The notes beneath the pieces are model-generated. The model had not been told where the DNA came from and ran no database searches. It saw only the letters and a program-made list of their open reading frames with translations. 64,000 nt of DNA from Candidatus Babeliales bacterium (GTDB lineage: Bacteria; Babelota; Babeliae; Babelales; JACPOV01), in contig JBFWNW010000001.1 of assembly GCA_050250855.1 (NCBI GenBank), forward strand, positions 192,001 to 256,000, read 5' to 3'. Made by a program: the position numbers and the translations under genes. Position 1 is the stretch's first letter; every line of letters starts with the position of its first letter. Positions 1-64,000 of the stretch are shown here, piece by piece.

Positions 1-170
1 GATGCAGGCTCCCAAGAATATACTGGCGCAAGCCAGCTTTTGAGTAATCTGAAAAAGAATGCAAAAAGCGCAACAGTAAGTGTTACTGGTAAAATGACCA
101 AAAGTCCTTCAAGGAAGGTAACTTTAAGGTAGTCAAATAATCTTGCTAGAGCTGTTTTTTTTTTATTCAT
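1..170 (-). CDS. DUF502-like membrane protein, 5' part only (runs off window start)
   Basis: Hand translation MNKKKTALARLFDYLKVTFLEGLLVILPVTLTVALFAFFFRLL; GLLVILP..T pattern typical of DUF502; AGGGGG RBS upstream. Confidence 0.65.
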   Translation of the reverse strand, partial: MNKKKTALARLFDYLKVTFLEGLLVILPVTLTVALFAFFFRLLKSWLAPVYSWEPA

Positions 171-191
171 AATTCCCCCTAAAAAAAGAAA

Positions 192-1511
192 CTAATTTAA
201 TTGTTCTTGTAGCTGTTTTGATAACGAAGAGCATATGTATTGTGCATTATCGCAATCGTTATCTTCGACCATTATACGCAATACTGGTTCAGTGCCAGAA
301 TAGCGTATAACCAGCCTGCCTTGGCCAAGTAATTCTTCACTCTTTGTTATTATCTCAAAAAAAGGAGGTTTATTTAAATCTTTTTTATATAATATAGGAA
401 TTGTTGTATGAATTTGAGGGAACTTGGTGAATGTTTCCATGTCCCAGTTATCCTGCAAAAGTATTGTTTGCATGATTCTTAATGCGGTAAAAATACCATC
501 ACCCGTATGCAAATAATCATGCATAATAATATGCCCAGAATCTTCTCCTCCCAAAAGAAGCTTGTTTTTTACCATTTCTTGAGCAACGTATTTGTCGCCA
601 ACCTGTGTGCGTATAAGCGATTTTCCTTTATTATTCAAGTAGACTTCAAATCCTTTGTTGGTCATAACAGTGCCAACTACCGCTTGCATAGTTTGATACA
701 GAGGGTGAGAAAGTAAGAGAGCGAGTATATCATCACCAGTCTTTAGTTGCCCTAAGCGATTAACAGCAATAACGCGATCCCCATCGCCATCAAAAGCAAA
801 TCCTATATCAGCCTGGTGTTCAATAACTTTTGTTTTTAATACTTCTGGATGAAGCGTACCGCATTGTTTATTGATATTTAATCCGTTTGGTTGGTCAAAG
901 AGCGGGATTACCTCTGCTCCATACAAAGAAAAAATATGTGGTGCAAGTTCATAAGCTGCGCCTTGAGCACAGTCAAGAACAACTTTTTTACCGCGTAAGA
1001 AGTTTTTTTCAAAATAGCGATCGATAAGCGTACAGTATTCTGTCTTAAAATCGTGATGATACTCTTTTCCTAGAGATTGATAATCGCTTTTTGTTTCTTG
1101 ATTATGAAAAAGTTCAGAAATAATCTGTTCATCTTCATGTGATAACTTGCCACGAAAACGGTCAATAATTTTAATGCCGTTATCTTGATAGGGATTGTGT
1201 GATGCTGAAATAATGATGCCGATATCAAAATCCTGACTTGCATGTAAAAGAGCTGCAACGGATGGCGAAGGCAAAACCTGTGCATCGCACAATTCAAGAG
1301 GATACAGCAGGAGTCCACTTTTAAAAGCAGACTTTAATAATGAGCATGAAAGGCGTGTATCATGTGCAAGCAAAAGAGAAGGATTGTTTCTATATGTTTT
1401 TTGTGCCCATACAGCAACTGCTTGCCCTAATTTGACAAGCTGTGGAATGGTAAAAGGATCTTTGCCAAATTGACCACGGATGCCATCAGTGCCAAATAAA
1501 TTGATACTCAT
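192..1511 (-). CDS. glmM: phosphoglucosamine mutase
   Basis: LFGTDGIRG, ISASHNP, FDGDGDR, GGEDSGH, RYSGTEP motifs; downstream of cdaA/cdaR-like genes. Confidence 0.93.
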   Translation of the reverse strand: MSINLFGTDGIRGQFGKDPFTIPQLVKLGQAVAVWAQKTYRNNPSLLLAHDTRLSCSLLKSAFKSGLLLYPLELCDAQVLPSPSVAALLHASQDFDIGIIISASHNPYQDNGIKIIDRFRGKLSHEDEQIISELFHNQETKSDYQSLGKEYHHDFKTEYCTLIDRYFEKNFLRGKKVVLDCAQGAAYELAPHIFSLYGAEVIPLFDQPNGLNINKQCGTLHPEVLKTKVIEHQADIGFAFDGDGDRVIAVNRLGQLKTGDDILALLLSHPLYQTMQAVVGTVMTNKGFEVYLNNKGKSLIRTQVGDKYVAQEMVKNKLLLGGEDSGHIIMHDYLHTGDGIFTALRIMQTILLQDNWDMETFTKFPQIHTTIPILYKKDLNKPPFFEIITKSEELLGQGRLVIRYSGTEPVLRIMVEDNDCDNAQYICSSLSKQLQEQLN

Positions 1512-1521
1512 TAAGGATTCC

Positions 1522-1896
1522 TTATTGTATCGTTATAGAAGCAATACGAGGATTACAGTCTATCATGCTCAACGATGAAGGCAATAATAAATCATGACCA
1601 GAAAATATGACACTATGATTTCCTGCGCTCAGGTGAGTTGTATCTTTATGCACGGCAAGTTCATGCGTCAGCAAAGCAAAAGCAGAACGCTTGCCAGAAA
1701 TTCTTACGGTAATTTTTTCAGGACCTGTTATCTGTGTTTGATCATTTGCTTTATGGTATATAACCGGAATTTCTTGTGTTATTGAAAGTTCATATAGTTG
1801 TCCAAGAACAGTCCATAGTGCAAATGCGCTCATAAGTGAGCAAAGTTTAATGTTGATGTTGGTCCAAAAAAGATTTTTGAGCAAGGGGATTTGCAT
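1522..1896 (-). CDS. short YbbR/CdaR-like membrane-anchored protein
   Basis: N-terminal NxxxKLxSLxxAFALW TM anchor, one YbbR-like domain (PEKITVRISGKRS), position between cdaA and glmM. Confidence 0.7.
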   Translation of the reverse strand: MQIPLLKNLFWTNINIKLCSLMSAFALWTVLGQLYELSITQEIPVIYHKANDQTQITGPEKITVRISGKRSAFALLTHELAVHKDTTHLSAGNHSVIFSGHDLLLPSSLSMIDCNPRIASITIQ

Positions 1897-2716
1897 GATT
1901 TTTTTCTCCTTGTTTTGTAGAATCGGGGGAATAGTTTATATAGTGTTTAATAACACGTAATGCTTGTGCTGCTGCAACGTGTTCTACTATTTTTCCTTGT
2001 GCTACAATATCAAAAGTAGCAGTTTCCGCATTGCAGCGTAGAAACAGGGCATCAGATTTTGCGGTAATAATAGAAGCCTGGCCTAGATATTTTTCTGCCT
2101 TTTGAATTTCAGGCTCTTGCCATAATTCATCAATAGCTTTTTTCCACCAGCTATTTACCGCAATAACAGTACCCTTATTATCAAGCCATATTATTTTTTC
2201 ATGATCATAAGAGGAGCTTTCAATGAGAAGCTTGAGAATATCTGGTTGAAAAGTTGTATTGAGTATAAAAGGAGCTTCAAGAATATGATGCAGCGCCTGT
2301 TCTTGTTCAATAATACAAAGTACTGTTTTTTTGCTATGAGCAGTGCGCACAAGCATGCGTACCAAATGCTCAAGCCAATCGTGATGAATAGAAGCTTTTG
2401 CAGGAATTATTTTTTTTAGAGCAACGAAATTGCGTTGCAAAAGCTCTTGGTGAATCAGAATAATAAGCGTAAAAATGACCGGACTAAAAAAAAGTAGGAA
2501 TGAGCTTATCGTTAAAAAGTTAAAATGATAGCAGCCAAAAAAGATGAGGCAGTAACTATAAAAATAGGTAAGAAGCGGTTTAGTTTTATCTGCATGTAGC
2601 CATAAAGAAAAATAGTAGATAATGCCGGCAAGAATTATAATTTCTACTGGATCTTGCCAAGAAATAAATCCCAAATGTTGTGCTGTTATTATGAAATATG
2701 ATGAAATAGATGTCAT
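1847..2716 (-). CDS. CdaA/DacA-like diadenylate cyclase homolog with degenerate catalytic motifs
   Basis: 3 TM helices then DAC-like domain alignable by eye to CdaA; DGA and RHR motifs absent; start moved to ATG 2716 behind AAGGAG. Confidence 0.75.
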   Translation of the reverse strand: MTSISSYFIITAQHLGFISWQDPVEIIILAGIIYYFSLWLHADKTKPLLTYFYSYCLIFFGCYHFNFLTISSFLLFFSPVIFTLIILIHQELLQRNFVALKKIIPAKASIHHDWLEHLVRMLVRTAHSKKTVLCIIEQEQALHHILEAPFILNTTFQPDILKLLIESSSYDHEKIIWLDNKGTVIAVNSWWKKAIDELWQEPEIQKAEKYLGQASIITAKSDALFLRCNAETATFDIVAQGKIVEHVAAAQALRVIKHYINYSPDSTKQGEKNHANPLAQKSFLDQHQH

Positions 2717-2785
2717 AACAAACTCCTTATTTATTTGAAGCATAAAATAAATTTTTGTTTTGTAAAAGAAGGTGATAGGAAAAGC

Positions 2786-3130
2786 ATGAAAACTAAGATA
2801 GTATTAATACTTTTTTTTATGGTGCTGTGCCAGGCTCAGGAGCCAAAAGAGCATAAACAAAGAAAACTAAAGATCGCAAATCAAACATCTATAATTGTTG
2901 GTTTAGAATTTGAAGCTCTTTCAGAAGACAAGGAGATTATTTACCATAGGGAAGTTCTTATGCAAAATAATACTTTTGAAAAAAATATTATTGTTAATCC
3001 AAAAGATAATAAAGCATGGATTATTCTTAGTTACTATGAAAAGAATGAATCTAAACCCTTTAAAATTGAAAAAAGATTTATAGTGCCTAATGAATCTTTA
3101 ACAATAATGCAAGAGCTAAATGTAGAATGA
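2786..3130 (+). CDS. hypothetical secreted protein
   Basis: MKTKIVLILFFMVLCQA signal peptide; AGGA upstream of ATG 2786. Confidence 0.65.
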   Translation: MKTKIVLILFFMVLCQAQEPKEHKQRKLKIANQTSIIVGLEFEALSEDKEIIYHREVLMQNNTFEKNIIVNPKDNKAWIILSYYEKNESKPFKIEKRFIVPNESLTIMQELNVE

Positions 3131-3186
3131 ATACATACATAATTCTTTCTTTAATTTTATTTTTCTAATTTATGGGTAAACTTTAA

Positions 3187-4239
<1,053 letters not shown>

Positions 4240-4249
4240 AAAAAGGATA

Positions 4250-4828
4250 ATGATGTATAAAAAAATGTCCTATGTAATTGGAGCAGGATTTTTAGTTCTT
4301 ATAGGGTTTGCCTTCTTTAACTATTGGCATCAGGCAAAAATGTATAATGATATGATTATTGCCGATGATGTTGCGCAGCTTGCTAGTATTTTAAATACGA
4401 TTGACAAAGAATGTGGCATTGTTAATTTTGAACATCAAAAAAATAATATAGACTTTTTGAATGTTATTGCTTTTGAAGGTTCAGAAGTTGGCCCTATGAA
4501 TCTGAAATATCCTAAAAAATGGAAGGGTGCTTACTTGAAGGATAATCCCACCATACAAGAAAAATATTATCAGGTTGTACATACTAAAAAAGGATATTTT
4601 GTCGTACCAGGTGACGGCGTAGAGCTTTCAAGCGGAAAAGTTATAGGCAAAGATATTATATTTGATGAATCAGCTGATATTCCTGCTATGATCTCACAAG
4701 GCCTAAGCTTCAAGAGCCACCCTTTAGCTGTTCAAATTATGAATCAGGAAGCACAAAAAAAAACAAAAACCGACAATATGTTCAAAGAAGCTATAGCTCG
4801 CGAACGCATGCGGCAAGTTGAAGGTTAA
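4250..4828 (+). CDS. membrane-anchored hypothetical protein, weakly pseudopilin (GspG)-like
   Basis: Single N-terminal TM; PKKWKGAYL resembles the GspG P.NW.GPYL motif. Confidence 0.55.
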   Translation: MMYKKMSYVIGAGFLVLIGFAFFNYWHQAKMYNDMIIADDVAQLASILNTIDKECGIVNFEHQKNNIDFLNVIAFEGSEVGPMNLKYPKKWKGAYLKDNPTIQEKYYQVVHTKKGYFVVPGDGVELSSGKVIGKDIIFDESADIPAMISQGLSFKSHPLAVQIMNQEAQKKTKTDNMFKEAIARERMRQVEG

Positions 4829-7053
4829 AGACTTTCTAAAAATGACGATTGTACCTTTTTAGTGCCAGATTTGAATTCTGCGGTAATAAAGTAACTATTT
4901 CCTTTTTGTTCAATTGCTTTAATAATACCAATGCCAAAAGATTTATGCTTGACCGGTTGGTGCTTTTTAAAGCCAGAAGAAGATGATGAAGATTCATTTT
5001 TTTTAACAGTACTATTTTTGCTCTGTGCACTGTGATTGACTGCAGAGCCAAAAGTAATTACCGAAGGGGAAGTTTTTATGCCCAACCATTCGGCAAAAAA
5101 ATCCATACATTGTGCTTGCTGAAAGTAAGAAATATCAAAACTGGGCGTTATAGCTTCTGGAATTTCACGCAAAAAGCGTGATGGCAGTTGATCCGTCATT
5201 GAGCCAAAGGTATAGCGATGACGTGCCGTTGTTAGTAGTAAACGTTCGCGAGCGCGCGTTATGCCAACATAAAAAAGACGACGCTCTTCTTCAAGAGCTT
5301 CCGGTTGTTGGATAGAGCGTGAGCTGGGAAAGAGTGTTTCTTCCATGCCAGCAAGAACTACGGTGTCAAATTCCAAACCTTTTGCTGCATGCAGGGTCAT
5401 TAATTTTACGGTATTTTTTTCTTCTTCATGCTGCAATGCTTTTTCTTGCATAAGAGCAACTTCATCTAAAAATGCTTTAATAGTAGTAAGACCATTTTGT
5501 TCAAAAAATGCTGTTGCACGAATAAGCTCTTTAACGTTTTCAATTTTTGCTTCAGCTTCTTGTGCTTCAAAAGAATCTTTAAGATAGCTAAAATAGGCAA
5601 TTTTATTCAGAAGTTCTTCTATAGTTTTTTTCGGTGAATCTGAAAGCGTATAGGGAATGAAAAGATTTTTAAATGATTCTAAAGCTTTTTGTTTTATGCC
5701 AGTAACGTGGCCTGCTTTAATAAGGGAATCAATGCAATCTGCAAAGGTCATAAATGGTTGAGCATCCCACGTTTCATAAAAAAGTTCTTGCAACTTATCA
5801 CCAAGGCCGCGTGCAGGACAATTAATAACCCTAAAAAAAGAAACGCGGTCAAAAGGGTTAGCAATTAAACGTAAATACGCCAAAACGTCTTTAATTTCTT
5901 TACGTTCATAAAACTGAATGCCACCAATAATTTTATACGGCATTGAATTGCGTAATAATGCTTCTTCTATAGCGCGTGATTGATAATGTGCGCGATACAA
6001 AACAGCCATAGAATCAACGTTACTTTTTTTGCTCAGCTGTTTTGCAAGCAGTGCAATAATTTCACCTTCTTGATAGCCAGACATTAAACGAACTATGCGA
6101 ACGCGATCGGTAGCTTTTTTTGTGGACCATAACTTTTTAGGATTACGATTTTTATTATGCTCAATAACATGATTTGCTAGACTTAAAATTGGTTGCACAG
6201 AGCGATAATTTTGTTCAATTTTTATGAGCTGCGTATCGGTAAAATCTTTTTGGAAATGCAGAATGTTGGCAACCGTAGCGCCACGCCATGAATAAATTGA
6301 TTGATCTTCATCGCCCACCGCACACACAGAATCTATGACCATCTTTTTTTTATCAAGCGCCATCTGTTTGAGCAATGCATGCTGTACTACGTTAGTATCT
6401 TGATATTCATCTACTAAAATGTGCCGTACCGTTTGCTGGAACTGTTCTTTGAACTCTTTATTTTTTTCAAACAATTTAAGCACTTCAAGAAGTAAATCGT
6501 CAAAATCTAAACATTTACTTGCTTGTTTTTCACGTTCATAGGCTTGATACAACTGCTGAAAAAAAATATCAGTTGTTTGCAGCTGGTCAGTGCTCATGGC
6601 ATTTTTTAGTGTGCTAATTTGATACGCAAGATTTTTTGCCGTAATTCGTTTTTCTACTCCTGCGCGTTTGATAATTCCTGTTAATAACTGCAGCTGATCA
6701 TCAGCATCCAAAATAGAAAAGGTAGTATAGGGCGTAAGATGTTGATGTATTTTTAAAAGCTGTAAGCAATAGGAATGAAAGGTGCCAATAAAAGGTTTTG
6801 CTCCTTGCACAAATGCATGGATACGCTCTTTCATCTCCCCAGCAGCTTTGTTGGTGAACGTTAACGCTACAATGCTGCTCGGCGCAACCTGCTCATTGAG
6901 CAAAAGGTTAACAATACGTGCGGTAATAACACGCGTTTTGCCAGAGCCTGCGCCAGCAATAACAAGCAACGGACCTTGCGTATGCAGGACTGCTTTTTGT
7001 TGAGGCTCATTTAGTTCGTTGGTAAAAAAATTATTAAAATCATGTGTATTCAT
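4825..7053 (-). CDS. pcrA: ATP-dependent DNA helicase PcrA/UvrD
   Basis: AGAGSGKT, VDEYQDTN, VGDEDQSIYSWRGA, EQNYRS, HAAKGLEF, EERRLFYVGITRA. Confidence 0.95.
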   Translation of the reverse strand: MNTHDFNNFFTNELNEPQQKAVLHTQGPLLVIAGAGSGKTRVITARIVNLLLNEQVAPSSIVALTFTNKAAGEMKERIHAFVQGAKPFIGTFHSYCLQLLKIHQHLTPYTTFSILDADDQLQLLTGIIKRAGVEKRITAKNLAYQISTLKNAMSTDQLQTTDIFFQQLYQAYEREKQASKCLDFDDLLLEVLKLFEKNKEFKEQFQQTVRHILVDEYQDTNVVQHALLKQMALDKKKMVIDSVCAVGDEDQSIYSWRGATVANILHFQKDFTDTQLIKIEQNYRSVQPILSLANHVIEHNKNRNPKKLWSTKKATDRVRIVRLMSGYQEGEIIALLAKQLSKKSNVDSMAVLYRAHYQSRAIEEALLRNSMPYKIIGGIQFYERKEIKDVLAYLRLIANPFDRVSFFRVINCPARGLGDKLQELFYETWDAQPFMTFADCIDSLIKAGHVTGIKQKALESFKNLFIPYTLSDSPKKTIEELLNKIAYFSYLKDSFEAQEAEAKIENVKELIRATAFFEQNGLTTIKAFLDEVALMQEKALQHEEEKNTVKLMTLHAAKGLEFDTVVLAGMEETLFPSSRSIQQPEALEEERRLFYVGITRARERLLLTTARHRYTFGSMTDQLPSRFLREIPEAITPSFDISYFQQAQCMDFFAEWLGIKTSPSVITFGSAVNHSAQSKNSTVKKNESSSSSSGFKKHQPVKHKSFGIGIIKAIEQKGNSYFITAEFKSGTKKVQSSFLESL

Positions 7054-7092
7054 AGAGATTCAGTATAAAGATCTTTGCTGCATTTGTGAAAC

Positions 7093-7126
7093 AAAAAAAA
7101 GAGCCGCATTTTGTGCGGCCCTTTTT
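7093..7126 (-). terminator. intrinsic terminator
   Basis: GGGCCGCA-CAAAA-TGCGGCTC followed by T8 on the minus strand, just downstream of ORF 7147..8406. Confidence 0.8.
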
Positions 7127-7146
7127 GTAAGTTTGTAAAGTAATAA

Positions 7147-8406
7147 TTAGTTTTGGTCTGTAGTAGTGGCTTCTGGATTCATGATTTGATGATAATATTC
7201 TTCTGTATCGAAAGACCATGAGAAATATTTTTGTCTTGTTTCACTGATATTATGGTCTATGCGGTATTGTTTTTTAACCATTCTATCAAATAGTTCTTTA
7301 GCAGCTTTTGATTTTTCTTCTAATGTTTTTAATGTTGTTTCTTCTTTATTTAAATCTAGTACTAGTTTTTGTACCTTAGAAGTATTAGTCTCTTGATTAT
7401 ATTCTTTTATGCTTTTATTAAGGATAGTTATTTTATCATTACATTCAGTTATTTGCTTCTTAAGAGAATCTATGCAGTTGTATTGACTCATAAGGTCTAT
7501 TCTTGATTTTTCATGCAGCGTAGAGTTGGTATCTTTAACAAGTTGTATATAATTTTCTTTTTCTTTGATTAATTGTTCAATAGCTTGTACTTGTTGGTCA
7601 GAACTGTTAAGTTTTTTTGTTTCTTCAATAAGCTGATGAGTTATTGTGTCTTGAGACATGATGTTGGTATTTTTTTGTTTGATAGTACTTTCAACAGTTT
7701 TTCCAAGAGAGCTGCGATTTTGTTCAGCAGACTCTTTTTGTTTGATGAGAATTTCTTTTTCCTGCTCTAATTTGGTTAGTAAAGCTTTATTATCTCTATG
7801 GCGATTTACCTTTTTCTGGAATGATCCATAAAGGTCACTTTTTTTATCAAAATCTTCTGAGTCGCTCATGTAGCCTTGAATGAGACCTATTTGTTTTAAA
7901 CTTTCAGCAAACTGTGCTGTTTTACACAATCCATAGATCTCTTTGCTTTTTTTAAGACTTTTTGAGCTTGAGAAGGTTTTAGATTCACATATTTGCATAA
8001 TGTTTGCATATGAAATTGCTTGGCCGTATACGTCAATACCTATTTGTTGAGGATTAGTTTTTATTTGTTGATACAGGGAATCAAACTGATTTTTTGCTTC
8101 ATTATAAGGGCTTGATGGAAGAGCTGCGAATGAATTCTGATTTTTTTTCTTCGTTTTTGCCGGTTGCCATTCTGGACTATTTTCTGGTTGTTGCTCTTGT
8201 TCAGTTGAGATGTCTAGCAATTCACTTGATGGTTTTTGTTCTGATTGTTTTACAACCTGCGCATAAGTTGGTTGAGTTAGTTTTGAATCTTTAAGGTCTA
8301 AATTTTGAGCATTTTTAGTATCAAATTTTTTTCTGTTTTTTGCAGCTGCCTGTATGTCGATACTTGCTAGAAGAAGCAATACGCACGGAAGACAAAGCTT
8401 TTTCAT
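7147..8406 (-). CDS. secreted coiled-coil hypothetical protein
   Basis: MKKLCLPCVLLLLASIDIQA signal peptide, disordered N-region, K/E/Q-rich heptad C-half. Confidence 0.8.
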   Translation of the reverse strand: MKKLCLPCVLLLLASIDIQAAAKNRKKFDTKNAQNLDLKDSKLTQPTYAQVVKQSEQKPSSELLDISTEQEQQPENSPEWQPAKTKKKNQNSFAALPSSPYNEAKNQFDSLYQQIKTNPQQIGIDVYGQAISYANIMQICESKTFSSSKSLKKSKEIYGLCKTAQFAESLKQIGLIQGYMSDSEDFDKKSDLYGSFQKKVNRHRDNKALLTKLEQEKEILIKQKESAEQNRSSLGKTVESTIKQKNTNIMSQDTITHQLIEETKKLNSSDQQVQAIEQLIKEKENYIQLVKDTNSTLHEKSRIDLMSQYNCIDSLKKQITECNDKITILNKSIKEYNQETNTSKVQKLVLDLNKEETTLKTLEEKSKAAKELFDRMVKKQYRIDHNISETRQKYFSWSFDTEEYYHQIMNPEATTTDQN

Positions 8407-8454
8407 AAGGACTCCTTTTTAAATAATTACACTCCTAAAAAACAACTTTAACCA

Positions 8455-8484
8455 AGTATACAGAAATTATTTTTTTTTATGCAA
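8455..8484 (-). promoter_or_regulatory. sigma70-like promoter
   Basis: TTGCAT-N18-TATACT upstream of ORF starting at 8406. Confidence 0.5.
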
Positions 8485-8497
8485 GCAATAGTTTAAA

Positions 8498-9196
8498 CTA
8501 ACCATCCATGTTGCTTATATCAGGCTCTGAATCGCTGCCATCGCTTGATTCGTGCGATGAATGATCTTGTTCTTCTGTTTTTTTTAATTCACGTTTTACT
8601 TGAAGATATCCATTAAGTTCTTTTAATTTTCGTTCATTTTCTTTTTGTTTTCGCTCTAATTCTTTATTTTGTTTTTCTAGTTCTTTTTGCAGAGCCGTCA
8701 GGCGCAGGGTGTTAAAGGGATCTTCATTTTCATGCGACCCTTTAGATGAGGGTGATTTAGATACAGAGGATTTTCTTGAGGGTCTATTAGGTGTTTTTCT
8801 TTCGGTAGCTTCTTGCATTTCCATGTGATCAAGAGAGCGAGAGTTTGTTCTTCTATGTCCTGATGATCCGGTTCCTGGAAGAGGAGGTTTTGATGAGATA
8901 TCTGGCATGCTTTTACTATAGTCAAAAATAGAAGAACTGGTTTTTTTAGAGGGGATTGCCATAGGGTTGCTTGTCTGAGGTTGTGTTGATGTACTTGATG
9001 AAGATTTGCTTGAGTTTGATGATCTCGGTTTCAAAGACCTTCTTTTTTCTGGATCTTTTCCTTTCTCTTGCTTGTCTTCATCTTCTTTATCCTTTTTATT
9101 ACTAAAAATACCACTAATTGTTCTTTCCAGCTTCTCCATTGCATAACATTCATGAATATTGAGGACAAGAACACCTATGAAAATTATTTTTTTCAT
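8498..9196 (-). CDS. secreted Ser/Lys-rich disordered protein with C-terminal coiled coil
   Basis: MKKIIFIGVLVLNIHECYA-ME signal peptide, AAGGAG RBS before ATG 9196. Confidence 0.8.
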   Translation of the reverse strand: MKKIIFIGVLVLNIHECYAMEKLERTISGIFSNKKDKEDEDKQEKGKDPEKRRSLKPRSSNSSKSSSSTSTQPQTSNPMAIPSKKTSSSIFDYSKSMPDISSKPPLPGTGSSGHRRTNSRSLDHMEMQEATERKTPNRPSRKSSVSKSPSSKGSHENEDPFNTLRLTALQKELEKQNKELERKQKENERKLKELNGYLQVKRELKKTEEQDHSSHESSDGSDSEPDISNMDG

Positions 9197-9323
9197 GGTA
9201 TTACTCCTTTTTTTATAGTGCAGCAAAATTTCTAACTATACTTTATCGCCTTGAGGGTTTTGCGATAGAGTATTTTTACTGTACTACTTTTTTTTCAACA
9301 AAAAAAAGGGGTAATGCATTTTT

Positions 9324-10424
9324 TTAAAGATTTGTATCAAGGTAGTTCAAAAGAGGTTCAAGCCCTTTTTTATTAACAGCGGAAACAAGAACATGCGGTT
9401 GATAGCGTGAAAGCCGTTGTTCAAGTTCTGGTGTTACCGTAATTTTATCTGCTTTATTAAAAACAAAAAGAATATCTTTTTCTATTTCTAAATCATGCAA
9501 AATATATTGTACTACATCAATATGCTCTTCCCAATTTGGGTCAGCAATATCAACAACAAGTAGTAAGCGGTGTGCGTACGTAAGTTCAGAAAGAGTTGAT
9601 TTGAATGCTTCAATTAAATGAGGCGGTAGTAATTGAATAAATCCAACGGTATCAGAAATAAGGGCTTTCTTTCTGCCATTAATAATAAGTTCACGCGTGG
9701 TGGTATCAAGCGTTGCAAAGAGTTTGTCTTCTGCCAATACATCACTTTTGGTGAGTGTATTTAAGATAGTAGATTTTCCTGCATTGGTGTAGCCAATCAA
9801 ACAAACAAGAGGAATTTGACTTTTCAAGCGCGCTTTGCGTTGTGTTTCGCGGGTTTGTTCAAGCTGTTTGAGATGTTTTTTTAAATGAAGAATGCGGTTT
9901 TCAATATAGCGGCGCTCGCGCTCTTTCATAGTTTCACCAAAACCAGCACGTAATCCTAAAATGCCGGCCTGCTGAGACATATGTTTTCCCTTGCCTGCCA
10001 AGCGAGATTTTTGATGTTCAAGCATGGCAATTTCTATTTGTGTTTTGCCTTCAGCAGATATGGCAGCTTTTTCAAAAATTTCTAAAATGAGCTGCGCGCG
10101 GTCAAAAACACGTGCATCAAGATACTCGCTTAAATTGCGCTCTTGCTGTGGAGAGAGTGGTTCAGAAAAGAGTACTTCTTCAATCCCTTCCTCGTCGCAT
10201 ATTTTTTTTAAATCTTCCAAATGCCCTTTAGTAATAAAGGTGCCAGGCTCAATAGAACGTAATTTGATAAAAACAGCTTTGTGGTAAGGAATACCATTTG
10301 TTTTGACCAAACTCAAAAATTCATCATAGTAGGATTGAATAGCATTGGTTCTATTGTAAGGAGCATGGACGCCAACAACAAGGAGTTTAGGATAATTTGC
10401 TGTAGTACTTATATATTTGGGCAT
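9324..10424 (-). CDS. hflX: ribosome-splitting GTPase HflX
   Basis: LSPQQERNL, DRAQLILEIF, GYTNAGKST, KLFATLD, DTVGFI, NKAD. Confidence 0.95.
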   Translation of the reverse strand: MPKYISTTANYPKLLVVGVHAPYNRTNAIQSYYDEFLSLVKTNGIPYHKAVFIKLRSIEPGTFITKGHLEDLKKICDEEGIEEVLFSEPLSPQQERNLSEYLDARVFDRAQLILEIFEKAAISAEGKTQIEIAMLEHQKSRLAGKGKHMSQQAGILGLRAGFGETMKERERRYIENRILHLKKHLKQLEQTRETQRKARLKSQIPLVCLIGYTNAGKSTILNTLTKSDVLAEDKLFATLDTTTRELIINGRKKALISDTVGFIQLLPPHLIEAFKSTLSELTYAHRLLLVVDIADPNWEEHIDVVQYILHDLEIEKDILFVFNKADKITVTPELEQRLSRYQPHVLVSAVNKKGLEPLLNYLDTNL

Positions 10425-10554
10425 ACTTTTTTCTTTTTTTAGTGATAAAATACTTTTTAATAAGTATAGCATTAACTTTTTAAAACTTCTACTGAATGGA
10501 TTATTCCTTTGAGCCTTGGATATTTAAGGAGCTTATTCATAAGCTGTTAATTGA

Positions 10555-10643
10555 CGTTCGAATGCTTCGATAAACTCAGCACGAACGGCTCTTTTTTATT
10601 TCGTTCGCCCTGAGCTCGTCGAAGGGTACGAATACAAAATATG
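10555..10643. repeat. REP-like palindromic element, copy 1
   Basis: cgttcgaatgcttcgataaactcagcacgaacgg-spacer-cgttcgccctgagctcgtcgaagggtacgaa; near-identical to 17128..17229. Confidence 0.8.
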
Positions 10644-10667
10644 CTTTTTTTGAATTGTGGATAAATT

Positions 10668-11720
10668 CTAAGAGAAGAGATACTCTTTAATAATCCCTGT
10701 ACGCTCGGTGGGGTTATTTTTATCAATCAGTGCATCAAGGTGCTTATGCGGTGAGTCTTTTGTATAGTAATCTATAGGAGAGGTTATTTCATTGCATAAT
10801 CTTTGCCCGTGATCTAGTAAATGGGTTGTAAATTCTTGAGTCCATCTTTCTTTATGGTTTTCTAAAGCTTTTGTTTTGATAGTATTTTTGATCCAATCTG
10901 CTGGAAAGTAGTGCATAGAGGCAGTAAATGCGGATGGATTATTTTTGAGCATGAAAGCGAGCATGGAGGGTGAATAAATATCTTCTTCTGGTAAAAATGA
11001 AACTATATAATATTGAAGATCTAATGGCAGATCAAATGTTCGTTTGCAAGCACAAAGAAAGGTAAGAATTCTTTTGCTTTCTTTGGCCTGTTTAATTTTT
11101 TTAGGTGTAGTTTGATGGGGTGGGCTGAGTAAAAGAAGCGCTGCATAAACGTAAGATTCCTGTTGAATGGCTAACCGAAATGGAGACAGATTATTAGTAG
11201 CATATGAAGGAGCACCCCATGCAAGTAAGAGCTTTACAGTATCAATATCTCTTTTTTCAGGTTCTTTAAATTCTTGATTATGGAGTACTTGACATAAAGG
11301 AGGCTTAATATTGTCTATGGTGGTAGAAAGAGGTGCGTCATGCTCCAAAAAAACGGTTAGGGTAGCAGGGCTAATGCCATTTGGTGTAAGGATTATATTA
11401 AATCGTTCAAGAAATTCTTCTTGATTTTCTTTAAGAATATGAGCGCTGTGTTTAAAAATTTTATGAAGCAGTTCTGGATTGTTGCGGCTAGAAGAAAGAG
11501 CATCCCAGGTAAGAAAATACAGTAAATTATCATTGGTTATATTTCTTTCTAGTAATGCTTGTACTTTCTCTAAAGAGCCCTGCTTACTGCAGGCTTGTTG
11601 CATTTCTTGTACTAACTGATTATTATTTTCAATAAAATCTTTGATTCTAGTGTTGTGATCATACATTAAACTGAGCGGGGCATGCAATAGAAGAAGCATT
11701 ATTAAAACTAATTCTTTCAT
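10668..11720 (-). CDS. secreted ankyrin-like repeat protein with F-box-like motif
   Basis: Signal peptide; GSLEKVQALLE, DTVKLLLAWGA, SPFRLAIQQ ankyrin-like segments; LPLDLQYYIVSFL. Confidence 0.65.
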   Translation of the reverse strand: MKELVLIMLLLLHAPLSLMYDHNTRIKDFIENNNQLVQEMQQACSKQGSLEKVQALLERNITNDNLLYFLTWDALSSSRNNPELLHKIFKHSAHILKENQEEFLERFNIILTPNGISPATLTVFLEHDAPLSTTIDNIKPPLCQVLHNQEFKEPEKRDIDTVKLLLAWGAPSYATNNLSPFRLAIQQESYVYAALLLLSPPHQTTPKKIKQAKESKRILTFLCACKRTFDLPLDLQYYIVSFLPEEDIYSPSMLAFMLKNNPSAFTASMHYFPADWIKNTIKTKALENHKERWTQEFTTHLLDHGQRLCNEITSPIDYYTKDSPHKHLDALIDKNNPTERTGIIKEYLFS

Positions 11721-11732
11721 TAAAGGTCCTCA

Positions 11733-11760
11733 TTGCTTTGGCGTATAGAGCTGTTATACT
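11733..11760 (+). promoter_or_regulatory. sigma70-like promoter for ffh
   Basis: TTGCTT-N16-TATACT with TGn extended -10. Confidence 0.5.
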
Positions 11761-11814
11761 GAATAGTTCAAAATATACCTTTTTTTAACAAGAAATTTCA
11801 AGAAGGATGTCTCC

Positions 11815-13149
11815 ATGTTTGATTTTTTGGCCAATAAGCTTTCATCCGCTTTTTCTTTAATTACAGGACAAGGCTACCTTTCAGAAAAAAATATTCAAGA
11901 TACGTTTGCAAAATTACAAGAAGCTTTGCTGGAGGCAGATGTTCCTTATGCGGTAGTGGAAGCCTTTACCCAAGAATTAAAAGATGAAGTAATTGGGCAA
12001 AAAGTATTAAAATCATTAAAACCTAATGAGCAATTTATTACCTTAGCGCATAAAAAATTATCTGCATTTTTAGGAGGCACAGAATCTGCTTCTTGGCTTG
12101 CGGATCTTACGTTCAAAAAAAAACCAACCATATTCATGCTTATGGGCCTGCAGGGTTCAGGAAAAACAACCTCTCTTGCAAAACTTGCTCATAAAATTAA
12201 AACAGAAAAAAAGGTACAAAAAATTCTTTGCGCATCGGTTGATTTTTATCGTCCAGCAGCACTTGATCAGCTTGAAATCCTTGCAAAACAAGTCAAGATT
12301 GATTTTTACCGTGCTCAGGCGACAGCGCCTTTAAAAGCTGCGCATGAAATTGTGCAGTATGCGCGAAATAATAGCTATGATGTTTTATTGCTTGATACAG
12401 CAGGGCGCTTGCATGTTGATACTACTATGCTCCAAGAGTTAAGGTCTCTTGATTATGATCTGCAGCCAGAGCATAAATTGTTGGTACTTGATGCTATGAC
12501 AGGGCAGCAATCTTTGCAGGTAGCGCAAGCCTTTGAACAAACGGTTGGCTTTGAAGGAGCACTTCTTTCTAAAATTGATAGTGATACTAGAGCCGGTGCT
12601 GCTTTTGCCTTTGCTTATACCTTAAAAAAACCGATTCTTTTTTTAGGTATAGGGGAAAAGCCTGAGGATTTAGAAATTTTTAGGGCAGATCGTATTGCGG
12701 GACGCCTGATTGGCATGGGCGATATGGAGACGCTTTTAGAAAAAGCTGAGAAAACCATCAAGAAACATGAACAGCAAGAGGCTGAAAAAGCCTTTATGCA
12801 GGGTAAATTTACTTTGCATGATTTTGCAAAACAGATGGATATGATGAACCGTATGGGCTCTTTGAGTAGTATTATGCGCTTTATTCCCGGTATGAGCTCC
12901 CAAGCTATACCTGCTGATAAGATGCGGCAAGCGGAAACTGAGATGAAAAAGTTTAAAGCTATTATCGGGTCCATGACCCCCCGCGAGCGCCTCAATCATA
13001 AAATTTTACAGGGTTCACGCAAGCTGCGCATAGCAAAAGGGGCGGGTGTGCAGGTTTCTGATATTAATATTTTGTTGCAGAGATTTGAAGAAATGCAGCA
13101 ATTTGCTAAACTATTTAAGAAAATGGGCAATTTTCCAGGATTGCGCTAA
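11815..13149 (+). CDS. ffh: signal recognition particle protein
   Basis: ALLEADV, GLQGSGKTT, DTAGR, GMGD, M-domain SMTPRER. Confidence 0.96.
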   Translation: MFDFLANKLSSAFSLITGQGYLSEKNIQDTFAKLQEALLEADVPYAVVEAFTQELKDEVIGQKVLKSLKPNEQFITLAHKKLSAFLGGTESASWLADLTFKKKPTIFMLMGLQGSGKTTSLAKLAHKIKTEKKVQKILCASVDFYRPAALDQLEILAKQVKIDFYRAQATAPLKAAHEIVQYARNNSYDVLLLDTAGRLHVDTTMLQELRSLDYDLQPEHKLLVLDAMTGQQSLQVAQAFEQTVGFEGALLSKIDSDTRAGAAFAFAYTLKKPILFLGIGEKPEDLEIFRADRIAGRLIGMGDMETLLEKAEKTIKKHEQQEAEKAFMQGKFTLHDFAKQMDMMNRMGSLSSIMRFIPGMSSQAIPADKMRQAETEMKKFKAIIGSMTPRERLNHKILQGSRKLRIAKGAGVQVSDINILLQRFEEMQQFAKLFKKMGNFPGLR

Positions 13150-13234
13150 GACTCCCCCTTATACCCTCATAATGTGGTAGTTTTTAAAACAGGTGAATAC
13201 CAAGAAGGTATTCCAATGAAAGGATATTTTCATA

Positions 13235-13486
13235 ATGGCAGTTAAAATTCGTTTGTCTCGTATAGGCAAAAAAAATGCTCCTCAGTACCGTATAGTGGCT
13301 GTTGATGAGCGCAAAAAGCGTGATGGTGAGTATTTGGATAACCTTGGTACTTATGAGCCAATAGCGCATAAAATTGTTCAATTGCATGAAGACCGTATTA
13401 AAGACTGGCTCTCTAAAGGTGCAATTATGACTGATTCGGTAAAACGTATTATTAAACGACATCACGAGCAAGCGGCATCTAAATAA
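13235..13486 (+). CDS. rpsP: 30S ribosomal protein S16
   Basis: MAVKIRLSRIGKK..RDG..GTYEP. Confidence 0.97.
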   Translation: MAVKIRLSRIGKKNAPQYRIVAVDERKKRDGEYLDNLGTYEPIAHKIVQLHEDRIKDWLSKGAIMTDSVKRIIKRHHEQAASK

Positions 13487-13716
13487 TGATTAAACAACTT
13501 GTTGAGCATGCCATTAAAGAACTTGTTGATGAGCCATCAAAGGTTAATGTACAAGTTTTTCGTGATGGCCAAAAAACCATTACTGAAATTCGTGTTGCCG
13601 CAGATGATTTTAAACGAGTCATTGGTAAAGATGGCAGAATTATAAAATCGCTGCGTGCAATGATTGGTGCGGTTGATGGCGGTGATAATGATATTGTCAT
13701 TGATATAGCGCAATGA
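13486..13716 (+). CDS. khpA: KH-domain RNA-binding protein KhpA (YlqC)
   Basis: RVIGKDGRIIKSLR GxxG loop; follows rpsP. Confidence 0.88.
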   Translation: MIKQLVEHAIKELVDEPSKVNVQVFRDGQKTITEIRVAADDFKRVIGKDGRIIKSLRAMIGAVDGGDNDIVIDIAQ

Positions 13717-15008
13717 ACATTTCAATTGTTTCTGTTTTCCCAGAACTTTATCAACCATTTTTTTCTACAAGCCTTTTAAAGCGTGTGCAAGAAAAAGGAA
13801 TAATCAGCTTTGATGTAGCTGATTATTTTTCTTTTGTTGCACCAAAAGAGCGTATTGATGCTCCTTCATTTGGGCCTGGTGCTGGTATGTTGCTCAGACC
13901 TGAAGTAGTGCAAAAAGCTATTGAGTCACAAGAAGGGAAATTCGGAAAATCTTTTAAGATTTTCTTTTCTCCCCAGGGCAAGAAAGTTGACCAAAGCTTA
14001 CTCAAAACTTTAGCGCCTACTCTTATGCAGCAAAAACATATTATGTTGATGCCTGCTCGGTATGAAGGCATGGATAGTCGCGTTGAAGAGCATTATGCAG
14101 ATCTTGTTCTTTCTGTAGGTGATTTTGTAGTAATGGGCGGAGATATCCCAGCAATGCTTTTTTTAGAAGGTATGCTGCGTCTTATTCCTGATGTAGTAGG
14201 AAAACAAGAATCAGTTGAACGAGATTCATTTATGGGGCCATTTGTTGATTATCCAGAATATACAGAGCCTCTTGAATGGCAAGGAATGAAAGTTCCTGAA
14301 ATAATTAGATCTGGCCATCATGCAGCTATTGAGCAGTGGCGCCAAGAGCAGGCAGCGCAAAAAACAGTATTGCATCACTTTGATTGGCTTCGTTCCAAGG
14401 TTGCCACGCAAGAGCAAAAAAAGCTTGCAGAGCGTTTTATTCCTGCTCATTATGCGGCCCTTATGCATTCTGATGTAGTTCTTGGGCCAGAGCAGGTGGG
14501 AGCTTCTTCGGTAACTTCTATTGATATTCATGATGGCAGTCGCTCGTGCAAGACCTATGGCTTGAAAAACTATTTTATAGTTACCCCGTTAAAAGATCAG
14601 CAAGCGATCGTAAGAACCCTGCTTGATTTTTGGCATGGCAGTCAGGGGCAAGATTATAATCCGTCACGAGCAAAAGCGGTAAAGCAGGTTGAGTTGGTTA
14701 GTACTTTGGATGAAGTGCTTGCGGCTATAGAAAAAAAAGAGGGGAAGAAGCCTCTTTTGATAGCGACATCAGCAAAAAGAACAGATGGTCGTCTTGTTCA
14801 TTATTTTGACCAAGAAAAAGTCTGGGCACAGAGCCGACCAATTTTACTTCTTTTTGGTACCGCTAAAGGTCTTTCTAAGGCTGTTCTTGATCGTTGTGAT
14901 TATATTTTGGGCCCGATTGAAGGTTTTTCTGATTTTAATCATCTTTCAGTGCGTTCAGCTATGGCTGTGGTCTTGGATCGCTGGTTGGGGATTAATATCA
15001 AAGAATAG
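13713..15008 (+). CDS. trmD: tRNA (m1G37) methyltransferase TrmD fused to a C-terminal TM1570/DUF2168 SPOUT methyltransferase
   Basis: FGPGAGM, RYEGMDSRV, SVGDFVVMGG, YPEYTEP; C-half TSIDIHD..TYG, FGTAKGL, FNHLSVRSA. Confidence 0.92.
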   Translation: MNISIVSVFPELYQPFFSTSLLKRVQEKGIISFDVADYFSFVAPKERIDAPSFGPGAGMLLRPEVVQKAIESQEGKFGKSFKIFFSPQGKKVDQSLLKTLAPTLMQQKHIMLMPARYEGMDSRVEEHYADLVLSVGDFVVMGGDIPAMLFLEGMLRLIPDVVGKQESVERDSFMGPFVDYPEYTEPLEWQGMKVPEIIRSGHHAAIEQWRQEQAAQKTVLHHFDWLRSKVATQEQKKLAERFIPAHYAALMHSDVVLGPEQVGASSVTSIDIHDGSRSCKTYGLKNYFIVTPLKDQQAIVRTLLDFWHGSQGQDYNPSRAKAVKQVELVSTLDEVLAAIEKKEGKKPLLIATSAKRTDGRLVHYFDQEKVWAQSRPILLLFGTAKGLSKAVLDRCDYILGPIEGFSDFNHLSVRSAMAVVLDRWLGINIKE

Positions 15009-15115
15009 ATTGGCAGGTTGCTTTTTTTGCGCTACAATGAAATGTATGCATATTTTTGAAGTTATAATATTACCCTAAAGCTAGGGTATTTTTAGGTGAT
15101 TTTGAGGGAAACTCT

Positions 15116-15550
15116 ATGAAAGCACAAAAATTTACTAAAGAAACAATTCGTTCTCTAGGGACACGAGATCTTAATTTTCCAGCATTTGGCGTAGGCGATG
15201 TTATTGCTGTTTCTCAGCGTATTGCTGAAGGCGATAAAGAACGTATTCAGATTTTTGAAGGTGACGTTATTGCTATGCGTAAAAATGGCGCTTCAAGTAC
15301 GTTTACTGTTCGTAAAATAAGCGCAAATGCTGTTTCTGTTGAAAAAATATTTCCTTTCTATTCTCCTATGATTGCGGGTGTTAAATTTATTCGCAAAGGA
15401 AAGGCGCGTAGAGCTAAATTGTATTACATGAGAAATCGTATCGGTAAAGCTGCTCGCGTACAAGAAGTAATTCAAACTAAAGAAGAAAAAGCGGCACAAG
15501 CGTCAATGACTTCTTCATTTAAAGAAGCTTCGCAAGCTGCAGCTGAATAA
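15116..15550 (+). CDS. rplS: 50S ribosomal protein L19
   Basis: ERIQIFEG, TFTVRK, RRAKLYYMR. Confidence 0.97.
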   Translation: MKAQKFTKETIRSLGTRDLNFPAFGVGDVIAVSQRIAEGDKERIQIFEGDVIAMRKNGASSTFTVRKISANAVSVEKIFPFYSPMIAGVKFIRKGKARRAKLYYMRNRIGKAARVQEVIQTKEEKAAQASMTSSFKEASQAAAE

Positions 15551-15573
15551 TCTTTATTAGTGGGATAGGAGTA

Positions 15574-15978
15574 ATGAGGCACTTCTCTTATATAATACTT
15601 TTTTTAAGTATACTTCTTTGTTTGAGTAGCTGTAATTCTCGCAAATTAGTATCTTCTCAATCTGATACGTGGACTTGTAAAGAAGCGCAACTGTTTGACG
15701 TTCCTATTCCCATAGATGCAAAGCCAGAAAAAAAACAAGGTGAAGAAGAGCCAGTCAAAGGATCTTGTTTTGAAGTATCATTTCGTTCGGGGCTTACATT
15801 GTCTGACGTTATTCTTTTTTATCAGCAGGAAATGGAGCGCCTAGGTTGGGCAGAGTATATTTCTTTTGTAGGGTGCCAAGCAAACTTAATATTTGAAAAA
15901 CCATCAAAAATAGTTTCTATAGCCATTATTCCTACCAAGAAAGATCTTCGTATTACTATTTTTCAACAAGCAAGGTAA
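15574..15978 (+). CDS. putative lipoprotein
   Basis: Hydrophobic signal with LSSC lipobox; FYQQEMERLGW motif. Confidence 0.7.
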   Translation: MRHFSYIILFLSILLCLSSCNSRKLVSSQSDTWTCKEAQLFDVPIPIDAKPEKKQGEEEPVKGSCFEVSFRSGLTLSDVILFYQQEMERLGWAEYISFVGCQANLIFEKPSKIVSIAIIPTKKDLRITIFQQAR

Positions 15979-15987
15979 ACGTAATAC

Positions 15988-16467
15988 TTATTGATTTATA
16001 GGTGTACCAAAGGTAGAAAATCCTGAGTCAGATCCAATATCAGAAAGTGTTGATTCATTGCCGTTTCCATTTGATGAATAGGATTGGTATCTTCCGAATC
16101 TGCGTCTTTTAGAGCTATTTTGTTGGTCTTGCAAATCTTGAATTTGACGTTGTTGTTCTTGAATTTGGCGCTGTTGATCTTGAATCATTCTTTGTTGATC
16201 TGCAAGTTGAGATGCTGTAGGTGTTGCAGAAGCTTGCGCTTGTGGTTGAACGTATACAGGTCTTTCAACAACACGTTCGACAACAACTGGCTCTCTATAA
16301 CGTCTACGTGAATTAGAGATAGCAGATCCTAGCAATGCACCACCGACAAAACCACCAATGGTTCCACCAGCTATAGCACCGCCGCTACCAGCATGTACCG
16401 GTTTTTCTGAAAGACAGATCATAGCAGTTAATGCAATAAAGATAAGATTTTTAATACATTTTTTCAT
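15988..16467 (-). CDS. secreted glycine-zipper / Gln-rich coiled-coil protein
   Basis: Signal peptide ending VHA, GGAIAGGTIGGFVGGALLG, QQRQIQ heptads. Confidence 0.75.
   Translation of the reverse strand: MKKCIKNLIFIALTAMICLSEKPVHAGSGGAIAGGTIGGFVGGALLGSAISNSRRRYREPVVVERVVERPVYVQPQAQASATPTASQLADQQRMIQDQQRQIQEQQRQIQDLQDQQNSSKRRRFGRYQSYSSNGNGNESTLSDIGSDSGFSTFGTPINQ
16136..16198 (-). repeat. 3x imperfect 21-bp in-frame tandem repeat
   Basis: tcttgaatttgacgttgttgt / tcttgaatttggcgctgttga / tcttgaatcattctttgttga encoding (D/E)QQRxIQ heptads. Confidence 0.7.
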
Positions 16468-16560
16468 TTATTTACTCCCTCATTGAATTTATATCCTTAG
16501 ATTAAATTATTTCATGTAGAAAAATCAATGGTTTTTTATTAATAAAATAAATATTTTATA

Positions 16561-16593
16561 AAAAATAAGCCCCTGTCAAAAAGACGGGGGCTT
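16561..16593 (-). terminator. intrinsic terminator
   Basis: AAGCCCCCGTC-TTTTT-GACAGGGGCTT then ATTTTT, downstream of 16617..16967. Confidence 0.7.
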
Positions 16594-16616
16594 GATAGTT
16601 ATTTTTAAAATTAAAG

Positions 16617-16967
16617 CTATGACAATTTTTTTGCTTGTTTTTCAAGCTTTTCTTCTAAGCGAGCAACAGATTTTTTGAGTGATCTGATATCCCGTTTAAG
16701 CTCTCTATTTTCTTGCATAAGATCGCTATTTTCATCTTCAAGCTGAGAAATTTTGGATTCTAGGCTTTTAACTTCACAGGGGGTTACATATACTGTTTTG
16801 GGAACCTTTACAACTTCTACATAACGAGTACATGGCTTGCTTAGTTGGCTTCCGATAAAACCTGTTGCTGCGCCAGTTGCAAAACCACCAAAGAATGAAC
16901 CTGGTCCAGCCTGAACTGCAGGTATAAATGCTAGGCCAAACGGTATGGTTATCATTAATTTTTTCAT
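16617..16967 (-). CDS. secreted glycine-zipper / coiled-coil protein
   Basis: Signal peptide ending VQA, GGFATGAATGFIG, C-terminal leucine-zipper heptads. Confidence 0.75.
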   Translation of the reverse strand: MKKLMITIPFGLAFIPAVQAGPGSFFGGFATGAATGFIGSQLSKPCTRYVEVVKVPKTVYVTPCEVKSLESKISQLEDENSDLMQENRELKRDIRSLKKSVARLEEKLEKQAKKLS

Positions 16968-17127
16968 AGTAAACCTCTCATTAATTCTGAATTATTCTAT
17001 CTGTAAATAAGAATAGCCTTGATTTAGAAAAGAGTCAAACGGGTAAAAATGAGAAAAACCCTTTATTTTAGGCTTTAAACTAGGTTAAACTAAGAGAAGT
17101 ATGAGTAAAATTGGCATAAAAAGTTTA

Positions 17128-17229
17128 CCGTTCGAATGCTTCGACAGGCTCAGCACGAACGGTTGTGATATAATTGCTTATTTATTCCGTTCGCCCTGAG
17201 CTCGTCGAAGGGTGCGAATGCAAAATATG
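17128..17229. repeat. REP-like palindromic element, copy 2
   Basis: ccgttcgaatgcttcgacaggctcagcacgaacgg-spacer-ccgttcgccctgagctcgtcgaagggtgcgaatgcaaaatatg. Confidence 0.8.
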
Positions 17230-17272
17230 GTTTTGTGAATTTTGCGATAAGCTTGAAAAAAAGGAAAAAACT

Positions 17273-17563
17273 ATGTCTAAAAAATTATGGAGTCACGATG
17301 TGACTCGCAATGAATCTGAATCTGCACATTTTTTACCTGAAGGTCTTTTTAATAAATCGGCGCAGGATATTGCGCAAGGTTTAAAAAAAGCAGTTCATGA
17401 GCGTTTTAAAGCCGAAGGTCTTGATGCAAGTGGTGAGTATAGATCAGCTATGTCTATGCTTGATTTTTATATAAATCGAGCAGGGAAGAATTTAACTGAT
17501 TTAGATCGCAAACGCCTTGAAGCAGCAAAAGCTCAGCTTAAAAATCTTTTTGGAAAAGCATAA
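17273..17563 (+). CDS. DUF3175-family protein
   Basis: WSHDVT..., RSAMSMLDFYINRAGKNL; true start ATG 17273 behind AAGGA, as the upstream extension lies in the repeat. Confidence 0.82.
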   Translation: MSKKLWSHDVTRNESESAHFLPEGLFNKSAQDIAQGLKKAVHERFKAEGLDASGEYRSAMSMLDFYINRAGKNLTDLDRKRLEAAKAQLKNLFGKA

Positions 17564-17572
17564 CTCTTTTTT

Positions 17573-19009
17573 TCATAAAAGAGTTCTTGCAACTTCTGGC
17601 TGCGTTGGTAGTGGCTCTGCACAAAGCTGAGTAGCAAGTTTGTTTATTTTTCCTGCTCCTTGAAAAAGCACGAGATCATTTGGTTTTATAACAGTATCTA
17701 ATACTTTTATCATTGCTGAAAAATCCTGCTCGTAAGGAACATAGGTAACCGAACAGATAGGATTTTTTTTCAGAATTGCATTGGTGAAAATCTCAGATGA
17801 AATTCCTGGAATGGATGCTTCGCTTGCAGGATAAATATCCGTTATGATCAGGTGATCTATCTGGTGCGTTAAAAAAATGTGTATAAAAAAATCCCAAAGA
17901 TGCTGCGTGCGTGTATAGCGATGTGGTTGAAAAATAACGATCAATTTATTTTTTTTTCTTCGTTCAGCAACAAAAAGAGTTTGATTAATTTCCTCCGGGT
18001 GATGGCCATAATCATCAAAAAGCTCAGCTCCGCGGTAGATTCCTTTAAAGGTAAAGCGTCTATCAATGCCACCAAAATTAAGCAGAGCATTGCTTATTGT
18101 TTCAAACGATATATCAAGATCACGGGAAACAGCTATAGCCGCAAGAGCATTTAAAACATTGTGTTTTCCAGGCATCATAAATTTTACTGTTCCTAAAGGC
18201 TGAGTGCTACCTTTTTCATAAACGGTAAAGATAGAGTGATCAGGATTGAGGGTAATATCTTTTGCAAAAATGTCAGCGTATTCTTCTTGAGCGCCATATT
18301 TGATAGTTTTTATGTGAGGCAGTGGTAATAATGATCTGATATTTTCATTATCACTGCATAAAAATGCTTTACCGTAAAAAGGCAGATTATTTAAAAACTG
18401 TAGAAAAGTATTTTTAACATCATCAAGGTCTTTGTATGTTTCTAGATGCTCTAAATCAATATTGGTTATTACTGCTAATGTTGCTTGCAATGAAAGCAAT
18501 GAACGATCACTTTCATCTGCTTCTGCAACTAAAAAATCGCCGGCACCAAAACGAGCATTAGTAGAAATATTTTTCAGGTGGCCGCCAATAATAACCGTGG
18601 GGTCTTTCTTTGCTTCTATGAGGATGTGTGAAATTAAAGAAGTTGTTGTTGTTTTGCCATGAGCACCCGCAATAGCAATACTATATTTTGTGCGCATAAG
18701 TTCTGCAAGCATAAGAGCTCTGCCAATGGTGGGAATACCACGTTTTTGAGCGTCAATTATTTCTGGATTATTTGCTTTTATGGCAGATGAATAGACAACA
18801 ATATCAATAGAAGCATCTTTACACTGAGTATTATTATTTCCTTGATATATTGAGCAACCAATGTGCTGTAAATCTTGTATGCTTTTTTGCTGTAAATCGC
18901 TGTCACATCCGGATATAGTAAATCCTTGATATTTTAAAATAGTTGCTATACCGCTCATACCAATGCCGCCTATGCCAATAAAATGAATATGAGCCTTTTT
19001 TTTATACAT
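17573..19009 (-). CDS. murC: UDP-N-acetylmuramate--L-alanine ligase
   Basis: HFIGIGGIGMSG, GAHGKTTT, EADESD, DDYGHHP, FQPHRYTRT. Confidence 0.97.
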   Translation of the reverse strand: MYKKKAHIHFIGIGGIGMSGIATILKYQGFTISGCDSDLQQKSIQDLQHIGCSIYQGNNNTQCKDASIDIVVYSSAIKANNPEIIDAQKRGIPTIGRALMLAELMRTKYSIAIAGAHGKTTTTSLISHILIEAKKDPTVIIGGHLKNISTNARFGAGDFLVAEADESDRSLLSLQATLAVITNIDLEHLETYKDLDDVKNTFLQFLNNLPFYGKAFLCSDNENIRSLLPLPHIKTIKYGAQEEYADIFAKDITLNPDHSIFTVYEKGSTQPLGTVKFMMPGKHNVLNALAAIAVSRDLDISFETISNALLNFGGIDRRFTFKGIYRGAELFDDYGHHPEEINQTLFVAERRKKNKLIVIFQPHRYTRTQHLWDFFIHIFLTHQIDHLIITDIYPASEASIPGISSEIFTNAILKKNPICSVTYVPYEQDFSAMIKVLDTVIKPNDLVLFQGAGKINKLATQLCAEPLPTQPEVARTLL

Positions 19010-19075
19010 TATATTCCTTATTTAATTTTTTGATTTTTTTACTTTAGCAAAAAAGAGTTTTTCAAACAATCTTGA

Positions 19076-20539
19076 TTATAAATTTTTTAAAAATTTTTGT
19101 GCATTATCAAGGTGTTTTTGAATAGTTTTAGGATCCATTTTCTTGAGTGTAGTATAGACAATGCGCATACGTGGTATTCGTTCAAGTTGTTTTTTATTGA
19201 TAACTAAAAAATGCCAATATAAAGAATCCCAAATAGCATTCCAGTTATTTTTTTTATAATTGCTCATGCGGCAAATATAGTTAGAGCCAGAAATATAAGG
19301 TTTTGTAGTCATGAGGCCGCCATCAGCATATTGACTCATGCCGTATACATTGGGAACCATTACCCAATCATAAGCATCAATAAAAAATTCCATAAACCAG
19401 GTGTAAACAGTTGTAGGATTAAAACCACATAAAAGCATAAAGTTTCCCAAAATCATGAGTCGTTCAATATGATGAGCATAAGAGGCATCTAGTATTTTTT
19501 TTATGGTGGTATCGATAGGCTCAATTCCTGTTGTTGCGTCCCAAAAAGATTGCGGAAGCTTTTTTTTATGAGAAAAAAAATTTTCTTTTCTTTGATTTTT
19601 TTCTTCAAAAATATAAACAGCACGTACAAATTCTCGCCAGCCTATAATTTGTCTGATAAAGCCTTCAAGAGAATTAAGAGGGGTTTTATGTTTTTTTGCA
19701 TACGCAATGGTCTGTTCGACTACGTAATCTGGTGTCAGGAGGCCATTATTAAGGAGCGGAGAAAGAAGAGAGTGAAATAAAAAATTTTGATCTGCTAGTA
19801 TGGCATCTTCATAGGTTCCAAAATCTTTAAAACGTTTTTTAAAAAAGTCTTGTAACCAGGTATAGGCATCAGCATGAATAATTGGGTAAAAAAAATCTTT
19901 TTCAGATCCTGGGTTTTTTGCAAAATGTTTTTTGACGTACTGTTTTGCTTCTTGTACAAACTTATTTTCTTTTGGTTTCCAAAGAGATGGTATTGTTATA
20001 GTGTTTGAAAGAGGTTCCCTGTTTTGATCGTCATAACTCCAGTTGCCGCCAACAGGCTTATTTGTATTGGTGAGCAATAATTTCATGCGTTTTCTTTGTT
20101 TTACATAAAAAGAATGCATAAAATATTTTTTTTGTTTAAATGTTTTTTTAAGCCAATCTACAGGAGATAAAAACGCTGGAGATTCATGCCGTACAATATT
20201 TTTAGTAATTTTTTTCGATGCTTTTAAAAATTCTTTTTCAAACGGAATATCAACGAGATCTATATAGTGAAGTTCGTTGATTTTTTCCTTTTTGAGCCTA
20301 ATAAAAAGGTTTTCATATTCATGGTAGGAAATATATATAACGCTATACTTTTTTTTCTCCAGCATTGTTTGATAGGCCTTCATAGAAGCGCGATGTAATA
20401 TGAGCTTTTTTTTGTGAAATGAAAGATCAGTAAAATAGCGGGGCGCCTCAACAAGAAAAACAAATGATGCTTTATCTAATGCAGGATTATTTTCAAAAAG
20501 CTGATGGGGAAAAATAATTGCAGCGCAAGAGCTGGTCAT
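19076..20539 (-). CDS. bacterial (6-4) photolyase / CryB-PhrB family, lacking Fe-S cysteines
   Basis: IFPHQL, HKKKL..H..SM, GGNWSYD..NR, EGFIRQIIGWREF, YAHHIERLM, DAYDWVMVPNV, TKPY; start at ATG 20539. Confidence 0.9.
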   Translation of the reverse strand: MTSSCAAIIFPHQLFENNPALDKASFVFLVEAPRYFTDLSFHKKKLILHRASMKAYQTMLEKKKYSVIYISYHEYENLFIRLKKEKINELHYIDLVDIPFEKEFLKASKKITKNIVRHESPAFLSPVDWLKKTFKQKKYFMHSFYVKQRKRMKLLLTNTNKPVGGNWSYDDQNREPLSNTITIPSLWKPKENKFVQEAKQYVKKHFAKNPGSEKDFFYPIIHADAYTWLQDFFKKRFKDFGTYEDAILADQNFLFHSLLSPLLNNGLLTPDYVVEQTIAYAKKHKTPLNSLEGFIRQIIGWREFVRAVYIFEEKNQRKENFFSHKKKLPQSFWDATTGIEPIDTTIKKILDASYAHHIERLMILGNFMLLCGFNPTTVYTWFMEFFIDAYDWVMVPNVYGMSQYADGGLMTTKPYISGSNYICRMSNYKKNNWNAIWDSLYWHFLVINKKQLERIPRMRIVYTTLKKMDPKTIQKHLDNAQKFLKNL

Positions 20540-20540
20540 A

Positions 20541-21920
20541 TTAGGCCTTTCTATACATTTTTTTTGCCAAGGCAGCTTCTTGAGAATGATCAAGTATGGG
20601 GCGAGGATAATTTTTAATAGATGGGCTTGTTTTTTTAAACCATGTATGAATAAGAGAAGGCTTTACCTTTTTTAATTCTGGAATCCATGTTTTTATATAG
20701 GTACAATCAGGGTCGAATTTTTTTTGCTGGAGCCATGGATTAAAAATGCGAAAATAAGGTTGCGCATCACACCCTGTTGAAGCGCACCATTGCCAATTAC
20801 CATTGTTTACTGCTGGATCATAATCTTCTAATTGTTGTGCGAAATATTTTTCTCCCCATAACCAATTAATATGAAGATCTTTTGTTAAAAATGATGCAAC
20901 AATCATGCGTACTCTATTATGCATAAATCCTGTTTCATTTAATTGTCGCATGCCTGCATCAACAATAGGAAATCCTGTTTTTCCTTGGCACCATGATTCA
21001 AAGTTCTTATATGATTTGTTCCAAGAAAGATTGGTATAGCGTTCTTGGAAAGGTTGGCCAAAGACAAATGGTGAATTATATGCTACATGCGTAAAAAAAT
21101 CACGCCAAAAGAGTTGCTGAATAAGCAGATGATTTTTTCCTAACTGTTTTTGAATTGCATGATAAACTTCGCGAATGGAAAGAGTACCAAATTTATTATG
21201 CGCAGAAAGGAGTGTTGTTGCTATTGAGGGAGCATTGCGTATTTTTGCATAATCTTTAAATTTTTTTAGCGATTTAATAATGCTTAACCCATGCATTCTG
21301 CCGCCAGGTATATTAAGAGAAGAATTTTTCTTTTTAAGAATTTTTTTATAAAGATCTGTGCCAGCAGATTCTTTTATAGATTTATTAAAAAAATTACCAG
21401 ATGAGCATTTGATCGGCGTAGCTATTTTTTTTAATGAAGCTTTTTTAAAAAAAGGTGTAAATTTTGCATAAGGTGTACCACCCTGGGTCATGACTTCTTC
21501 TGGTTGCGTTAAAAGAAGGTCTTGCGATTGTATAAATTCGATCTCATGGTGTAAGCATATTTTTTTGATAGCTTCATCACGCTTTATACTAAATGGGGTG
21601 TAATCCCGATTACAAAAAACAGCATCAATAGAATATTTCTTGATCAATTTCTCTAAAACTTTTTCTGCTATTCCTTCAAAAAGATATAAAGATCCTTTTC
21701 TTTGCTTGAGTTGTTGTTCTAAATCTTGCAACGATTCAATCATAAACTGGATAGCATTGGTACTACGATATTCGTTAGCAGATCCAATTTGGCGGGGGTC
21801 GAAGATAAAACAAGGGATCACTTGTTTGGAAGACCGGAGTGCTTCGAGTAATCCTGTATTATCATCAACTCTTAGGTCACGCCTGAATATAAAAAGGGAT
21901 AGTTGATAAGATTCGTTCAT
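20541..21920 (-). CDS. phr: CPD DNA photolyase
   Basis: FRRDLRVDDN, WRDFF, GKTGFPIVDAGMRQL..TGFMHNRVRM, NNGNWQW, PYFRIFNP. Confidence 0.93.
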   Translation of the reverse strand: MNESYQLSLFIFRRDLRVDDNTGLLEALRSSKQVIPCFIFDPRQIGSANEYRSTNAIQFMIESLQDLEQQLKQRKGSLYLFEGIAEKVLEKLIKKYSIDAVFCNRDYTPFSIKRDEAIKKICLHHEIEFIQSQDLLLTQPEEVMTQGGTPYAKFTPFFKKASLKKIATPIKCSSGNFFNKSIKESAGTDLYKKILKKKNSSLNIPGGRMHGLSIIKSLKKFKDYAKIRNAPSIATTLLSAHNKFGTLSIREVYHAIQKQLGKNHLLIQQLFWRDFFTHVAYNSPFVFGQPFQERYTNLSWNKSYKNFESWCQGKTGFPIVDAGMRQLNETGFMHNRVRMIVASFLTKDLHINWLWGEKYFAQQLEDYDPAVNNGNWQWCASTGCDAQPYFRIFNPWLQQKKFDPDCTYIKTWIPELKKVKPSLIHTWFKKTSPSIKNYPRPILDHSQEAALAKKMYRKA

Positions 21921-21938
21921 AATAGTTATCGCTAGTTT

Positions 21939-22295
21939 TTATAAAAGATTTTTTAGTTTGATCAGTTGTTTTTGAAGTAATTTTATTTGGTTGATCAAAT
22001 CTTGATCAAGAGAGTTTTTTTGAGAGGCATCTTCTTTTTTTTGAGTTGGTAGCATGAGTGCAGTTTTTTTTGTATGCTGTGTTAAAACTTTTTTTGCACC
22101 GGCAATAGTAAAGCCCTTTTCATAAAGTAGTTCTTTAATAAGTTTAAATTGATTATAATCTTCTTGTTGGTAAAATCGTTGCCCACCAGAAGTGCGAGAG
22201 GGGCTTATGTTGAATTCTTTTTCCCAGAAGCGAATGACAAAGCGTTTAACGCCAAGCTCTTGCGCAAGTTTTCCTATTCTGAACTGTTCTTTCAT
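21939..22295 (-). CDS. MerR-family HTH regulator (short type)
   Basis: FRIGKLAQELGV...IRFWEKEF..P.RT.GGQR.Y; LLYEKGFTIAGA. Confidence 0.9.
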   Translation of the reverse strand: MKEQFRIGKLAQELGVKRFVIRFWEKEFNISPSRTSGGQRFYQQEDYNQFKLIKELLYEKGFTIAGAKKVLTQHTKKTALMLPTQKKEDASQKNSLDQDLINQIKLLQKQLIKLKNLL

Positions 22296-22467
22296 ACACT
22301 ATCCTTTTTTAAAAAATATCAGGTATACTTTTTTAGTTATAGCCTAACTTTTTTTTAATGTAAATTAGGGTACCCAGAGGTTTTGTGCTGGATCAAGAAG
22401 CTTTTATATGGTAAGCTAAAATCTCTTTCTTATTAATAATCTTTTATCTAATAAAGGTATACAAGCT

Positions 22468-24033
22468 ATGAACCGCAAAGATCTGTTAGTACTTCTTTCT
22501 CTTTCTTTATTAATAACCTGGGGTATGCAATTCTATTTTTCTCGTTATGAAGTTGTATCTGAAGAAGTGCAGTCAGGACAGCGTTTTAATGCTCCTCAGC
22601 ATCTACAGGTTCATAGACCTTTAAATGTTGAAGTTGATTTTATTGATGATAAGCCAGCAACAAAACATGAGATAACGGCAATTGATACAGATTTGGCTCA
22701 TTATGAATTTACCACTGATGGTGCTGCTGTTTCTCGTGTTCAATTTAAGCGTAAATGGTCAGACAATTCGTTTGAAACAATTTTTCCAGCAACGCAATAT
22801 GACAGAGAAAAAAGCGCCTTTTTAGTAGCATTTGATCAGGAAACTCCTTTTTATTATCAATTAGAAGGGGTTAAAGATTTGGGGGATACATATCAAGTTG
22901 CATACAAAGCTCCATTTAATGGTGGTGTAATAAGAAAAATATTTACAGTATTTAAAGAATCATATCGTTTTGATTTAGCTCTTTCACTAGAATTTAATAC
23001 CGGTTCTCGTACCATAAGACCACGTGTATTTATCCCATCTCCTATTTTGGCAGAGTTGCGTGAAGATAAGGCAGAAGGCAAAAAGAGTACCGATCTTATT
23101 TCTGGGATAGTTAATGATGGCTTGAGCAAGGTGCAAATAGTTCCTAAAAATGATCAAGCTATAGAATCTTATTGGGCTAACCCTAGTTTGTTTGGATCCC
23201 AAGATCGTTATTTTGTCCATGCTTTTGTTCATGACCAACATAATTTTGCACAACGTGGTTTTTACAAAGCAGTTGATTTTGAAAGCATGTATGCAATTAT
23301 AGAAGGTCCTGAAGTAGAAAAAAATAGTACCTGGAACCTTTCTTTTTATGTTGGGCCAAAAGAAGATGATGCGATGACAGCGGTTGATTCTCGTTTGGAT
23401 CAAACACTTAACTATGGCTGGTTATCATTTATTTCAAAACCCCTTTCAAGAATAGTGTTAGAGGTTTTAAACTTTTTATATAACTATGTTCATAATTATG
23501 GCTTAGCAATTATTTTGCTTACTATTCTCATCAAGCTTCTTATGTTTCCGTTCACCTATAAATCAGAAGGTGGCATGAAAAAGCAGGTTGAATATGAAAA
23601 GAAAATGGAATATATAAAGAATCGTTATAAAAATGATCCTGAAGCGCTTAATCGTGCACGTGCAGAATATATAGAAAAGCATGGTCTTCCTGGTATGGGA
23701 GGTGTTCTATCGGGCTTTTTACAGTTACCAATTTTTTGGGCTTTGAGTACTACGCTATCTAATGCTATTGAATTATATCGAGCGCCTTTTTTATGGATTC
23801 CAGATTTATCAGCACGAGATCCGTATTACATTTTTCCTTTAATAATGGTTATTGGTGTTATTTTTTATAACCCTACCTCGGATCCTAGTAAACGCATTAC
23901 TTCACTTATTTTAGCGGTTATTTTTGCTGCGTTCATATCGAACTTTGCAGCAGGAATTACTTTGTATTTTGCAGTAAATACATTATTAGGAATAGTGCAG
24001 TCATTTGTAGTAAAGAAGTTTAAGTTGGTTTAA
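22468..24033 (+). CDS. yidC: membrane protein insertase YidC
   Basis: N-terminal TM, periplasmic domain, YVGPK, NYGLAIILLT, LQLPIF, FLWIPDLS.RDPY. Confidence 0.93.
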   Translation: MNRKDLLVLLSLSLLITWGMQFYFSRYEVVSEEVQSGQRFNAPQHLQVHRPLNVEVDFIDDKPATKHEITAIDTDLAHYEFTTDGAAVSRVQFKRKWSDNSFETIFPATQYDREKSAFLVAFDQETPFYYQLEGVKDLGDTYQVAYKAPFNGGVIRKIFTVFKESYRFDLALSLEFNTGSRTIRPRVFIPSPILAELREDKAEGKKSTDLISGIVNDGLSKVQIVPKNDQAIESYWANPSLFGSQDRYFVHAFVHDQHNFAQRGFYKAVDFESMYAIIEGPEVEKNSTWNLSFYVGPKEDDAMTAVDSRLDQTLNYGWLSFISKPLSRIVLEVLNFLYNYVHNYGLAIILLTILIKLLMFPFTYKSEGGMKKQVEYEKKMEYIKNRYKNDPEALNRARAEYIEKHGLPGMGGVLSGFLQLPIFWALSTTLSNAIELYRAPFLWIPDLSARDPYYIFPLIMVIGVIFYNPTSDPSKRITSLILAVIFAAFISNFAAGITLYFAVNTLLGIVQSFVVKKFKLV

Positions 24034-24035
24034 GT

Positions 24036-24635
24036 ATGATAGAGCAGAGTCAAGTTTTTAAGCAATTACTCAAGCATTTGCAGCAAGTTCCTTATCTTGC
24101 TTCAAAAAATTTATATCGCGTGGTACAGCATTTTTTGTCATTAGAACAGTCAAAAGTAGAACAGTTTTGTCAGGCTCTTTTGCAAGCAAAACAATCGATT
24201 GTTAAATGTTCTCGTTGTTGTACCTGGCAAGAAAAAGATCAGCCTTGTGTATTTTGTGATTCACCAAAACGTGATCTTTCTACCATTTGTGTGGTAGAAA
24301 CATGGCAAGAACTTATTGCATTAGAAAAGACGGGTGGTTACCAAGGTCTTTATCATGTGCTTGGGGGAGCATTATGTCCTTTGGAGGGTATAGGTCCGGA
24401 ACAGTTGACCATTGATAGCTTAATAAAAAGAGTGCAGGATCCGGTAAAAGAAATTATTTTGGCAACGAATCAAACGCCAGAAGGTGAAGCAACGGCATCC
24501 TATATTGCTCAAAAACTAAAGCAATCAAAGCTAGTTGTTTCATGCCTTGCTCGTGGGATTCCGGTAGGATCTTCGCTAGAGTTTATGGACCGTGTTACTG
24601 TATACAAAGCTCTTTCTGAACGCAGGCCTTTTTAA
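24036..24635 (+). CDS. recR: recombination mediator RecR
   Basis: CSRC..CVFC zinc finger, ICVVE, YHVLGG, EGEATA, ARGIPVG. Confidence 0.95.
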   Translation: MIEQSQVFKQLLKHLQQVPYLASKNLYRVVQHFLSLEQSKVEQFCQALLQAKQSIVKCSRCCTWQEKDQPCVFCDSPKRDLSTICVVETWQELIALEKTGGYQGLYHVLGGALCPLEGIGPEQLTIDSLIKRVQDPVKEIILATNQTPEGEATASYIAQKLKQSKLVVSCLARGIPVGSSLEFMDRVTVYKALSERRPF

Positions 24636-24641
24636 TTGCCG

Positions 24642-24932
24642 TTAATTTGAAGGGAAGTCCCATGCTTCAGCTTTGCCTTCATCGTTATAGAGCTGGCAAG
24701 AACCACATTGCTCAACGCACTCACGAGATGCAAAGCGGCCTTGTTTGCAACATTCACGACAGTTTACTGTTGGCTTATTTTGTACTTGGCGTGTTTTTCT
24801 TCCATATTGATATGTACATTTTCCGCCAGGGCATGATTCATAAGATTGACCATCCACTTCTTCAGCTAGTGAACGCAAGGCAAAAACAAATAATATGAGG
24901 GCTATAAAGCCTAAAACGGTATCTTTTTTCAT
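24642..24932 (-). CDS. small secreted cysteine-rich protein
   Basis: AGGAG RBS, signal peptide, 8 Cys in the mature part. Confidence 0.7.
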   Translation of the reverse strand: MKKDTVLGFIALILFVFALRSLAEEVDGQSYESCPGGKCTYQYGRKTRQVQNKPTVNCRECCKQGRFASRECVEQCGSCQLYNDEGKAEAWDFPSN

Positions 24933-25112
24933 GATATAGTTCTCCTTTAACTTTCTTTAAATATTACACCAATAGAATACTAAATTATTTTATAAATTTG
25001 CAATAGTTTCAAATAATAAATATTGAGATGGGATATATTGGAAAAAAAATATGAATCGGTACACTGATACTCAAGAATAATTAATTGTAAAACCAAGAAC
25101 TATGAGAAAACA

Positions 25113-26420
25113 ATGCCATATCAAGAACCTTTTGAATCATCGATGTTTCAAGATCGTAGAAATCTTTTAATACAACGCATTAAAGAAAAGTATCCCGATA
25201 AAACAGCGGGAATTGTTTTATTGTTAGGGAATTTTGAGCGTGAAGGCGCTGTTTTTAAACAAGATCCATCATTTTATTATCTTACCGGGATTCAAGAGCC
25301 TGCGTGCGCCCTAGTTATTGATCTTGCAACAGAGAGCGTAACCTTATTTGTCCCAAATTTTGGTAAAGAACGAGAAAAGTGGATGGCAGATGCGATTATG
25401 CTTGATAAAGGTTTTGAGGTAAAATATGGTGTTGATGCAATTAAATATTTGGGACAACCTTGCGTAGGATATCAATGTTATCCATTTTTTAGCAAGCAAG
25501 AATACGCAGATCTTTTAGCTTTTTTAGAAGGTGTAATTAAAGCAGGAAACCCTATTTTTACGCTTAATCCTGAAAATGCTCGTGAATACATAGAACAACG
25601 TTATGTATTGCAACGTATTGCTGATATGGTGCCAGATTTTAAAAAATCATTAATAGATGTTTCTTATTTGGTACATGAGCTGCGACGTACTAAAAATACA
25701 CGAGAAATTGAGCTTCTTTACAAAGCAATAGATATTACTATAGATGCGCAATACGTGCTTGCTCCTGAAGTTCGTCCAGGAATTATTGAGTATGAATTGG
25801 AAGGTTTGATCAATTATATATTCATTGGAAAGGGTGGTGTAGTTGCTTTTCCTAGTATTGTAGCAAGTGGTAAGAATAGTACCATTTTGCACTACCATCA
25901 TAATAATAAAACATTACAAGACGGTGAACTTTTAGTGGTAGATATTGGTGCAGAATATAATGGTTACTGTGCAGATATTACTAGAACATATCCTGTTTCA
26001 GGTACGTTTACACCGCGTCAGCGTGAAATTTATATGATGGTTCTTGATACGCAGGAATATATTGCAAATTTAGCAAAACCTGGCTATTGGCTTTCTAATA
26101 AAGAGCAGCCAGATAAATCATTATATCATTTGGCAGTTGCTTATTTAGCGCAAAAAGGTTACGACAAATATTTTCTACATGGGATTGGCCATTTTCTTGG
26201 TATTGATGTGCATGATGTTGGTGATTATAAAAAACCTTTGGAGCCTGGCGATGTTATTACTATTGAGCCTGGTATTTATATCAAAGAAGAAGAGTTAGGT
26301 GTGCGTATAGAAGATGATTACTGGGTTATTGAAGATGGTGTTGTTTGTATGAGCGAACAGTTACCAAAACATCCTGATGATATTGAGCAGATGATGAAGG
26401 CTCAGCATAATGAAAATTAG
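25113..26420 (+). CDS. pepP: Xaa-Pro aminopeptidase (aminopeptidase P)
   Basis: FYYLTG, LHY, DIGAE..GYCADITRT, HGIGHFLGIDVHD, EPGIY, GVRIEDD. Confidence 0.92.
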   Translation: MPYQEPFESSMFQDRRNLLIQRIKEKYPDKTAGIVLLLGNFEREGAVFKQDPSFYYLTGIQEPACALVIDLATESVTLFVPNFGKEREKWMADAIMLDKGFEVKYGVDAIKYLGQPCVGYQCYPFFSKQEYADLLAFLEGVIKAGNPIFTLNPENAREYIEQRYVLQRIADMVPDFKKSLIDVSYLVHELRRTKNTREIELLYKAIDITIDAQYVLAPEVRPGIIEYELEGLINYIFIGKGGVVAFPSIVASGKNSTILHYHHNNKTLQDGELLVVDIGAEYNGYCADITRTYPVSGTFTPRQREIYMMVLDTQEYIANLAKPGYWLSNKEQPDKSLYHLAVAYLAQKGYDKYFLHGIGHFLGIDVHDVGDYKKPLEPGDVITIEPGIYIKEEELGVRIEDDYWVIEDGVVCMSEQLPKHPDDIEQMMKAQHNEN

Positions 26421-26772
26421 CTTTATACTATTTTTAGGATTATTTACGAGCGTTCTGACTGCTTGGGATGAGAAGTTGCGTGAACAAGAGTATAAAGAGC
26501 TAGAAGAGATGTTTTGTACAGTTGATTACAAAGAATTTGTTAGAATTTTTAATACGAAGACATGGTTTTTTACAAAAGAGGATAAAGATATTCTCATAAA
26601 AAGCCTATCCTTATTTTGTGAGAACTACATTAAAGACTTGCAGACGGTATTCTCACATGAAGAAGATTATCAAGAAGATTTAAATAAAATAGACTATTTT
26701 CAAACCAATCTTGAAGATTTTTTTGAAAGTTTAATTAGCAATCAAGACGAGCCTTATGATGATCCGGATTAA
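26410..26772 (+). CDS. acidic secreted hypothetical protein
   Basis: Signal peptide MKISFILFLGLFTSVLTA; overlaps pepP stop. Confidence 0.6.
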   Translation: MKISFILFLGLFTSVLTAWDEKLREQEYKELEEMFCTVDYKEFVRIFNTKTWFFTKEDKDILIKSLSLFCENYIKDLQTVFSHEEDYQEDLNKIDYFQTNLEDFFESLISNQDEPYDDPD

Positions 26773-26785
26773 TATTACTTCTTTT

Positions 26786-28366
26786 CTATGTTTTTTTATT
26801 TAAAAATAATAATCCTAGTGTAGTAGTAGCAATACCGCTTAATATGCATCCGAGTGCCAGCAATAATGATGATTGCTGGATGAAGAGTCCTGCCAAAAGA
26901 TATGCAAGAATAGTGCCGCATACGCCGGGAAGAGCATATGGTAATTGTGTCCATGCATGATCATCTAGATATGCTCCTGCGCTGGTGGCAGACATGACGG
27001 TAGTTGTTCCAATTGGTGAAATATGATCACCGGCTACAGCTCCAGAAAAAATACTACCAAGTATTGGCAGTAGTAATGGAACTGAGCTAAGAGCTGTTGG
27101 TTGACTAAGACCAAAGAATGTAGCAGTCATGGGAACAGCAAGAGGAACCATAACAGCAATAGTACCCCATGAGGAACCAGTTGCAATAGCCGTTAAAAGT
27201 GATGTTACAAAAAACATAGCAGGCAAAAGCCATGCTGGTAATGCACCAATTAAAAGATGTGCTAAATATTGGCCCGTTTGTAAATCATTTTTAAGGATGC
27301 TGCTAAAAGTCCATGCAAAAAATAAAATTTGTATGGAACCAACCATAAGGTCTAAGCCTTCTTGTGTGATTGGTTTTAAATCTTTTAAAACTATTTTTTT
27401 ACGGAGCATCATAAGAAGCATGCTTGCGATAAATGCTAATACGCTACCAACAAAGAATGCGTAGAAAATATCAGCTTTTTTAAGTGTTTCAAAAAAGCTA
27501 TTAGTTCCACCAAAAAGTGTTGAGTTGCCAGAATATAAGAAGGCAAAAAATGAACCGATAACAAGACTTGCAAGAGGGAAGATAAAATCAAGTAATGCTC
27601 CCTTGCCAGTAAGTTCTTTCGTTGTTGTTTTTAATGGAGTTTTTCCACCAAAAAGATTACCTGTTTCCTGCGCTATTTTTTCATGTTGAGCCATGAGGCC
27701 AAATGAAATGTGATGCTTTACAATGAACCATACACTAAACAAAGTAATAAACGAATAAAATATAAAGGGAATAATATGCAGATAAGCAACGAAAGGGTCT
27801 GCTATAAACAAAGGACTATCGTGCATATTTGTTGAAATTCCCGATTTATCCAGCTGCATTAAAAGCATTGCTATCCATGTTGAAATAGGCATTATAATAA
27901 CAAGAGGTGCTGCAAGTGAATCGATTAAAAATGCAAGTTTTGCGCGAGGTATTTTATAGCCATCAGTAAGAGGTCTCATAATGCAACCGACAGTCAGGCA
28001 GCTAAAAAAATCATCAAACATAAAGAGTATTGAAAGTATGATTGATGAAAACTTTGCAGAACGTGCATTTTTTAAAATATTTTTAATAATGTCACCATAG
28101 GCAGCTGTTCCACCAGCAGAACTCATAAGACTGATGAGCATGCCGAGTACAATAAGAAAAGCAAAGGTGTAAAGATTTGAAGCATCATAAAGTTGTTCCC
28201 AAAAATTTTTTGCCAAAAAGGTTACCGTGTTTATAACATTAAAGTTCTTTACAATAAGGGCAGATGAGACGATACCCAAAAAGAGTGATGGCAGTACGCG
28301 GTGCGTAATAATGGCGCATATAAGTACAAGAACTGGAGGAATAAGAACTGCCCAGGTGTTTAGCAT
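26786..28366 (-). CDS. Na+/H+ antiporter NhaC-family transporter (amino acid transporter-like)
   Basis: Polytopic; FDDFF, KLAFLIDS.AAP, ATGSSWGT, GAVAGDHISPI. Confidence 0.88.
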   Translation of the reverse strand: MLNTWAVLIPPVLVLICAIITHRVLPSLFLGIVSSALIVKNFNVINTVTFLAKNFWEQLYDASNLYTFAFLIVLGMLISLMSSAGGTAAYGDIIKNILKNARSAKFSSIILSILFMFDDFFSCLTVGCIMRPLTDGYKIPRAKLAFLIDSLAAPLVIIMPISTWIAMLLMQLDKSGISTNMHDSPLFIADPFVAYLHIIPFIFYSFITLFSVWFIVKHHISFGLMAQHEKIAQETGNLFGGKTPLKTTTKELTGKGALLDFIFPLASLVIGSFFAFLYSGNSTLFGGTNSFFETLKKADIFYAFFVGSVLAFIASMLLMMLRKKIVLKDLKPITQEGLDLMVGSIQILFFAWTFSSILKNDLQTGQYLAHLLIGALPAWLLPAMFFVTSLLTAIATGSSWGTIAVMVPLAVPMTATFFGLSQPTALSSVPLLLPILGSIFSGAVAGDHISPIGTTTVMSATSAGAYLDDHAWTQLPYALPGVCGTILAYLLAGLFIQQSSLLLALGCILSGIATTTLGLLFLNKKT

Positions 28367-28467
28367 AAAAGCCCTTTTAAATTAAGTTTTTCTTTTATTG
28401 TAGCAAAATAACCCTAGAGACAGAAGTATTTTTGTATTTTTCCTGGCCAAGAAAGCAGGTTGTTTAT

Positions 28468-28496
28468 TTGACCAAGGCATAAAATTGGGCTAATAT
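28468..28496 (+). promoter_or_regulatory. sigma70-like promoter for rplM
   Basis: TTGACC-N17-TAATAT. Confidence 0.55.
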
Positions 28497-28571
28497 AGGG
28501 CTATATTCGTTCGTTTTTAAGATCGTAAAATTTCATAGGTATTTCGTTGACCTTAAACAAGGGCATAAAGA

Positions 28572-28994
28572 ATGGATTTCAATAAAGCTTTTTTTCTTAA
28601 AAAAGAGGATCGCAAACCTCGTTGGATTGTGATCGATGCAAAAGGTAAAATTTTGGGTCGTATGGCTACAAAAATAGCCGACATATTGCGTGGCAAGGAT
28701 AAACCAACCTATACGCCTAATCAAGATGGTGGCGATTATGTGATTGTTATCAATGCTAAAGAGGTTAAGTTTACTGGTGATAAGCTAGAAGGTAAAATCT
28801 ACGACCGTTACACTGGCTGGATGGGTGGCTACAAAACAATTACAGCAGGTAAATTGTTAGAAAAGAACCCTGAACAAGTCGTTGAGCTAGCAGTAAAGCG
28901 CATGTTACCAAAGAGCAAGCTTGGCCGAGCAGTATTCAAAAAGCTTAAGGTTTATCCTACAGCAGAACATCCTCATCGAGCACAAGTTGCGTAA
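28572..28994 (+). CDS. rplM: 50S ribosomal protein L13
   Basis: WIVIDA...LGR.A, LRGKDKP.YTP, GDYVIVINA, KRMLPK. Confidence 0.97.
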   Translation: MDFNKAFFLKKEDRKPRWIVIDAKGKILGRMATKIADILRGKDKPTYTPNQDGGDYVIVINAKEVKFTGDKLEGKIYDRYTGWMGGYKTITAGKLLEKNPEQVVELAVKRMLPKSKLGRAVFKKLKVYPTAEHPHRAQVA

Positions 28995-29019
28995 CTCAAA
29001 TTAAGAGTTCAAAAAATAT

Positions 29020-29049
29020 AAGGCGCGGGAAATTTCCCGTGCCTTTTTT
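29020..29049 (+). terminator. intrinsic terminator after rplM
   Basis: AAGGCGCGGGA-AATT-TCCCGTGCCTT + T-run. Confidence 0.85.
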
Positions 29050-29074
29050 GTTATCTAAATATTCTTTACAAAGC

Positions 29075-30166
29075 TTAACAAAAGAGTCTAAAAATATCTT
29101 TAACCGTTAAAAACAATGCTAATCCCATAACAGCTATCCAACAGGCATAGTGGATGTATAGCTTAACCTGTTCTGGTAATGGTCTTCGAATAAGTGCTTC
29201 GATAGTATAAAAAAGAGCTTGTCCACCATCCATGATAGGAACAGGGATAATATTAAGAACTGCTAGGTTAATACTGATATAAGCGAGCAATAATAAGAAG
29301 ATCTTAAACCCTTTGGAAGCGCTTTTTATGGTTTGAGAAATGACCATGATAGGACCGCCAAGGTTTTTTGTGTCCTTTTTAACAAACATGTTTTTAAAGA
29401 CGAGAATCGTTTGCCAAATAATCTCATGAGTTCCTTGTACGCCAAGTTTTATCGATTCGGCTAGGCCATACTGGGGAATAATAAAATCGAGCCCTAGATA
29501 CCCTTCTTTTTCTCCATTAGGCAAGGTTCTTTCGCCGATAGTTACGGGTAATGTTTGTTCTTGATCATCATGAAGGATTGTTAGAATTACTTGTTGGCCG
29601 GGTTTTTTTCGGATAGTATTAAGAAGCTCTAAAGTATTATTGCTTACGCTGAGTCCATCTATTTTTAAAATAGCATCGGAAGATTGCAATCCAGCTTGCT
29701 GAGCGGGAGAGCCAGCTTCAACCATGCTTACTTGAGTACTTGCGTTGCCAGGGTACAAAGGTGGAAGCTTTGGCATACCAAAAAAATAAAGGGAGGAAAT
29801 GGCTACGTAAGCAAAGAGTACATTGAAAACAATGCCGCCAGCAATGACGAGCATTTTTTGATAATAAGGTTTTTGAGTAAAAGAGTATGTATTACCTGCT
29901 TCGTCTTGGTTTTCTCCCTGCCCTTGGATTTCAACGTAGCCACCCAAAGGTAATGCAGAGAGGGTAAAATTGGTTTGACCGATTTTTTTACTGAAGATTT
30001 TGGGTCCCATTCCTATAGAAAAGGTAGGGGTAGCTATTTTGAATAGTTTACAAAAAATAAAATGGCCGAATTCATGAAATCCTATCAAGAATCCTATACC
30101 TGCTATTCCCAGGAAAATATAAAATCCTTGAGCTACGAGGTTTACGACCAAAGAAATAAGTGCCAT
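29075..30166 (-). CDS. rseP: site-2 protease RseP (M50, PDZ)
   Basis: HEFGH, FSIGMGP, LPLGGYV, PDZ (GSPAQQAGL), NIIPVPIMDGG. Confidence 0.93.
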   Translation of the reverse strand: MALISLVVNLVAQGFYIFLGIAGIGFLIGFHEFGHFIFCKLFKIATPTFSIGMGPKIFSKKIGQTNFTLSALPLGGYVEIQGQGENQDEAGNTYSFTQKPYYQKMLVIAGGIVFNVLFAYVAISSLYFFGMPKLPPLYPGNASTQVSMVEAGSPAQQAGLQSSDAILKIDGLSVSNNTLELLNTIRKKPGQQVILTILHDDQEQTLPVTIGERTLPNGEKEGYLGLDFIIPQYGLAESIKLGVQGTHEIIWQTILVFKNMFVKKDTKNLGGPIMVISQTIKSASKGFKIFLLLLAYISINLAVLNIIPVPIMDGGQALFYTIEALIRRPLPEQVKLYIHYACWIAVMGLALFLTVKDIFRLFC

Positions 30167-30448
30167 AGATGTCTCCCTGCCTGATGGCCATTGAACTGTT
30201 TTTACTCTGAATTTTTATAACATTAGCATGGATCTTTTCTTGCGTCTATGTAAAAAACTTATTTTTTATACTATTAAGTGCGGTTTAGCTTGAAAAAGTT
30301 GCTAAAAAGATTAAACTACTATTAAACCCTTAAAATTTTCAAAGGTTTTCATTTTTTTATTAGAAATAAAGGAAATTAAGGCACAGGTTTGAAGTGTCTT
30401 AATTTGGGTTTTTCGTTTAACGATATAACTATTTAGGAATTATTGATT

Positions 30449-30823
30449 ATGCCTACAACTAATCAGCTCTCTCGTAAGGCCCGTACAAAGGTTACTTACA
30501 AGTCAAAAAGTGCAGCCCTTAAGGGTGCGCCACAGGCTCGTGGTGTATGTACTCGTGTTTTTACTACTACACCTAAAAAGCCAAACTCAGCTCTTCGTAA
30601 GGTTGCGCGTGTAAAACTTTCAACAGGCTACGAAGTCACAGCGTATATTCCTGGTGAAGGACATAATTTGCAGGAGCACTCTGTTGTTCTTGTTCGTGGT
30701 GGTAGAGTTCCTGATTTGCCAGGTGTAAAATATCATATAGTTCGCGGAACACTTGACTGTGCTGGTGTTCAAAATAGAAGACAGGCTCGTTCACTCTATG
30801 GGGCTAAGCGTCCTAAGTCCTAA
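30449..30823 (+). CDS. rpsL: 30S ribosomal protein S12
   Basis: [27 protein letters not shown]. Confidence 0.98.
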
Positions 30824-30845
30824 ATATTAACGGAAGGTACAATTA

Positions 30846-31328
30846 ATGGCACGACGCAAAAAAGTTGCGACATATCGACGCACAATTGGAGGCGATGAGC
30901 GCTATGGTTCAGAGCTCATTCAAAAATTTATTAATGTAGTTATGTGGCGAGGAAAGAAAAGCGTTGCACGTACAATAGTTTACGATGCAATAGATCAATT
31001 GATAAAAAAAGCTGGCGACAAGGATAAAGGATTAAAGCTCTTTCAAGAGGCTTTTAATCAAGTAGTTCCCGCTGTTGAAGTTCGTCCTCGTCGTGTTGGT
31101 GGTAGTGTTTATCAAATTCCTATGGAAGTTGAATCTAACAGAGCACAATCTTTAGCAATGCGTTGGCTTATTCAAGCTGCGTCATCTCGTTCAGATAAAA
31201 CGATGGGTGTTCGCTTGGCTTATGAATTGCTTGATGCGCGTGAAGGCCGTGGAAGTGCTGTTAAGAAAAAAATTGATGTACATAAAATGGCAGAAGCAAA
31301 CCGTGCCTTCTCTCATTATGCGTGGTAG
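30846..31328 (+). CDS. rpsG: 30S ribosomal protein S7
   Basis: RRVGGSVYQIP, HKMAEANRAFSHY. Confidence 0.98.
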   Translation: MARRKKVATYRRTIGGDERYGSELIQKFINVVMWRGKKSVARTIVYDAIDQLIKKAGDKDKGLKLFQEAFNQVVPAVEVRPRRVGGSVYQIPMEVESNRAQSLAMRWLIQAASSRSDKTMGVRLAYELLDAREGRGSAVKKKIDVHKMAEANRAFSHYAW

Positions 31329-31350
31329 TCGAATTTCAAAGGTGTATTAA

Positions 31351-33420
31351 ATGAGTAAAAAATTATCTCATTATAGAAATATAGGTATAGCCGCTCATAT
31401 TGATGCTGGTAAAACGACAGTTACTGAGCGTATTTTGTTTTATACTGGTGTTAGCCACAAAATTGGTGAAGTTCATGAGGGCGAAGCTGTCATGGACTGG
31501 ATGGAGCAAGAACGTGAACGTGGTATTACCATTACTTCTGCCGCTACAACGTGTTCGTGGAAAGATTATAATATTAACATTATCGATACGCCGGGCCACG
31601 TTGACTTTACTATAGAAGTAGGGCGATCGCTGCGTGTTTTAGACGGCATGATCGGCGTGTTTTGTGGTGTTGCTGGTGTTCAACCACAATCGGAAACGGT
31701 GTGGCGCCAAGCAAATCGCTACAAGGTCCCACGTATCATTTTTGTAAATAAGCTTGATCGTATAGGTGCTGATTTTGCACGAGTTGTTGATGATGTTAAC
31801 AATAAGCTTGGTGTAAATGCTATACCAATGCAAATTCAGGTTGGAAAATCTGATGAATTTAGCGGCATCATTGATGTTTTGACAAAAAAGATGGCGACTT
31901 TTAGTGATGATCAAGGCATTACTATTACCTGGCAAGATGTTCCAGCTGAATATGTTGGTCAGGTTGAAAAGCTTTACCTTAGAATTCTTGAAGCTGCCTG
32001 TGATTTCGATGATGCTCTAGCTGAAAAATTTTTGAATGAAGAGCCGATAGCGGTAGAAGAAATAAAAACTGCTTTACGTAAGGGCGTTCTTGATATGAAA
32101 GTTGTGCCATCTTTTTGTGGTACTGCTTTCAAAAATAAAGGAGTTCAGCTTGTTCTTGATGCAGTTGTAGATTATCTTCCTTCTCCTTTGGATGTTCCTC
32201 CTGTTGTTGGACAGGATCCTTCAACTGGTGCTGAGATTATAAGAAAAGCAGATCCTAACGAGCCTTTTGCTGCATTAGCATTTAAGATTATGACAGATCC
32301 GTATGTTGGTGTTTTAACGTTTTTGCGTGTTTACTCTGGCCAGCTTAAATCTGGTTCTTATGTGTTGAATGCAAGTAACGGTAAAAAAGAGCGTGTTAGC
32401 CGTCTTGTAAAAATGCATGCAAATAAGCGAGAAGAGATTGATGAGGTAAGTGCAGGTGATATTTGTGCTGCAGTAGGTGTGAAGGATGCTATCACAGGAA
32501 ATACTCTATGTGATGAAGGTCATCCTATTATTCTTGAATCTATTGACGTACCACCTCCCGTTATTTCTGCTTCTATTGAGCCAAAAAATAAAGCTGACTA
32601 TGAAAAAATGACATTAGCATTACGTAAAATGATGCTTGAAGATCCGTCATTTAAATTCTCATATGATACTGAAACTGGTCAAACAGTAATTCAGGGAATG
32701 GGAGAGCTGCATCTTGAAATTGTGGTGGATCGTTTAAAGCGTGAGCACAAAGTAGAGGTAGTTCAAGGAAAACTTCAAGTTGCTTATAGAGAAACTATTC
32801 AAAAACCTGCTGAAGCTGAAGGTAAATACATTAAGCAAACAGGTGGTAAAGGTCAGTATGGGCACGTTTGGTTGAAAGTAGAGCCTTTAGAGCGAGGATC
32901 CGAATTTATATTTGAGGATGCTGTTGTTGGGGGTTCTGTACCAAGAGAATTTGTTCCTGCTGTAGAAAAGGGTCTTAAAGAAGCATTACCTTCTGGTATT
33001 TTGGGTGGATATCCTATTGTAGATATTAAAGCAACCTTATATGATGGTTCTTATCACGATGTGGATTCTTCTGAATTAGCATTTAAAGTAGCAGCTTCTA
33101 TGGCATTTAAAGCTGCGATGGCGAAAGCTTCTCCTGTGCTGCTTGAACCTATAATGAAGGTTGAAGTAGAAACTCCAGATGAATATCTTGGTGACGTAAT
33201 GGGTGACTTGAACTCACGACGCGGTAGAATTTCTGGTATGGATGTAAAAGAGGGAACTCAGTTTATATCAGCAGAGGTTCCTTTGGCGGAAATGTTGGGG
33301 TATGCCACAAATTTACGCTCAATGACTAAAGGTCGAGCTGGATATTCTATGGAATTTGAGTGTTATCGCGAAGTTCCACAGAGTGTACAAAATGCAATTG
33401 TAGAGAAAAAGAGTAAATAG
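31351..33420 (+). CDS. fusA: elongation factor G
   Basis: [30 protein letters not shown]. Confidence 0.98.
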
Positions 33421-33461
33421 TTGGATTAATTAATTAAATAATAGTTTTTGGGAGTCCATTC

Positions 33462-34652
33462 ATGGCAAAAGAACAATTTCAGCGAAAAAAACCGCATGTT
33501 AATGTCGGTACTATTGGTCACGTTGACCACGGTAAAACAACGTTAACCGCTGCAATAACAAAGCACCAAGCTTCTAAAGGTTTGGCATCAGCTAAAGCAT
33601 TTGATGAAATTGATAATGCACCAGAAGAAAAAGCACGTGGTATTACTATTGCTACATCTCACGTAGAGTATGAGTCTCCTAAGCGTCACTTTGCTCACGT
33701 AGACTGCCCTGGTCACGCTGACTATGTAAAAAATATGATTACTGGTGCTGCTCAGATGGATGGTGCAATTTTGGTTGTATCAGCTGCTGATGGTGCTATG
33801 CCTCAGACTCGTGAACACATTCTCTTGGCACGCAACGTAGGTGTTCCTGCGATTGTTGTGTTCTTGAACAAATGTGACATGGTCGATGACCCAGAAATGA
33901 TCGACATGGTAGAAGAAGAAGTTAGAGAATTATTGACCAAATATGATTTTCCTGGTGATAAGGTTCCTTTTATAAGAGGATCAGCTGTTAAAGCTCTTCA
34001 AGGTGAAAATTCTGAGTTAGGCGGTCAAGCAATTGACAAATTAATGGAAGCTTTAGATAACTACATTCCTGAGCCGGCTCGTGAAATTGATAAACCATTC
34101 TTGATGCCTGTTGAACAAGTATTTTCGATTTCTGGTCGTGGTACTGTAGCAACTGGTCGTATTGAGCGTGGTAAAGTTAAAGTTGGTGATGAAGTTGAAA
34201 TTATTGGTTTCGGAACCAAAATGAAAACAACAGTTACTGGCGTTGAAATGTTTAAAAAAGAAATGACTGATGGTCAAGCTGGTGAAAACGTTGGCTTGCT
34301 TCTTCGTGGTGTGAAAAAAGAAGATGTAGAGCGCGGCATGGTTGTTGTTGCTCCTGGTTCTATTACGCCACACAAAAAGTTTAAGTGTCAAGTATACGTG
34401 TTGAGTAAAGATGAAGGTGGAAGACATAGTCCATTCTTCAATGGTTACAGACCACAGTTCTATTTTAGAACAACAGACGTTACTGGTATTGTAACATTGC
34501 CTGCTGGTCGAGAAATGGTTATGCCTGGTGACAACGTTGTATTAGACGTTGACTTGATTTCACCAATTGCGATGGAAAAAGATCTTCGTTTTTCTATTCG
34601 TGAAGGTGGCAGAACTGTTGGATCTGGTGTTGTAACTGAAATTTTAGAATAA
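33462..34652 (+). CDS. tuf: elongation factor Tu
   Basis: [21 protein letters not shown]. Confidence 0.99.
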
Positions 34653-34669
34653 GGTTTAGGACAGGTTTT

Positions 34670-34975
34670 ATGAAAAAGCAAAAAATTCGCTTATCATTAA
34701 AATCCTATGATCATCAGTTGCTCGATAAAGCAGTAAAACAAATTGTTTTGACAGCAAAAAGAACAGGCTCTGAAATAGTTGGGCCTGTTCCATTGCCTAA
34801 TAAAAGACAAATTTTTACTGTTCTACGATCTCCTCATGTTGATAAGAAGTCAAGAGAACAATTTGCACTAACAACGCATAAACGTATTCTTGATATCGTT
34901 GCGCCTTCAGATCAAACAATGGACGCATTGATGAAATTAAATATTTCATCTGGGGTTGACGTAGAAATAAGTTAA
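34670..34975 (+). CDS. rpsJ: 30S ribosomal protein S10
   Basis: [19 protein letters not shown]. Confidence 0.98.
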
Positions 34976-34990
34976 GATGAAAGGTCTAGG

Positions 34991-35614
34991 ATGCTGAAAG
35001 GTTTATGGGGAAAAAAAATTGGAATGACGCAAGTATTTTCTAAAGAAAATATTGTGGTTCCAGTTACGGTGATTGATCTTGATAATTGGTATGTAACCAA
35101 CATCAAGACCAATGAGCGTGATGGTTATTCTGCTATTCAAGTTGGTCACTTGAGAAAAAAATACAGTGATCAACCATTTTCAAAAGATTGGCTGAAGCAA
35201 CCAAAAGATTACTTTGTGTTTTTAAGAGAAATTAAATTAGAGAAAGAGCCTGAAACGCCTTTTGAAATAGGACAAGCATTAGATATAACTTCTGTTATTG
35301 AAGAGGGTAAAAATGTTGATGTCTTTGGTATAACAAAAGGTAAGGGTTTCCAAGGTGTTATCAAGCGACATGGTTTTAGAGGGGGTCCTGCGAGTCACGG
35401 TCCTCGATTTGGAAGATGGCCCGGTTCGGTTAGCTTTATGCGCTCTCAAGGTAGAGTTATTAAAGGGAAAAAATTACCTGGACACATGGGTGTTGCTAAT
35501 CGTGTAATGAAAAACTTGGAAATTATTAAGATTGAAAATGGATCAAAAATTGCCTTGGTAAAAGGCAGTGTTCCAGGAAATTCAGGATCGCTCGTATTTA
35601 TGCAGAAAGCGTAA
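34991..35614 (+). CDS. rplC: 50S ribosomal protein L3
   Basis: GKKIGMTQ, KGKGFQG, PGHMG. Confidence 0.97.
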   Translation: MLKGLWGKKIGMTQVFSKENIVVPVTVIDLDNWYVTNIKTNERDGYSAIQVGHLRKKYSDQPFSKDWLKQPKDYFVFLREIKLEKEPETPFEIGQALDITSVIEEGKNVDVFGITKGKGFQGVIKRHGFRGGPASHGPRFGRWPGSVSFMRSQGRVIKGKKLPGHMGVANRVMKNLEIIKIENGSKIALVKGSVPGNSGSLVFMQKA

Positions 35615-35617
35615 GCA

Positions 35618-36271
35618 ATGTGTGCTCGAAAAATGAATAATACAAATACTGATATAAAAGATGCTCAAGTAATGCAAGAAAAAGATTTGGCGAATATTGT
35701 CGCAAGGCGAGAAGTTTCTGCCGCATCTTTTTCAACATGGGTTCGTCAGCTTTTGCAAAATTGGCGACAAGGAACCGTGGGTTGCAAAACAAGAGCAGAA
35801 GTAAATCGTACAGGTAAAAAACCTTGGAAACAAAAAGGTACTGGTAGAGCTCGTGCTGGTACTGCTCGATCTCCATTATGGAGAGGTGGCGGTATTGTTT
35901 TTGGGCCTCAGCCTCGTACGCGTACGTTGAAAGTAACAAAAAAAGTAAAAGAAGGTGTTTTAAACACGCTTTTATGGAATGCTGTTGACGCTGGAAAAGT
36001 TGTTACCTTGAATTGGAAGCTTGATGCTGCCAAACCAAAAACAGCATTAGCTCAACAAGTACTAAAGCAGGCAGGTCTTGATATTGTTAAGGTTTGTTTG
36101 TTGTTGCCGGCTGATGACTTTTTGCATTTTGCTTCATTTGGAAATATACCTAATGTTAGAGTTGTTCCTTTTGATGCGGTAAATGCTTATGATCTAGCTT
36201 TGGCAGATAAATGGGTTGTTTTGGAAAAAGATTTAGACGTCTTTAAGGATATGGTGAGTGCATGGCATTAA
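35618..36271 (+). CDS. rplD: 50S ribosomal protein L4
   Basis: [30 protein letters not shown]; start may be 35633. Confidence 0.96.
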
Positions 36272-36600
36272 CAATTTATGATATTATTCAGGGACCCATT
36301 ATTACCGAAAAGGCTTCTGATCTAGTAAATAATTTGAATAAAGTTGTTTTAAAAGTACATAACAAGGCAAATAAGCCTCTGATTAAAGAAGCTCTAGAAA
36401 AACTTTTTGATGTAAAAGTTGCTGATGTTCGTGTGATGGTTCGTAAGGGAAAGACTCGTTCGTTTAAAGGAAAAACTACTGTTGCCTCTGATCAAAAACG
36501 AGCAATTATTACTTTGAAACCTGGATACTCGCTTAACATGACAGAAACTCCTGGAGCAGCTGCTACGGAAGTCGTAGAGCGTCCAGAGGCAAAAAACTAA
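36262..36600 (+). CDS. rplW: 50S ribosomal protein L23
   Basis: PIITEKA, KRAIITL; acidic C-terminal tail. Confidence 0.95.
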
Positions 36601-36617
36601 GTAAGAAAGAATAAGAA

Positions 36618-37436
36618 ATGGCAATACGGACAAGAAAACCACGAAACGCATCATTACGATTTCAGACCTTTTTAATATCTGATGATATTACTACAACAAC
36701 ACCAGAAAAATCATTAGTTGTTGGGTTAAAAAAACAAGGCGGTAGAAATACGTACGGAAGAATAACTGTTCGCCATAGAGGCGGTGGTGCTGCTCGTAAA
36801 TATCGAATTGTTGATTTTAAAAGAGATATTCATGATGTTCCAGGTAAATTAACAACTATTGAATATGATCCTAATAGAAATGTTCGTATAGGGTTGGTTA
36901 CTTATGCAAATGGAGCAAAGCGTTATGTTTTGATACCAGAGGGACTTAATGTAGGCAACATTATATTTGCAGGCGAATCTGTCGAGCCTAAAATTGGTAA
37001 TGCTCTGCCATTGAAAGCCATACCTGTTGGTTTTATGGTTCATAATATAGAAATTAAGCCGGGATCTGGTGGGAAGCTTGTTCGTAGTGCTGGAAGTTCT
37101 GCCCAAGTTATGGCTAAAGAAGGTGAAAATGTAACCTTAAAAATGCCTTCTGGTGAAATTAGAATGGTTAATCAAAACTGTTGGGCGACAGTGGGAACTT
37201 TGGGTATGGCTGAGTACAAAAACTTGATTATTGGAAAAGCTGGACGCACACGTCATCTAGGCATTAGACCAACAGTGCGAGGTATGGCTATGAACCCTGT
37301 TGACCATCCACATGGTGGTGGTGAAGGTCGTTCGAAATCTGGTTCTCATCCTGTATCTCCATGGGGTAAAGGTGCTAAGGGAACTAGAACTCGTACAAGA
37401 AAAAATCCATTGATTATTAGAAGAAGAAAGAAATAA
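36618..37436 (+). CDS. rplB: 50S ribosomal protein L2
   Basis: IEYDPNR, RGMAMNPVDHPHGGGEG. Confidence 0.98.
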   Translation: MAIRTRKPRNASLRFQTFLISDDITTTTPEKSLVVGLKKQGGRNTYGRITVRHRGGGAARKYRIVDFKRDIHDVPGKLTTIEYDPNRNVRIGLVTYANGAKRYVLIPEGLNVGNIIFAGESVEPKIGNALPLKAIPVGFMVHNIEIKPGSGGKLVRSAGSSAQVMAKEGENVTLKMPSGEIRMVNQNCWATVGTLGMAEYKNLIIGKAGRTRHLGIRPTVRGMAMNPVDHPHGGGEGRSKSGSHPVSPWGKGAKGTRTRTRKNPLIIRRRKK

Positions 37437-37461
37437 CTGTTAGGCAAGAAGTGAATATATT

Positions 37462-37743
37462 ATGACTAGATCGGTAAAAAAGGGACCTTTCGTTGACGAA
37501 TCCCTTATGAACAAAGTTGAGAAATTAAAATCGAGTGGTAAGCGTGATGTGATAAAGACATGGTCACGCAGAAGCATGGTTATTCCTGATTTTGTTGGAT
37601 TAACTATTGCTGTTCATAATGGAAAGAAATTTGTACCTGTTTTTATTACTGAAAACATGGTGGGGCATTATTTGGGAGAGTTTGCTCCAACACGAACGTT
37701 TAAAATGCACAGTGGCCAACGTAAAGCTGTAGTTGCCGGGTAA
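37462..37743 (+). CDS. rpsS: 30S ribosomal protein S19
   Basis: KTWSRRS, VHNG, GEFAPTR. Confidence 0.98.
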
Positions 37744-37839
37744 TATAAAATTAGGTATATTAGTATAATAGGCAAAAAAGCCCTTGTACTGCTATAGATA
37801 AGATAATTTGCAAAAATTTTTTTTGCATAGAGGAATAAA

Positions 37840-38184
37840 ATGCAGTTTGTTGCAAAATCAAAATTTGTACGAAAATCACCGTATAAAATAAGGCCTTTGG
37901 CTGACTTTATACGAGGAAAAAATGTTAAAACAGCTATAGATTGGCTTTATGCCAATGAGACACAGCGAGTTACTCCCCTTAAAAAAGTGCTTGAGTCAGC
38001 TGTTGCTAATGCAAAAAATTTAAAAAATGCTAAACCTGAAAATCTTTATATTAAAGATCTTAGGGTTGATCAAGGCCCTATTTTCCGCTATTACAAGGCT
38101 GGAGCTATGGGTCGAGCAGAGATTTTACGTAAACGTTTTAGTCATATAAGTGTGACTTTAGAAGATAAGCAGAAAGAGGTATAG
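37840..38184 (+). CDS. rplV: 50S ribosomal protein L22
   Basis: SPYK.R..AD.IRG, SAVANA, VDQGP, SHI.V. Confidence 0.96.
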   Translation: MQFVAKSKFVRKSPYKIRPLADFIRGKNVKTAIDWLYANETQRVTPLKKVLESAVANAKNLKNAKPENLYIKDLRVDQGPIFRYYKAGAMGRAEILRKRFSHISVTLEDKQKEV

Positions 38185-38185
38185 C

Positions 38186-38818
38186 GTGGGACAAAAGGTA
38201 AGCCCTGTAGGCTTTCGTGTTGGTGTTTATCGTGATTGGGATGCACACTGGTTTGCAAGAAAATCTTATGGGAAACAATTGCTTGAAGATCTTGCAGTTA
38301 GAAAATATTTAAATAAAGTTCTTGATGGTGCAGAGATAGGAAGAATTGAAATAGAAAAAGCTGGCGATAGTGTCAAAGTTACTATTCATTCTGCTCGTCC
38401 TGGCCAAGTAATAGGAAAAAAAGGCCAAGATATTGATCAATTGAGACAGCACCTTAGCAAATTAATTGGCCGTAAAAGCATAGAAATTTCTGTGCAAGAA
38501 ATAAAGAAGCCTGAACTTGATGCTAATGTGGTTGCGCGTAATATAGCATCTCAGCTTGAAAAGCGAGCAAGCTATAAATCTGTAATGAAAAAGGCTGTTA
38601 GTGCTGCAATGAGAAGTGGTGCTAAAGGAATAAAAATTCGCTGCTCTGGCCGCTTGGGTGGAGCTGAAATTGCTCGAGAAGAGTGGGTCCGTTTTGGTGC
38701 GATTCCTTTACATACACTTAGATCTGATATTGACTATGGATTTGCTCAAGCAAAGACGACCTACGGAATAATAGGGGTAAAAGTTTGGATTTGTAAGGGT
38801 GATTATCCAGTAGTTTAA
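38186..38818 (+). CDS. rpsC: 30S ribosomal protein S3
   Basis: MGQKV.P.GFR, ARPG.VIG, SGRLGGAEIAR, PLHTLR. Confidence 0.98.
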   Translation: MGQKVSPVGFRVGVYRDWDAHWFARKSYGKQLLEDLAVRKYLNKVLDGAEIGRIEIEKAGDSVKVTIHSARPGQVIGKKGQDIDQLRQHLSKLIGRKSIEISVQEIKKPELDANVVARNIASQLEKRASYKSVMKKAVSAAMRSGAKGIKIRCSGRLGGAEIAREEWVRFGAIPLHTLRSDIDYGFAQAKTTYGIIGVKVWICKGDYPVV

Positions 38819-38845
38819 AAATTAGTGAACTAAGAGAGAATTATT

Positions 38846-39268
38846 ATGTTAATGCCAAAAAAAACTAAGTATCGCAAAACACAAAAAGGCACTATGAAGG
38901 GGCGCTCCAAAGGTGCACAAGAGGTTTTCTTTGGAGAATATGGCTTGCAAGCAGTCGAGCCTGCATGGTTAACTTCGCAACAAATTGAAGCAATGCGTGT
39001 TACCATTTCAAGAAGATTAAAAAAAACGGGTAAATTATTTTTACGTGTTTTTCCTGATAAGCCAGTTACAAAAAAACCAGCTGAAACTCGTATGGGTAAA
39101 GGTAAAGGGGCTCCTGAGAGTTGGGTTGCTGTTGTTAAACGTGGAAGAGTCATTGTTGAAATTGAGGGATTATCTGAGGCTGAAACAAAGCAAGCTTTGC
39201 AGTCAGCTGCCTATAAGTTACCTATGAAAACTAAATTTGTGGCAAGGGATCATGAGCAAAATGCGTGA
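38846..39268 (+). CDS. rplP: 50S ribosomal protein L16
   Basis: [21 protein letters not shown]. Confidence 0.98.
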
Positions 39269-39449
39269 AGAATTAAAAAACATGAGTGATGTTCAATTAA
39301 AAGAAAAGATTGAAGATCTTAAGCGAGAATATTTTAGTTTGAGACTAAATGCATCTACCGCTCATATAAAAGATTATTCGCAATTTAAAAAATTACGTAA
39401 AAATATTGCTCGTATTTTTACTCAGTTAAATAGTAAAAGTCGAGACTAA
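39252..39449 (+). CDS. rpmC: 50S ribosomal protein L29
   Basis: [17 protein letters not shown]; operon position. Confidence 0.93.
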
Positions 39450-39454
39450 AGAAC

Positions 39455-39727
39455 GTGATTAAGGATATTGCTGTGGAAGAAAAAAACATAAAACAAAAAA
39501 GCGTACTTACTGGAAAAGTTGTTTCAGATAAAATGGATAAAACTATTTTAGTGGAATATGAACGCACGTATAAAAGTGTGCTTACTAATAAAATTATGCG
39601 TTCAGTAAAAAAATACAAAGTGCATGATGAGCGTGAAGAAGCAAAAGTGGGCGATATGGTTGAATTTTTTGAAGGTCGTCCTGTTTCAAAAACAAAATAT
39701 ATGTATTTAGCGCGCGTTGTGCGTTAA
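39455..39727 (+). CDS. rpsQ: 30S ribosomal protein S17
   Basis: [22 protein letters not shown]. Confidence 0.96.
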
Positions 39728-39746
39728 TTAAATGAGGTAATTGAGC

Positions 39747-40109
39747 ATGATTCAAAAGCAGACATATTTGGAAGTTGCCGATAACTCAGGAGCAAAATTA
39801 CTGCAGTGTATTCATATTGTTGGAAGCACAAGTAAAAGATTTGCATACCTTGGTGATAGAATTAAGTGCGCGGTAAAAAAAGCAATTCCAGGTGGCATGG
39901 TTAAAAAAGGTGACGTTGTTGATGCTGTTATCGTGCGTACAGCAAAAGAGAATAAACGGAATGATGGTAGCTATATTCGCTTTGGCGATAATGCTGCTGT
40001 TATCATTAAAGATAACGATATGGTTGCTACACGTATATTTGGTCCTGTAGCCCGTGAGTTAAAACAATCATTCCCTAAAGTTGTTTCATTAGCTCCTGAA
40101 GTGCTATAA
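39747..40109 (+). CDS. rplN: 50S ribosomal protein L14
   Basis: [25 protein letters not shown]. Confidence 0.98.
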
Positions 40110-40123
40110 GAGGTAATTAAAAT

Positions 40124-40435
40124 ATGGAACGTGTAAAAAAAACTGACACAGTTACCGTGGTTTCTGGTAAAGATAAAGGCAAAAGCGGTAAAGTTATTGA
40201 AATTTTGCCTAAAAAAGGTAAAGTATTGGTTAAGGGTGTTGCTCTGGTTACTAAGCATCAAAAAGCTCGTAAACAGGGTGAAGTTTCTGCTATCAAGAAG
40301 CAAGAAAGTTTTGTTGATCTCTCAAATGTTATGCCTAATTGTACTTCTTGCAAAAAACCTGTTCGCATAGGGGCAAAAGTCATTGATTCGGGCAAACGCA
40401 TAAGAGTTTGTAAAAGTTGTAATGAAAATTTTTAG
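40124..40435 (+). CDS. rplX: 50S ribosomal protein L24 (zinc-ribbon type)
   Basis: KOW GKDKGK.G; CTSC...CKSC. Confidence 0.96.
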   Translation: MERVKKTDTVTVVSGKDKGKSGKVIEILPKKGKVLVKGVALVTKHQKARKQGEVSAIKKQESFVDLSNVMPNCTSCKKPVRIGAKVIDSGKRIRVCKSCNENF

Positions 40436-40452
40436 GTCTATGAGGAATATCA

Positions 40453-41004
40453 ATGGCTAGAGCGCGCTTAGATGAATTATACAAAAAAGAAATTCGTCCT
40501 CAATTAAAGAAAGATTTGGGGTACGGAAATATTATGGAAGTACCTAAACTTTCAAAGATCGTTGTTAATATTGGTGTTAAAGAGGCGGTTTCCGATAGTC
40601 GTATTTTGACTAAGGTTGCAGATGTTCTAGCTAAAATCACAGGACAAGTGCCCGTTCGTACTCTTGCAAAAAAATCTATTGCTGGATTTAAAATTAGAGA
40701 AGATATGCCAATAGGTCTTAAGGTTACTTTAAGAAAAGATAGCATGTATGAGTTTTTGGATCGCTTGGTAAACTTGGCTTTGCCTAAAGTTAAAGATTTC
40801 CAGGGACTTAAAACTAAGCTTGACACTTGCGGTAACTATAATTTGGGATTAAAAGAGTGGTCAATATTTCCTGAAGCTGAAAAAGCAAGTGAAGAATTAG
40901 CAAGCGGTATGAACATAACATTTCATATCGTTAACAAGAAGAATGAAGATGCGTTAGCATTGTTGAAAAAATTTGGTATGCCCTTTAAAAAAGCGGCACG
41001 TTAA
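40453..41004 (+). CDS. rplE: 50S ribosomal protein L5
   Basis: KIVVN.GV, ITGQ.P, KSIAGFKIR, FGMPF. Confidence 0.97.
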   Translation: MARARLDELYKKEIRPQLKKDLGYGNIMEVPKLSKIVVNIGVKEAVSDSRILTKVADVLAKITGQVPVRTLAKKSIAGFKIREDMPIGLKVTLRKDSMYEFLDRLVNLALPKVKDFQGLKTKLDTCGNYNLGLKEWSIFPEAEKASEELASGMNITFHIVNKKNEDALALLKKFGMPFKKAAR

Positions 41005-41017
41005 CTGAGGTTAGGAT

Positions 41018-41203
41018 ATGGCAAAAAAGTCCTTAATTGAAAAAGCAAATAAAACACCAAAATTTGCAGTAAGACAAAGAAATAGATGTAAAGAGTGCGG
41101 CAGGCCTCGTGGTTATATGAGAATGTTTATGTTATGCAGAATTTGTTTTAGAAAATATGCATTAGAGGGTTGGCTACCGGGCATTAAAAAGGCCAGCTGG
41201 TAG
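41018..41203 (+). CDS. rpsN: 30S ribosomal protein S14 (61 aa, zinc-binding type)
   Basis: [23 protein letters not shown]. Confidence 0.97.
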
Positions 41204-41222
41204 AACCTGTAGAGGATAGATA

Positions 41223-41618
41223 ATGTCAATTGATTCAATAGGAAATTTTTTAACTATTATACGTAACGGTTTTGTTTTGGGTAAGCGTTCTGTTGAAGCT
41301 CCTTTTTCAACTCTAAAATTTGATATTGCTCAAATACTCAAAGAAGAAGGCTTTATAAAAGATGCTGTTCTTATTGAAAAAGAAAATAACAAAAAATATA
41401 TAAAACTGTTCTTGAAATACGTTAATGGTGAATCGGTTATTCATGAATTAACACGCATAAGTAAGCCGAGTAATCGTTATTATGTTGGGGCTAAAAATGT
41501 TAAGCCCGTGATGGGAAATTTGGGATTATCAATCCTTACTACTAATAAAGGGCTCATGACTGACAAAAGAGCTAAAGAATTATCAGTAGGTGGGGAAGTT
41601 ATTTGCTCGGTTTGGTAA
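41223..41618 (+). CDS. rpsH: 30S ribosomal protein S8
   Basis: LT.IRNG, LKEEGFI, ISKP, GGEVIC.VW. Confidence 0.97.
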   Translation: MSIDSIGNFLTIIRNGFVLGKRSVEAPFSTLKFDIAQILKEEGFIKDAVLIEKENNKKYIKLFLKYVNGESVIHELTRISKPSNRYYVGAKNVKPVMGNLGLSILTTNKGLMTDKRAKELSVGGEVICSVW

Positions 41619-41626
41619 GGAATTTT

Positions 41627-42163
41627 ATGTCAAAGATTGGAAGAAGACCAATTGATTTGGGTGATGTTCAAATAGAAGTTAAGGGAAGCGAAGTACATAT
41701 CAAAGGAAAAAATGCATCAAGCGTGCATGTTTTGCCCGATATGCTTTCTGTTCAAGTAGATAAAGATAAAAAGCAATTGAAACTTATGTGTAAAGAGTCT
41801 AATGCTGAAAACAATAGAGTCTGGGGTTTACACAGAGCTTTGTTATCCAACAAAATAGTTGGCGCTGACAAAGGTTTTGTAAGAGAGCTGAATATAACGG
41901 GGTTAGGGTACAAGGGTGTTCTTTCAGGGAATAAGGTTGTTTTTTCTTTAGGTTTTAGCCATAAAATTGATTTTCCTGTTCCTCAAGGCATTTCCTTTGA
42001 AATTGATAAAACAGGTCAAGTTATCAAAATTAAGGGAACCGATAAAGAACAACTAGGATTGATTGCCAGCAGAATTCGTTCATTAAGACCACCTGAGCCT
42101 TATAAAGCTACTGGTATAAAGTTTGCACAAGAAACAATTTTGCGTAAAGCTGGTAAGAGTTAA
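41627..42163 (+). CDS. rplF: 50S ribosomal protein L6
   Basis: MSKIGRRPI, LGFSH, RPPEPYK. Confidence 0.97.
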   Translation: MSKIGRRPIDLGDVQIEVKGSEVHIKGKNASSVHVLPDMLSVQVDKDKKQLKLMCKESNAENNRVWGLHRALLSNKIVGADKGFVRELNITGLGYKGVLSGNKVVFSLGFSHKIDFPVPQGISFEIDKTGQVIKIKGTDKEQLGLIASRIRSLRPPEPYKATGIKFAQETILRKAGKS

Positions 42164-42187
42164 TTTTAACCAATATAAGGAACTGTT

Positions 42188-42544
42188 GTGTCATTAGTAA
42201 GAAAATTAAAGAAAAGAAAAGAGCGTAGAGCATTACGTGTACGCAAAGCGTTTGATGCGAGTGATCTTCCGCGCATTACGGTTTTTCGTAGCGCAAAACA
42301 TATGTATGGTCAATTGATTAATGATGCTTCAGGAGAAACTGTTGCTAGTTATTCTACATTATCCTTAGAAAAGAAAATTAAGGGTGATAAAAAGGCTGTT
42401 GCCCATCATATAGGGGTTGAACTTGCAAAGAAGGCATTAGGCGAAGGAATTAAGCAAGTTGTTTTTGATCGTGGAGCATTTTTATATCACGGTCGAGTAA
42501 AAGCATTTGCAGATGGTCTTCGTGAAGGTGGATTAAAAATTTAA
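42188..42544 (+). CDS. rplR: 50S ribosomal protein L18
   Basis: R..VFRS.KH.Y.Q, FDRG..YHGRV. Confidence 0.97.
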   Translation: MSLVRKLKKRKERRALRVRKAFDASDLPRITVFRSAKHMYGQLINDASGETVASYSTLSLEKKIKGDKKAVAHHIGVELAKKALGEGIKQVVFDRGAFLYHGRVKAFADGLREGGLKI

Positions 42545-42573
42545 GTACGATATTCAAGGTAGGAATTTAAAAA

Positions 42574-43098
42574 ATGGCTGATGAGCGAAAAGAAAAAGAA
42601 AAAACATTCGTAGACTCTGTTGTGAGTGTACGCCGTGTTACAAAAGTGACAAAAGGTGGAAAACGTTTTTCTTTTTCAGCATTTGTAGTTTCTGGTGATC
42701 AACAGGGGAATATTGGTATAGCTCTTGGTAAGAGTAAAGAAGTTTCTTCTGCTATTGCTAAAGCGACTGCTCGTGCAAGAAAAGATATGATAACTATTCC
42801 TTTACGTGATAAAACAATTCCTTACAGCGTTTCTGGTAAACATGGCGCTAGTAAGGTTGTGATTAGATCTGCCTATAAGGGAACGGGAGTGATTGCTGGT
42901 GGTGCGGTTCGTGCTATCATGAAGGCAGCAGGTATAGAAGATGTATTGGCAAAATCACTTGGTTCAGCAAATAAGCAGAACGTAGTAAAGGCAACACTAA
43001 ATGCGTTGGCTAAATTACGAAGTGTAAAAAAAATGGCTCAATTAAGAAATAAAACACCTAAGCAAATCATAAAGGGAAGTCATGTTTCAGCTCAGTAA
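42574..43098 (+). CDS. rpsE: 30S ribosomal protein S5
   Basis: [23 protein letters not shown]. Confidence 0.97.
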
Positions 43099-43549
43099 TC
43101 TTACTTCTGCAGGAAAAAAAAGAAAGCGCATAGGTCGCGGAGGTAGCCGTGGAGGAACTTCCGGAAAAGGACATAAAGGTCAGAAGGCTCGAACTGGACA
43201 TCATGGTGTTGGTGTCGGATTTGAGGGTGGCCAAATGCCTTTGTCTCGCCGTTTGCCAAAACATGGATTTAATAATAAACCTTTTGCTCAAGAATGGATC
43301 ATTGTTAATGTTGACGTTTTGAACACGGTATTCAGCGATGGCGATGAAGTAACAAAAGAAAAATTGCAAGAACTTGGTGTAATAACACCAAAAAAAGGCA
43401 GCAAAGGCAAAAGATTTAATTCAATCAAAATATTAGGTAACGGTTCTTTGTCAAAAAAATTAACTGTTTTTGCTGACGCCGCAAGTCAATCTGCAATAGA
43501 ATTAATTCAAGCAGCTGGTGGAAAAATTAATTTAACCAAGGAGAAGTAG
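43082..43549 (+). CDS. rplO: 50S ribosomal protein L15
   Basis: GRG...[27 protein letters not shown]. Confidence 0.97.
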
Positions 43550-44862
43550 TGATCCTTTTGCGAAATTTCAAGAATATTTTTGCAATTTCTGAATTGCGAA
43601 AGAAAGTGTTTTTTACTCTTGGTTCGCTTATCATTTATAGATTGGGAACGTATATACCGGTTATAGGAGTTAATGTTCCTATGCTGGGTGAACATATGAA
43701 GCGAGCTACGGGTGTAGGTGGCTTATTGGGTTATCTTGATATTTTTTCTGGTGGAGCATTGAGTAAATCAACCCTTTTTGCTCTTGGTATTATGCCGTAT
43801 ATTACGGCTTCTATCATGATGCAAATTTTGAGTATGACTTTGCCTTCTTTAGAGCAATTGCTCAAGGAAGGGGAATACGGTAAAAAGATTATCAATCAAT
43901 ATACACGCTACTTGGCTTTAGGGTTAAGTGTTATGTATAGCTACTGGTATTCTGTATATATAGAGAATGCTAATTTAGCATTAACTCCAGGATGGAGTTT
44001 TCGCTTTATTTTTGTTCTTTCTATGACCGTAGGTTGCTTGCTTGTCATGTGGCTTGCTGATCAAATTTCTTTGTTTGGCGTAGGCAATGGTAGTTCTATG
44101 ATTATCTTTGCTGGTATTGTTTCCAGAATTCCTGGTTATATTATTCAGACAAGGGAACTTGTTCAATTAGGAACGCTACAGCTTTGGCAAGCACTCTTTA
44201 TACTTTTCATATTTATTATTATTACAGGGTTTATTGTTTTCCTGGAAAAGGGAGAACGAAAAATTCCTGTACAATATGCAAGAAGAGTTATAGGAAACAG
44301 GGTCTATGGAGGGCAAAGTACCTATATTCCTTTTAAAATTAACACAGCGGGAATTATGCCGGTTATTTTTGCTTCTCAATTTTTGCAATTTCCTGCAACA
44401 ATTTCTGTTTTGCTATCACAGCGAGCAGAGATCTTTCGATGGATTTCTGAATTGCTGAAGCCTACAGGACTATTTTTTAATTGTTTGGAATTTGGTTTAA
44501 TTGTATTTTTTTCTTATTTTTATACTATGCTGGTGTTTAATCCAGAAGAACTTGCAGATAATATTAAGAAAAGCGGTGGCTTTATACCTGGTATTAGACC
44601 GGGTAAAAAAACGGCTGAATTTTTCTATTATATTTTGATCCGCATAGGTCTTGTAGGTGCCATTTATCTAGCAGGGTTGGCGTTAATGCCGAATATTCTG
44701 TATGCATTATTCCGTATGCCTCCTTTTATAGGCGGAACTTCATTGCTTATTGTTACAGGGGTAGCCTTAGAGCTTTCTGCGCAAGTTGAATCGTATTTAA
44801 TTGAGCATCGCTATGAAGGGTTTTTAACATCTGGCAGGATGAAGGGAAGGATTGCTCGGTGA
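43549..44862 (+). CDS. secY: preprotein translocase SecY
   Basis: LGIMPYITASI, GNGSS.IIFAGI, RKIPVQY, GFIPGIRPG, GGTSLLI. Confidence 0.98.
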   Translation: MILLRNFKNIFAISELRKKVFFTLGSLIIYRLGTYIPVIGVNVPMLGEHMKRATGVGGLLGYLDIFSGGALSKSTLFALGIMPYITASIMMQILSMTLPSLEQLLKEGEYGKKIINQYTRYLALGLSVMYSYWYSVYIENANLALTPGWSFRFIFVLSMTVGCLLVMWLADQISLFGVGNGSSMIIFAGIVSRIPGYIIQTRELVQLGTLQLWQALFILFIFIIITGFIVFLEKGERKIPVQYARRVIGNRVYGGQSTYIPFKINTAGIMPVIFASQFLQFPATISVLLSQRAEIFRWISELLKPTGLFFNCLEFGLIVFFSYFYTMLVFNPEELADNIKKSGGFIPGIRPGKKTAEFFYYILIRIGLVGAIYLAGLALMPNILYALFRMPPFIGGTSLLIVTGVALELSAQVESYLIEHRYEGFLTSGRMKGRIAR

Positions 44863-45548
44863 GTACAGCATCAGGTAAGAAACAACTTGTAGTTTTTATA
44901 GGCCCTCCGGGTTCAGGTAAAGGGTCGCTCTCTCAGCTTTGTGTCCAAAATTTTGGATGGAAGCAGCTCTCTACAGGGTATCTCTGTAGAAAGCATATTA
45001 ATGAGCAAACAGAAATAGGCCAGCAGATAGATTTTTCTATTAAATCTGGTAAGCTGGTTTCTGATAGCCTCATCGTGCGTATGGTTGAGGAGTGGCTCAT
45101 AGAGCCTTCTTTAGAGGTGCCTCATATTATTCTTGATGGCTTTCCTCGTAACGTGTCTCAGGCTGAGGCGCTTCATGCCATGATTGTTGAGAAACTTTCT
45201 GATTTTCAATTGACAGTTTTTAAATTTTTTGTGTCAGATGAGGTTGTTGCAAGAAGGCTTTTGACTCGATTTATTTGTGAAAATAAAGATTGTCAGGCTG
45301 TATATTCAGATCAAGCTGGAGGAGTAAATCCGAAGGTTTCTGGCGTTTGCGATTATTGTTCTTCATGTCTTGTTAAGCGCAATGATGATGAGGAGCAAAC
45401 AATTATTAATCGTCTAAAAACGTATAGAATGCATGAGCATGAGCTGATAAGTTTTTATAAAACAAGAGGGTTGCCAGTTAATGAAATAGACGCGGAAAGA
45501 TCTCTAGAAGGCGTCTTTAAGATTTTTAAAAATATGGTATTTGGATAG
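44859..45548 (+). CDS. adk: adenylate kinase (Cys-containing LID)
   Basis: GPPGSGKG, LSTG, G.LVSD, LDGFPR, C..C..CDYC LID, RNDD. Confidence 0.95.
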   Translation: MSTASGKKQLVVFIGPPGSGKGSLSQLCVQNFGWKQLSTGYLCRKHINEQTEIGQQIDFSIKSGKLVSDSLIVRMVEEWLIEPSLEVPHIILDGFPRNVSQAEALHAMIVEKLSDFQLTVFKFFVSDEVVARRLLTRFICENKDCQAVYSDQAGGVNPKVSGVCDYCSSCLVKRNDDEEQTIINRLKTYRMHEHELISFYKTRGLPVNEIDAERSLEGVFKIFKNMVFG

Positions 45549-45554
45549 AGCAAT

Positions 45555-46322
45555 ATGATCATTATAAAAAATAAATTATCAATTCAAAAAATGCATCAAG
45601 CAGGTCAAAAACTTGCTGATTTATTTGATGCAATTGGTAAGCATATTGTTCCAGGAACAACAACATTACAGCTTGATTCTTGGATAGAAGCAGAATTAAA
45701 AAAACAAGGTCTTGTTTCTCAATCTAAGGGTTACAAAGGATACAGGCATGCAAGTTGCATTTCTGTGAACGATGAGGTTGTACATGGAGTTCCTGGTAAT
45801 ACCACTATTAAACAAGGTGATCTTGTAAAAGTTGATATTTGTGCTTCATGGAAGGGATATTGTGCTGACGCTGCCCGTTGCTATGTAGTTGGTGATGTCA
45901 GTGGTGATATTAAAAAGTTGATTGAAGCTGCTCAGAAGGCTTTGGATAAAGGTATTGAAAAAGCTGTGCCAGGCAATAGACTTTCAGATATTTCTGCGAG
46001 CATTCAACAGGAAGTAGAAAAGCATGGTTTTGGCGTAGTAAGAGATTTTGCAGGGCACGGTATAGGAAAAGTTATGCATGAAGAGCCTGAAATTTTAAAT
46101 TATGGCCAACCTGGCAAAGGTCCTGTTTTGCGTGCTGGTATGACTTTAGCTATAGAACCCATGATTACTATGGGGCATTATGCTGTATATGTAACACAAG
46201 ATGGATGGACAGTGAAAACAAAGGATAAAAGCTTGGCAGCACACGTAGAAGATACAATTGTTATTACAGAGAAAGGTCCCCAGGTTTTGACTAGAAAAAG
46301 TAATCAAGTGGGGGTAGAGTAG
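45555..46322 (+). CDS. map: methionine aminopeptidase type I
   Basis: [32 protein letters not shown]. Confidence 0.97.
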
Positions 46323-46323
46323 T

Positions 46324-46551
46324 ATGACACAAAAAAAAGAAGAAGTTATACGCATAGATGGTATTGTTAAAGAAACGTTACCGAACGCTATGTTTCGCGT
46401 AGAAATAGAGGGCGGGCATATAGTTTTGGGACATGTTTCGGGCAAAATGCGTATGCACTATATTAAAATTTTGCCTGGAGATAAGGTTGCACTTGAGCTT
46501 TCACCTTATGATTTAAAGCGTGGAAGAATTGTGCATCGCTATAAAAGTTAA
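46324..46551 (+). CDS. infA: translation initiation factor IF-1
   Basis: [23 protein letters not shown]. Confidence 0.97.
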
Positions 46552-46569
46552 GCATAATTGAGGGATATC

Positions 46570-46686
46570 ATGAAAGTTCGTACATCGGTAAAAAAAATTT
46601 GTAAAGATTGTCGTGTTGTGCGCCGCAAAAACATTGTAAGAATTATTTGCGACAAAAACCCACGACATAAGCAACGCCAAGGCTAA
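46570..46686 (+). CDS. rpmJ: 50S ribosomal protein L36 (not in ORF track)
   Basis: Hand translation [38 protein letters not shown]. Confidence 0.97.
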
Positions 46687-46702
46687 TTAGAGGATATAAA
46701 AA

Positions 46703-47092
46703 ATGGCACGTATAGAAGGTGTTAATTTACCAATCAATAAACGTATAGAGTATGGCCTAACTTATATTTTTGGTATAGGTCTAAAAAATTCACGCGATAT
46801 TTTAAATAAAGTAAAAATTGATTTGAATAAGCGTGTGAGAGATCTTTCAAATCAGGAAGTTACTTCCATTCAGAAAGAAATTACTCAAAATTATAAAGTT
46901 GAAGGTGAGCTTCGTAAAGAAGTTACCGGCAACATTAGACGTTTGCAGGAAATTGGTTCTTATAGAGGATTGCGCCATAAAAAAGGGCTTCCTTCTAGAG
47001 GACAAAGAACTAAAACGAATGCTCGTACTCGTAAGGGTCCTCGTAAAGCTGGTGGAGCTATTGCTCTTAAGAAAAAAGCTACACTAAAATAA
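46703..47092 (+). CDS. rpsM: 30S ribosomal protein S13
   Basis: [26 protein letters not shown]. Confidence 0.98.
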
Positions 47093-47137
47093 GTGCAATA
47101 AGCAGTTATTGTTTATGAATAAGGGTTAAAGGAAACA

Positions 47138-47521
47138 ATGTCTTACAAGAAGAAAACAAAAAAAGTTAAACGACATATAAATTCTGCTGTTGCGCATGTG
47201 AAATCTTCGTTTAACAATACATTAGTAACAATTACTACTACCGGTGGTGATGTTTTATTAAGTGGCAGCGCAGGAAGATTAGGATTTAAAGGATCTCGTA
47301 AGGGAACTCCTTTCGCTGCAACACAGGTAGGTTCTACATTAGCTAAAGATATGCAGCTGATGGGAATAAAGGATGTAGAAGTGAATTTACAAGGCCCTGG
47401 CTCTGCACGTGATTCTGTTGTAAGAGCTTTGCAGGCTTCAGGATTCAATATTACTGTATTGCGTGATGTTACTCCTCTGCCGCATAATGGTTGTCGTCCA
47501 GCCAAAAAGCGTAGAGTTTAA
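47138..47521 (+). CDS. rpsK: 30S ribosomal protein S11
   Basis: SFNNT, GFKGSRK.TPFAA, DVTPLPHNGCRP. Confidence 0.98.
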   Translation: MSYKKKTKKVKRHINSAVAHVKSSFNNTLVTITTTGGDVLLSGSAGRLGFKGSRKGTPFAATQVGSTLAKDMQLMGIKDVEVNLQGPGSARDSVVRALQASGFNITVLRDVTPLPHNGCRPAKKRRV

Positions 47522-47560
47522 ATTTTATAAAAATTAATATCGGTTTTTGATAAGGGTATT

Positions 47561-48109
47561 ATGAACAACGTTGAAAAAGTTAAAAAAGAAGAGCGTGGCG
47601 CTGCCAAGCGAGGAAAAAAGCTTTCTGAATATGGAAGGCAACTTGCAGAAAAGCAGAAAGTTAAAGAAATGTATGGCATGAGAGAGCGTCAATTTAAGCG
47701 CTTTTTTAAAATAGCTGAACAAAGCGAAGAAGCGACAGGAAGCATGCTTTTAAGCTTGCTTGAGCGTCGTCTTGATAATGTTGTATATCGCTTGAAATTA
47801 GCAACTACGCGTACACAATCTCGTCAAATTATTGTCCATGGACATATTTTGGTTAATGGCAAAAAAGTTTATTCTCCTTCCTATTTGGTTTCTATTAATG
47901 ATGTTATTTCGTTAATGCCTAATGTGTTGGAAAAAACAGTTTTCCTTGAGCAAGTTATTGATAAGCGTATGAAAGTTGGCATTAAAGTACCAGAATGGCT
48001 CGAACTTGATAAAAAAGATCGTAAAGGAAAGATTTTGCGTTTTCCTGTCCGTACCGATATCCAAGTTCCTATCGAAGACCACTTGATTGTTGAGCTTTAT
48101 TCTAAGTAA
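47561..48109 (+). CDS. rpsD: 30S ribosomal protein S4 (N-terminally short)
   Basis: [36 protein letters not shown]. Confidence 0.96.
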
Positions 48110-48168
48110 AAGTAATTTTTTATTGTTTTTTAATTTTTTAAGCATTGAGTATACGGGTAGGGAGGACC

Positions 48169-49215
48169 ATGGACAAGAAGGAGTATAAACCTTTAACTAT
48201 TCCGCGTTTAACGTGGAATAAAAAACAGCTAACAGAGCGCTATGGTGAGTTAGTAGCTCAACCATTGGAGCCTGGTTTTGGCATTACCCTAGGAAATGCG
48301 ATTCGTCGTATTTTATTGGGTGGTGTAGAAGGATCTGCTGTTACATCGGTTGTTATTAAAGGTGTTAATAACGAATTTACGGCGCTACAGGGCGTTAAAG
48401 AAGATACTATGCATGTGCTTCTTAATATTAAGCAACTTGTTATTCGTAATAAGGATGGCTTACCTGGAACCATGCATCTAAAAGTAAAAGGTGAAGCAAC
48501 CGTAACGGGTGCTGACATACAAGCTGATGATCATTTGGAAATTGTAAATCCAGATCACGTTATTGCACATGTTGCAGCTGGCGGTGAGCTTGATATTACT
48601 TTTTTTGTAGAAGCTGGTCGAGGATACAGAGCATCTCAATGGCCTGAGGGTAAACCATTACAGGAAGACCAAAGAATTTATCTTGATGCAATGTTTTCTC
48701 CTGTTCGTCAAGTTTCTTTTGATGTGGAAAAAACACGTGTTGGTAAAGAAATTGATTATGATAAATTGACGATTAAGGTGCATACGGATGGTGCTGAAAC
48801 GCCTCTTGATGTTATGCATTATGCAGTCTCAGTTTTAAGAACCCAACTTGAGCATTTCTTGGCAAGCACAGAAATCCCTTTTAATGAAATTTCTGCAATG
48901 CCAGAAGAAATAAAAGAAGAAAAACCTGTTCAAGCAATTGATCTAGGGCTTAAAGATGTTTCTCCTGAATTCTTATTGAAACCTATCGATGAGTTAGAGC
49001 TTTCTGTACGTGCACATAATTGTTTAATTAGTGCTGATAAAAAACGTATTATTGATCTAGTAAATCTTACAGAAGATGAAGGTCTTAGAATCAAAAACTT
49101 TGGTAGAAAGTCATTGAATGAGGTTAAAGAAAGCTTAAAAGCGTTTGGGCTTTCTCTCGGTATGAATATAGCTGAAGAAGATGTAAAAAGGCTTGTCAAA
49201 ACGATAGAAGAATAA
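48169..49215 (+). CDS. rpoA: RNA polymerase alpha subunit
   Basis: PLEPGFGITLGNAIRR, DAMFSPV, LELSVRA.NCL, NFGRKSL; GGAGG before ATG 48169. Confidence 0.98.
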   Translation: MDKKEYKPLTIPRLTWNKKQLTERYGELVAQPLEPGFGITLGNAIRRILLGGVEGSAVTSVVIKGVNNEFTALQGVKEDTMHVLLNIKQLVIRNKDGLPGTMHLKVKGEATVTGADIQADDHLEIVNPDHVIAHVAAGGELDITFFVEAGRGYRASQWPEGKPLQEDQRIYLDAMFSPVRQVSFDVEKTRVGKEIDYDKLTIKVHTDGAETPLDVMHYAVSVLRTQLEHFLASTEIPFNEISAMPEEIKEEKPVQAIDLGLKDVSPEFLLKPIDELELSVRAHNCLISADKKRIIDLVNLTEDEGLRIKNFGRKSLNEVKESLKAFGLSLGMNIAEEDVKRLVKTIEE

Positions 49216-49238
49216 GCATATTGCTTTAAGGTAAAATT

Positions 49239-49595
49239 ATGAATCATCAAATTGGTAGAAAAAAATTAAACATAAAACCTTCACACAGAAGATCTTTGTT
49301 ACGTAATCAAGTAATGCTTTTGATTGAGAATGGCCATTTGGTAACAACAAAAGTACGTGTTAAGGAAGTACAAAAATTAGCTGAGCGTTTGGTTACTATT
49401 GCTCGCGAGGGGAATGTTTTTAATGCTCGTCGCAGAGCAAAAATGTTGCTCCCTTATAAAGATGAAGCTCTTACAAAATTGTTTGTAGATATAGCACCTC
49501 GCTATACTGATCGTCAAGGCGGTTATACGCGTGTTATTCCTATGGGCCGTCGCGTGAGTGATACAGCAACTATAGCTCGTCTTGAATGGGTTTAA
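49239..49595 (+). CDS. rplQ: 50S ribosomal protein L17
   Basis: HR..LLRN, R.GGYTR, R.SD.A. Confidence 0.96.
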   Translation: MNHQIGRKKLNIKPSHRRSLLRNQVMLLIENGHLVTTKVRVKEVQKLAERLVTIAREGNVFNARRRAKMLLPYKDEALTKLFVDIAPRYTDRQGGYTRVIPMGRRVSDTATIARLEWV

Positions 49596-49621
49596 AACCT
49601 ATAAAAGCTTGTAATAATTTT

Positions 49622-49655
49622 ATGGAGCACTAAAAACAGTGCTCCATTTTTTTTT
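49622..49655 (+). terminator. intrinsic terminator of the ribosomal superoperon
   Basis: ATGGAGCACT-AAAAAC-AGTGCTCCAT + T-run. Confidence 0.88.
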
Positions 49656-49675
49656 ATTTTAATATGGAGGATTTT

Positions 49676-49969
49676 ATGAAATCATTACAATATTTAGTAA
49701 TCATGGTAGGTTTTATTTTTCTGCAATCTTTTTGTATGGAGCCAGAAAGCGTTGCAATGCAAGAAAGAGAATCTAGGCATAACCCAGATGATTTAGAAAA
49801 GTACTTTAATTCTTTTAATTTAGCCAGAAAAGCTCAATCAACATTATGTTCAAAAATAGGTTGTTTTCCAACAGCACGTCAGATTAGCAATGTTCCTTTG
49901 CTTGCCTGTTTTATGACTTCCAACTTAGAAAAACATGTTCAAAAAATTATAAATCAGAAAAATAAATAG
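49676..49969 (+). CDS. small secreted hypothetical protein
   Basis: GGAGG RBS; MKSLQYLVIMVGFIFLQSFC-ME signal peptide. Confidence 0.65.
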   Translation: MKSLQYLVIMVGFIFLQSFCMEPESVAMQERESRHNPDDLEKYFNSFNLARKAQSTLCSKIGCFPTARQISNVPLLACFMTSNLEKHVQKIINQKNK

Positions 49970-49990
49970 ATTATTTATAGATAAAAGATG

Positions 49991-50022
49991 AAAGGCAGGA
50001 AAGAACTTCTTTCCTGCCTTTT
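49991..50022. terminator. bidirectional terminator-like hairpin
   Basis: Perfect 14-bp stem AAAGGCAGGAAAGA-ACT-TCTTTCCTGCCTTT between convergent genes. Confidence 0.85.
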
Positions 50023-50031
50023 GTTTTAAAA

Positions 50032-51789
50032 TTACGGTGTTATAACGGTTACAGCTTCAGGAGTAATGCGAATACGTTGACCATTACCTTTTGTTAATAC
50101 AAATCCTGTAAAGCCACTTTCATGATAAATACGTCCAAAATCTTGAAGATATTTAATAGCGATAGCTTCACCAAGATCATTTCCTTGTTGAGTTTCAGAG
50201 CGATAATGTACGCCAGCAAAATTTCTTGCTTGTCCAACATTGGCTGCAATTTTATCAAGCTCGCCACCAACTGTTAATAGATTTGCACCTTCACCAACGG
50301 TAAGAGCAATAAGTTGTGTTGGATCTGCAGGATCTGGTTTCATTGGGGTAACAAAGCTTGAAATAAGAGCTTGATCATCAAAGAATGCTTTTATAATTGT
50401 TTTGCAAGATCCGGCAACAGTAGAATGTCCTTGAGGATATGATGGATGTAAAGGAGATCCTTCAGGAAATAATAAAGCAAGAAGATATGTGTTAACTGAT
50501 TGTCCTGTGTAAAAGCCTGCTTGCAGTTGATTTGTTGCACGTACCCAGTCAAGCAAGTTCACTGTTCCAGCTGGTGTGGTATAGCTTGCAAAGAGTGATG
50601 CGTCAAGATTGTAAGGATTTGATGCTGAAGTTTGTGCATTATGAACAAGGCCTGCCATTGCTTCAGGACGTAGTCTGCGATTACCCAGCCATTTATGCGC
50701 CCATGCATTTTTGAATGCTTCTTCCATGGCGCCGCCAATAGCATTATAAATATCGCCTACGAGGAAGGTAACAAAACCTTCTTCGTTTGGTGCCGAGCCG
50801 TTTGAGTAAGGCAGTACGGGTGAAAGTGGTGCTCCGTAGAAAAGAAGAATATTAGTAATGAAGTTGCAAAAGTCTACCGGAGAATCCATATGTACCGTTG
50901 TTCCAGCATCTTTACCACAGATGATTAAACGTTGGCCGCTAAAATCACTTGGTTGGTACGGTTTTGGAACATTGCCATTTTGTATCTCTACAAAATCTTC
51001 AAAAGAAACCCCGAATTGTCGGTTCTGCGCAATAGGGATATATTGATTTTGCACGATGTCAGCTTGAAACACACGATGATTTGGTAGAAACCAAAATTGT
51101 GAGATATAAGGCCCTACCAAGTTTCCTGCATCATTGCCTCTAAAAAGCTCAGCGGCTGTTACGGTGCCATTATTAGAAGGTCCTTTGTAAGCACTACCAA
51201 GGGCGGTCAAAATTGCTGCAGCATTATTTGTTAATGAGCCACCATTGATAGTATCTACATCGGTGTTGGCACCAGTCCCATAATCTTCAAAATTTACGCT
51301 ACGGCAGATCATTTGCAAATAGACTTCAATCATATCCGCAGCTGCTTCTGCGCTTGAAAGATTAAATGCTAGAGGCATAGGAGTGATCATGGCCGGCGTA
51401 CCAACTAAGCTACGAGCAAAAGCTGATTGAGGATTTACAAACTTTCTTCCACCAGCACGTTGAATAGCATTGAAATCTTCTTGCAGGCCGCTATAAAGCG
51501 CTGTTAGCAAGCGTTGGTAATTCAGTTGACCATTTGCTGTTAATAATCCTGTAGCAGCATCATGCTCTAGGCCTTTGGTAAATGATCCTGCATAGGCAGC
51601 TAGATCGTCATCGCCGTTGTGTTCATTGTAAATGTCGTAATTTGGCTGTTGAAGACATTCTTTGTTTGCAGCAAATACGCGGCAATTATAATTATTAGTT
51701 TTTGGATTTTTTATAATAGAAAACATTGAGTCTTCTTGAGCATAGATACCTAATGCAACAAAAAAACTTATATAAAAAAGTTTTTTCAT
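50032..51789 (-). CDS. secreted vanadium-dependent haloperoxidase (bromoperoxidase-like)
   Basis: Signal peptide; NGD..., SFTKGLEH, RKFVNPQ, GPYISQF, AW..KW...RRLRPEA, EGSPLHPSYPQGH, RNFAGVHY. Confidence 0.9.
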   Translation of the reverse strand: MKKLFYISFFVALGIYAQEDSMFSIIKNPKTNNYNCRVFAANKECLQQPNYDIYNEHNGDDDLAAYAGSFTKGLEHDAATGLLTANGQLNYQRLLTALYSGLQEDFNAIQRAGGRKFVNPQSAFARSLVGTPAMITPMPLAFNLSSAEAAADMIEVYLQMICRSVNFEDYGTGANTDVDTINGGSLTNNAAAILTALGSAYKGPSNNGTVTAAELFRGNDAGNLVGPYISQFWFLPNHRVFQADIVQNQYIPIAQNRQFGVSFEDFVEIQNGNVPKPYQPSDFSGQRLIICGKDAGTTVHMDSPVDFCNFITNILLFYGAPLSPVLPYSNGSAPNEEGFVTFLVGDIYNAIGGAMEEAFKNAWAHKWLGNRRLRPEAMAGLVHNAQTSASNPYNLDASLFASYTTPAGTVNLLDWVRATNQLQAGFYTGQSVNTYLLALLFPEGSPLHPSYPQGHSTVAGSCKTIIKAFFDDQALISSFVTPMKPDPADPTQLIALTVGEGANLLTVGGELDKIAANVGQARNFAGVHYRSETQQGNDLGEAIAIKYLQDFGRIYHESGFTGFVLTKGNGQRIRITPEAVTVITP

Positions 51790-51807
51790 AAAATTTCCTT
51801 CTTTTGG

Positions 51808-53442
51808 TTAGAAGCTAATTCCAAATTTACCCCACACAAGCCAACGATCAAGCCCTGTATTCATAGTATGTGAAAATTCATAAGAACCACCAAATCCTGC
51901 AAATACTGGATAGCAAAGGTTATCCCAATGGTAGCCGAATGCTGAATAAATGGTGTGGCTCATAACACATGGATGAGCTGCCGAAGATAGATCGATATCA
52001 TCTTCGGTTATTATGCCGCGTCCATAAGCATTGGTAATATCTTGTGGATTAAATGGTGTTGTTAGGATAAGGTTTGCGATACTTGCTTCATTAAGTAATA
52101 GATCTGCTGTTATGTTACGCACAGGATTCGTGATTCCCATGCCAGTGCTATCTTTTATTGCAGCCTCAGAACCAAAACGTTTTTTTAATGATACACATTC
52201 GGCTTGGCGAGCAAAGAAGTTATAACCCCATTCTGCTTCAAAGCCGTTGCAAGCTGGGCTTCCTTTTAGAACAATTGCCATATTATTAGTGAAATTAAAA
52301 CCTGGTTTTACCGAAGCATCTTGGGTAAGGGTATTAATGCCAGGAGATGAAAGGAATATTGATTGTAAAAGATTTGTGTTGGCAAGATTTAAAGCCTGTG
52401 TTGCTTGTGCCTGATTCTCATAGAGCTCAATATAGCGAGACCATGGTTTATATTTTAAATCAAAGGAACGTTTTTCTCTTGTTTTAAAGAGATATTGCAT
52501 AACAAGTGTATTTTCAAGACTTAGTTGTAAATCATTATTGCAATTTTGCCATAAGACATAACCACCATTGCCGCCCCAAAGTGTACCAAAATGACCACCA
52601 TTACCAGCAATTGCTTCAAATACATATTCACTTTTTACTTTATTGCCAGTAGGGAATGTTGCACCGATAAAAGGTTCAAAATAATAACATTCATTTGAGG
52701 CCCATTTCATGCCAACTTGAAGCTGAATAAAAGCAAGCTTTGTTGTTTTATGAATTTTGTTATCAATTTTGCCATAGTTCCAGTCGCTTTGAACCAAAGC
52801 TTCGGTCATATTTTTTAAATTTTGATTTAAGTTTGTTGTTTCTCCAGCGATTGGTTGTACTTCATAGAGTGCGGTGTTGGTAACAATTTCTTGTAATCCC
52901 ATAGTGTTGCGCACATGTAAAACTGGGGCTGAAATGCCATACCAGAACCAATGTTCACCAAGATAACGTTCTTGCTGCCAGCTAAAACCAAAACCAACAA
53001 CAGACTGCTGTGGATTTAGAGTAACTAAACTTTCAAATGCAGGTAATGGAAGCGTTGGAATGCTTAAGAAACTGCTAATAAATGGACTAAATTCTATACT
53101 AAAAATATTGAAGTTTTGCGGCAGAACATTTTTACTATTAATAGCTATAGTTCCATCAACAGGAATTTCATTTGAGCAATAAGGGGCAAAGAAGGTGCCT
53201 AAATGAGCTTTATTGGTTGATTTGCCACCAAACACAACTCCTTGAAATGCACCGTCAATGCCACATTCACGGGCAGTTCTTCTGTTGCGAGCCAGTGATT
53301 CATACTCAGGAGACCCGATTTGAAACTGTGGTCGCACGGTAAAGAAGGTTTGACTTGTTGCTTTACAACTACAATTATGGTCTGCAATAGTGGTTCCTAT
53401 AGCAGAAAGTAGTAAAAGGACGGAAGAAAGTTTTTTCTTCAT
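51808..53442 (-). CDS. Cys-rich putative outer-membrane beta-barrel protein
   Basis: Signal peptide, amphipathic aromatic beta-strands, C-terminal WLVWGKFGISF beta-signal, 10 Cys. Confidence 0.7.
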   Translation of the reverse strand: MKKKLSSVLLLLSAIGTTIADHNCSCKATSQTFFTVRPQFQIGSPEYESLARNRRTARECGIDGAFQGVVFGGKSTNKAHLGTFFAPYCSNEIPVDGTIAINSKNVLPQNFNIFSIEFSPFISSFLSIPTLPLPAFESLVTLNPQQSVVGFGFSWQQERYLGEHWFWYGISAPVLHVRNTMGLQEIVTNTALYEVQPIAGETTNLNQNLKNMTEALVQSDWNYGKIDNKIHKTTKLAFIQLQVGMKWASNECYYFEPFIGATFPTGNKVKSEYVFEAIAGNGGHFGTLWGGNGGYVLWQNCNNDLQLSLENTLVMQYLFKTREKRSFDLKYKPWSRYIELYENQAQATQALNLANTNLLQSIFLSSPGINTLTQDASVKPGFNFTNNMAIVLKGSPACNGFEAEWGYNFFARQAECVSLKKRFGSEAAIKDSTGMGITNPVRNITADLLLNEASIANLILTTPFNPQDITNAYGRGIITEDDIDLSSAAHPCVMSHTIYSAFGYHWDNLCYPVFAGFGGSYEFSHTMNTGLDRWLVWGKFGISF

Positions 53443-53530
53443 ACATCACTCTCCTTTAAAAGTGGATTTAAGATTCTCTCATTACTAACTTGTATCCCAC
53501 TTTTAAAAAAAAGCCAACCTTTTTTACGTT

Positions 53531-56242
53531 TTATCCTTGCTCTATGACTGTAACAAAAGAACCTTGTGTCGCTTTATTGACAAAGAAATGTACCGGGAAT
53601 TGATCTTTCATGGTAGGTAAGTGAGAAACAATAATTACTTTCGCAAAATTGTCTTGGATTTTTAAAATGGCATCCATGATATGGTTTAAGCCTTCTTCGT
53701 CTTGAGAGCCAAAGCCTTCATCAATAATAAGAGTTTGTAATGAAGTTCCAGCTCTGCGTGCAAGTAGTTTTGAAATAGCAATACGTAGTGCAAAATCTAT
53801 ACGGAAAGCTTCACCGCCAGAAAAAAGCTCATAAGGTCGAATGCCCATAGGGTCAGATATTTTGATATCAAGCGTTTCTTTAGTGCCGCCTTTTTTAAGG
53901 TCACGGAGAGATTCAATAATAATATGTGCTTGATTGTTAGTTAGTTCTGCCAGTAAATTATTTGCTTCATATTCTATTTCTGGAAGCGCATCTTCTATGA
54001 GTAGTGCTTGCACGCCATCTTTTGATAATGCCGTTGCTAAAATAGCATAATCATGATGCGTCGCAATAAGAGATTCTATGGTTTTTTGATGTTCTTTATA
54101 TTCTGTTTTCTGCTTTTGAATCGTTTTTTGTTCTTGCTCAAGACTTCCTTTTTTGTGTACTAAAGCTTCTTTGTTTTTTTTGAGTGCTTCAGTATTTGTA
54201 TGAAGTTCCTGTTCTTTGTGCAGGAGTGTATTTTTTTGTTCATCTAGGTGTATTGCTTTGAGTGCATCTTCTTTTTGGCGTATATCTTTTTTGTGGATTT
54301 TGAATTCTGCACACGCTTTGAAAAAATCTTTTTTGCGTTCTTCTTGTTGGCTTATCTGATGAAGAGATGTTAGCAATTCTTCCTCTTGCGCTGTTAATGC
54401 TTGCAGAAGATCTATAGCCTTTTTATGTTCTTCACTCTTATAGTTAAGAGCTTTGGTTTCTTCAATAATATCCTGTATTACTTTTTTTTGTTGCTTATAT
54501 GTTTCATGCTGCTCCAGGGATAGCGGTAAAGCAGTTTCTTCTGTGCTGATAATTTGCTTTAAAGCTTCATATTCTTGTTTGAGCGCGGTGATTAAAGTAG
54601 TAAATTCTTGTTCTTTTGTACTTAGAGCAGTGATCTCTTGCCGTTTGGCCGCTTCTTTTTTCTGCAATTCTTTCAAACGTAGTGTTATAATTTGTGTACT
54701 TTCTTTAGTGCTGCGCATTGATTCAATCTGTTTGTGCTGTTCTACTAAAAGTTCTTTTAGTTTGGGTAGAATGTGTGAAAATCTTTTGAATTGATGGCGA
54801 AGCGTTTGCTCCTGTTTTGCAAATTGCGCTTTTAAAAATTTTTTACGTGAAGCAGAAAGATTTTGTTCGCACAAAGGGCAGCTAGGATTGTGAGGATCTT
54901 GAATGAATCCCTTCTTTTGCTCAAGTTCTTTGAGCGTGCTATTGACTATATTTGCACGAGCAACCCACGTATGATAAAAATATTTTCTTTTTTCAAACTG
55001 CTTTTCAAGAGCAGGATCTTCAGCTTTGTGTAAAGCAAGCGTAGCTTTAAGTTCTTCTTGCTCTTTACTATAAGCTTCGAGTTCTTTTTTAGAGAGTACG
55101 GTTTGGGTGCCAATGGTTTGCAGAGTTTCTTCTTGGTGTTTTATGGTGCTTGCAAGGCGTTCGGCAGCAAGTTGTTTTTTATGAATTTCTTGCAAATATT
55201 GTTCTTTAAACTGAGCAATTATTGTTTGTTCTCGCTCTTTTTCTTGCAGATAAAGTTCTTTAAATGCTAAAAGTTCACTTTGTTTTGCTGAATATTCATC
55301 CGCTTTTTTAGCTACGTTACTTTTTTCAGTTTTTATCTGCTCAAGAGAGGGAAGTTGTTTTTGTTTTTTGTGCACTGAGCGCCACGTAGTAAAGTTTTTG
55401 AGAAGCTCTTCTTCTATTTTTTTTTGTTCTTTTCTTTGTTGTTCAAGTTCATACGTTTTACGAGCACGTTCTTGTTCTTTTCCTGCAAGAACAATTTTTT
55501 CTTGTTCTAGGTTTTGTTGTTGCTGATGTAGATTTTTTTCTTGCAAAGCGATTTGTTCTAACTCAGAAGAAACTTTTTTGAGTTCTTCTTCTAAGACAGG
55601 TTCATGGGCTACATCCTGTGCCAAACGTTCTTGCAATTGCTTTAAATGCTCACTATCTTGCACGGCTTGTTTAGCTTTATCAAGAGCAGCTTTGCGAATT
55701 GATTCATACGTATCAAGTTGCAAAATAGATGCTAAAATTTCTTTACGTTCTTTTGGTGATTTTTTTGAAAATTCATTAGCTTGTCCTTGGCGCAAGAATG
55801 CTGTATTAACAAACGTTTCAAAGCTCAGGCCAAGCATTTTTTCAATAGTTTCTTGTGTGCCGCGTATCGTTTTTTCTGTTAAAGGTTTGAGCGTATCTGT
55901 TTCTTGTTCAAGTACACCAAATTCTAACGAGGCATAAGGGTTACCATTGCGCGTTAAGGCAAATTCACGACGTACGCGATAGGTTTGATTATTAAAATAA
56001 AAATCGAATATGACAAGCATGCTCGTTTGGCCTAAACGCAAAAGTTGAGCATCTGGCTTGAGTGTTCCTGTTGTTTTACGCGCTTGTCCCCAGAGCGCCC
56101 AGGTCATGGCATCAAGCAGAGCAGATTTGCCATGTCCATTTTTGCCACTCAAACAAATAAGCGGATAATTACCGAAATTGATTTCTTGAAGTTGCGAGCC
56201 GTAACTTAAAAAGTTTTTAATCTGTAGTTTTAAAGGAATCAT
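53531..56242 (-). CDS. sbcC: SbcC/Rad50 SMC-family ATPase
   Basis: NFLSY, GKNGHGKS, QGQ Q-loop, CPLC zinc hook, FSGGE, IIDEGFG, SH. Confidence 0.92.
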   Translation of the reverse strand: MIPLKLQIKNFLSYGSQLQEINFGNYPLICLSGKNGHGKSALLDAMTWALWGQARKTTGTLKPDAQLLRLGQTSMLVIFDFYFNNQTYRVRREFALTRNGNPYASLEFGVLEQETDTLKPLTEKTIRGTQETIEKMLGLSFETFVNTAFLRQGQANEFSKKSPKERKEILASILQLDTYESIRKAALDKAKQAVQDSEHLKQLQERLAQDVAHEPVLEEELKKVSSELEQIALQEKNLHQQQQNLEQEKIVLAGKEQERARKTYELEQQRKEQKKIEEELLKNFTTWRSVHKKQKQLPSLEQIKTEKSNVAKKADEYSAKQSELLAFKELYLQEKEREQTIIAQFKEQYLQEIHKKQLAAERLASTIKHQEETLQTIGTQTVLSKKELEAYSKEQEELKATLALHKAEDPALEKQFEKRKYFYHTWVARANIVNSTLKELEQKKGFIQDPHNPSCPLCEQNLSASRKKFLKAQFAKQEQTLRHQFKRFSHILPKLKELLVEQHKQIESMRSTKESTQIITLRLKELQKKEAAKRQEITALSTKEQEFTTLITALKQEYEALKQIISTEETALPLSLEQHETYKQQKKVIQDIIEETKALNYKSEEHKKAIDLLQALTAQEEELLTSLHQISQQEERKKDFFKACAEFKIHKKDIRQKEDALKAIHLDEQKNTLLHKEQELHTNTEALKKNKEALVHKKGSLEQEQKTIQKQKTEYKEHQKTIESLIATHHDYAILATALSKDGVQALLIEDALPEIEYEANNLLAELTNNQAHIIIESLRDLKKGGTKETLDIKISDPMGIRPYELFSGGEAFRIDFALRIAISKLLARRAGTSLQTLIIDEGFGSQDEEGLNHIMDAILKIQDNFAKVIIVSHLPTMKDQFPVHFFVNKATQGSFVTVIEQG

Positions 56243-56298
56243 AATGCTGACCTATATTTTTTCTTTTAGTGTATAGGTAAGATTATGATTTAACAAAT

Positions 56299-57000
56299 TT
56301 AACTTTTTTTTAGAAGATTACTGACTTCATCTTTTGAAAGTAAGCGCCACATGCCGGGCTTGAGCCCTTTTTTTGTTAAGCCAGCAAAGCGTATGCGGTC
56401 AAGTTTTTTTACGTCATAATCAAGCTCTGCAAAGAGACGACGAATGACCCGTTTTTTGCCGCTGTGGAGGGTAACGAATACAATCGCTTTATTTTTAGGA
56501 TCATCTTTGAGACTATCAACTTTAATAAGTCCATCTCTTAACCTGATTCCTTTTTTTATCATACTTTTGTGTTCAGATAAAAGCGGCTTATCAAGAGTGA
56601 CTTCGTATACTTTTTGTATGCCGTGGCGCGGGTGGCCAAGATCTTGTGCTAACTGGCCATCATTGGTCAGTACTATTAATCCGGTAGTGTCACGATCTAA
56701 GCGCCCAATAGAAAAAAGACGTTTTTTTTGTGCCAAAGGGATAAGTTCAAAAATTGTTTTTCTACCAAATTCATCATCCGTAGAACTTACATATCCTTTT
56801 GGTTTGTTTAAAAGAATGTATGTTTTTTCTTCAACTTTAATAAGTTTGCCATTGAACTTAACAGAATCTTTAGGTTGTACTTTATAGGTAGGTTCACTGA
56901 CAATAACACCATTAACCGTAACAAGCTCATCTTTAATAAGCTCAACCGCTTTTCTACGAGAACAAATGCCTGCTTGTGCAAGGTAATGGTTTAAAAACAT
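56299..57000 (-). CDS. rRNA pseudouridine synthase (RluB/RsuA family)
   Basis: S4 domain (GICSRRKA), LNKPKG, GRLDRDTTGL, G.KR.IRR. Confidence 0.93.
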   Translation of the reverse strand: MFLNHYLAQAGICSRRKAVELIKDELVTVNGVIVSEPTYKVQPKDSVKFNGKLIKVEEKTYILLNKPKGYVSSTDDEFGRKTIFELIPLAQKKRLFSIGRLDRDTTGLIVLTNDGQLAQDLGHPRHGIQKVYEVTLDKPLLSEHKSMIKKGIRLRDGLIKVDSLKDDPKNKAIVFVTLHSGKKRVIRRLFAELDYDVKKLDRIRFAGLTKKGLKPGMWRLLSKDEVSNLLKKS

Positions 57001-57002
57001 TG

Positions 57003-57578
57003 TTATGAAGCCTTTTCAGTATTTTTTTGTTCTATTAAATCGTATATTTTTTGTATGTAGCTATTATCAGGGTATTGATTAGCAAGATTAATAACTTTTG
57101 TGGTTATATTATTAGAAATGGGCAAATCATTATTTTTAATAATTTTTTCAAAATCTTCATATTCATTTTTTCCAATGTATTCTTCTTTTTCAAGAATGCG
57201 ATACAAGACCCCTTCAAATGCTTCTGGATTTAATTGATTTTTCCAATCGCATTGCTTTTCTTTGTGCGTAAAGCCAAGGAATTTTTTTTCTTCACAATGC
57301 TTAATTAATGCTTTTACATAGTTAGGTAAAGCCGGATCATAAGGATTGTTATTGATAATTTGTACTAAGCCGTCTTTAGTTTGATCGGCATTGATTTTAT
57401 TTTGCGCATGGAGGCCTAGCAATGCTGCTGGCTGTTTTCCTTTTATTGCTTCTTTTTGTCTTGTCTCAGAATTAAGATGCAGCGGTTTGTTTTCTGAGTC
57501 CGAACTCCAAGGGTTATACCATGAACATTGAACGGATGTTGAAAAAAGCATAATAAACACTAAAAGATGATTTTTCAT
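57003..57578 (-). CDS. secreted hypothetical protein
   Basis: Signal peptide MKNHLLVFIMLFSTSVQC; GAAGGA RBS. Confidence 0.7.
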   Translation of the reverse strand: MKNHLLVFIMLFSTSVQCSWYNPWSSDSENKPLHLNSETRQKEAIKGKQPAALLGLHAQNKINADQTKDGLVQIINNNPYDPALPNYVKALIKHCEEKKFLGFTHKEKQCDWKNQLNPEAFEGVLYRILEKEEYIGKNEYEDFEKIIKNNDLPISNNITTKVINLANQYPDNSYIQKIYDLIEQKNTEKAS

Positions 57579-57746
57579 AGATAGTCCTTCAAGCTGAAAT
57601 ATTCTTTATTGAGAGCTATTTTTATAGTGTCTTTAAGAATTCCAAAGATCGCCTTATTTGTCAAGGTAATGTAGCATGATAAGAAGCATACAGTTGTTAT
57701 TTTTAGTATACTGTATTACAGTTTTTTTGAAAGGTAAGGAGACATT

Positions 57747-59141
57747 ATGCAAGACCATATTTTTCGGCAATATGATATTCGGGGTAAAGTAGGGCAAGAG
57801 CTTCTCTTAGATCAGGTCTATGATTTGGCTAAAGCTATTGTTTATTATTTTGTACAAAAGAATCCTGCACTCAAAACCATAGCAGTTGGTGCTGATGGCA
57901 GAACCCATTCGCCGGCCATCAAGCAAGAACTTTGTCGAGCGCTGCAGGATAGTGGTATTGATGTACTTTTTGTAGGTACCTGCCCAACGCCTGTTTTGTA
58001 TTTTTCTCTGTTTAATCTGCCCGTAGATGCGGGGCTTATGATTACCGCTTCCCATAATGGTAAAGAATATAATGGGATTAAAATCTGTTTGGGTAAAGAA
58101 TCGGTATGGGGAAGTCAGATTCAGGAAATAAAAGCTTTATATGCTCAAAAAGCTGCGGTTAAGGCTGAGCATAGGGGCTCCTATAAAGAATATAATCTTA
58201 TTGAAGATTACACTGATTGGATGGTCAAAAAATTCCCTCATTTAGTAAATATGGACATTGCTGCCGTTGTTGATTGTGGTAATGGTGCAGCTGGAACCGT
58301 GTGGCCCATGCTTATTAAAAAAATGCAGTGGAAGAAGGTAGATTTACTCTTTCCTGAAGTTGATGGCACCTACCCAAATCATGAAGCCGACCCTATTGTT
58401 GAAGAAAATATGCTAGATGTAAAAAAAAACCTTCTTTCTGGTTGCTATGATGTTGGCTTGGGGCTTGATGGGGATTGCGATCGCATGACGCCCATGACCA
58501 AACAGGGGCAGCTGGTGCAAGGAGATAAAGTTTTAGCTCTTTTTGCCCAAGATATTATTAAAAATCATCCCAAAGCACCAATTGTTTTTGATATTAAATG
58601 TTCATCCGGCCTTGCGGACGTTATTGCTGCCGTTGGTGGTCTTCCTTGTATTTCCCCTTCCGGACATTCTATTATTAAAGATCAAATGAAAAAGCAAAAA
58701 GCATTATTGGCCGGTGAATTAAGCTGCCACTTTTTTTTCCATGATCGCTACTTTGGGTACGATGATGGCAACTATGCAGCGCTGCGCCTTTTTGAGCTTC
58801 TCGTTCAATCTGGTAAAACGCTGCAAGAACTATTGACTATTTTTCCCGAAAAATGGAGTACGCCGGAAATTCGCATAGCGTGCGACCAGCATGCCATGGC
58901 GTCTATTGTTGAGCATGTCAAAGAGCACTTTATAAAAGAGGCAAAAGGAGAGATAATGACAATTGATGGAATTCGCGTTACGATGAGCTATGGATGGGGC
59001 ATGGTGCGTTCATCAAACACGCAGCCAGTTATATGTTTAAGGTTTGAATCTGATAGTCAGGCAGGATTGCAGCAGATCAAACAAGATTTTAAGGGTGCTT
59101 TAGAACCATATTTAAGTAAAGAAGCATTGATGCACTTATAG
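57747..59141 (+). CDS. phosphomannomutase/phosphoglucomutase
   Basis: IFRQYDIRG, ITASHN, DGDCDR, GELSCH, R.SNTQP. Confidence 0.94.
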   Translation: MQDHIFRQYDIRGKVGQELLLDQVYDLAKAIVYYFVQKNPALKTIAVGADGRTHSPAIKQELCRALQDSGIDVLFVGTCPTPVLYFSLFNLPVDAGLMITASHNGKEYNGIKICLGKESVWGSQIQEIKALYAQKAAVKAEHRGSYKEYNLIEDYTDWMVKKFPHLVNMDIAAVVDCGNGAAGTVWPMLIKKMQWKKVDLLFPEVDGTYPNHEADPIVEENMLDVKKNLLSGCYDVGLGLDGDCDRMTPMTKQGQLVQGDKVLALFAQDIIKNHPKAPIVFDIKCSSGLADVIAAVGGLPCISPSGHSIIKDQMKKQKALLAGELSCHFFFHDRYFGYDDGNYAALRLFELLVQSGKTLQELLTIFPEKWSTPEIRIACDQHAMASIVEHVKEHFIKEAKGEIMTIDGIRVTMSYGWGMVRSSNTQPVICLRFESDSQAGLQQIKQDFKGALEPYLSKEALMHL

Positions 59142-59151
59142 AGTTATTGTC

Positions 59152-59988
59152 ATGAGAACGATTGGTTTACATTTGCGTATTTTTTCTGATTTGGTGGCAA
59201 CAGCACATCAGGCGCTTGCTTTGCAATTGCCAACGTTCCAATGTTTTTTAATGTATCAAGAAACAAAAAGACCACTGAGACCTAGTCAGAAAAATATTCA
59301 ACAATTTCTTGTATTACGCCAACAGTTCAAGGAGCTTTTTGTTCATGGTTCTTATTGGATAAACTTGTGTGGCGTTAATGCAGAAAAAAGCTTACATGTT
59401 CTTAAGAAAGAGCTTGATGTAGCAAAACGATGTGGTTTTTCTCATTACATTTTACACCCAGGTTCTTCGAATGGTCTTTATGAACGAGAAAAAGGCATTG
59501 AATGCTTGATTAGTACGCTGAATAATCTTACTGACCATGAGCAAGATATTACTATCGTTCTAGAAAATACGGCTCATGGAGGCATGAGTGTTGGCGGTGA
59601 TTTTGCAGATTTTGTTTATATTCTAGAGCGTCTTGATTATCCAGAGCGTATTAAGTTTTGTTTAGATACGGCACATGCTTATGCATTTGGCTATGATATT
59701 GTAACGGCACGAGAAGATTTTTTTAAACGTATAGAGCAAACAATAGGATTTTCATCATTGGCAGTTATACATTTGAATGATACGCAAGAGTCTCTCGGGT
59801 TAAAGCGAGATAGGCATGAAGCGCCTGGTCAAGGTAATATCGGTATTGAAGCATTGCAAGCTATTGCCATGGATGAACGGTTGAAGCATATTCCATTAAT
59901 TTTGGAAACGCCGCAATGTTCGCTTGAAGAACAAAAAAGTATTATAGCATTAATACATGGTTGGCATGAAAATAAGGAGAAAGAGTGA
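59152..59988 (+). CDS. nfo: endonuclease IV
   Basis: HGSY.INL, HPG, ENTA, DTAH, HLND, DRH, ETP metal ligands. Confidence 0.93.
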   Translation: MRTIGLHLRIFSDLVATAHQALALQLPTFQCFLMYQETKRPLRPSQKNIQQFLVLRQQFKELFVHGSYWINLCGVNAEKSLHVLKKELDVAKRCGFSHYILHPGSSNGLYEREKGIECLISTLNNLTDHEQDITIVLENTAHGGMSVGGDFADFVYILERLDYPERIKFCLDTAHAYAFGYDIVTAREDFFKRIEQTIGFSSLAVIHLNDTQESLGLKRDRHEAPGQGNIGIEALQAIAMDERLKHIPLILETPQCSLEEQKSIIALIHGWHENKEKE

Positions 59989-61001
59989 GAATAGCAATTA
60001 ATGGTTTTGGAAGAATAGGAAAAAATTTTTTACGCACTATTATGCTTGATCCAGCAGCATTGCATGGACTTGACGTTGCTGTTATTAATATTGGTCCGGC
60101 AGATAAAGAGTATGTAGGTCTTTTTTTTAAGTACGACACTATTATGGGCCATTATCCAGGGACCGTGGAGCAAAGAGGTTCTACCTTAATTATCGATGGT
60201 AAATCAATAGAAATTATACAAGAACTAGATCCATTACAATGTCCTTGGAAAAAAATGTCGATTGATTGGGTAGTTGATTGTTCGGGTAAATTTACCACGC
60301 GCGCAGGAGCAGAAAAGCATTTGAAAGCGGGAGCAGGTGCAGTACTTATTTCAGCGCCAGCAAAGGATGAAGATATTTCTATTGTTCCTGGTGTTAATGA
60401 ATCACTATATAAAAAAAGTAATCATAAAATAGTTTCTCTTGGCAGTTGTACAACCAATGCATTTTGCACCATGCTTAAAGTATTGCATGATGAACTTACT
60501 GTTGAATCTGGTTATATGACAACCGTGCACTCGTACACAAACTCGCAAGCATTGCTTGATCTTCCTATGGACGCTAAAGATCCACGGCGTTCACGCGCTG
60601 CTGCTCTTAATATTGTGCCGACATCGACGGGTGCTGCAAGAATGGTAGATATTATTTTTCCTGAATTGAAAGGAAAAATAAATGCATCGGCAGTGCGCGT
60701 TCCAGTCGGCAATGTTTCTCTGGTAGATTTTGTTTTTTCTGCTAAAAAAAATGCGTCAGTCAAGCAGTTGAATGATCTGTTTATGCTGGCAGCAACAACA
60801 TCGCTTAAAGGTATTGTTGATGTGGCAACCGAACCATTAGTTTCTAGTGATTTTATTGGCGATGCCGCTTCTGTTATTATTGATACGCTTTCAACAAGCG
60901 CGAATGGACCATTAATGCATGTTGCAGGATGGTATGATAATGAATGGGGTTACAGCTCTCGCATGAAAGATTTTTTACTTTTTATTAAAGGAATGGCATG
61001 A
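59985..61001 (+). CDS. gap: glyceraldehyde-3-phosphate dehydrogenase type I
   Basis: INGFGRIG, SCTTN, RVPV, WYDNEWGY. Confidence 0.96.
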   Translation: MRIAINGFGRIGKNFLRTIMLDPAALHGLDVAVINIGPADKEYVGLFFKYDTIMGHYPGTVEQRGSTLIIDGKSIEIIQELDPLQCPWKKMSIDWVVDCSGKFTTRAGAEKHLKAGAGAVLISAPAKDEDISIVPGVNESLYKKSNHKIVSLGSCTTNAFCTMLKVLHDELTVESGYMTTVHSYTNSQALLDLPMDAKDPRRSRAAALNIVPTSTGAARMVDIIFPELKGKINASAVRVPVGNVSLVDFVFSAKKNASVKQLNDLFMLAATTSLKGIVDVATEPLVSSDFIGDAASVIIDTLSTSANGPLMHVAGWYDNEWGYSSRMKDFLLFIKGMA

Positions 61002-61783
61002 AAAGAGCATCTTTGTTTGCGTTGCTGCTAATTGCAGCATTGCATGCATCAGATTCTGAAAATAGTTTTGTACATATTAGTTCTGATAATGAAAGTCAAA
61101 AATCTTTTGTTTTGTTGGGTAGTTCTCATTCTTCAGTAAGAGCACAGGCTTCACCTGATTCTCAGAGTTTAGATAACTCAGATTCCTCAATGGAAAAGCA
61201 CTATTCAAGCTGCCAAGGCTCTGAAGATGAAGATAATTTTGGTATTAAACCTCAAAAACCAAGATCATTTGCTAGTGTTGTTGGGCAAGAACCTAAGGAA
61301 AATGAGTTTTATATTGAATTTAAAGATGGACCATTTAGAAATATTATAAGTGAGATTTACTTTAAGGGTGGCAGTTCTAATTATGAACTTTCTGAAACGC
61401 AAAAGGAGCCGAAATATTATTCTTTTTTTTGTATTCCTTTGCTGTGTATAAAAAAACCTGTAGAGGCAAAGCCTGCATATTATGATGATGCGCTTAATTT
61501 GTATAAAAAAATAGAAGAGGTTGTCAGCAAAAATAGTGGCACTCTTAGTCCAGGAAAAGCCAATGCTGAACACGTAATTGGGCTTAACCTGAATATGCCA
61601 TGGTCTGAGCAAGAGGGATTTGCTTTTATACAGAACGATTTAGCTTTTTTTGAAAAGTATATAAAGGAAACTGGTACGCTTGAGCCCGAGTTTCAACCTG
61701 CAGTAGAGCAAGAAGAGATTGGTGTGCGATCTTCTACGAAGAATAGTGATAGCAGTAGTAATAGTAAAGAACATATGGAATAA
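60998..61783 (+). CDS. secreted Ser/acidic-rich hypothetical protein
   Basis: Signal peptide ending LHA; disordered termini; overlaps gap stop (ATGA). Confidence 0.75.
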   Translation: MKRASLFALLLIAALHASDSENSFVHISSDNESQKSFVLLGSSHSSVRAQASPDSQSLDNSDSSMEKHYSSCQGSEDEDNFGIKPQKPRSFASVVGQEPKENEFYIEFKDGPFRNIISEIYFKGGSSNYELSETQKEPKYYSFFCIPLLCIKKPVEAKPAYYDDALNLYKKIEEVVSKNSGTLSPGKANAEHVIGLNLNMPWSEQEGFAFIQNDLAFFEKYIKETGTLEPEFQPAVEQEEIGVRSSTKNSDSSSNSKEHME

Positions 61784-61846
61784 ATGAACCATTTTTCTTC
61801 ACAAATTCCTAAATTTCTGTATTATAGAGCTAACATATCTTAAGTG

Positions 61847-61923
61847 GGGCCCATAGCTCAGTTGGTCAGAGCAATCGGCTCATAACCGAGAGGTCCCAGG
61901 TTCAAGTCCTGGTGGGCCCACCA
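61847..61923 (+). tRNA. tRNA with CAT anticodon, most likely tRNA-Ile2 (lysidine-modified)
   Basis: GGGCCCA/TGGGCCC acceptor stem, D-arm, CTCATAA loop, GGTTCAAGTCC T-arm, encoded CCA; CGGCTCATAACCG arm as in Ile2 tRNAs. Confidence 0.9.
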
Positions 61924-61986
61924 CAAAGAGCATGTCTATCCCTTATACGGTATCAGTACGCAAAACCATACGAAGGGTTTTAAGCT

Positions 61987-62694
61987 ATGAATCAACAATC
62001 TTTACAAACGTTAATTGCTTTAGTTGAATTTGATCAAGAGCTATTGGCTGTAGAACGATCAGTTGAAAAGCTTCAATATGAACTTGAGGAAGCGCGAAAA
62101 GAATCTACGTTATGCCATGAAGGCCTTGATCGCGTGCAAACAGCAAAGCATGTTTACAAGAAAGAAGTTGACCTTAAAGAGCTTGAAATGAAAACGCTTG
62201 ATCAAGAGCAAAAAGATGCGCGTAAACGGCTTGATGGTGCTGCAAATCAGCGAGAATATAATTCTGTATTAAAAGAAGTTGAAGCGCTGCAAAAAAAGCA
62301 AAATATCCTGGAAGAAGAGTTGCTTGCTTTGTGGAAAAAGTATGAGCATGCGGAAGCTGAAGTAAAAGAAAGAAAAGTTGAGTGCGATAACAGACTTGTT
62401 TCTTTAAACACCGTCATTACTGAAAAAATGCAAGCTATAAATAGTATGCAAGAAAAGTTAGCGGAGCTTAAAAAAGTACGTGATGAAAAAGTAAAAAATG
62501 TTCCTGAAGAACTTATGGAAAAATACAATGCTATGTACAAGCAGGTAGCAAATCCTATCGTCCCTATTGGAAAAAATAGTTGCTCTGCGTGTTTTTATCC
62601 TTTAACAAGGCAAATGGTTATTGATACGCAGCAAGGAAAACTATTGCAGTGCAAGGATTGTTTTAGATTTTTATATTACAAAGAAGGTTTGTAA
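61987..62694 (+). CDS. C4-type zinc-ribbon coiled-coil protein (DUF164/CdsZ-FlgZ-like)
   Basis: Long coiled coil, NQREY, C-terminal CSAC...CKDC.RFLY. Confidence 0.88.
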   Translation: MNQQSLQTLIALVEFDQELLAVERSVEKLQYELEEARKESTLCHEGLDRVQTAKHVYKKEVDLKELEMKTLDQEQKDARKRLDGAANQREYNSVLKEVEALQKKQNILEEELLALWKKYEHAEAEVKERKVECDNRLVSLNTVITEKMQAINSMQEKLAELKKVRDEKVKNVPEELMEKYNAMYKQVANPIVPIGKNSCSACFYPLTRQMVIDTQQGKLLQCKDCFRFLYYKEGL

Positions 62695-62706
62695 GAGTTT
62701 AAACTG

Positions 62707-63222
62707 ATGAAGCAATTAACCTTTTTTAATGATTGTACTGATCCTATTAAACCATTAGAAAAAGATTCACAATCTTGGAAACTTTTTATTGATGGTGCAT
62801 CACGCAATAACCCTGGCCGTTCTGGTGCAGGAGTGTATCTGTTAAAGAATGAAGAACCTGTTTATAAAGAAGGTTTTTATTTAGGTATTAAAACGAATAA
62901 TCAAGCAGAATATTTAGCATTATTGCTGGGTATTTTTTCAGTAAAAAATTTATTAAATCCTGAAGATATTTTATATGTTGTTTCTGATTCTGAGCTTTTA
63001 GTCAGACAAATTAAGGGGGAGTACAAAGTTAAAAAGCCAGAACTAAAACTTCTTTACACGTGTGTTTTTTCTATGCTCAAAGATATTAACTATTCTTTTT
63101 GCCATGTACTGCGCCATTTGAATAAAGAGGCTGATGCATTAGCAAATAAAGGCATAGATGATGGTACGCCAGTTCCTCAAGATTTTTCTTTACTGCTTGC
63201 AAACCATGGTTTTAAACTCTAG
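62707..63222 (+). CDS. rnhA: ribonuclease HI
   Basis: DGASRNNPG, TNNQAEY, SDSELLV.Q, H..R..NKEADALAN. Confidence 0.93.
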   Translation: MKQLTFFNDCTDPIKPLEKDSQSWKLFIDGASRNNPGRSGAGVYLLKNEEPVYKEGFYLGIKTNNQAEYLALLLGIFSVKNLLNPEDILYVVSDSELLVRQIKGEYKVKKPELKLLYTCVFSMLKDINYSFCHVLRHLNKEADALANKGIDDGTPVPQDFSLLLANHGFKL

Positions 63223-64000
63223 GTTTTTATTTTTTATAATTCTTGTGTTTGCTATGCAAGTACAAGCTCGTTCAAAGCGCGATGTAAAACAGCTTCCCCT
63301 TTCATCTCTTGTTGGTGCAGATATTGTACTTAAAAAAAAATTTTCAAAAGCATGGTGCAGTAGAAATGGTTTAGCATTTCTGTGTAATCATTGCCTTGCT
63401 AAAAGCAAGACATTTTTAGTGCCACGAGAAGCTTGTGTACAATCTCGTTTGCATAATCAGATCAAACAGTTTGAATCGTTACATAAAGAAAAACAGTTAG
63501 CATCATTTTTTTCATTTATGGTGCGCGTTTTGCTACAAGAAAAATTACTGAACTCCCCTGATGAATGGGTTATAAAAAGTCATGGTGGTTTTATGATTTC
63601 ATCAGCAGATCAGCCAGGAAAGCAGTTGTTTTATCCTTCAAATACACTATCTATTAAAACGCATGCTAATGCATTATATCTTGATAATAAGCGTTGTGAT
63701 GCACAAAAAATTATGATAAAACCAGCGCATGGTTATTTGCATTATGATGATTATCATTATCAAGGAGCGTTTTTGGTTGTCATAGACCAAGAACGTGCTT
63801 ATTTAATAAGTCAGCTTGATATTGAGGATTATATTTTTTCTGTGCTGCGTTGGGAAAGTTGGCCAGGGTGGCCGGTTGAGGTCAATAAAGCATTTGCGAT
63901 TGCTTGCAGAAGTTATTTAATTGCTAAAGTGTTGCAAGCGAATAAAAAAAATAGCTTGTACCACATTAAAAATTCTAATATTCACCAAACCTATAATGGT
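63206..64000 (+). CDS. SpoIID/LytB-domain protein, partial (runs off window end)
   Basis: Hand translation: signal peptide MVLNSRFLFFIILVFAMQVQA, then YQGAFLV..LDIEDYIFSVLRWESWPGWPVEVNKAFAIACRSY. Confidence 0.85.
   Translation, partial: MVLNSRFLFFIILVFAMQVQARSKRDVKQLPLSSLVGADIVLKKKFSKAWCSRNGLAFLCNHCLAKSKTFLVPREACVQSRLHNQIKQFESLHKEKQLASFFSFMVRVLLQEKLLNSPDEWVIKSHGGFMISSADQPGKQLFYPSNTLSIKTHANALYLDNKRCDAQKIMIKPAHGYLHYDDYHYQGAFLVVIDQERAYLISQLDIEDYIFSVLRWESWPGWPVEVNKAFAIACRSYLIAKVLQANKKNSLYHIKNSNIHQTYNG

Follow-up and report, generated by a model that had tools for sequence, protein, structure and literature searches.

A barrel–haloperoxidase gene pair in a Dependentiae genome

The window (the whole stretch of 64,000 nucleotides analysed here, from a Dependentiae bacterium) harbors two minus-strand open reading frames only 18 nt apart, i.e., a 544-aa outer-membrane barrel gene (51808–53442; barrel A, assigned by AF2, Foldseek and VIA fold comparison) and, behind it, a gene for a 585-aa homologue of vanadium haloperoxidases (VHPO; 50032–51789; assigned by phmmer against the PDB, AF2 and Foldseek) with a Sec-type signal peptide. 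Both proteins have signal-peptide-like N-termini and both genes have Shine-Dalgarno-like sites, at 53451–53456 (minus strand) for the barrel and inside the minus-strand spacer (51790–51807) for the VHPO. The gap between the barrel gene and sbcC measures 88 nt and contains no sigma-70-like site, and the unit ends in a minus-strand hairpin resembling an intrinsic terminator (14 pairs and a T-run, 50021–49991); overall promoter and terminator counts equal those of shuffled sequences. We infer that the two genes are cotranscribed as a single unit. The flanks are of a housekeeping nature (sbcC and, as read from the ORF list, a ribosomal/rpoA-rplQ block), a small ORF is also found among the neighbours, and the ORFs at 44000–60000 show no sign of a biosynthetic cluster. 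A preliminary description of this DNA had noted the two co-oriented signal-peptide genes and their spacing, an upstream region of ~90 bp, a terminator, housekeeping surroundings free of biosynthetic clusters and a reduced, protist-parasitic host, all of which agree with what was recovered here. A recent foreign insertion of the pair was considered and rejected, given GC3 values of 0.26 and 0.25 vs. 0.267 ± 0.041.

The enzyme is a homologue of algal and cyanobacterial VHPOs

Homology of the second gene product to VHPOs is far above chance (PDB 1qhb, phmmer E 2e-46), and its model (AF2, pLDDT 95.1) matches solved bromoperoxidases over the whole length (Foldseek TM 0.76–0.81, identity 25–27%, E 1e-28 to 1e-31), so that the family and architecture first proposed from the sequence are borne out: it is an algal/cyanobacterial-type VHPO homologue. 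Pfam and NCBIfam profile searches gave no match for the window's enzyme, PAP2 profiles match 56 of 74 family members, and in comparisons with the compact PAP2 phosphatases (TMq ≤ 0.20, E ≥ 0.5) the shared active-site motifs alone match. The enzymes of Corallina (PDB 1qhb, 1up8, 7qvw), Ascophyllum (1qi9, 5aa6) and Acaryochloris marina (5lpc) have the same whole-length fold and the same active-site set (K, R, H, H, R, H). In contrast to them, the window's VHPO belongs to an intracellular parasite, where an outer-membrane barrel gene precedes its own; it has a glutamine in place of the SGH-motif serine and a Sec signal peptide, and its activity is a prediction.

The active-site residues (K366, R374, H448, Q453, G454, H455, R522 and H528; 50206–50694, minus strand) were placed by alignment of the 74 members, in all of which K366, R374, H448, H455, R522 and H528 are invariant. 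The vanadate-binding Lys, both Arg, the apical and the catalytic His and the Gly are all in place, i.e., the vanadate ligands are intact. All three vanadate-pocket motifs noted earlier are indeed present (K366-x7-R374P, H448PSYP-Q-G-H455 and R522-x5-H528), but the residue given there as an unspecified x is the vanadate-contacting serine position, here Gln453. H448, seven residues ahead of the catalytic histidine, aligns with a histidine in 1qhb and 5lpc, and we take a second histidine at this position to be a bromoperoxidase marker. Also kept is W363, three residues ahead of K366 as in the Corallina, Ascophyllum and Acaryochloris enzymes, a tryptophan linked to chlorination in passages of PMC11871015. 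The SGH-motif serine (Ser402 in Curvularia, PMC10278073, in part) is absent from the window's enzyme; across the 74 members position 453 is Ala in 35, Ser in 30 and Gln in 9, and Gln occurs in 13 of 187 sequences from scattered lineages. Because the characterised A. marina bromoperoxidase has an alanine at this very position, the serine is not strictly VHPO-defining. Gln453 may impair vanadate chemistry.

A FapF/COG4313-type barrel

The upstream protein, previously suggested to be an outer-membrane barrel, is modelled as such with high confidence (pLDDT 94.9), the model showing 12 long strands by count. Its best Foldseek match is FapF (E 5.8e-9), tied in the VIA fold comparison (Z 23.1, PDB 5o65) with Pput2725 (Z 23.0, PDB 4rl8), and its structural matches in the Atlas are PF13557 clusters (TM 0.60). 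In sequence searches barrel A matched no Pfam family even at E as high as 1, PF13557 (Phenol_MetA_deg) included, and nothing in NCBIfam or the PDB; the likeness to PF13557 is structural and feature-level only. It consists of a Sec-type signal peptide, a conserved N-terminal segment (a putative plug), ~290 residues in long loops and a C-terminal Phe; structural alignments start at residues 47–50, ahead of strand 1, and P45/E46 are conserved in 113 of 115 family members. P264-T265-G266 (52645–52653, minus strand; P in 111, T in 104 and G in 103 of 115) is the PTG motif described for COG4313/FapF barrels (PMC5557850, PMC4493636, both in part). On the strength of this model, gene 1 is a 12-stranded FapF/COG4313-type outer-membrane barrel. 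A-family barrels occur in 232 of 261 Dependentiae genomes, with six copies in the window's genome; within this multicopy family, spread throughout the phylum, barrel A represents a single dedicated subfamily.

With FapF of Pseudomonas, a Sec-fed polypeptide (amyloid) exporter according to passages of PMC5557850, barrel A shares 12 strands (rmsd 2.6 over 257 residues), the PTG motif and a Sec-delivered partner. They differ in sequence (9% identity), in the long loops of barrel A, in the long N-terminal periplasmic coiled coil of FapF that the barrel A model lacks, in the absence of fapA-E genes next to barrel A, and in the partner, here a globular enzyme and elsewhere in the family helical or ankyrin proteins. 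The COG4313/PF13557 channels (Pput2725, SphA and TcpY; PMC4493636, in part) are equally close (rmsd 2.6, PTG cluster), but barrel A is twice as long and multicopy, phylum-wide, and its family usually has a non-enzymatic secreted protein encoded next. Likeness to type Va autotransporters and to two-partner secretion (type Vb) lies in the 12-stranded barrel (Z 17–18.5 to barrel A) and in a barrel gene that precedes that of a Sec-dependent partner; in type Va the partner is fused to the barrel, here it is separate and encoded behind it, and type Vb uses an Omp85/POTRA barrel, which barrel A is not (FhaC Z 8.8; Omp85 matches fall on two other genes).

A genuine pairing, though not an obligate one

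VHPOs were found in 49 of 261 Dependentiae genomes; barrel A lies directly upstream in seven of these (gap of 9–29 nt), spanning three families of the phylum with changing neighbours, and 32 have no adjacent barrel at all. Conservation of the pair, as envisaged at the outset, is supported, if not for most VHPO-bearing genomes. The 17 A barrels paired with a VHPO are all members of a single clade, and their divergence mirrors that of the enzymes (Mantel r 0.87, 16 pairs), which is also expected from linkage alone. A single clade of paired enzymes is not firm (support 0.783 in one tree; in another, the two family-f11 enzymes come out at the base of lineage I). The pattern-scan matches listed from metagenomes and genomes are mostly distant VHPOs and served as outgroup and control only.

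In nine genomes of Dependentiae, and in 19 of 22 loci from Chlamydiota, a second VHPO lineage is accompanied by a different, small barrel (barrel B). Barrel B (~10 strands by count) is OpcA/OMP-like, unlike any known exporter, and without match in PDB sequence searches; profile comparison with barrel A gave a probability of 10–11%, i.e., no homology shown, though there may be a remote link. It is found in 15 of the 261 genomes, 12 of which have a VHPO even when the two are unlinked, and unlinked copies are not followed by a secreted partner. In 150 outside loci a barrel was encountered upstream only twice, both times barrel B. VHPO and barrel have been joined on two occasions, each time with another barrel, and the combination is common to Dependentiae and environmental chlamydiae, which suggests a so far undescribed means by which VHPOs are exported, anchored or supplied. 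No description of the pair was found in the literature covered, which represents subscription journals thinly ("Dependentiae" together with "haloperoxidase" returned 0 papers), in line with the earlier statement that none was known.

Barrel first, secreted partner second

For 101 family barrel genes at 86 loci we inspected the next co-oriented gene that encodes neither a barrel nor a VHPO, using a heuristic signal-peptide call. A signal peptide was called in 60 of 67 such genes (58 of 67 once two mis-started epimerases are discounted), vs. 169/284, 58/104 and 39/73 (53–60%) in three sets of control genes from the same genomes (p about 2e-5) and 7/14 for genes upstream of the barrels. Non-enzymes predominate among these partners (no Pfam match, coiled-coil, three ankyrin), which are also Cys-poor and mostly unrelated to one another; the window's VHPO (Cys 1.1%, aromatic 10.5%, AEKQR 26%) resembles ordinary secreted proteins.

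Strand 4 of the paired barrels carries F238 and Q240 (52723–52731, minus strand; 29/33 each) where other family barrels have conserved Asp (54/58) and Glu (50/58), and strand alternation in the model would place both side chains in the lumen. Relative to other barrels, this clade has better conserved long loops (0.58 vs. 0.47) but no better conserved strands (0.60 vs. 0.58), and 15 of 21 clade-specific positions are in loops (vs. 291 of 544 residues overall). In the enzyme, the mature N-terminal segment (residues ~18–34; 51688–51738, minus strand) bears an aromatic/NP[KR] pattern, defined post hoc and amounting to about one evolutionary event, that occurs in 13 of 16 barrel-A-paired enzymes, 0/34 unpaired and 0/8 barrel-B-paired ones. 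The strand-4 change tracks this pattern: the three pattern-less pairs retain D/E. L179, an unpaired clade member, lacks the pattern.

Possible roles of the barrel

TatC was over the cut-off in none of the 261 Dependentiae genomes, and Tat-like motifs, present in 39 of 72 outside bacterial VHPO relatives, occur in only 2 of 58 from Dependentiae. The Sec signal of the VHPO is simply explained by the loss of Tat; an adaptation to threading was rejected, TatC being missing phylum-wide. The window's own genome (95% complete) encodes two Omp85 proteins, two secretins and a Cu/Zn superoxide dismutase (SodC), and searches of it found no catalase/KatG and no ketoacyl synthase.

In our preferred reading, about as likely right as wrong, the VHPO delivered by Sec is exported to the cell surface, or tethered there, by the barrel. 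Both proteins would cross the inner membrane unfolded via Sec, because the phylum lacks Tat; BAM would insert the barrel, which would serve this one enzyme in the outer membrane, recognise it, probably via its N-terminal segment, and pass it to the surface or hold it there. Where the cell meets its host, a vanadate-loaded surface oligomer could then convert H2O2 and halide to HOBr/HOI (perhaps HOCl), a reaction that would remove peroxide yet spare the periplasm the reactive product. Quorum quenching and crosslinking, both raised in the preliminary description, are speculative further roles. Such a role is favoured by the exporter FapF as top fold match (though the importer Pput2725 ties), the excess of signal peptides among family partners, the single paired-barrel clade mirroring the enzyme tree, its conserved loops, the strand-4 change tracking the N-terminal pattern, the missing TatC, and a genome with Omp85 genes and SodC in which catalase/KatG was not found. 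Against it stand the many VHPO genomes without an adjacent barrel despite nearly ubiquitous A-family barrels, a globular enzyme that is compositionally unlike other barrel partners, a barrel B that is not exporter-like and whose unlinked copies lack secreted partners, the two secretins as an alternative exit, a Sec signal and co-divergence explained by Tat loss and linkage, the post hoc pattern and the possibly impairing Gln453. Solved VHPO relatives are oligomers, which also counts against such a role.

Rather unlikely, but the strongest competitor, is a periplasmic VHPO with the barrel serving as a small-molecule channel (vanadate, halide or hydrophobic substrate in, or product out), in which case the pair would consume or detoxify periplasmic peroxide supplied by the Cu/Zn SOD. 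The tie of a COG4313 importer with FapF, the PTG lateral-gate motif, SodC without a detected catalase/KatG, and the apparent loss of two lumen acids from the paired clade, a change that would favour anions or hydrophobic solutes, all point this way, and for two different barrels a shared supply need is a simpler account than export. However, other family-A barrels mostly precede non-enzymatic helical or ankyrin secreted proteins that need no substrate channel, and, going by known chemistry, periplasmic hypohalous acid would attack the cell's own envelope.

We regard as improbable that the VHPO fold works in vivo as a phosphatase, e.g., on host lipid or sugar phosphates reached via the barrel. 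Apo-VHPOs can dephosphorylate, as the title of PDB 3bb0 echoes, and Gln at the vanadate serine position and the PAP2 matches within the family are compatible with it, as is a parasite unable to make fatty acids (no ketoacyl synthase was found, and passages of PMC4776705 describe TM6 as lacking fatty-acid synthesis). Yet the whole-length fold is that of bromoperoxidases (TM about 0.8) and not of PAP2 phosphatases, H448 and W363 are retained, the characterised Acaryochloris enzyme also lacks the serine, and Gln is scattered among lineages. Least of all do we expect mere historical neighbours, i.e., a VHPO that came to lie downstream of one of the numerous barrel genes and has been carried along with it since: the multicopy barrel family, the many seemingly secreted proteins (437 of 1139 genes) and the mostly unpaired VHPOs would allow it, but the pair persists in three families amid changing neighbours, its barrels form a dedicated clade with their own residues, a second barrel was independently recruited, kept in Chlamydiota and associated with VHPOs even when unlinked, and upstream barrels are rare in outside loci.

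Returning to export or tethering, we tentatively extend it, with somewhat less than even confidence, to FapF/COG4313-type barrels as phylum-wide one-barrel-one-cargo exporters or anchors, a two-partner route not described before, one subfamily of which would deliver an active VHPO to the parasite–host interface, with environmental chlamydiae and other Dependentiae having converged on this using a different barrel. If true, these barrels would extend from amyloid export and hydrophobic uptake to a folded oligomeric enzyme, and halogen chemistry would take place inside protist infections in two phyla, with a bearing on host oxidative defence and natural organohalogen sources; the two independent recruitments indicate that exported VHPOs have some need that has gone unrecognised. 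Signal-peptide proteins make up 44% of CDS in Chromulinavorax (PMC6561590, in part), and the barrel-first, partner-second unit offers a concrete route by which such Dependentiae proteins might travel beyond the periplasm. The VHPO would be an ideal reporter cargo, since its activity can be followed by a simple colour assay.

The VHPO locus and its host

Re-reading of the sequence bore out the preliminary description of two open reading frames with an 18-nt gap between them and 88 nt of intergenic DNA upstream, together with the motifs and a hairpin: the upstream gene encodes a 544-aa outer-membrane barrel (barrel A; window positions 51808-53442, minus strand) and the downstream one a 585-aa vanadium haloperoxidase homologue (VHPO; 50032-51789, minus strand). 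Named homologues of both carry mainly Dependentiae or Babeliales labels, so the host probably belongs to this phylum; the literature on Dependentiae describes protist parasitism, loss of fatty-acid synthesis and a Sec-heavy proteome (PMC4776705, PMC6561590). The window covers positions 192001-256000 of contig C1 in the host genome (1.22 Mb, 95% complete), in which Omp85 and secretin genes are each present twice; the genome also encodes a Cu/Zn superoxide dismutase, and searches for catalase, KatG and ketoacyl synthase found none. Next to the superoxide dismutase gene, in divergent orientation, is a gene for a putative barrel of 313 aa that ends in Phe (contig C2, 272291-273906).

The enzyme

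In a sequence search the VHPO matched ten solved bromoperoxidases (best E 2e-46), and a fold search with its AlphaFold model (pLDDT 95.1) gave full-length matches to the Corallina, Ascophyllum and Acaryochloris enzymes (TM 0.76-0.81), well ahead of NapH1-type structures, fungal structures and PAP2 phosphatases. K366, R374, H448, H455, R522 and H528 are unchanged in 74/74 close relatives. In place of the SGH-motif serine, which contacts vanadate in the fungal enzyme (PMC10278073), the window VHPO has Gln, and the same alignment column holds Ala in 35, Ser in 30 and Gln in nine of the 74 close relatives. Because the characterised Acaryochloris enzyme has Ala at this position, as opposed to the Gln seen here, loss of the serine is tolerated; no functionally characterised VHPO with Gln was found. 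Trp363 occupies a position tied to chlorination (PMC11871015), and a Trp there is general in the class (72/72 outside sequences). The enzyme is best classed as a homologue of VHPOs in which one ligand position is non-canonical.

Barrel A, its fold and its family

Sequence searches of Pfam, NCBIfam and PDB gave no match to barrel A. Its structure model, made from 115 sequences, has 12 long strands (pLDDT 94.9); Foldseek placed FapF first and Pput2725 second, the two were tied in a wide structure search (Z 23.1 vs 23.0; rmsd 2.6, 257 residues) with autotransporters below them (Z 18.5), and an Atlas comparison led to PF13557. The PTG motif, given in both the FapF and the COG4313 papers (PMC5557850, PMC4493636), is conserved in the family. 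Barrel A is best classed as belonging, by structure, to the COG4313/FapF superfamily and not to the Fap system. The family is present in 232/261 sampled genomes of the phylum, with six copies in the host genome and 2589 representatives after clustering at 50% identity. A weak match (E 0.0016) is a 583-aa barrel-like protein that follows a 1459-aa signal-peptide protein in the host genome (contig C4, 149264-155477).

Among 101 barrel genes at 86 loci, the top-scoring part of the family matches across the phylum, the next gene in 60 cases encoded a soluble protein with a signal peptide and in seven a protein lacking one, while another barrel followed in eight and a VHPO in two; the rest were on the opposite strand (16), distant (four) or off the edge (four), and the upstream gene was on the opposite strand in 68. 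Counted conservatively, and with signal peptides called by our own heuristic and related genomes not being independent, 58/67 partners had signal peptides vs 169/284, 58/104 and 39/73 in own-genome controls (p about 2e-5). The partners gave few BLAST hits among each other and, at L228-L313, were mostly without a Pfam match, coiled-coil-like/helical or ankyrin, and poor in Cys and aromatic residues. At these loci the barrel A paralogues lead units with varied secreted proteins, frequently in tandem.

Conservation of the barrel A-VHPO pair

A VHPO was found in 49/261 genomes and the flanking DNA was examined for all listed places. Barrel A family members lie directly upstream in seven genomes of three families (9-29 nt gap), a distant relative lies beside the enzyme in one (L207), a short barrel of another type (barrel B) takes this place in nine, and 32 of the 49 have no adjacent barrel; ten further barrel A pairs were assigned only by the equal length of barrel and enzyme contigs. 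In a 92-sequence tree, one clade of 33 tips (support 0.83, rising to 1.0 for its core; gene context known for 17 tips and not for the other 16) takes in 17/17 paired barrels and 0/32 of those without a downstream VHPO (loci and host genome), and the L207 barrel falls outside it. Barrel and enzyme distances are correlated (r 0.87, 16 pairs; r 0.78, ten length-matched pairs alone), as linkage alone would also produce. We found no published account of a barrel-VHPO pairing in the portion of the literature searched. Some Dependentiae carry tandem duplicate VHPO genes without a barrel (L012, L014/L191).

On one face of strand 4, paired-clade barrels have Phe and Gln in place of the family-conserved Asp and Glu, and their long loops are better conserved than those of other barrels. 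The 13 core-group paired enzymes have a common N-terminal pattern, found in 0/34 unpaired and 0/8 B-paired enzymes and absent from an unpaired clade member (L179); in the three pairs without it the barrels retain Asp/Glu. Since this pattern was defined post hoc and represents about one evolutionary event, it is only a lead, and together with the strand-4 change may hint at barrel-enzyme recognition.

A second recruitment with barrel B

The phylum's VHPOs (sequences <440 aa excluded) form two lineages in a tree, and a topology that unites A-paired with B-paired enzymes in one clade was rejected (p-AU 1e-49; 34 of 187 rows). Barrel B has ~250 aa and roughly 10 strands, counted by eye; 11/29 members are OMP_b-brl-like, OpcA-like clusters are nearby in structure comparison, and homology with barrel A was not demonstrated. 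It occurs in 15/261 genomes, 12 of which carry a VHPO (nine adjacent, three unlinked). Lineage-II VHPOs unlinked from barrel B (L215, L216; G025, G042) lack the helix that would come first behind the signal region.

In Chlamydiota, 21/401 sampled genomes carry a VHPO, and barrel B is directly upstream at 19/22 loci with varied neighbours; two of the others end at a contig edge and one has an unrelated upstream gene. Barrel B and lineage-II VHPO form an undescribed two-gene module of strict order common to Chlamydiota and Dependentiae (L333-L350 and L354, Chlamydiota genomes; L129:5225-7596; L039:1074-3625). Upstream of the module in L129, a Chlamydiota MAG, two genes look pilin-like and one resembles a periplasmic chaperone (331-5211), as judged by eye. 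At 150 VHPO loci, mainly of other bacteria, only two had an upstream barrel A or B, both B, as judged by the two profiles and a C-terminal residue check that other barrel types may have escaped. Lineage-I (Dependentiae-type) enzymes also occur in two Bacteroidetes MAGs (by the tree) and, by eye, lineage-I-like sequences in two Chlamydiota genomes (the L095, L096, L351, L353 group), reflecting either transfer or binning error.

Possible roles of the barrel

We consider export or surface tethering of the VHPO the most likely role of barrel A, at about even chances, because of the family-wide layout of a barrel followed by a secreted protein, the match of its fold to FapF, and the way the paired barrels form a clade of their own that diverges along with the enzyme. 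TatC exceeded the cut-off in 0/261 genomes of the phylum, and the enzyme therefore reaches the periplasm unfolded; its composition is unlike that of other barrel A partners, which counts against simple threading. A serious rival, though a less probable one, is that the enzyme is periplasmic and the barrel a channel that supplies it, as this explains the use of two different barrels more simply. A phosphatase function of the enzyme ranks lower and is improbable. Hitch-hiking of barrel and VHPO comes last and is very unlikely.

Next to the VHPO gene and convergent with it lies a 101-aa orphan ORF (window positions 49664-49969, plus strand) with a signal-like N-terminus and no convincing match in family searches; the two genes may use the hairpin in common.
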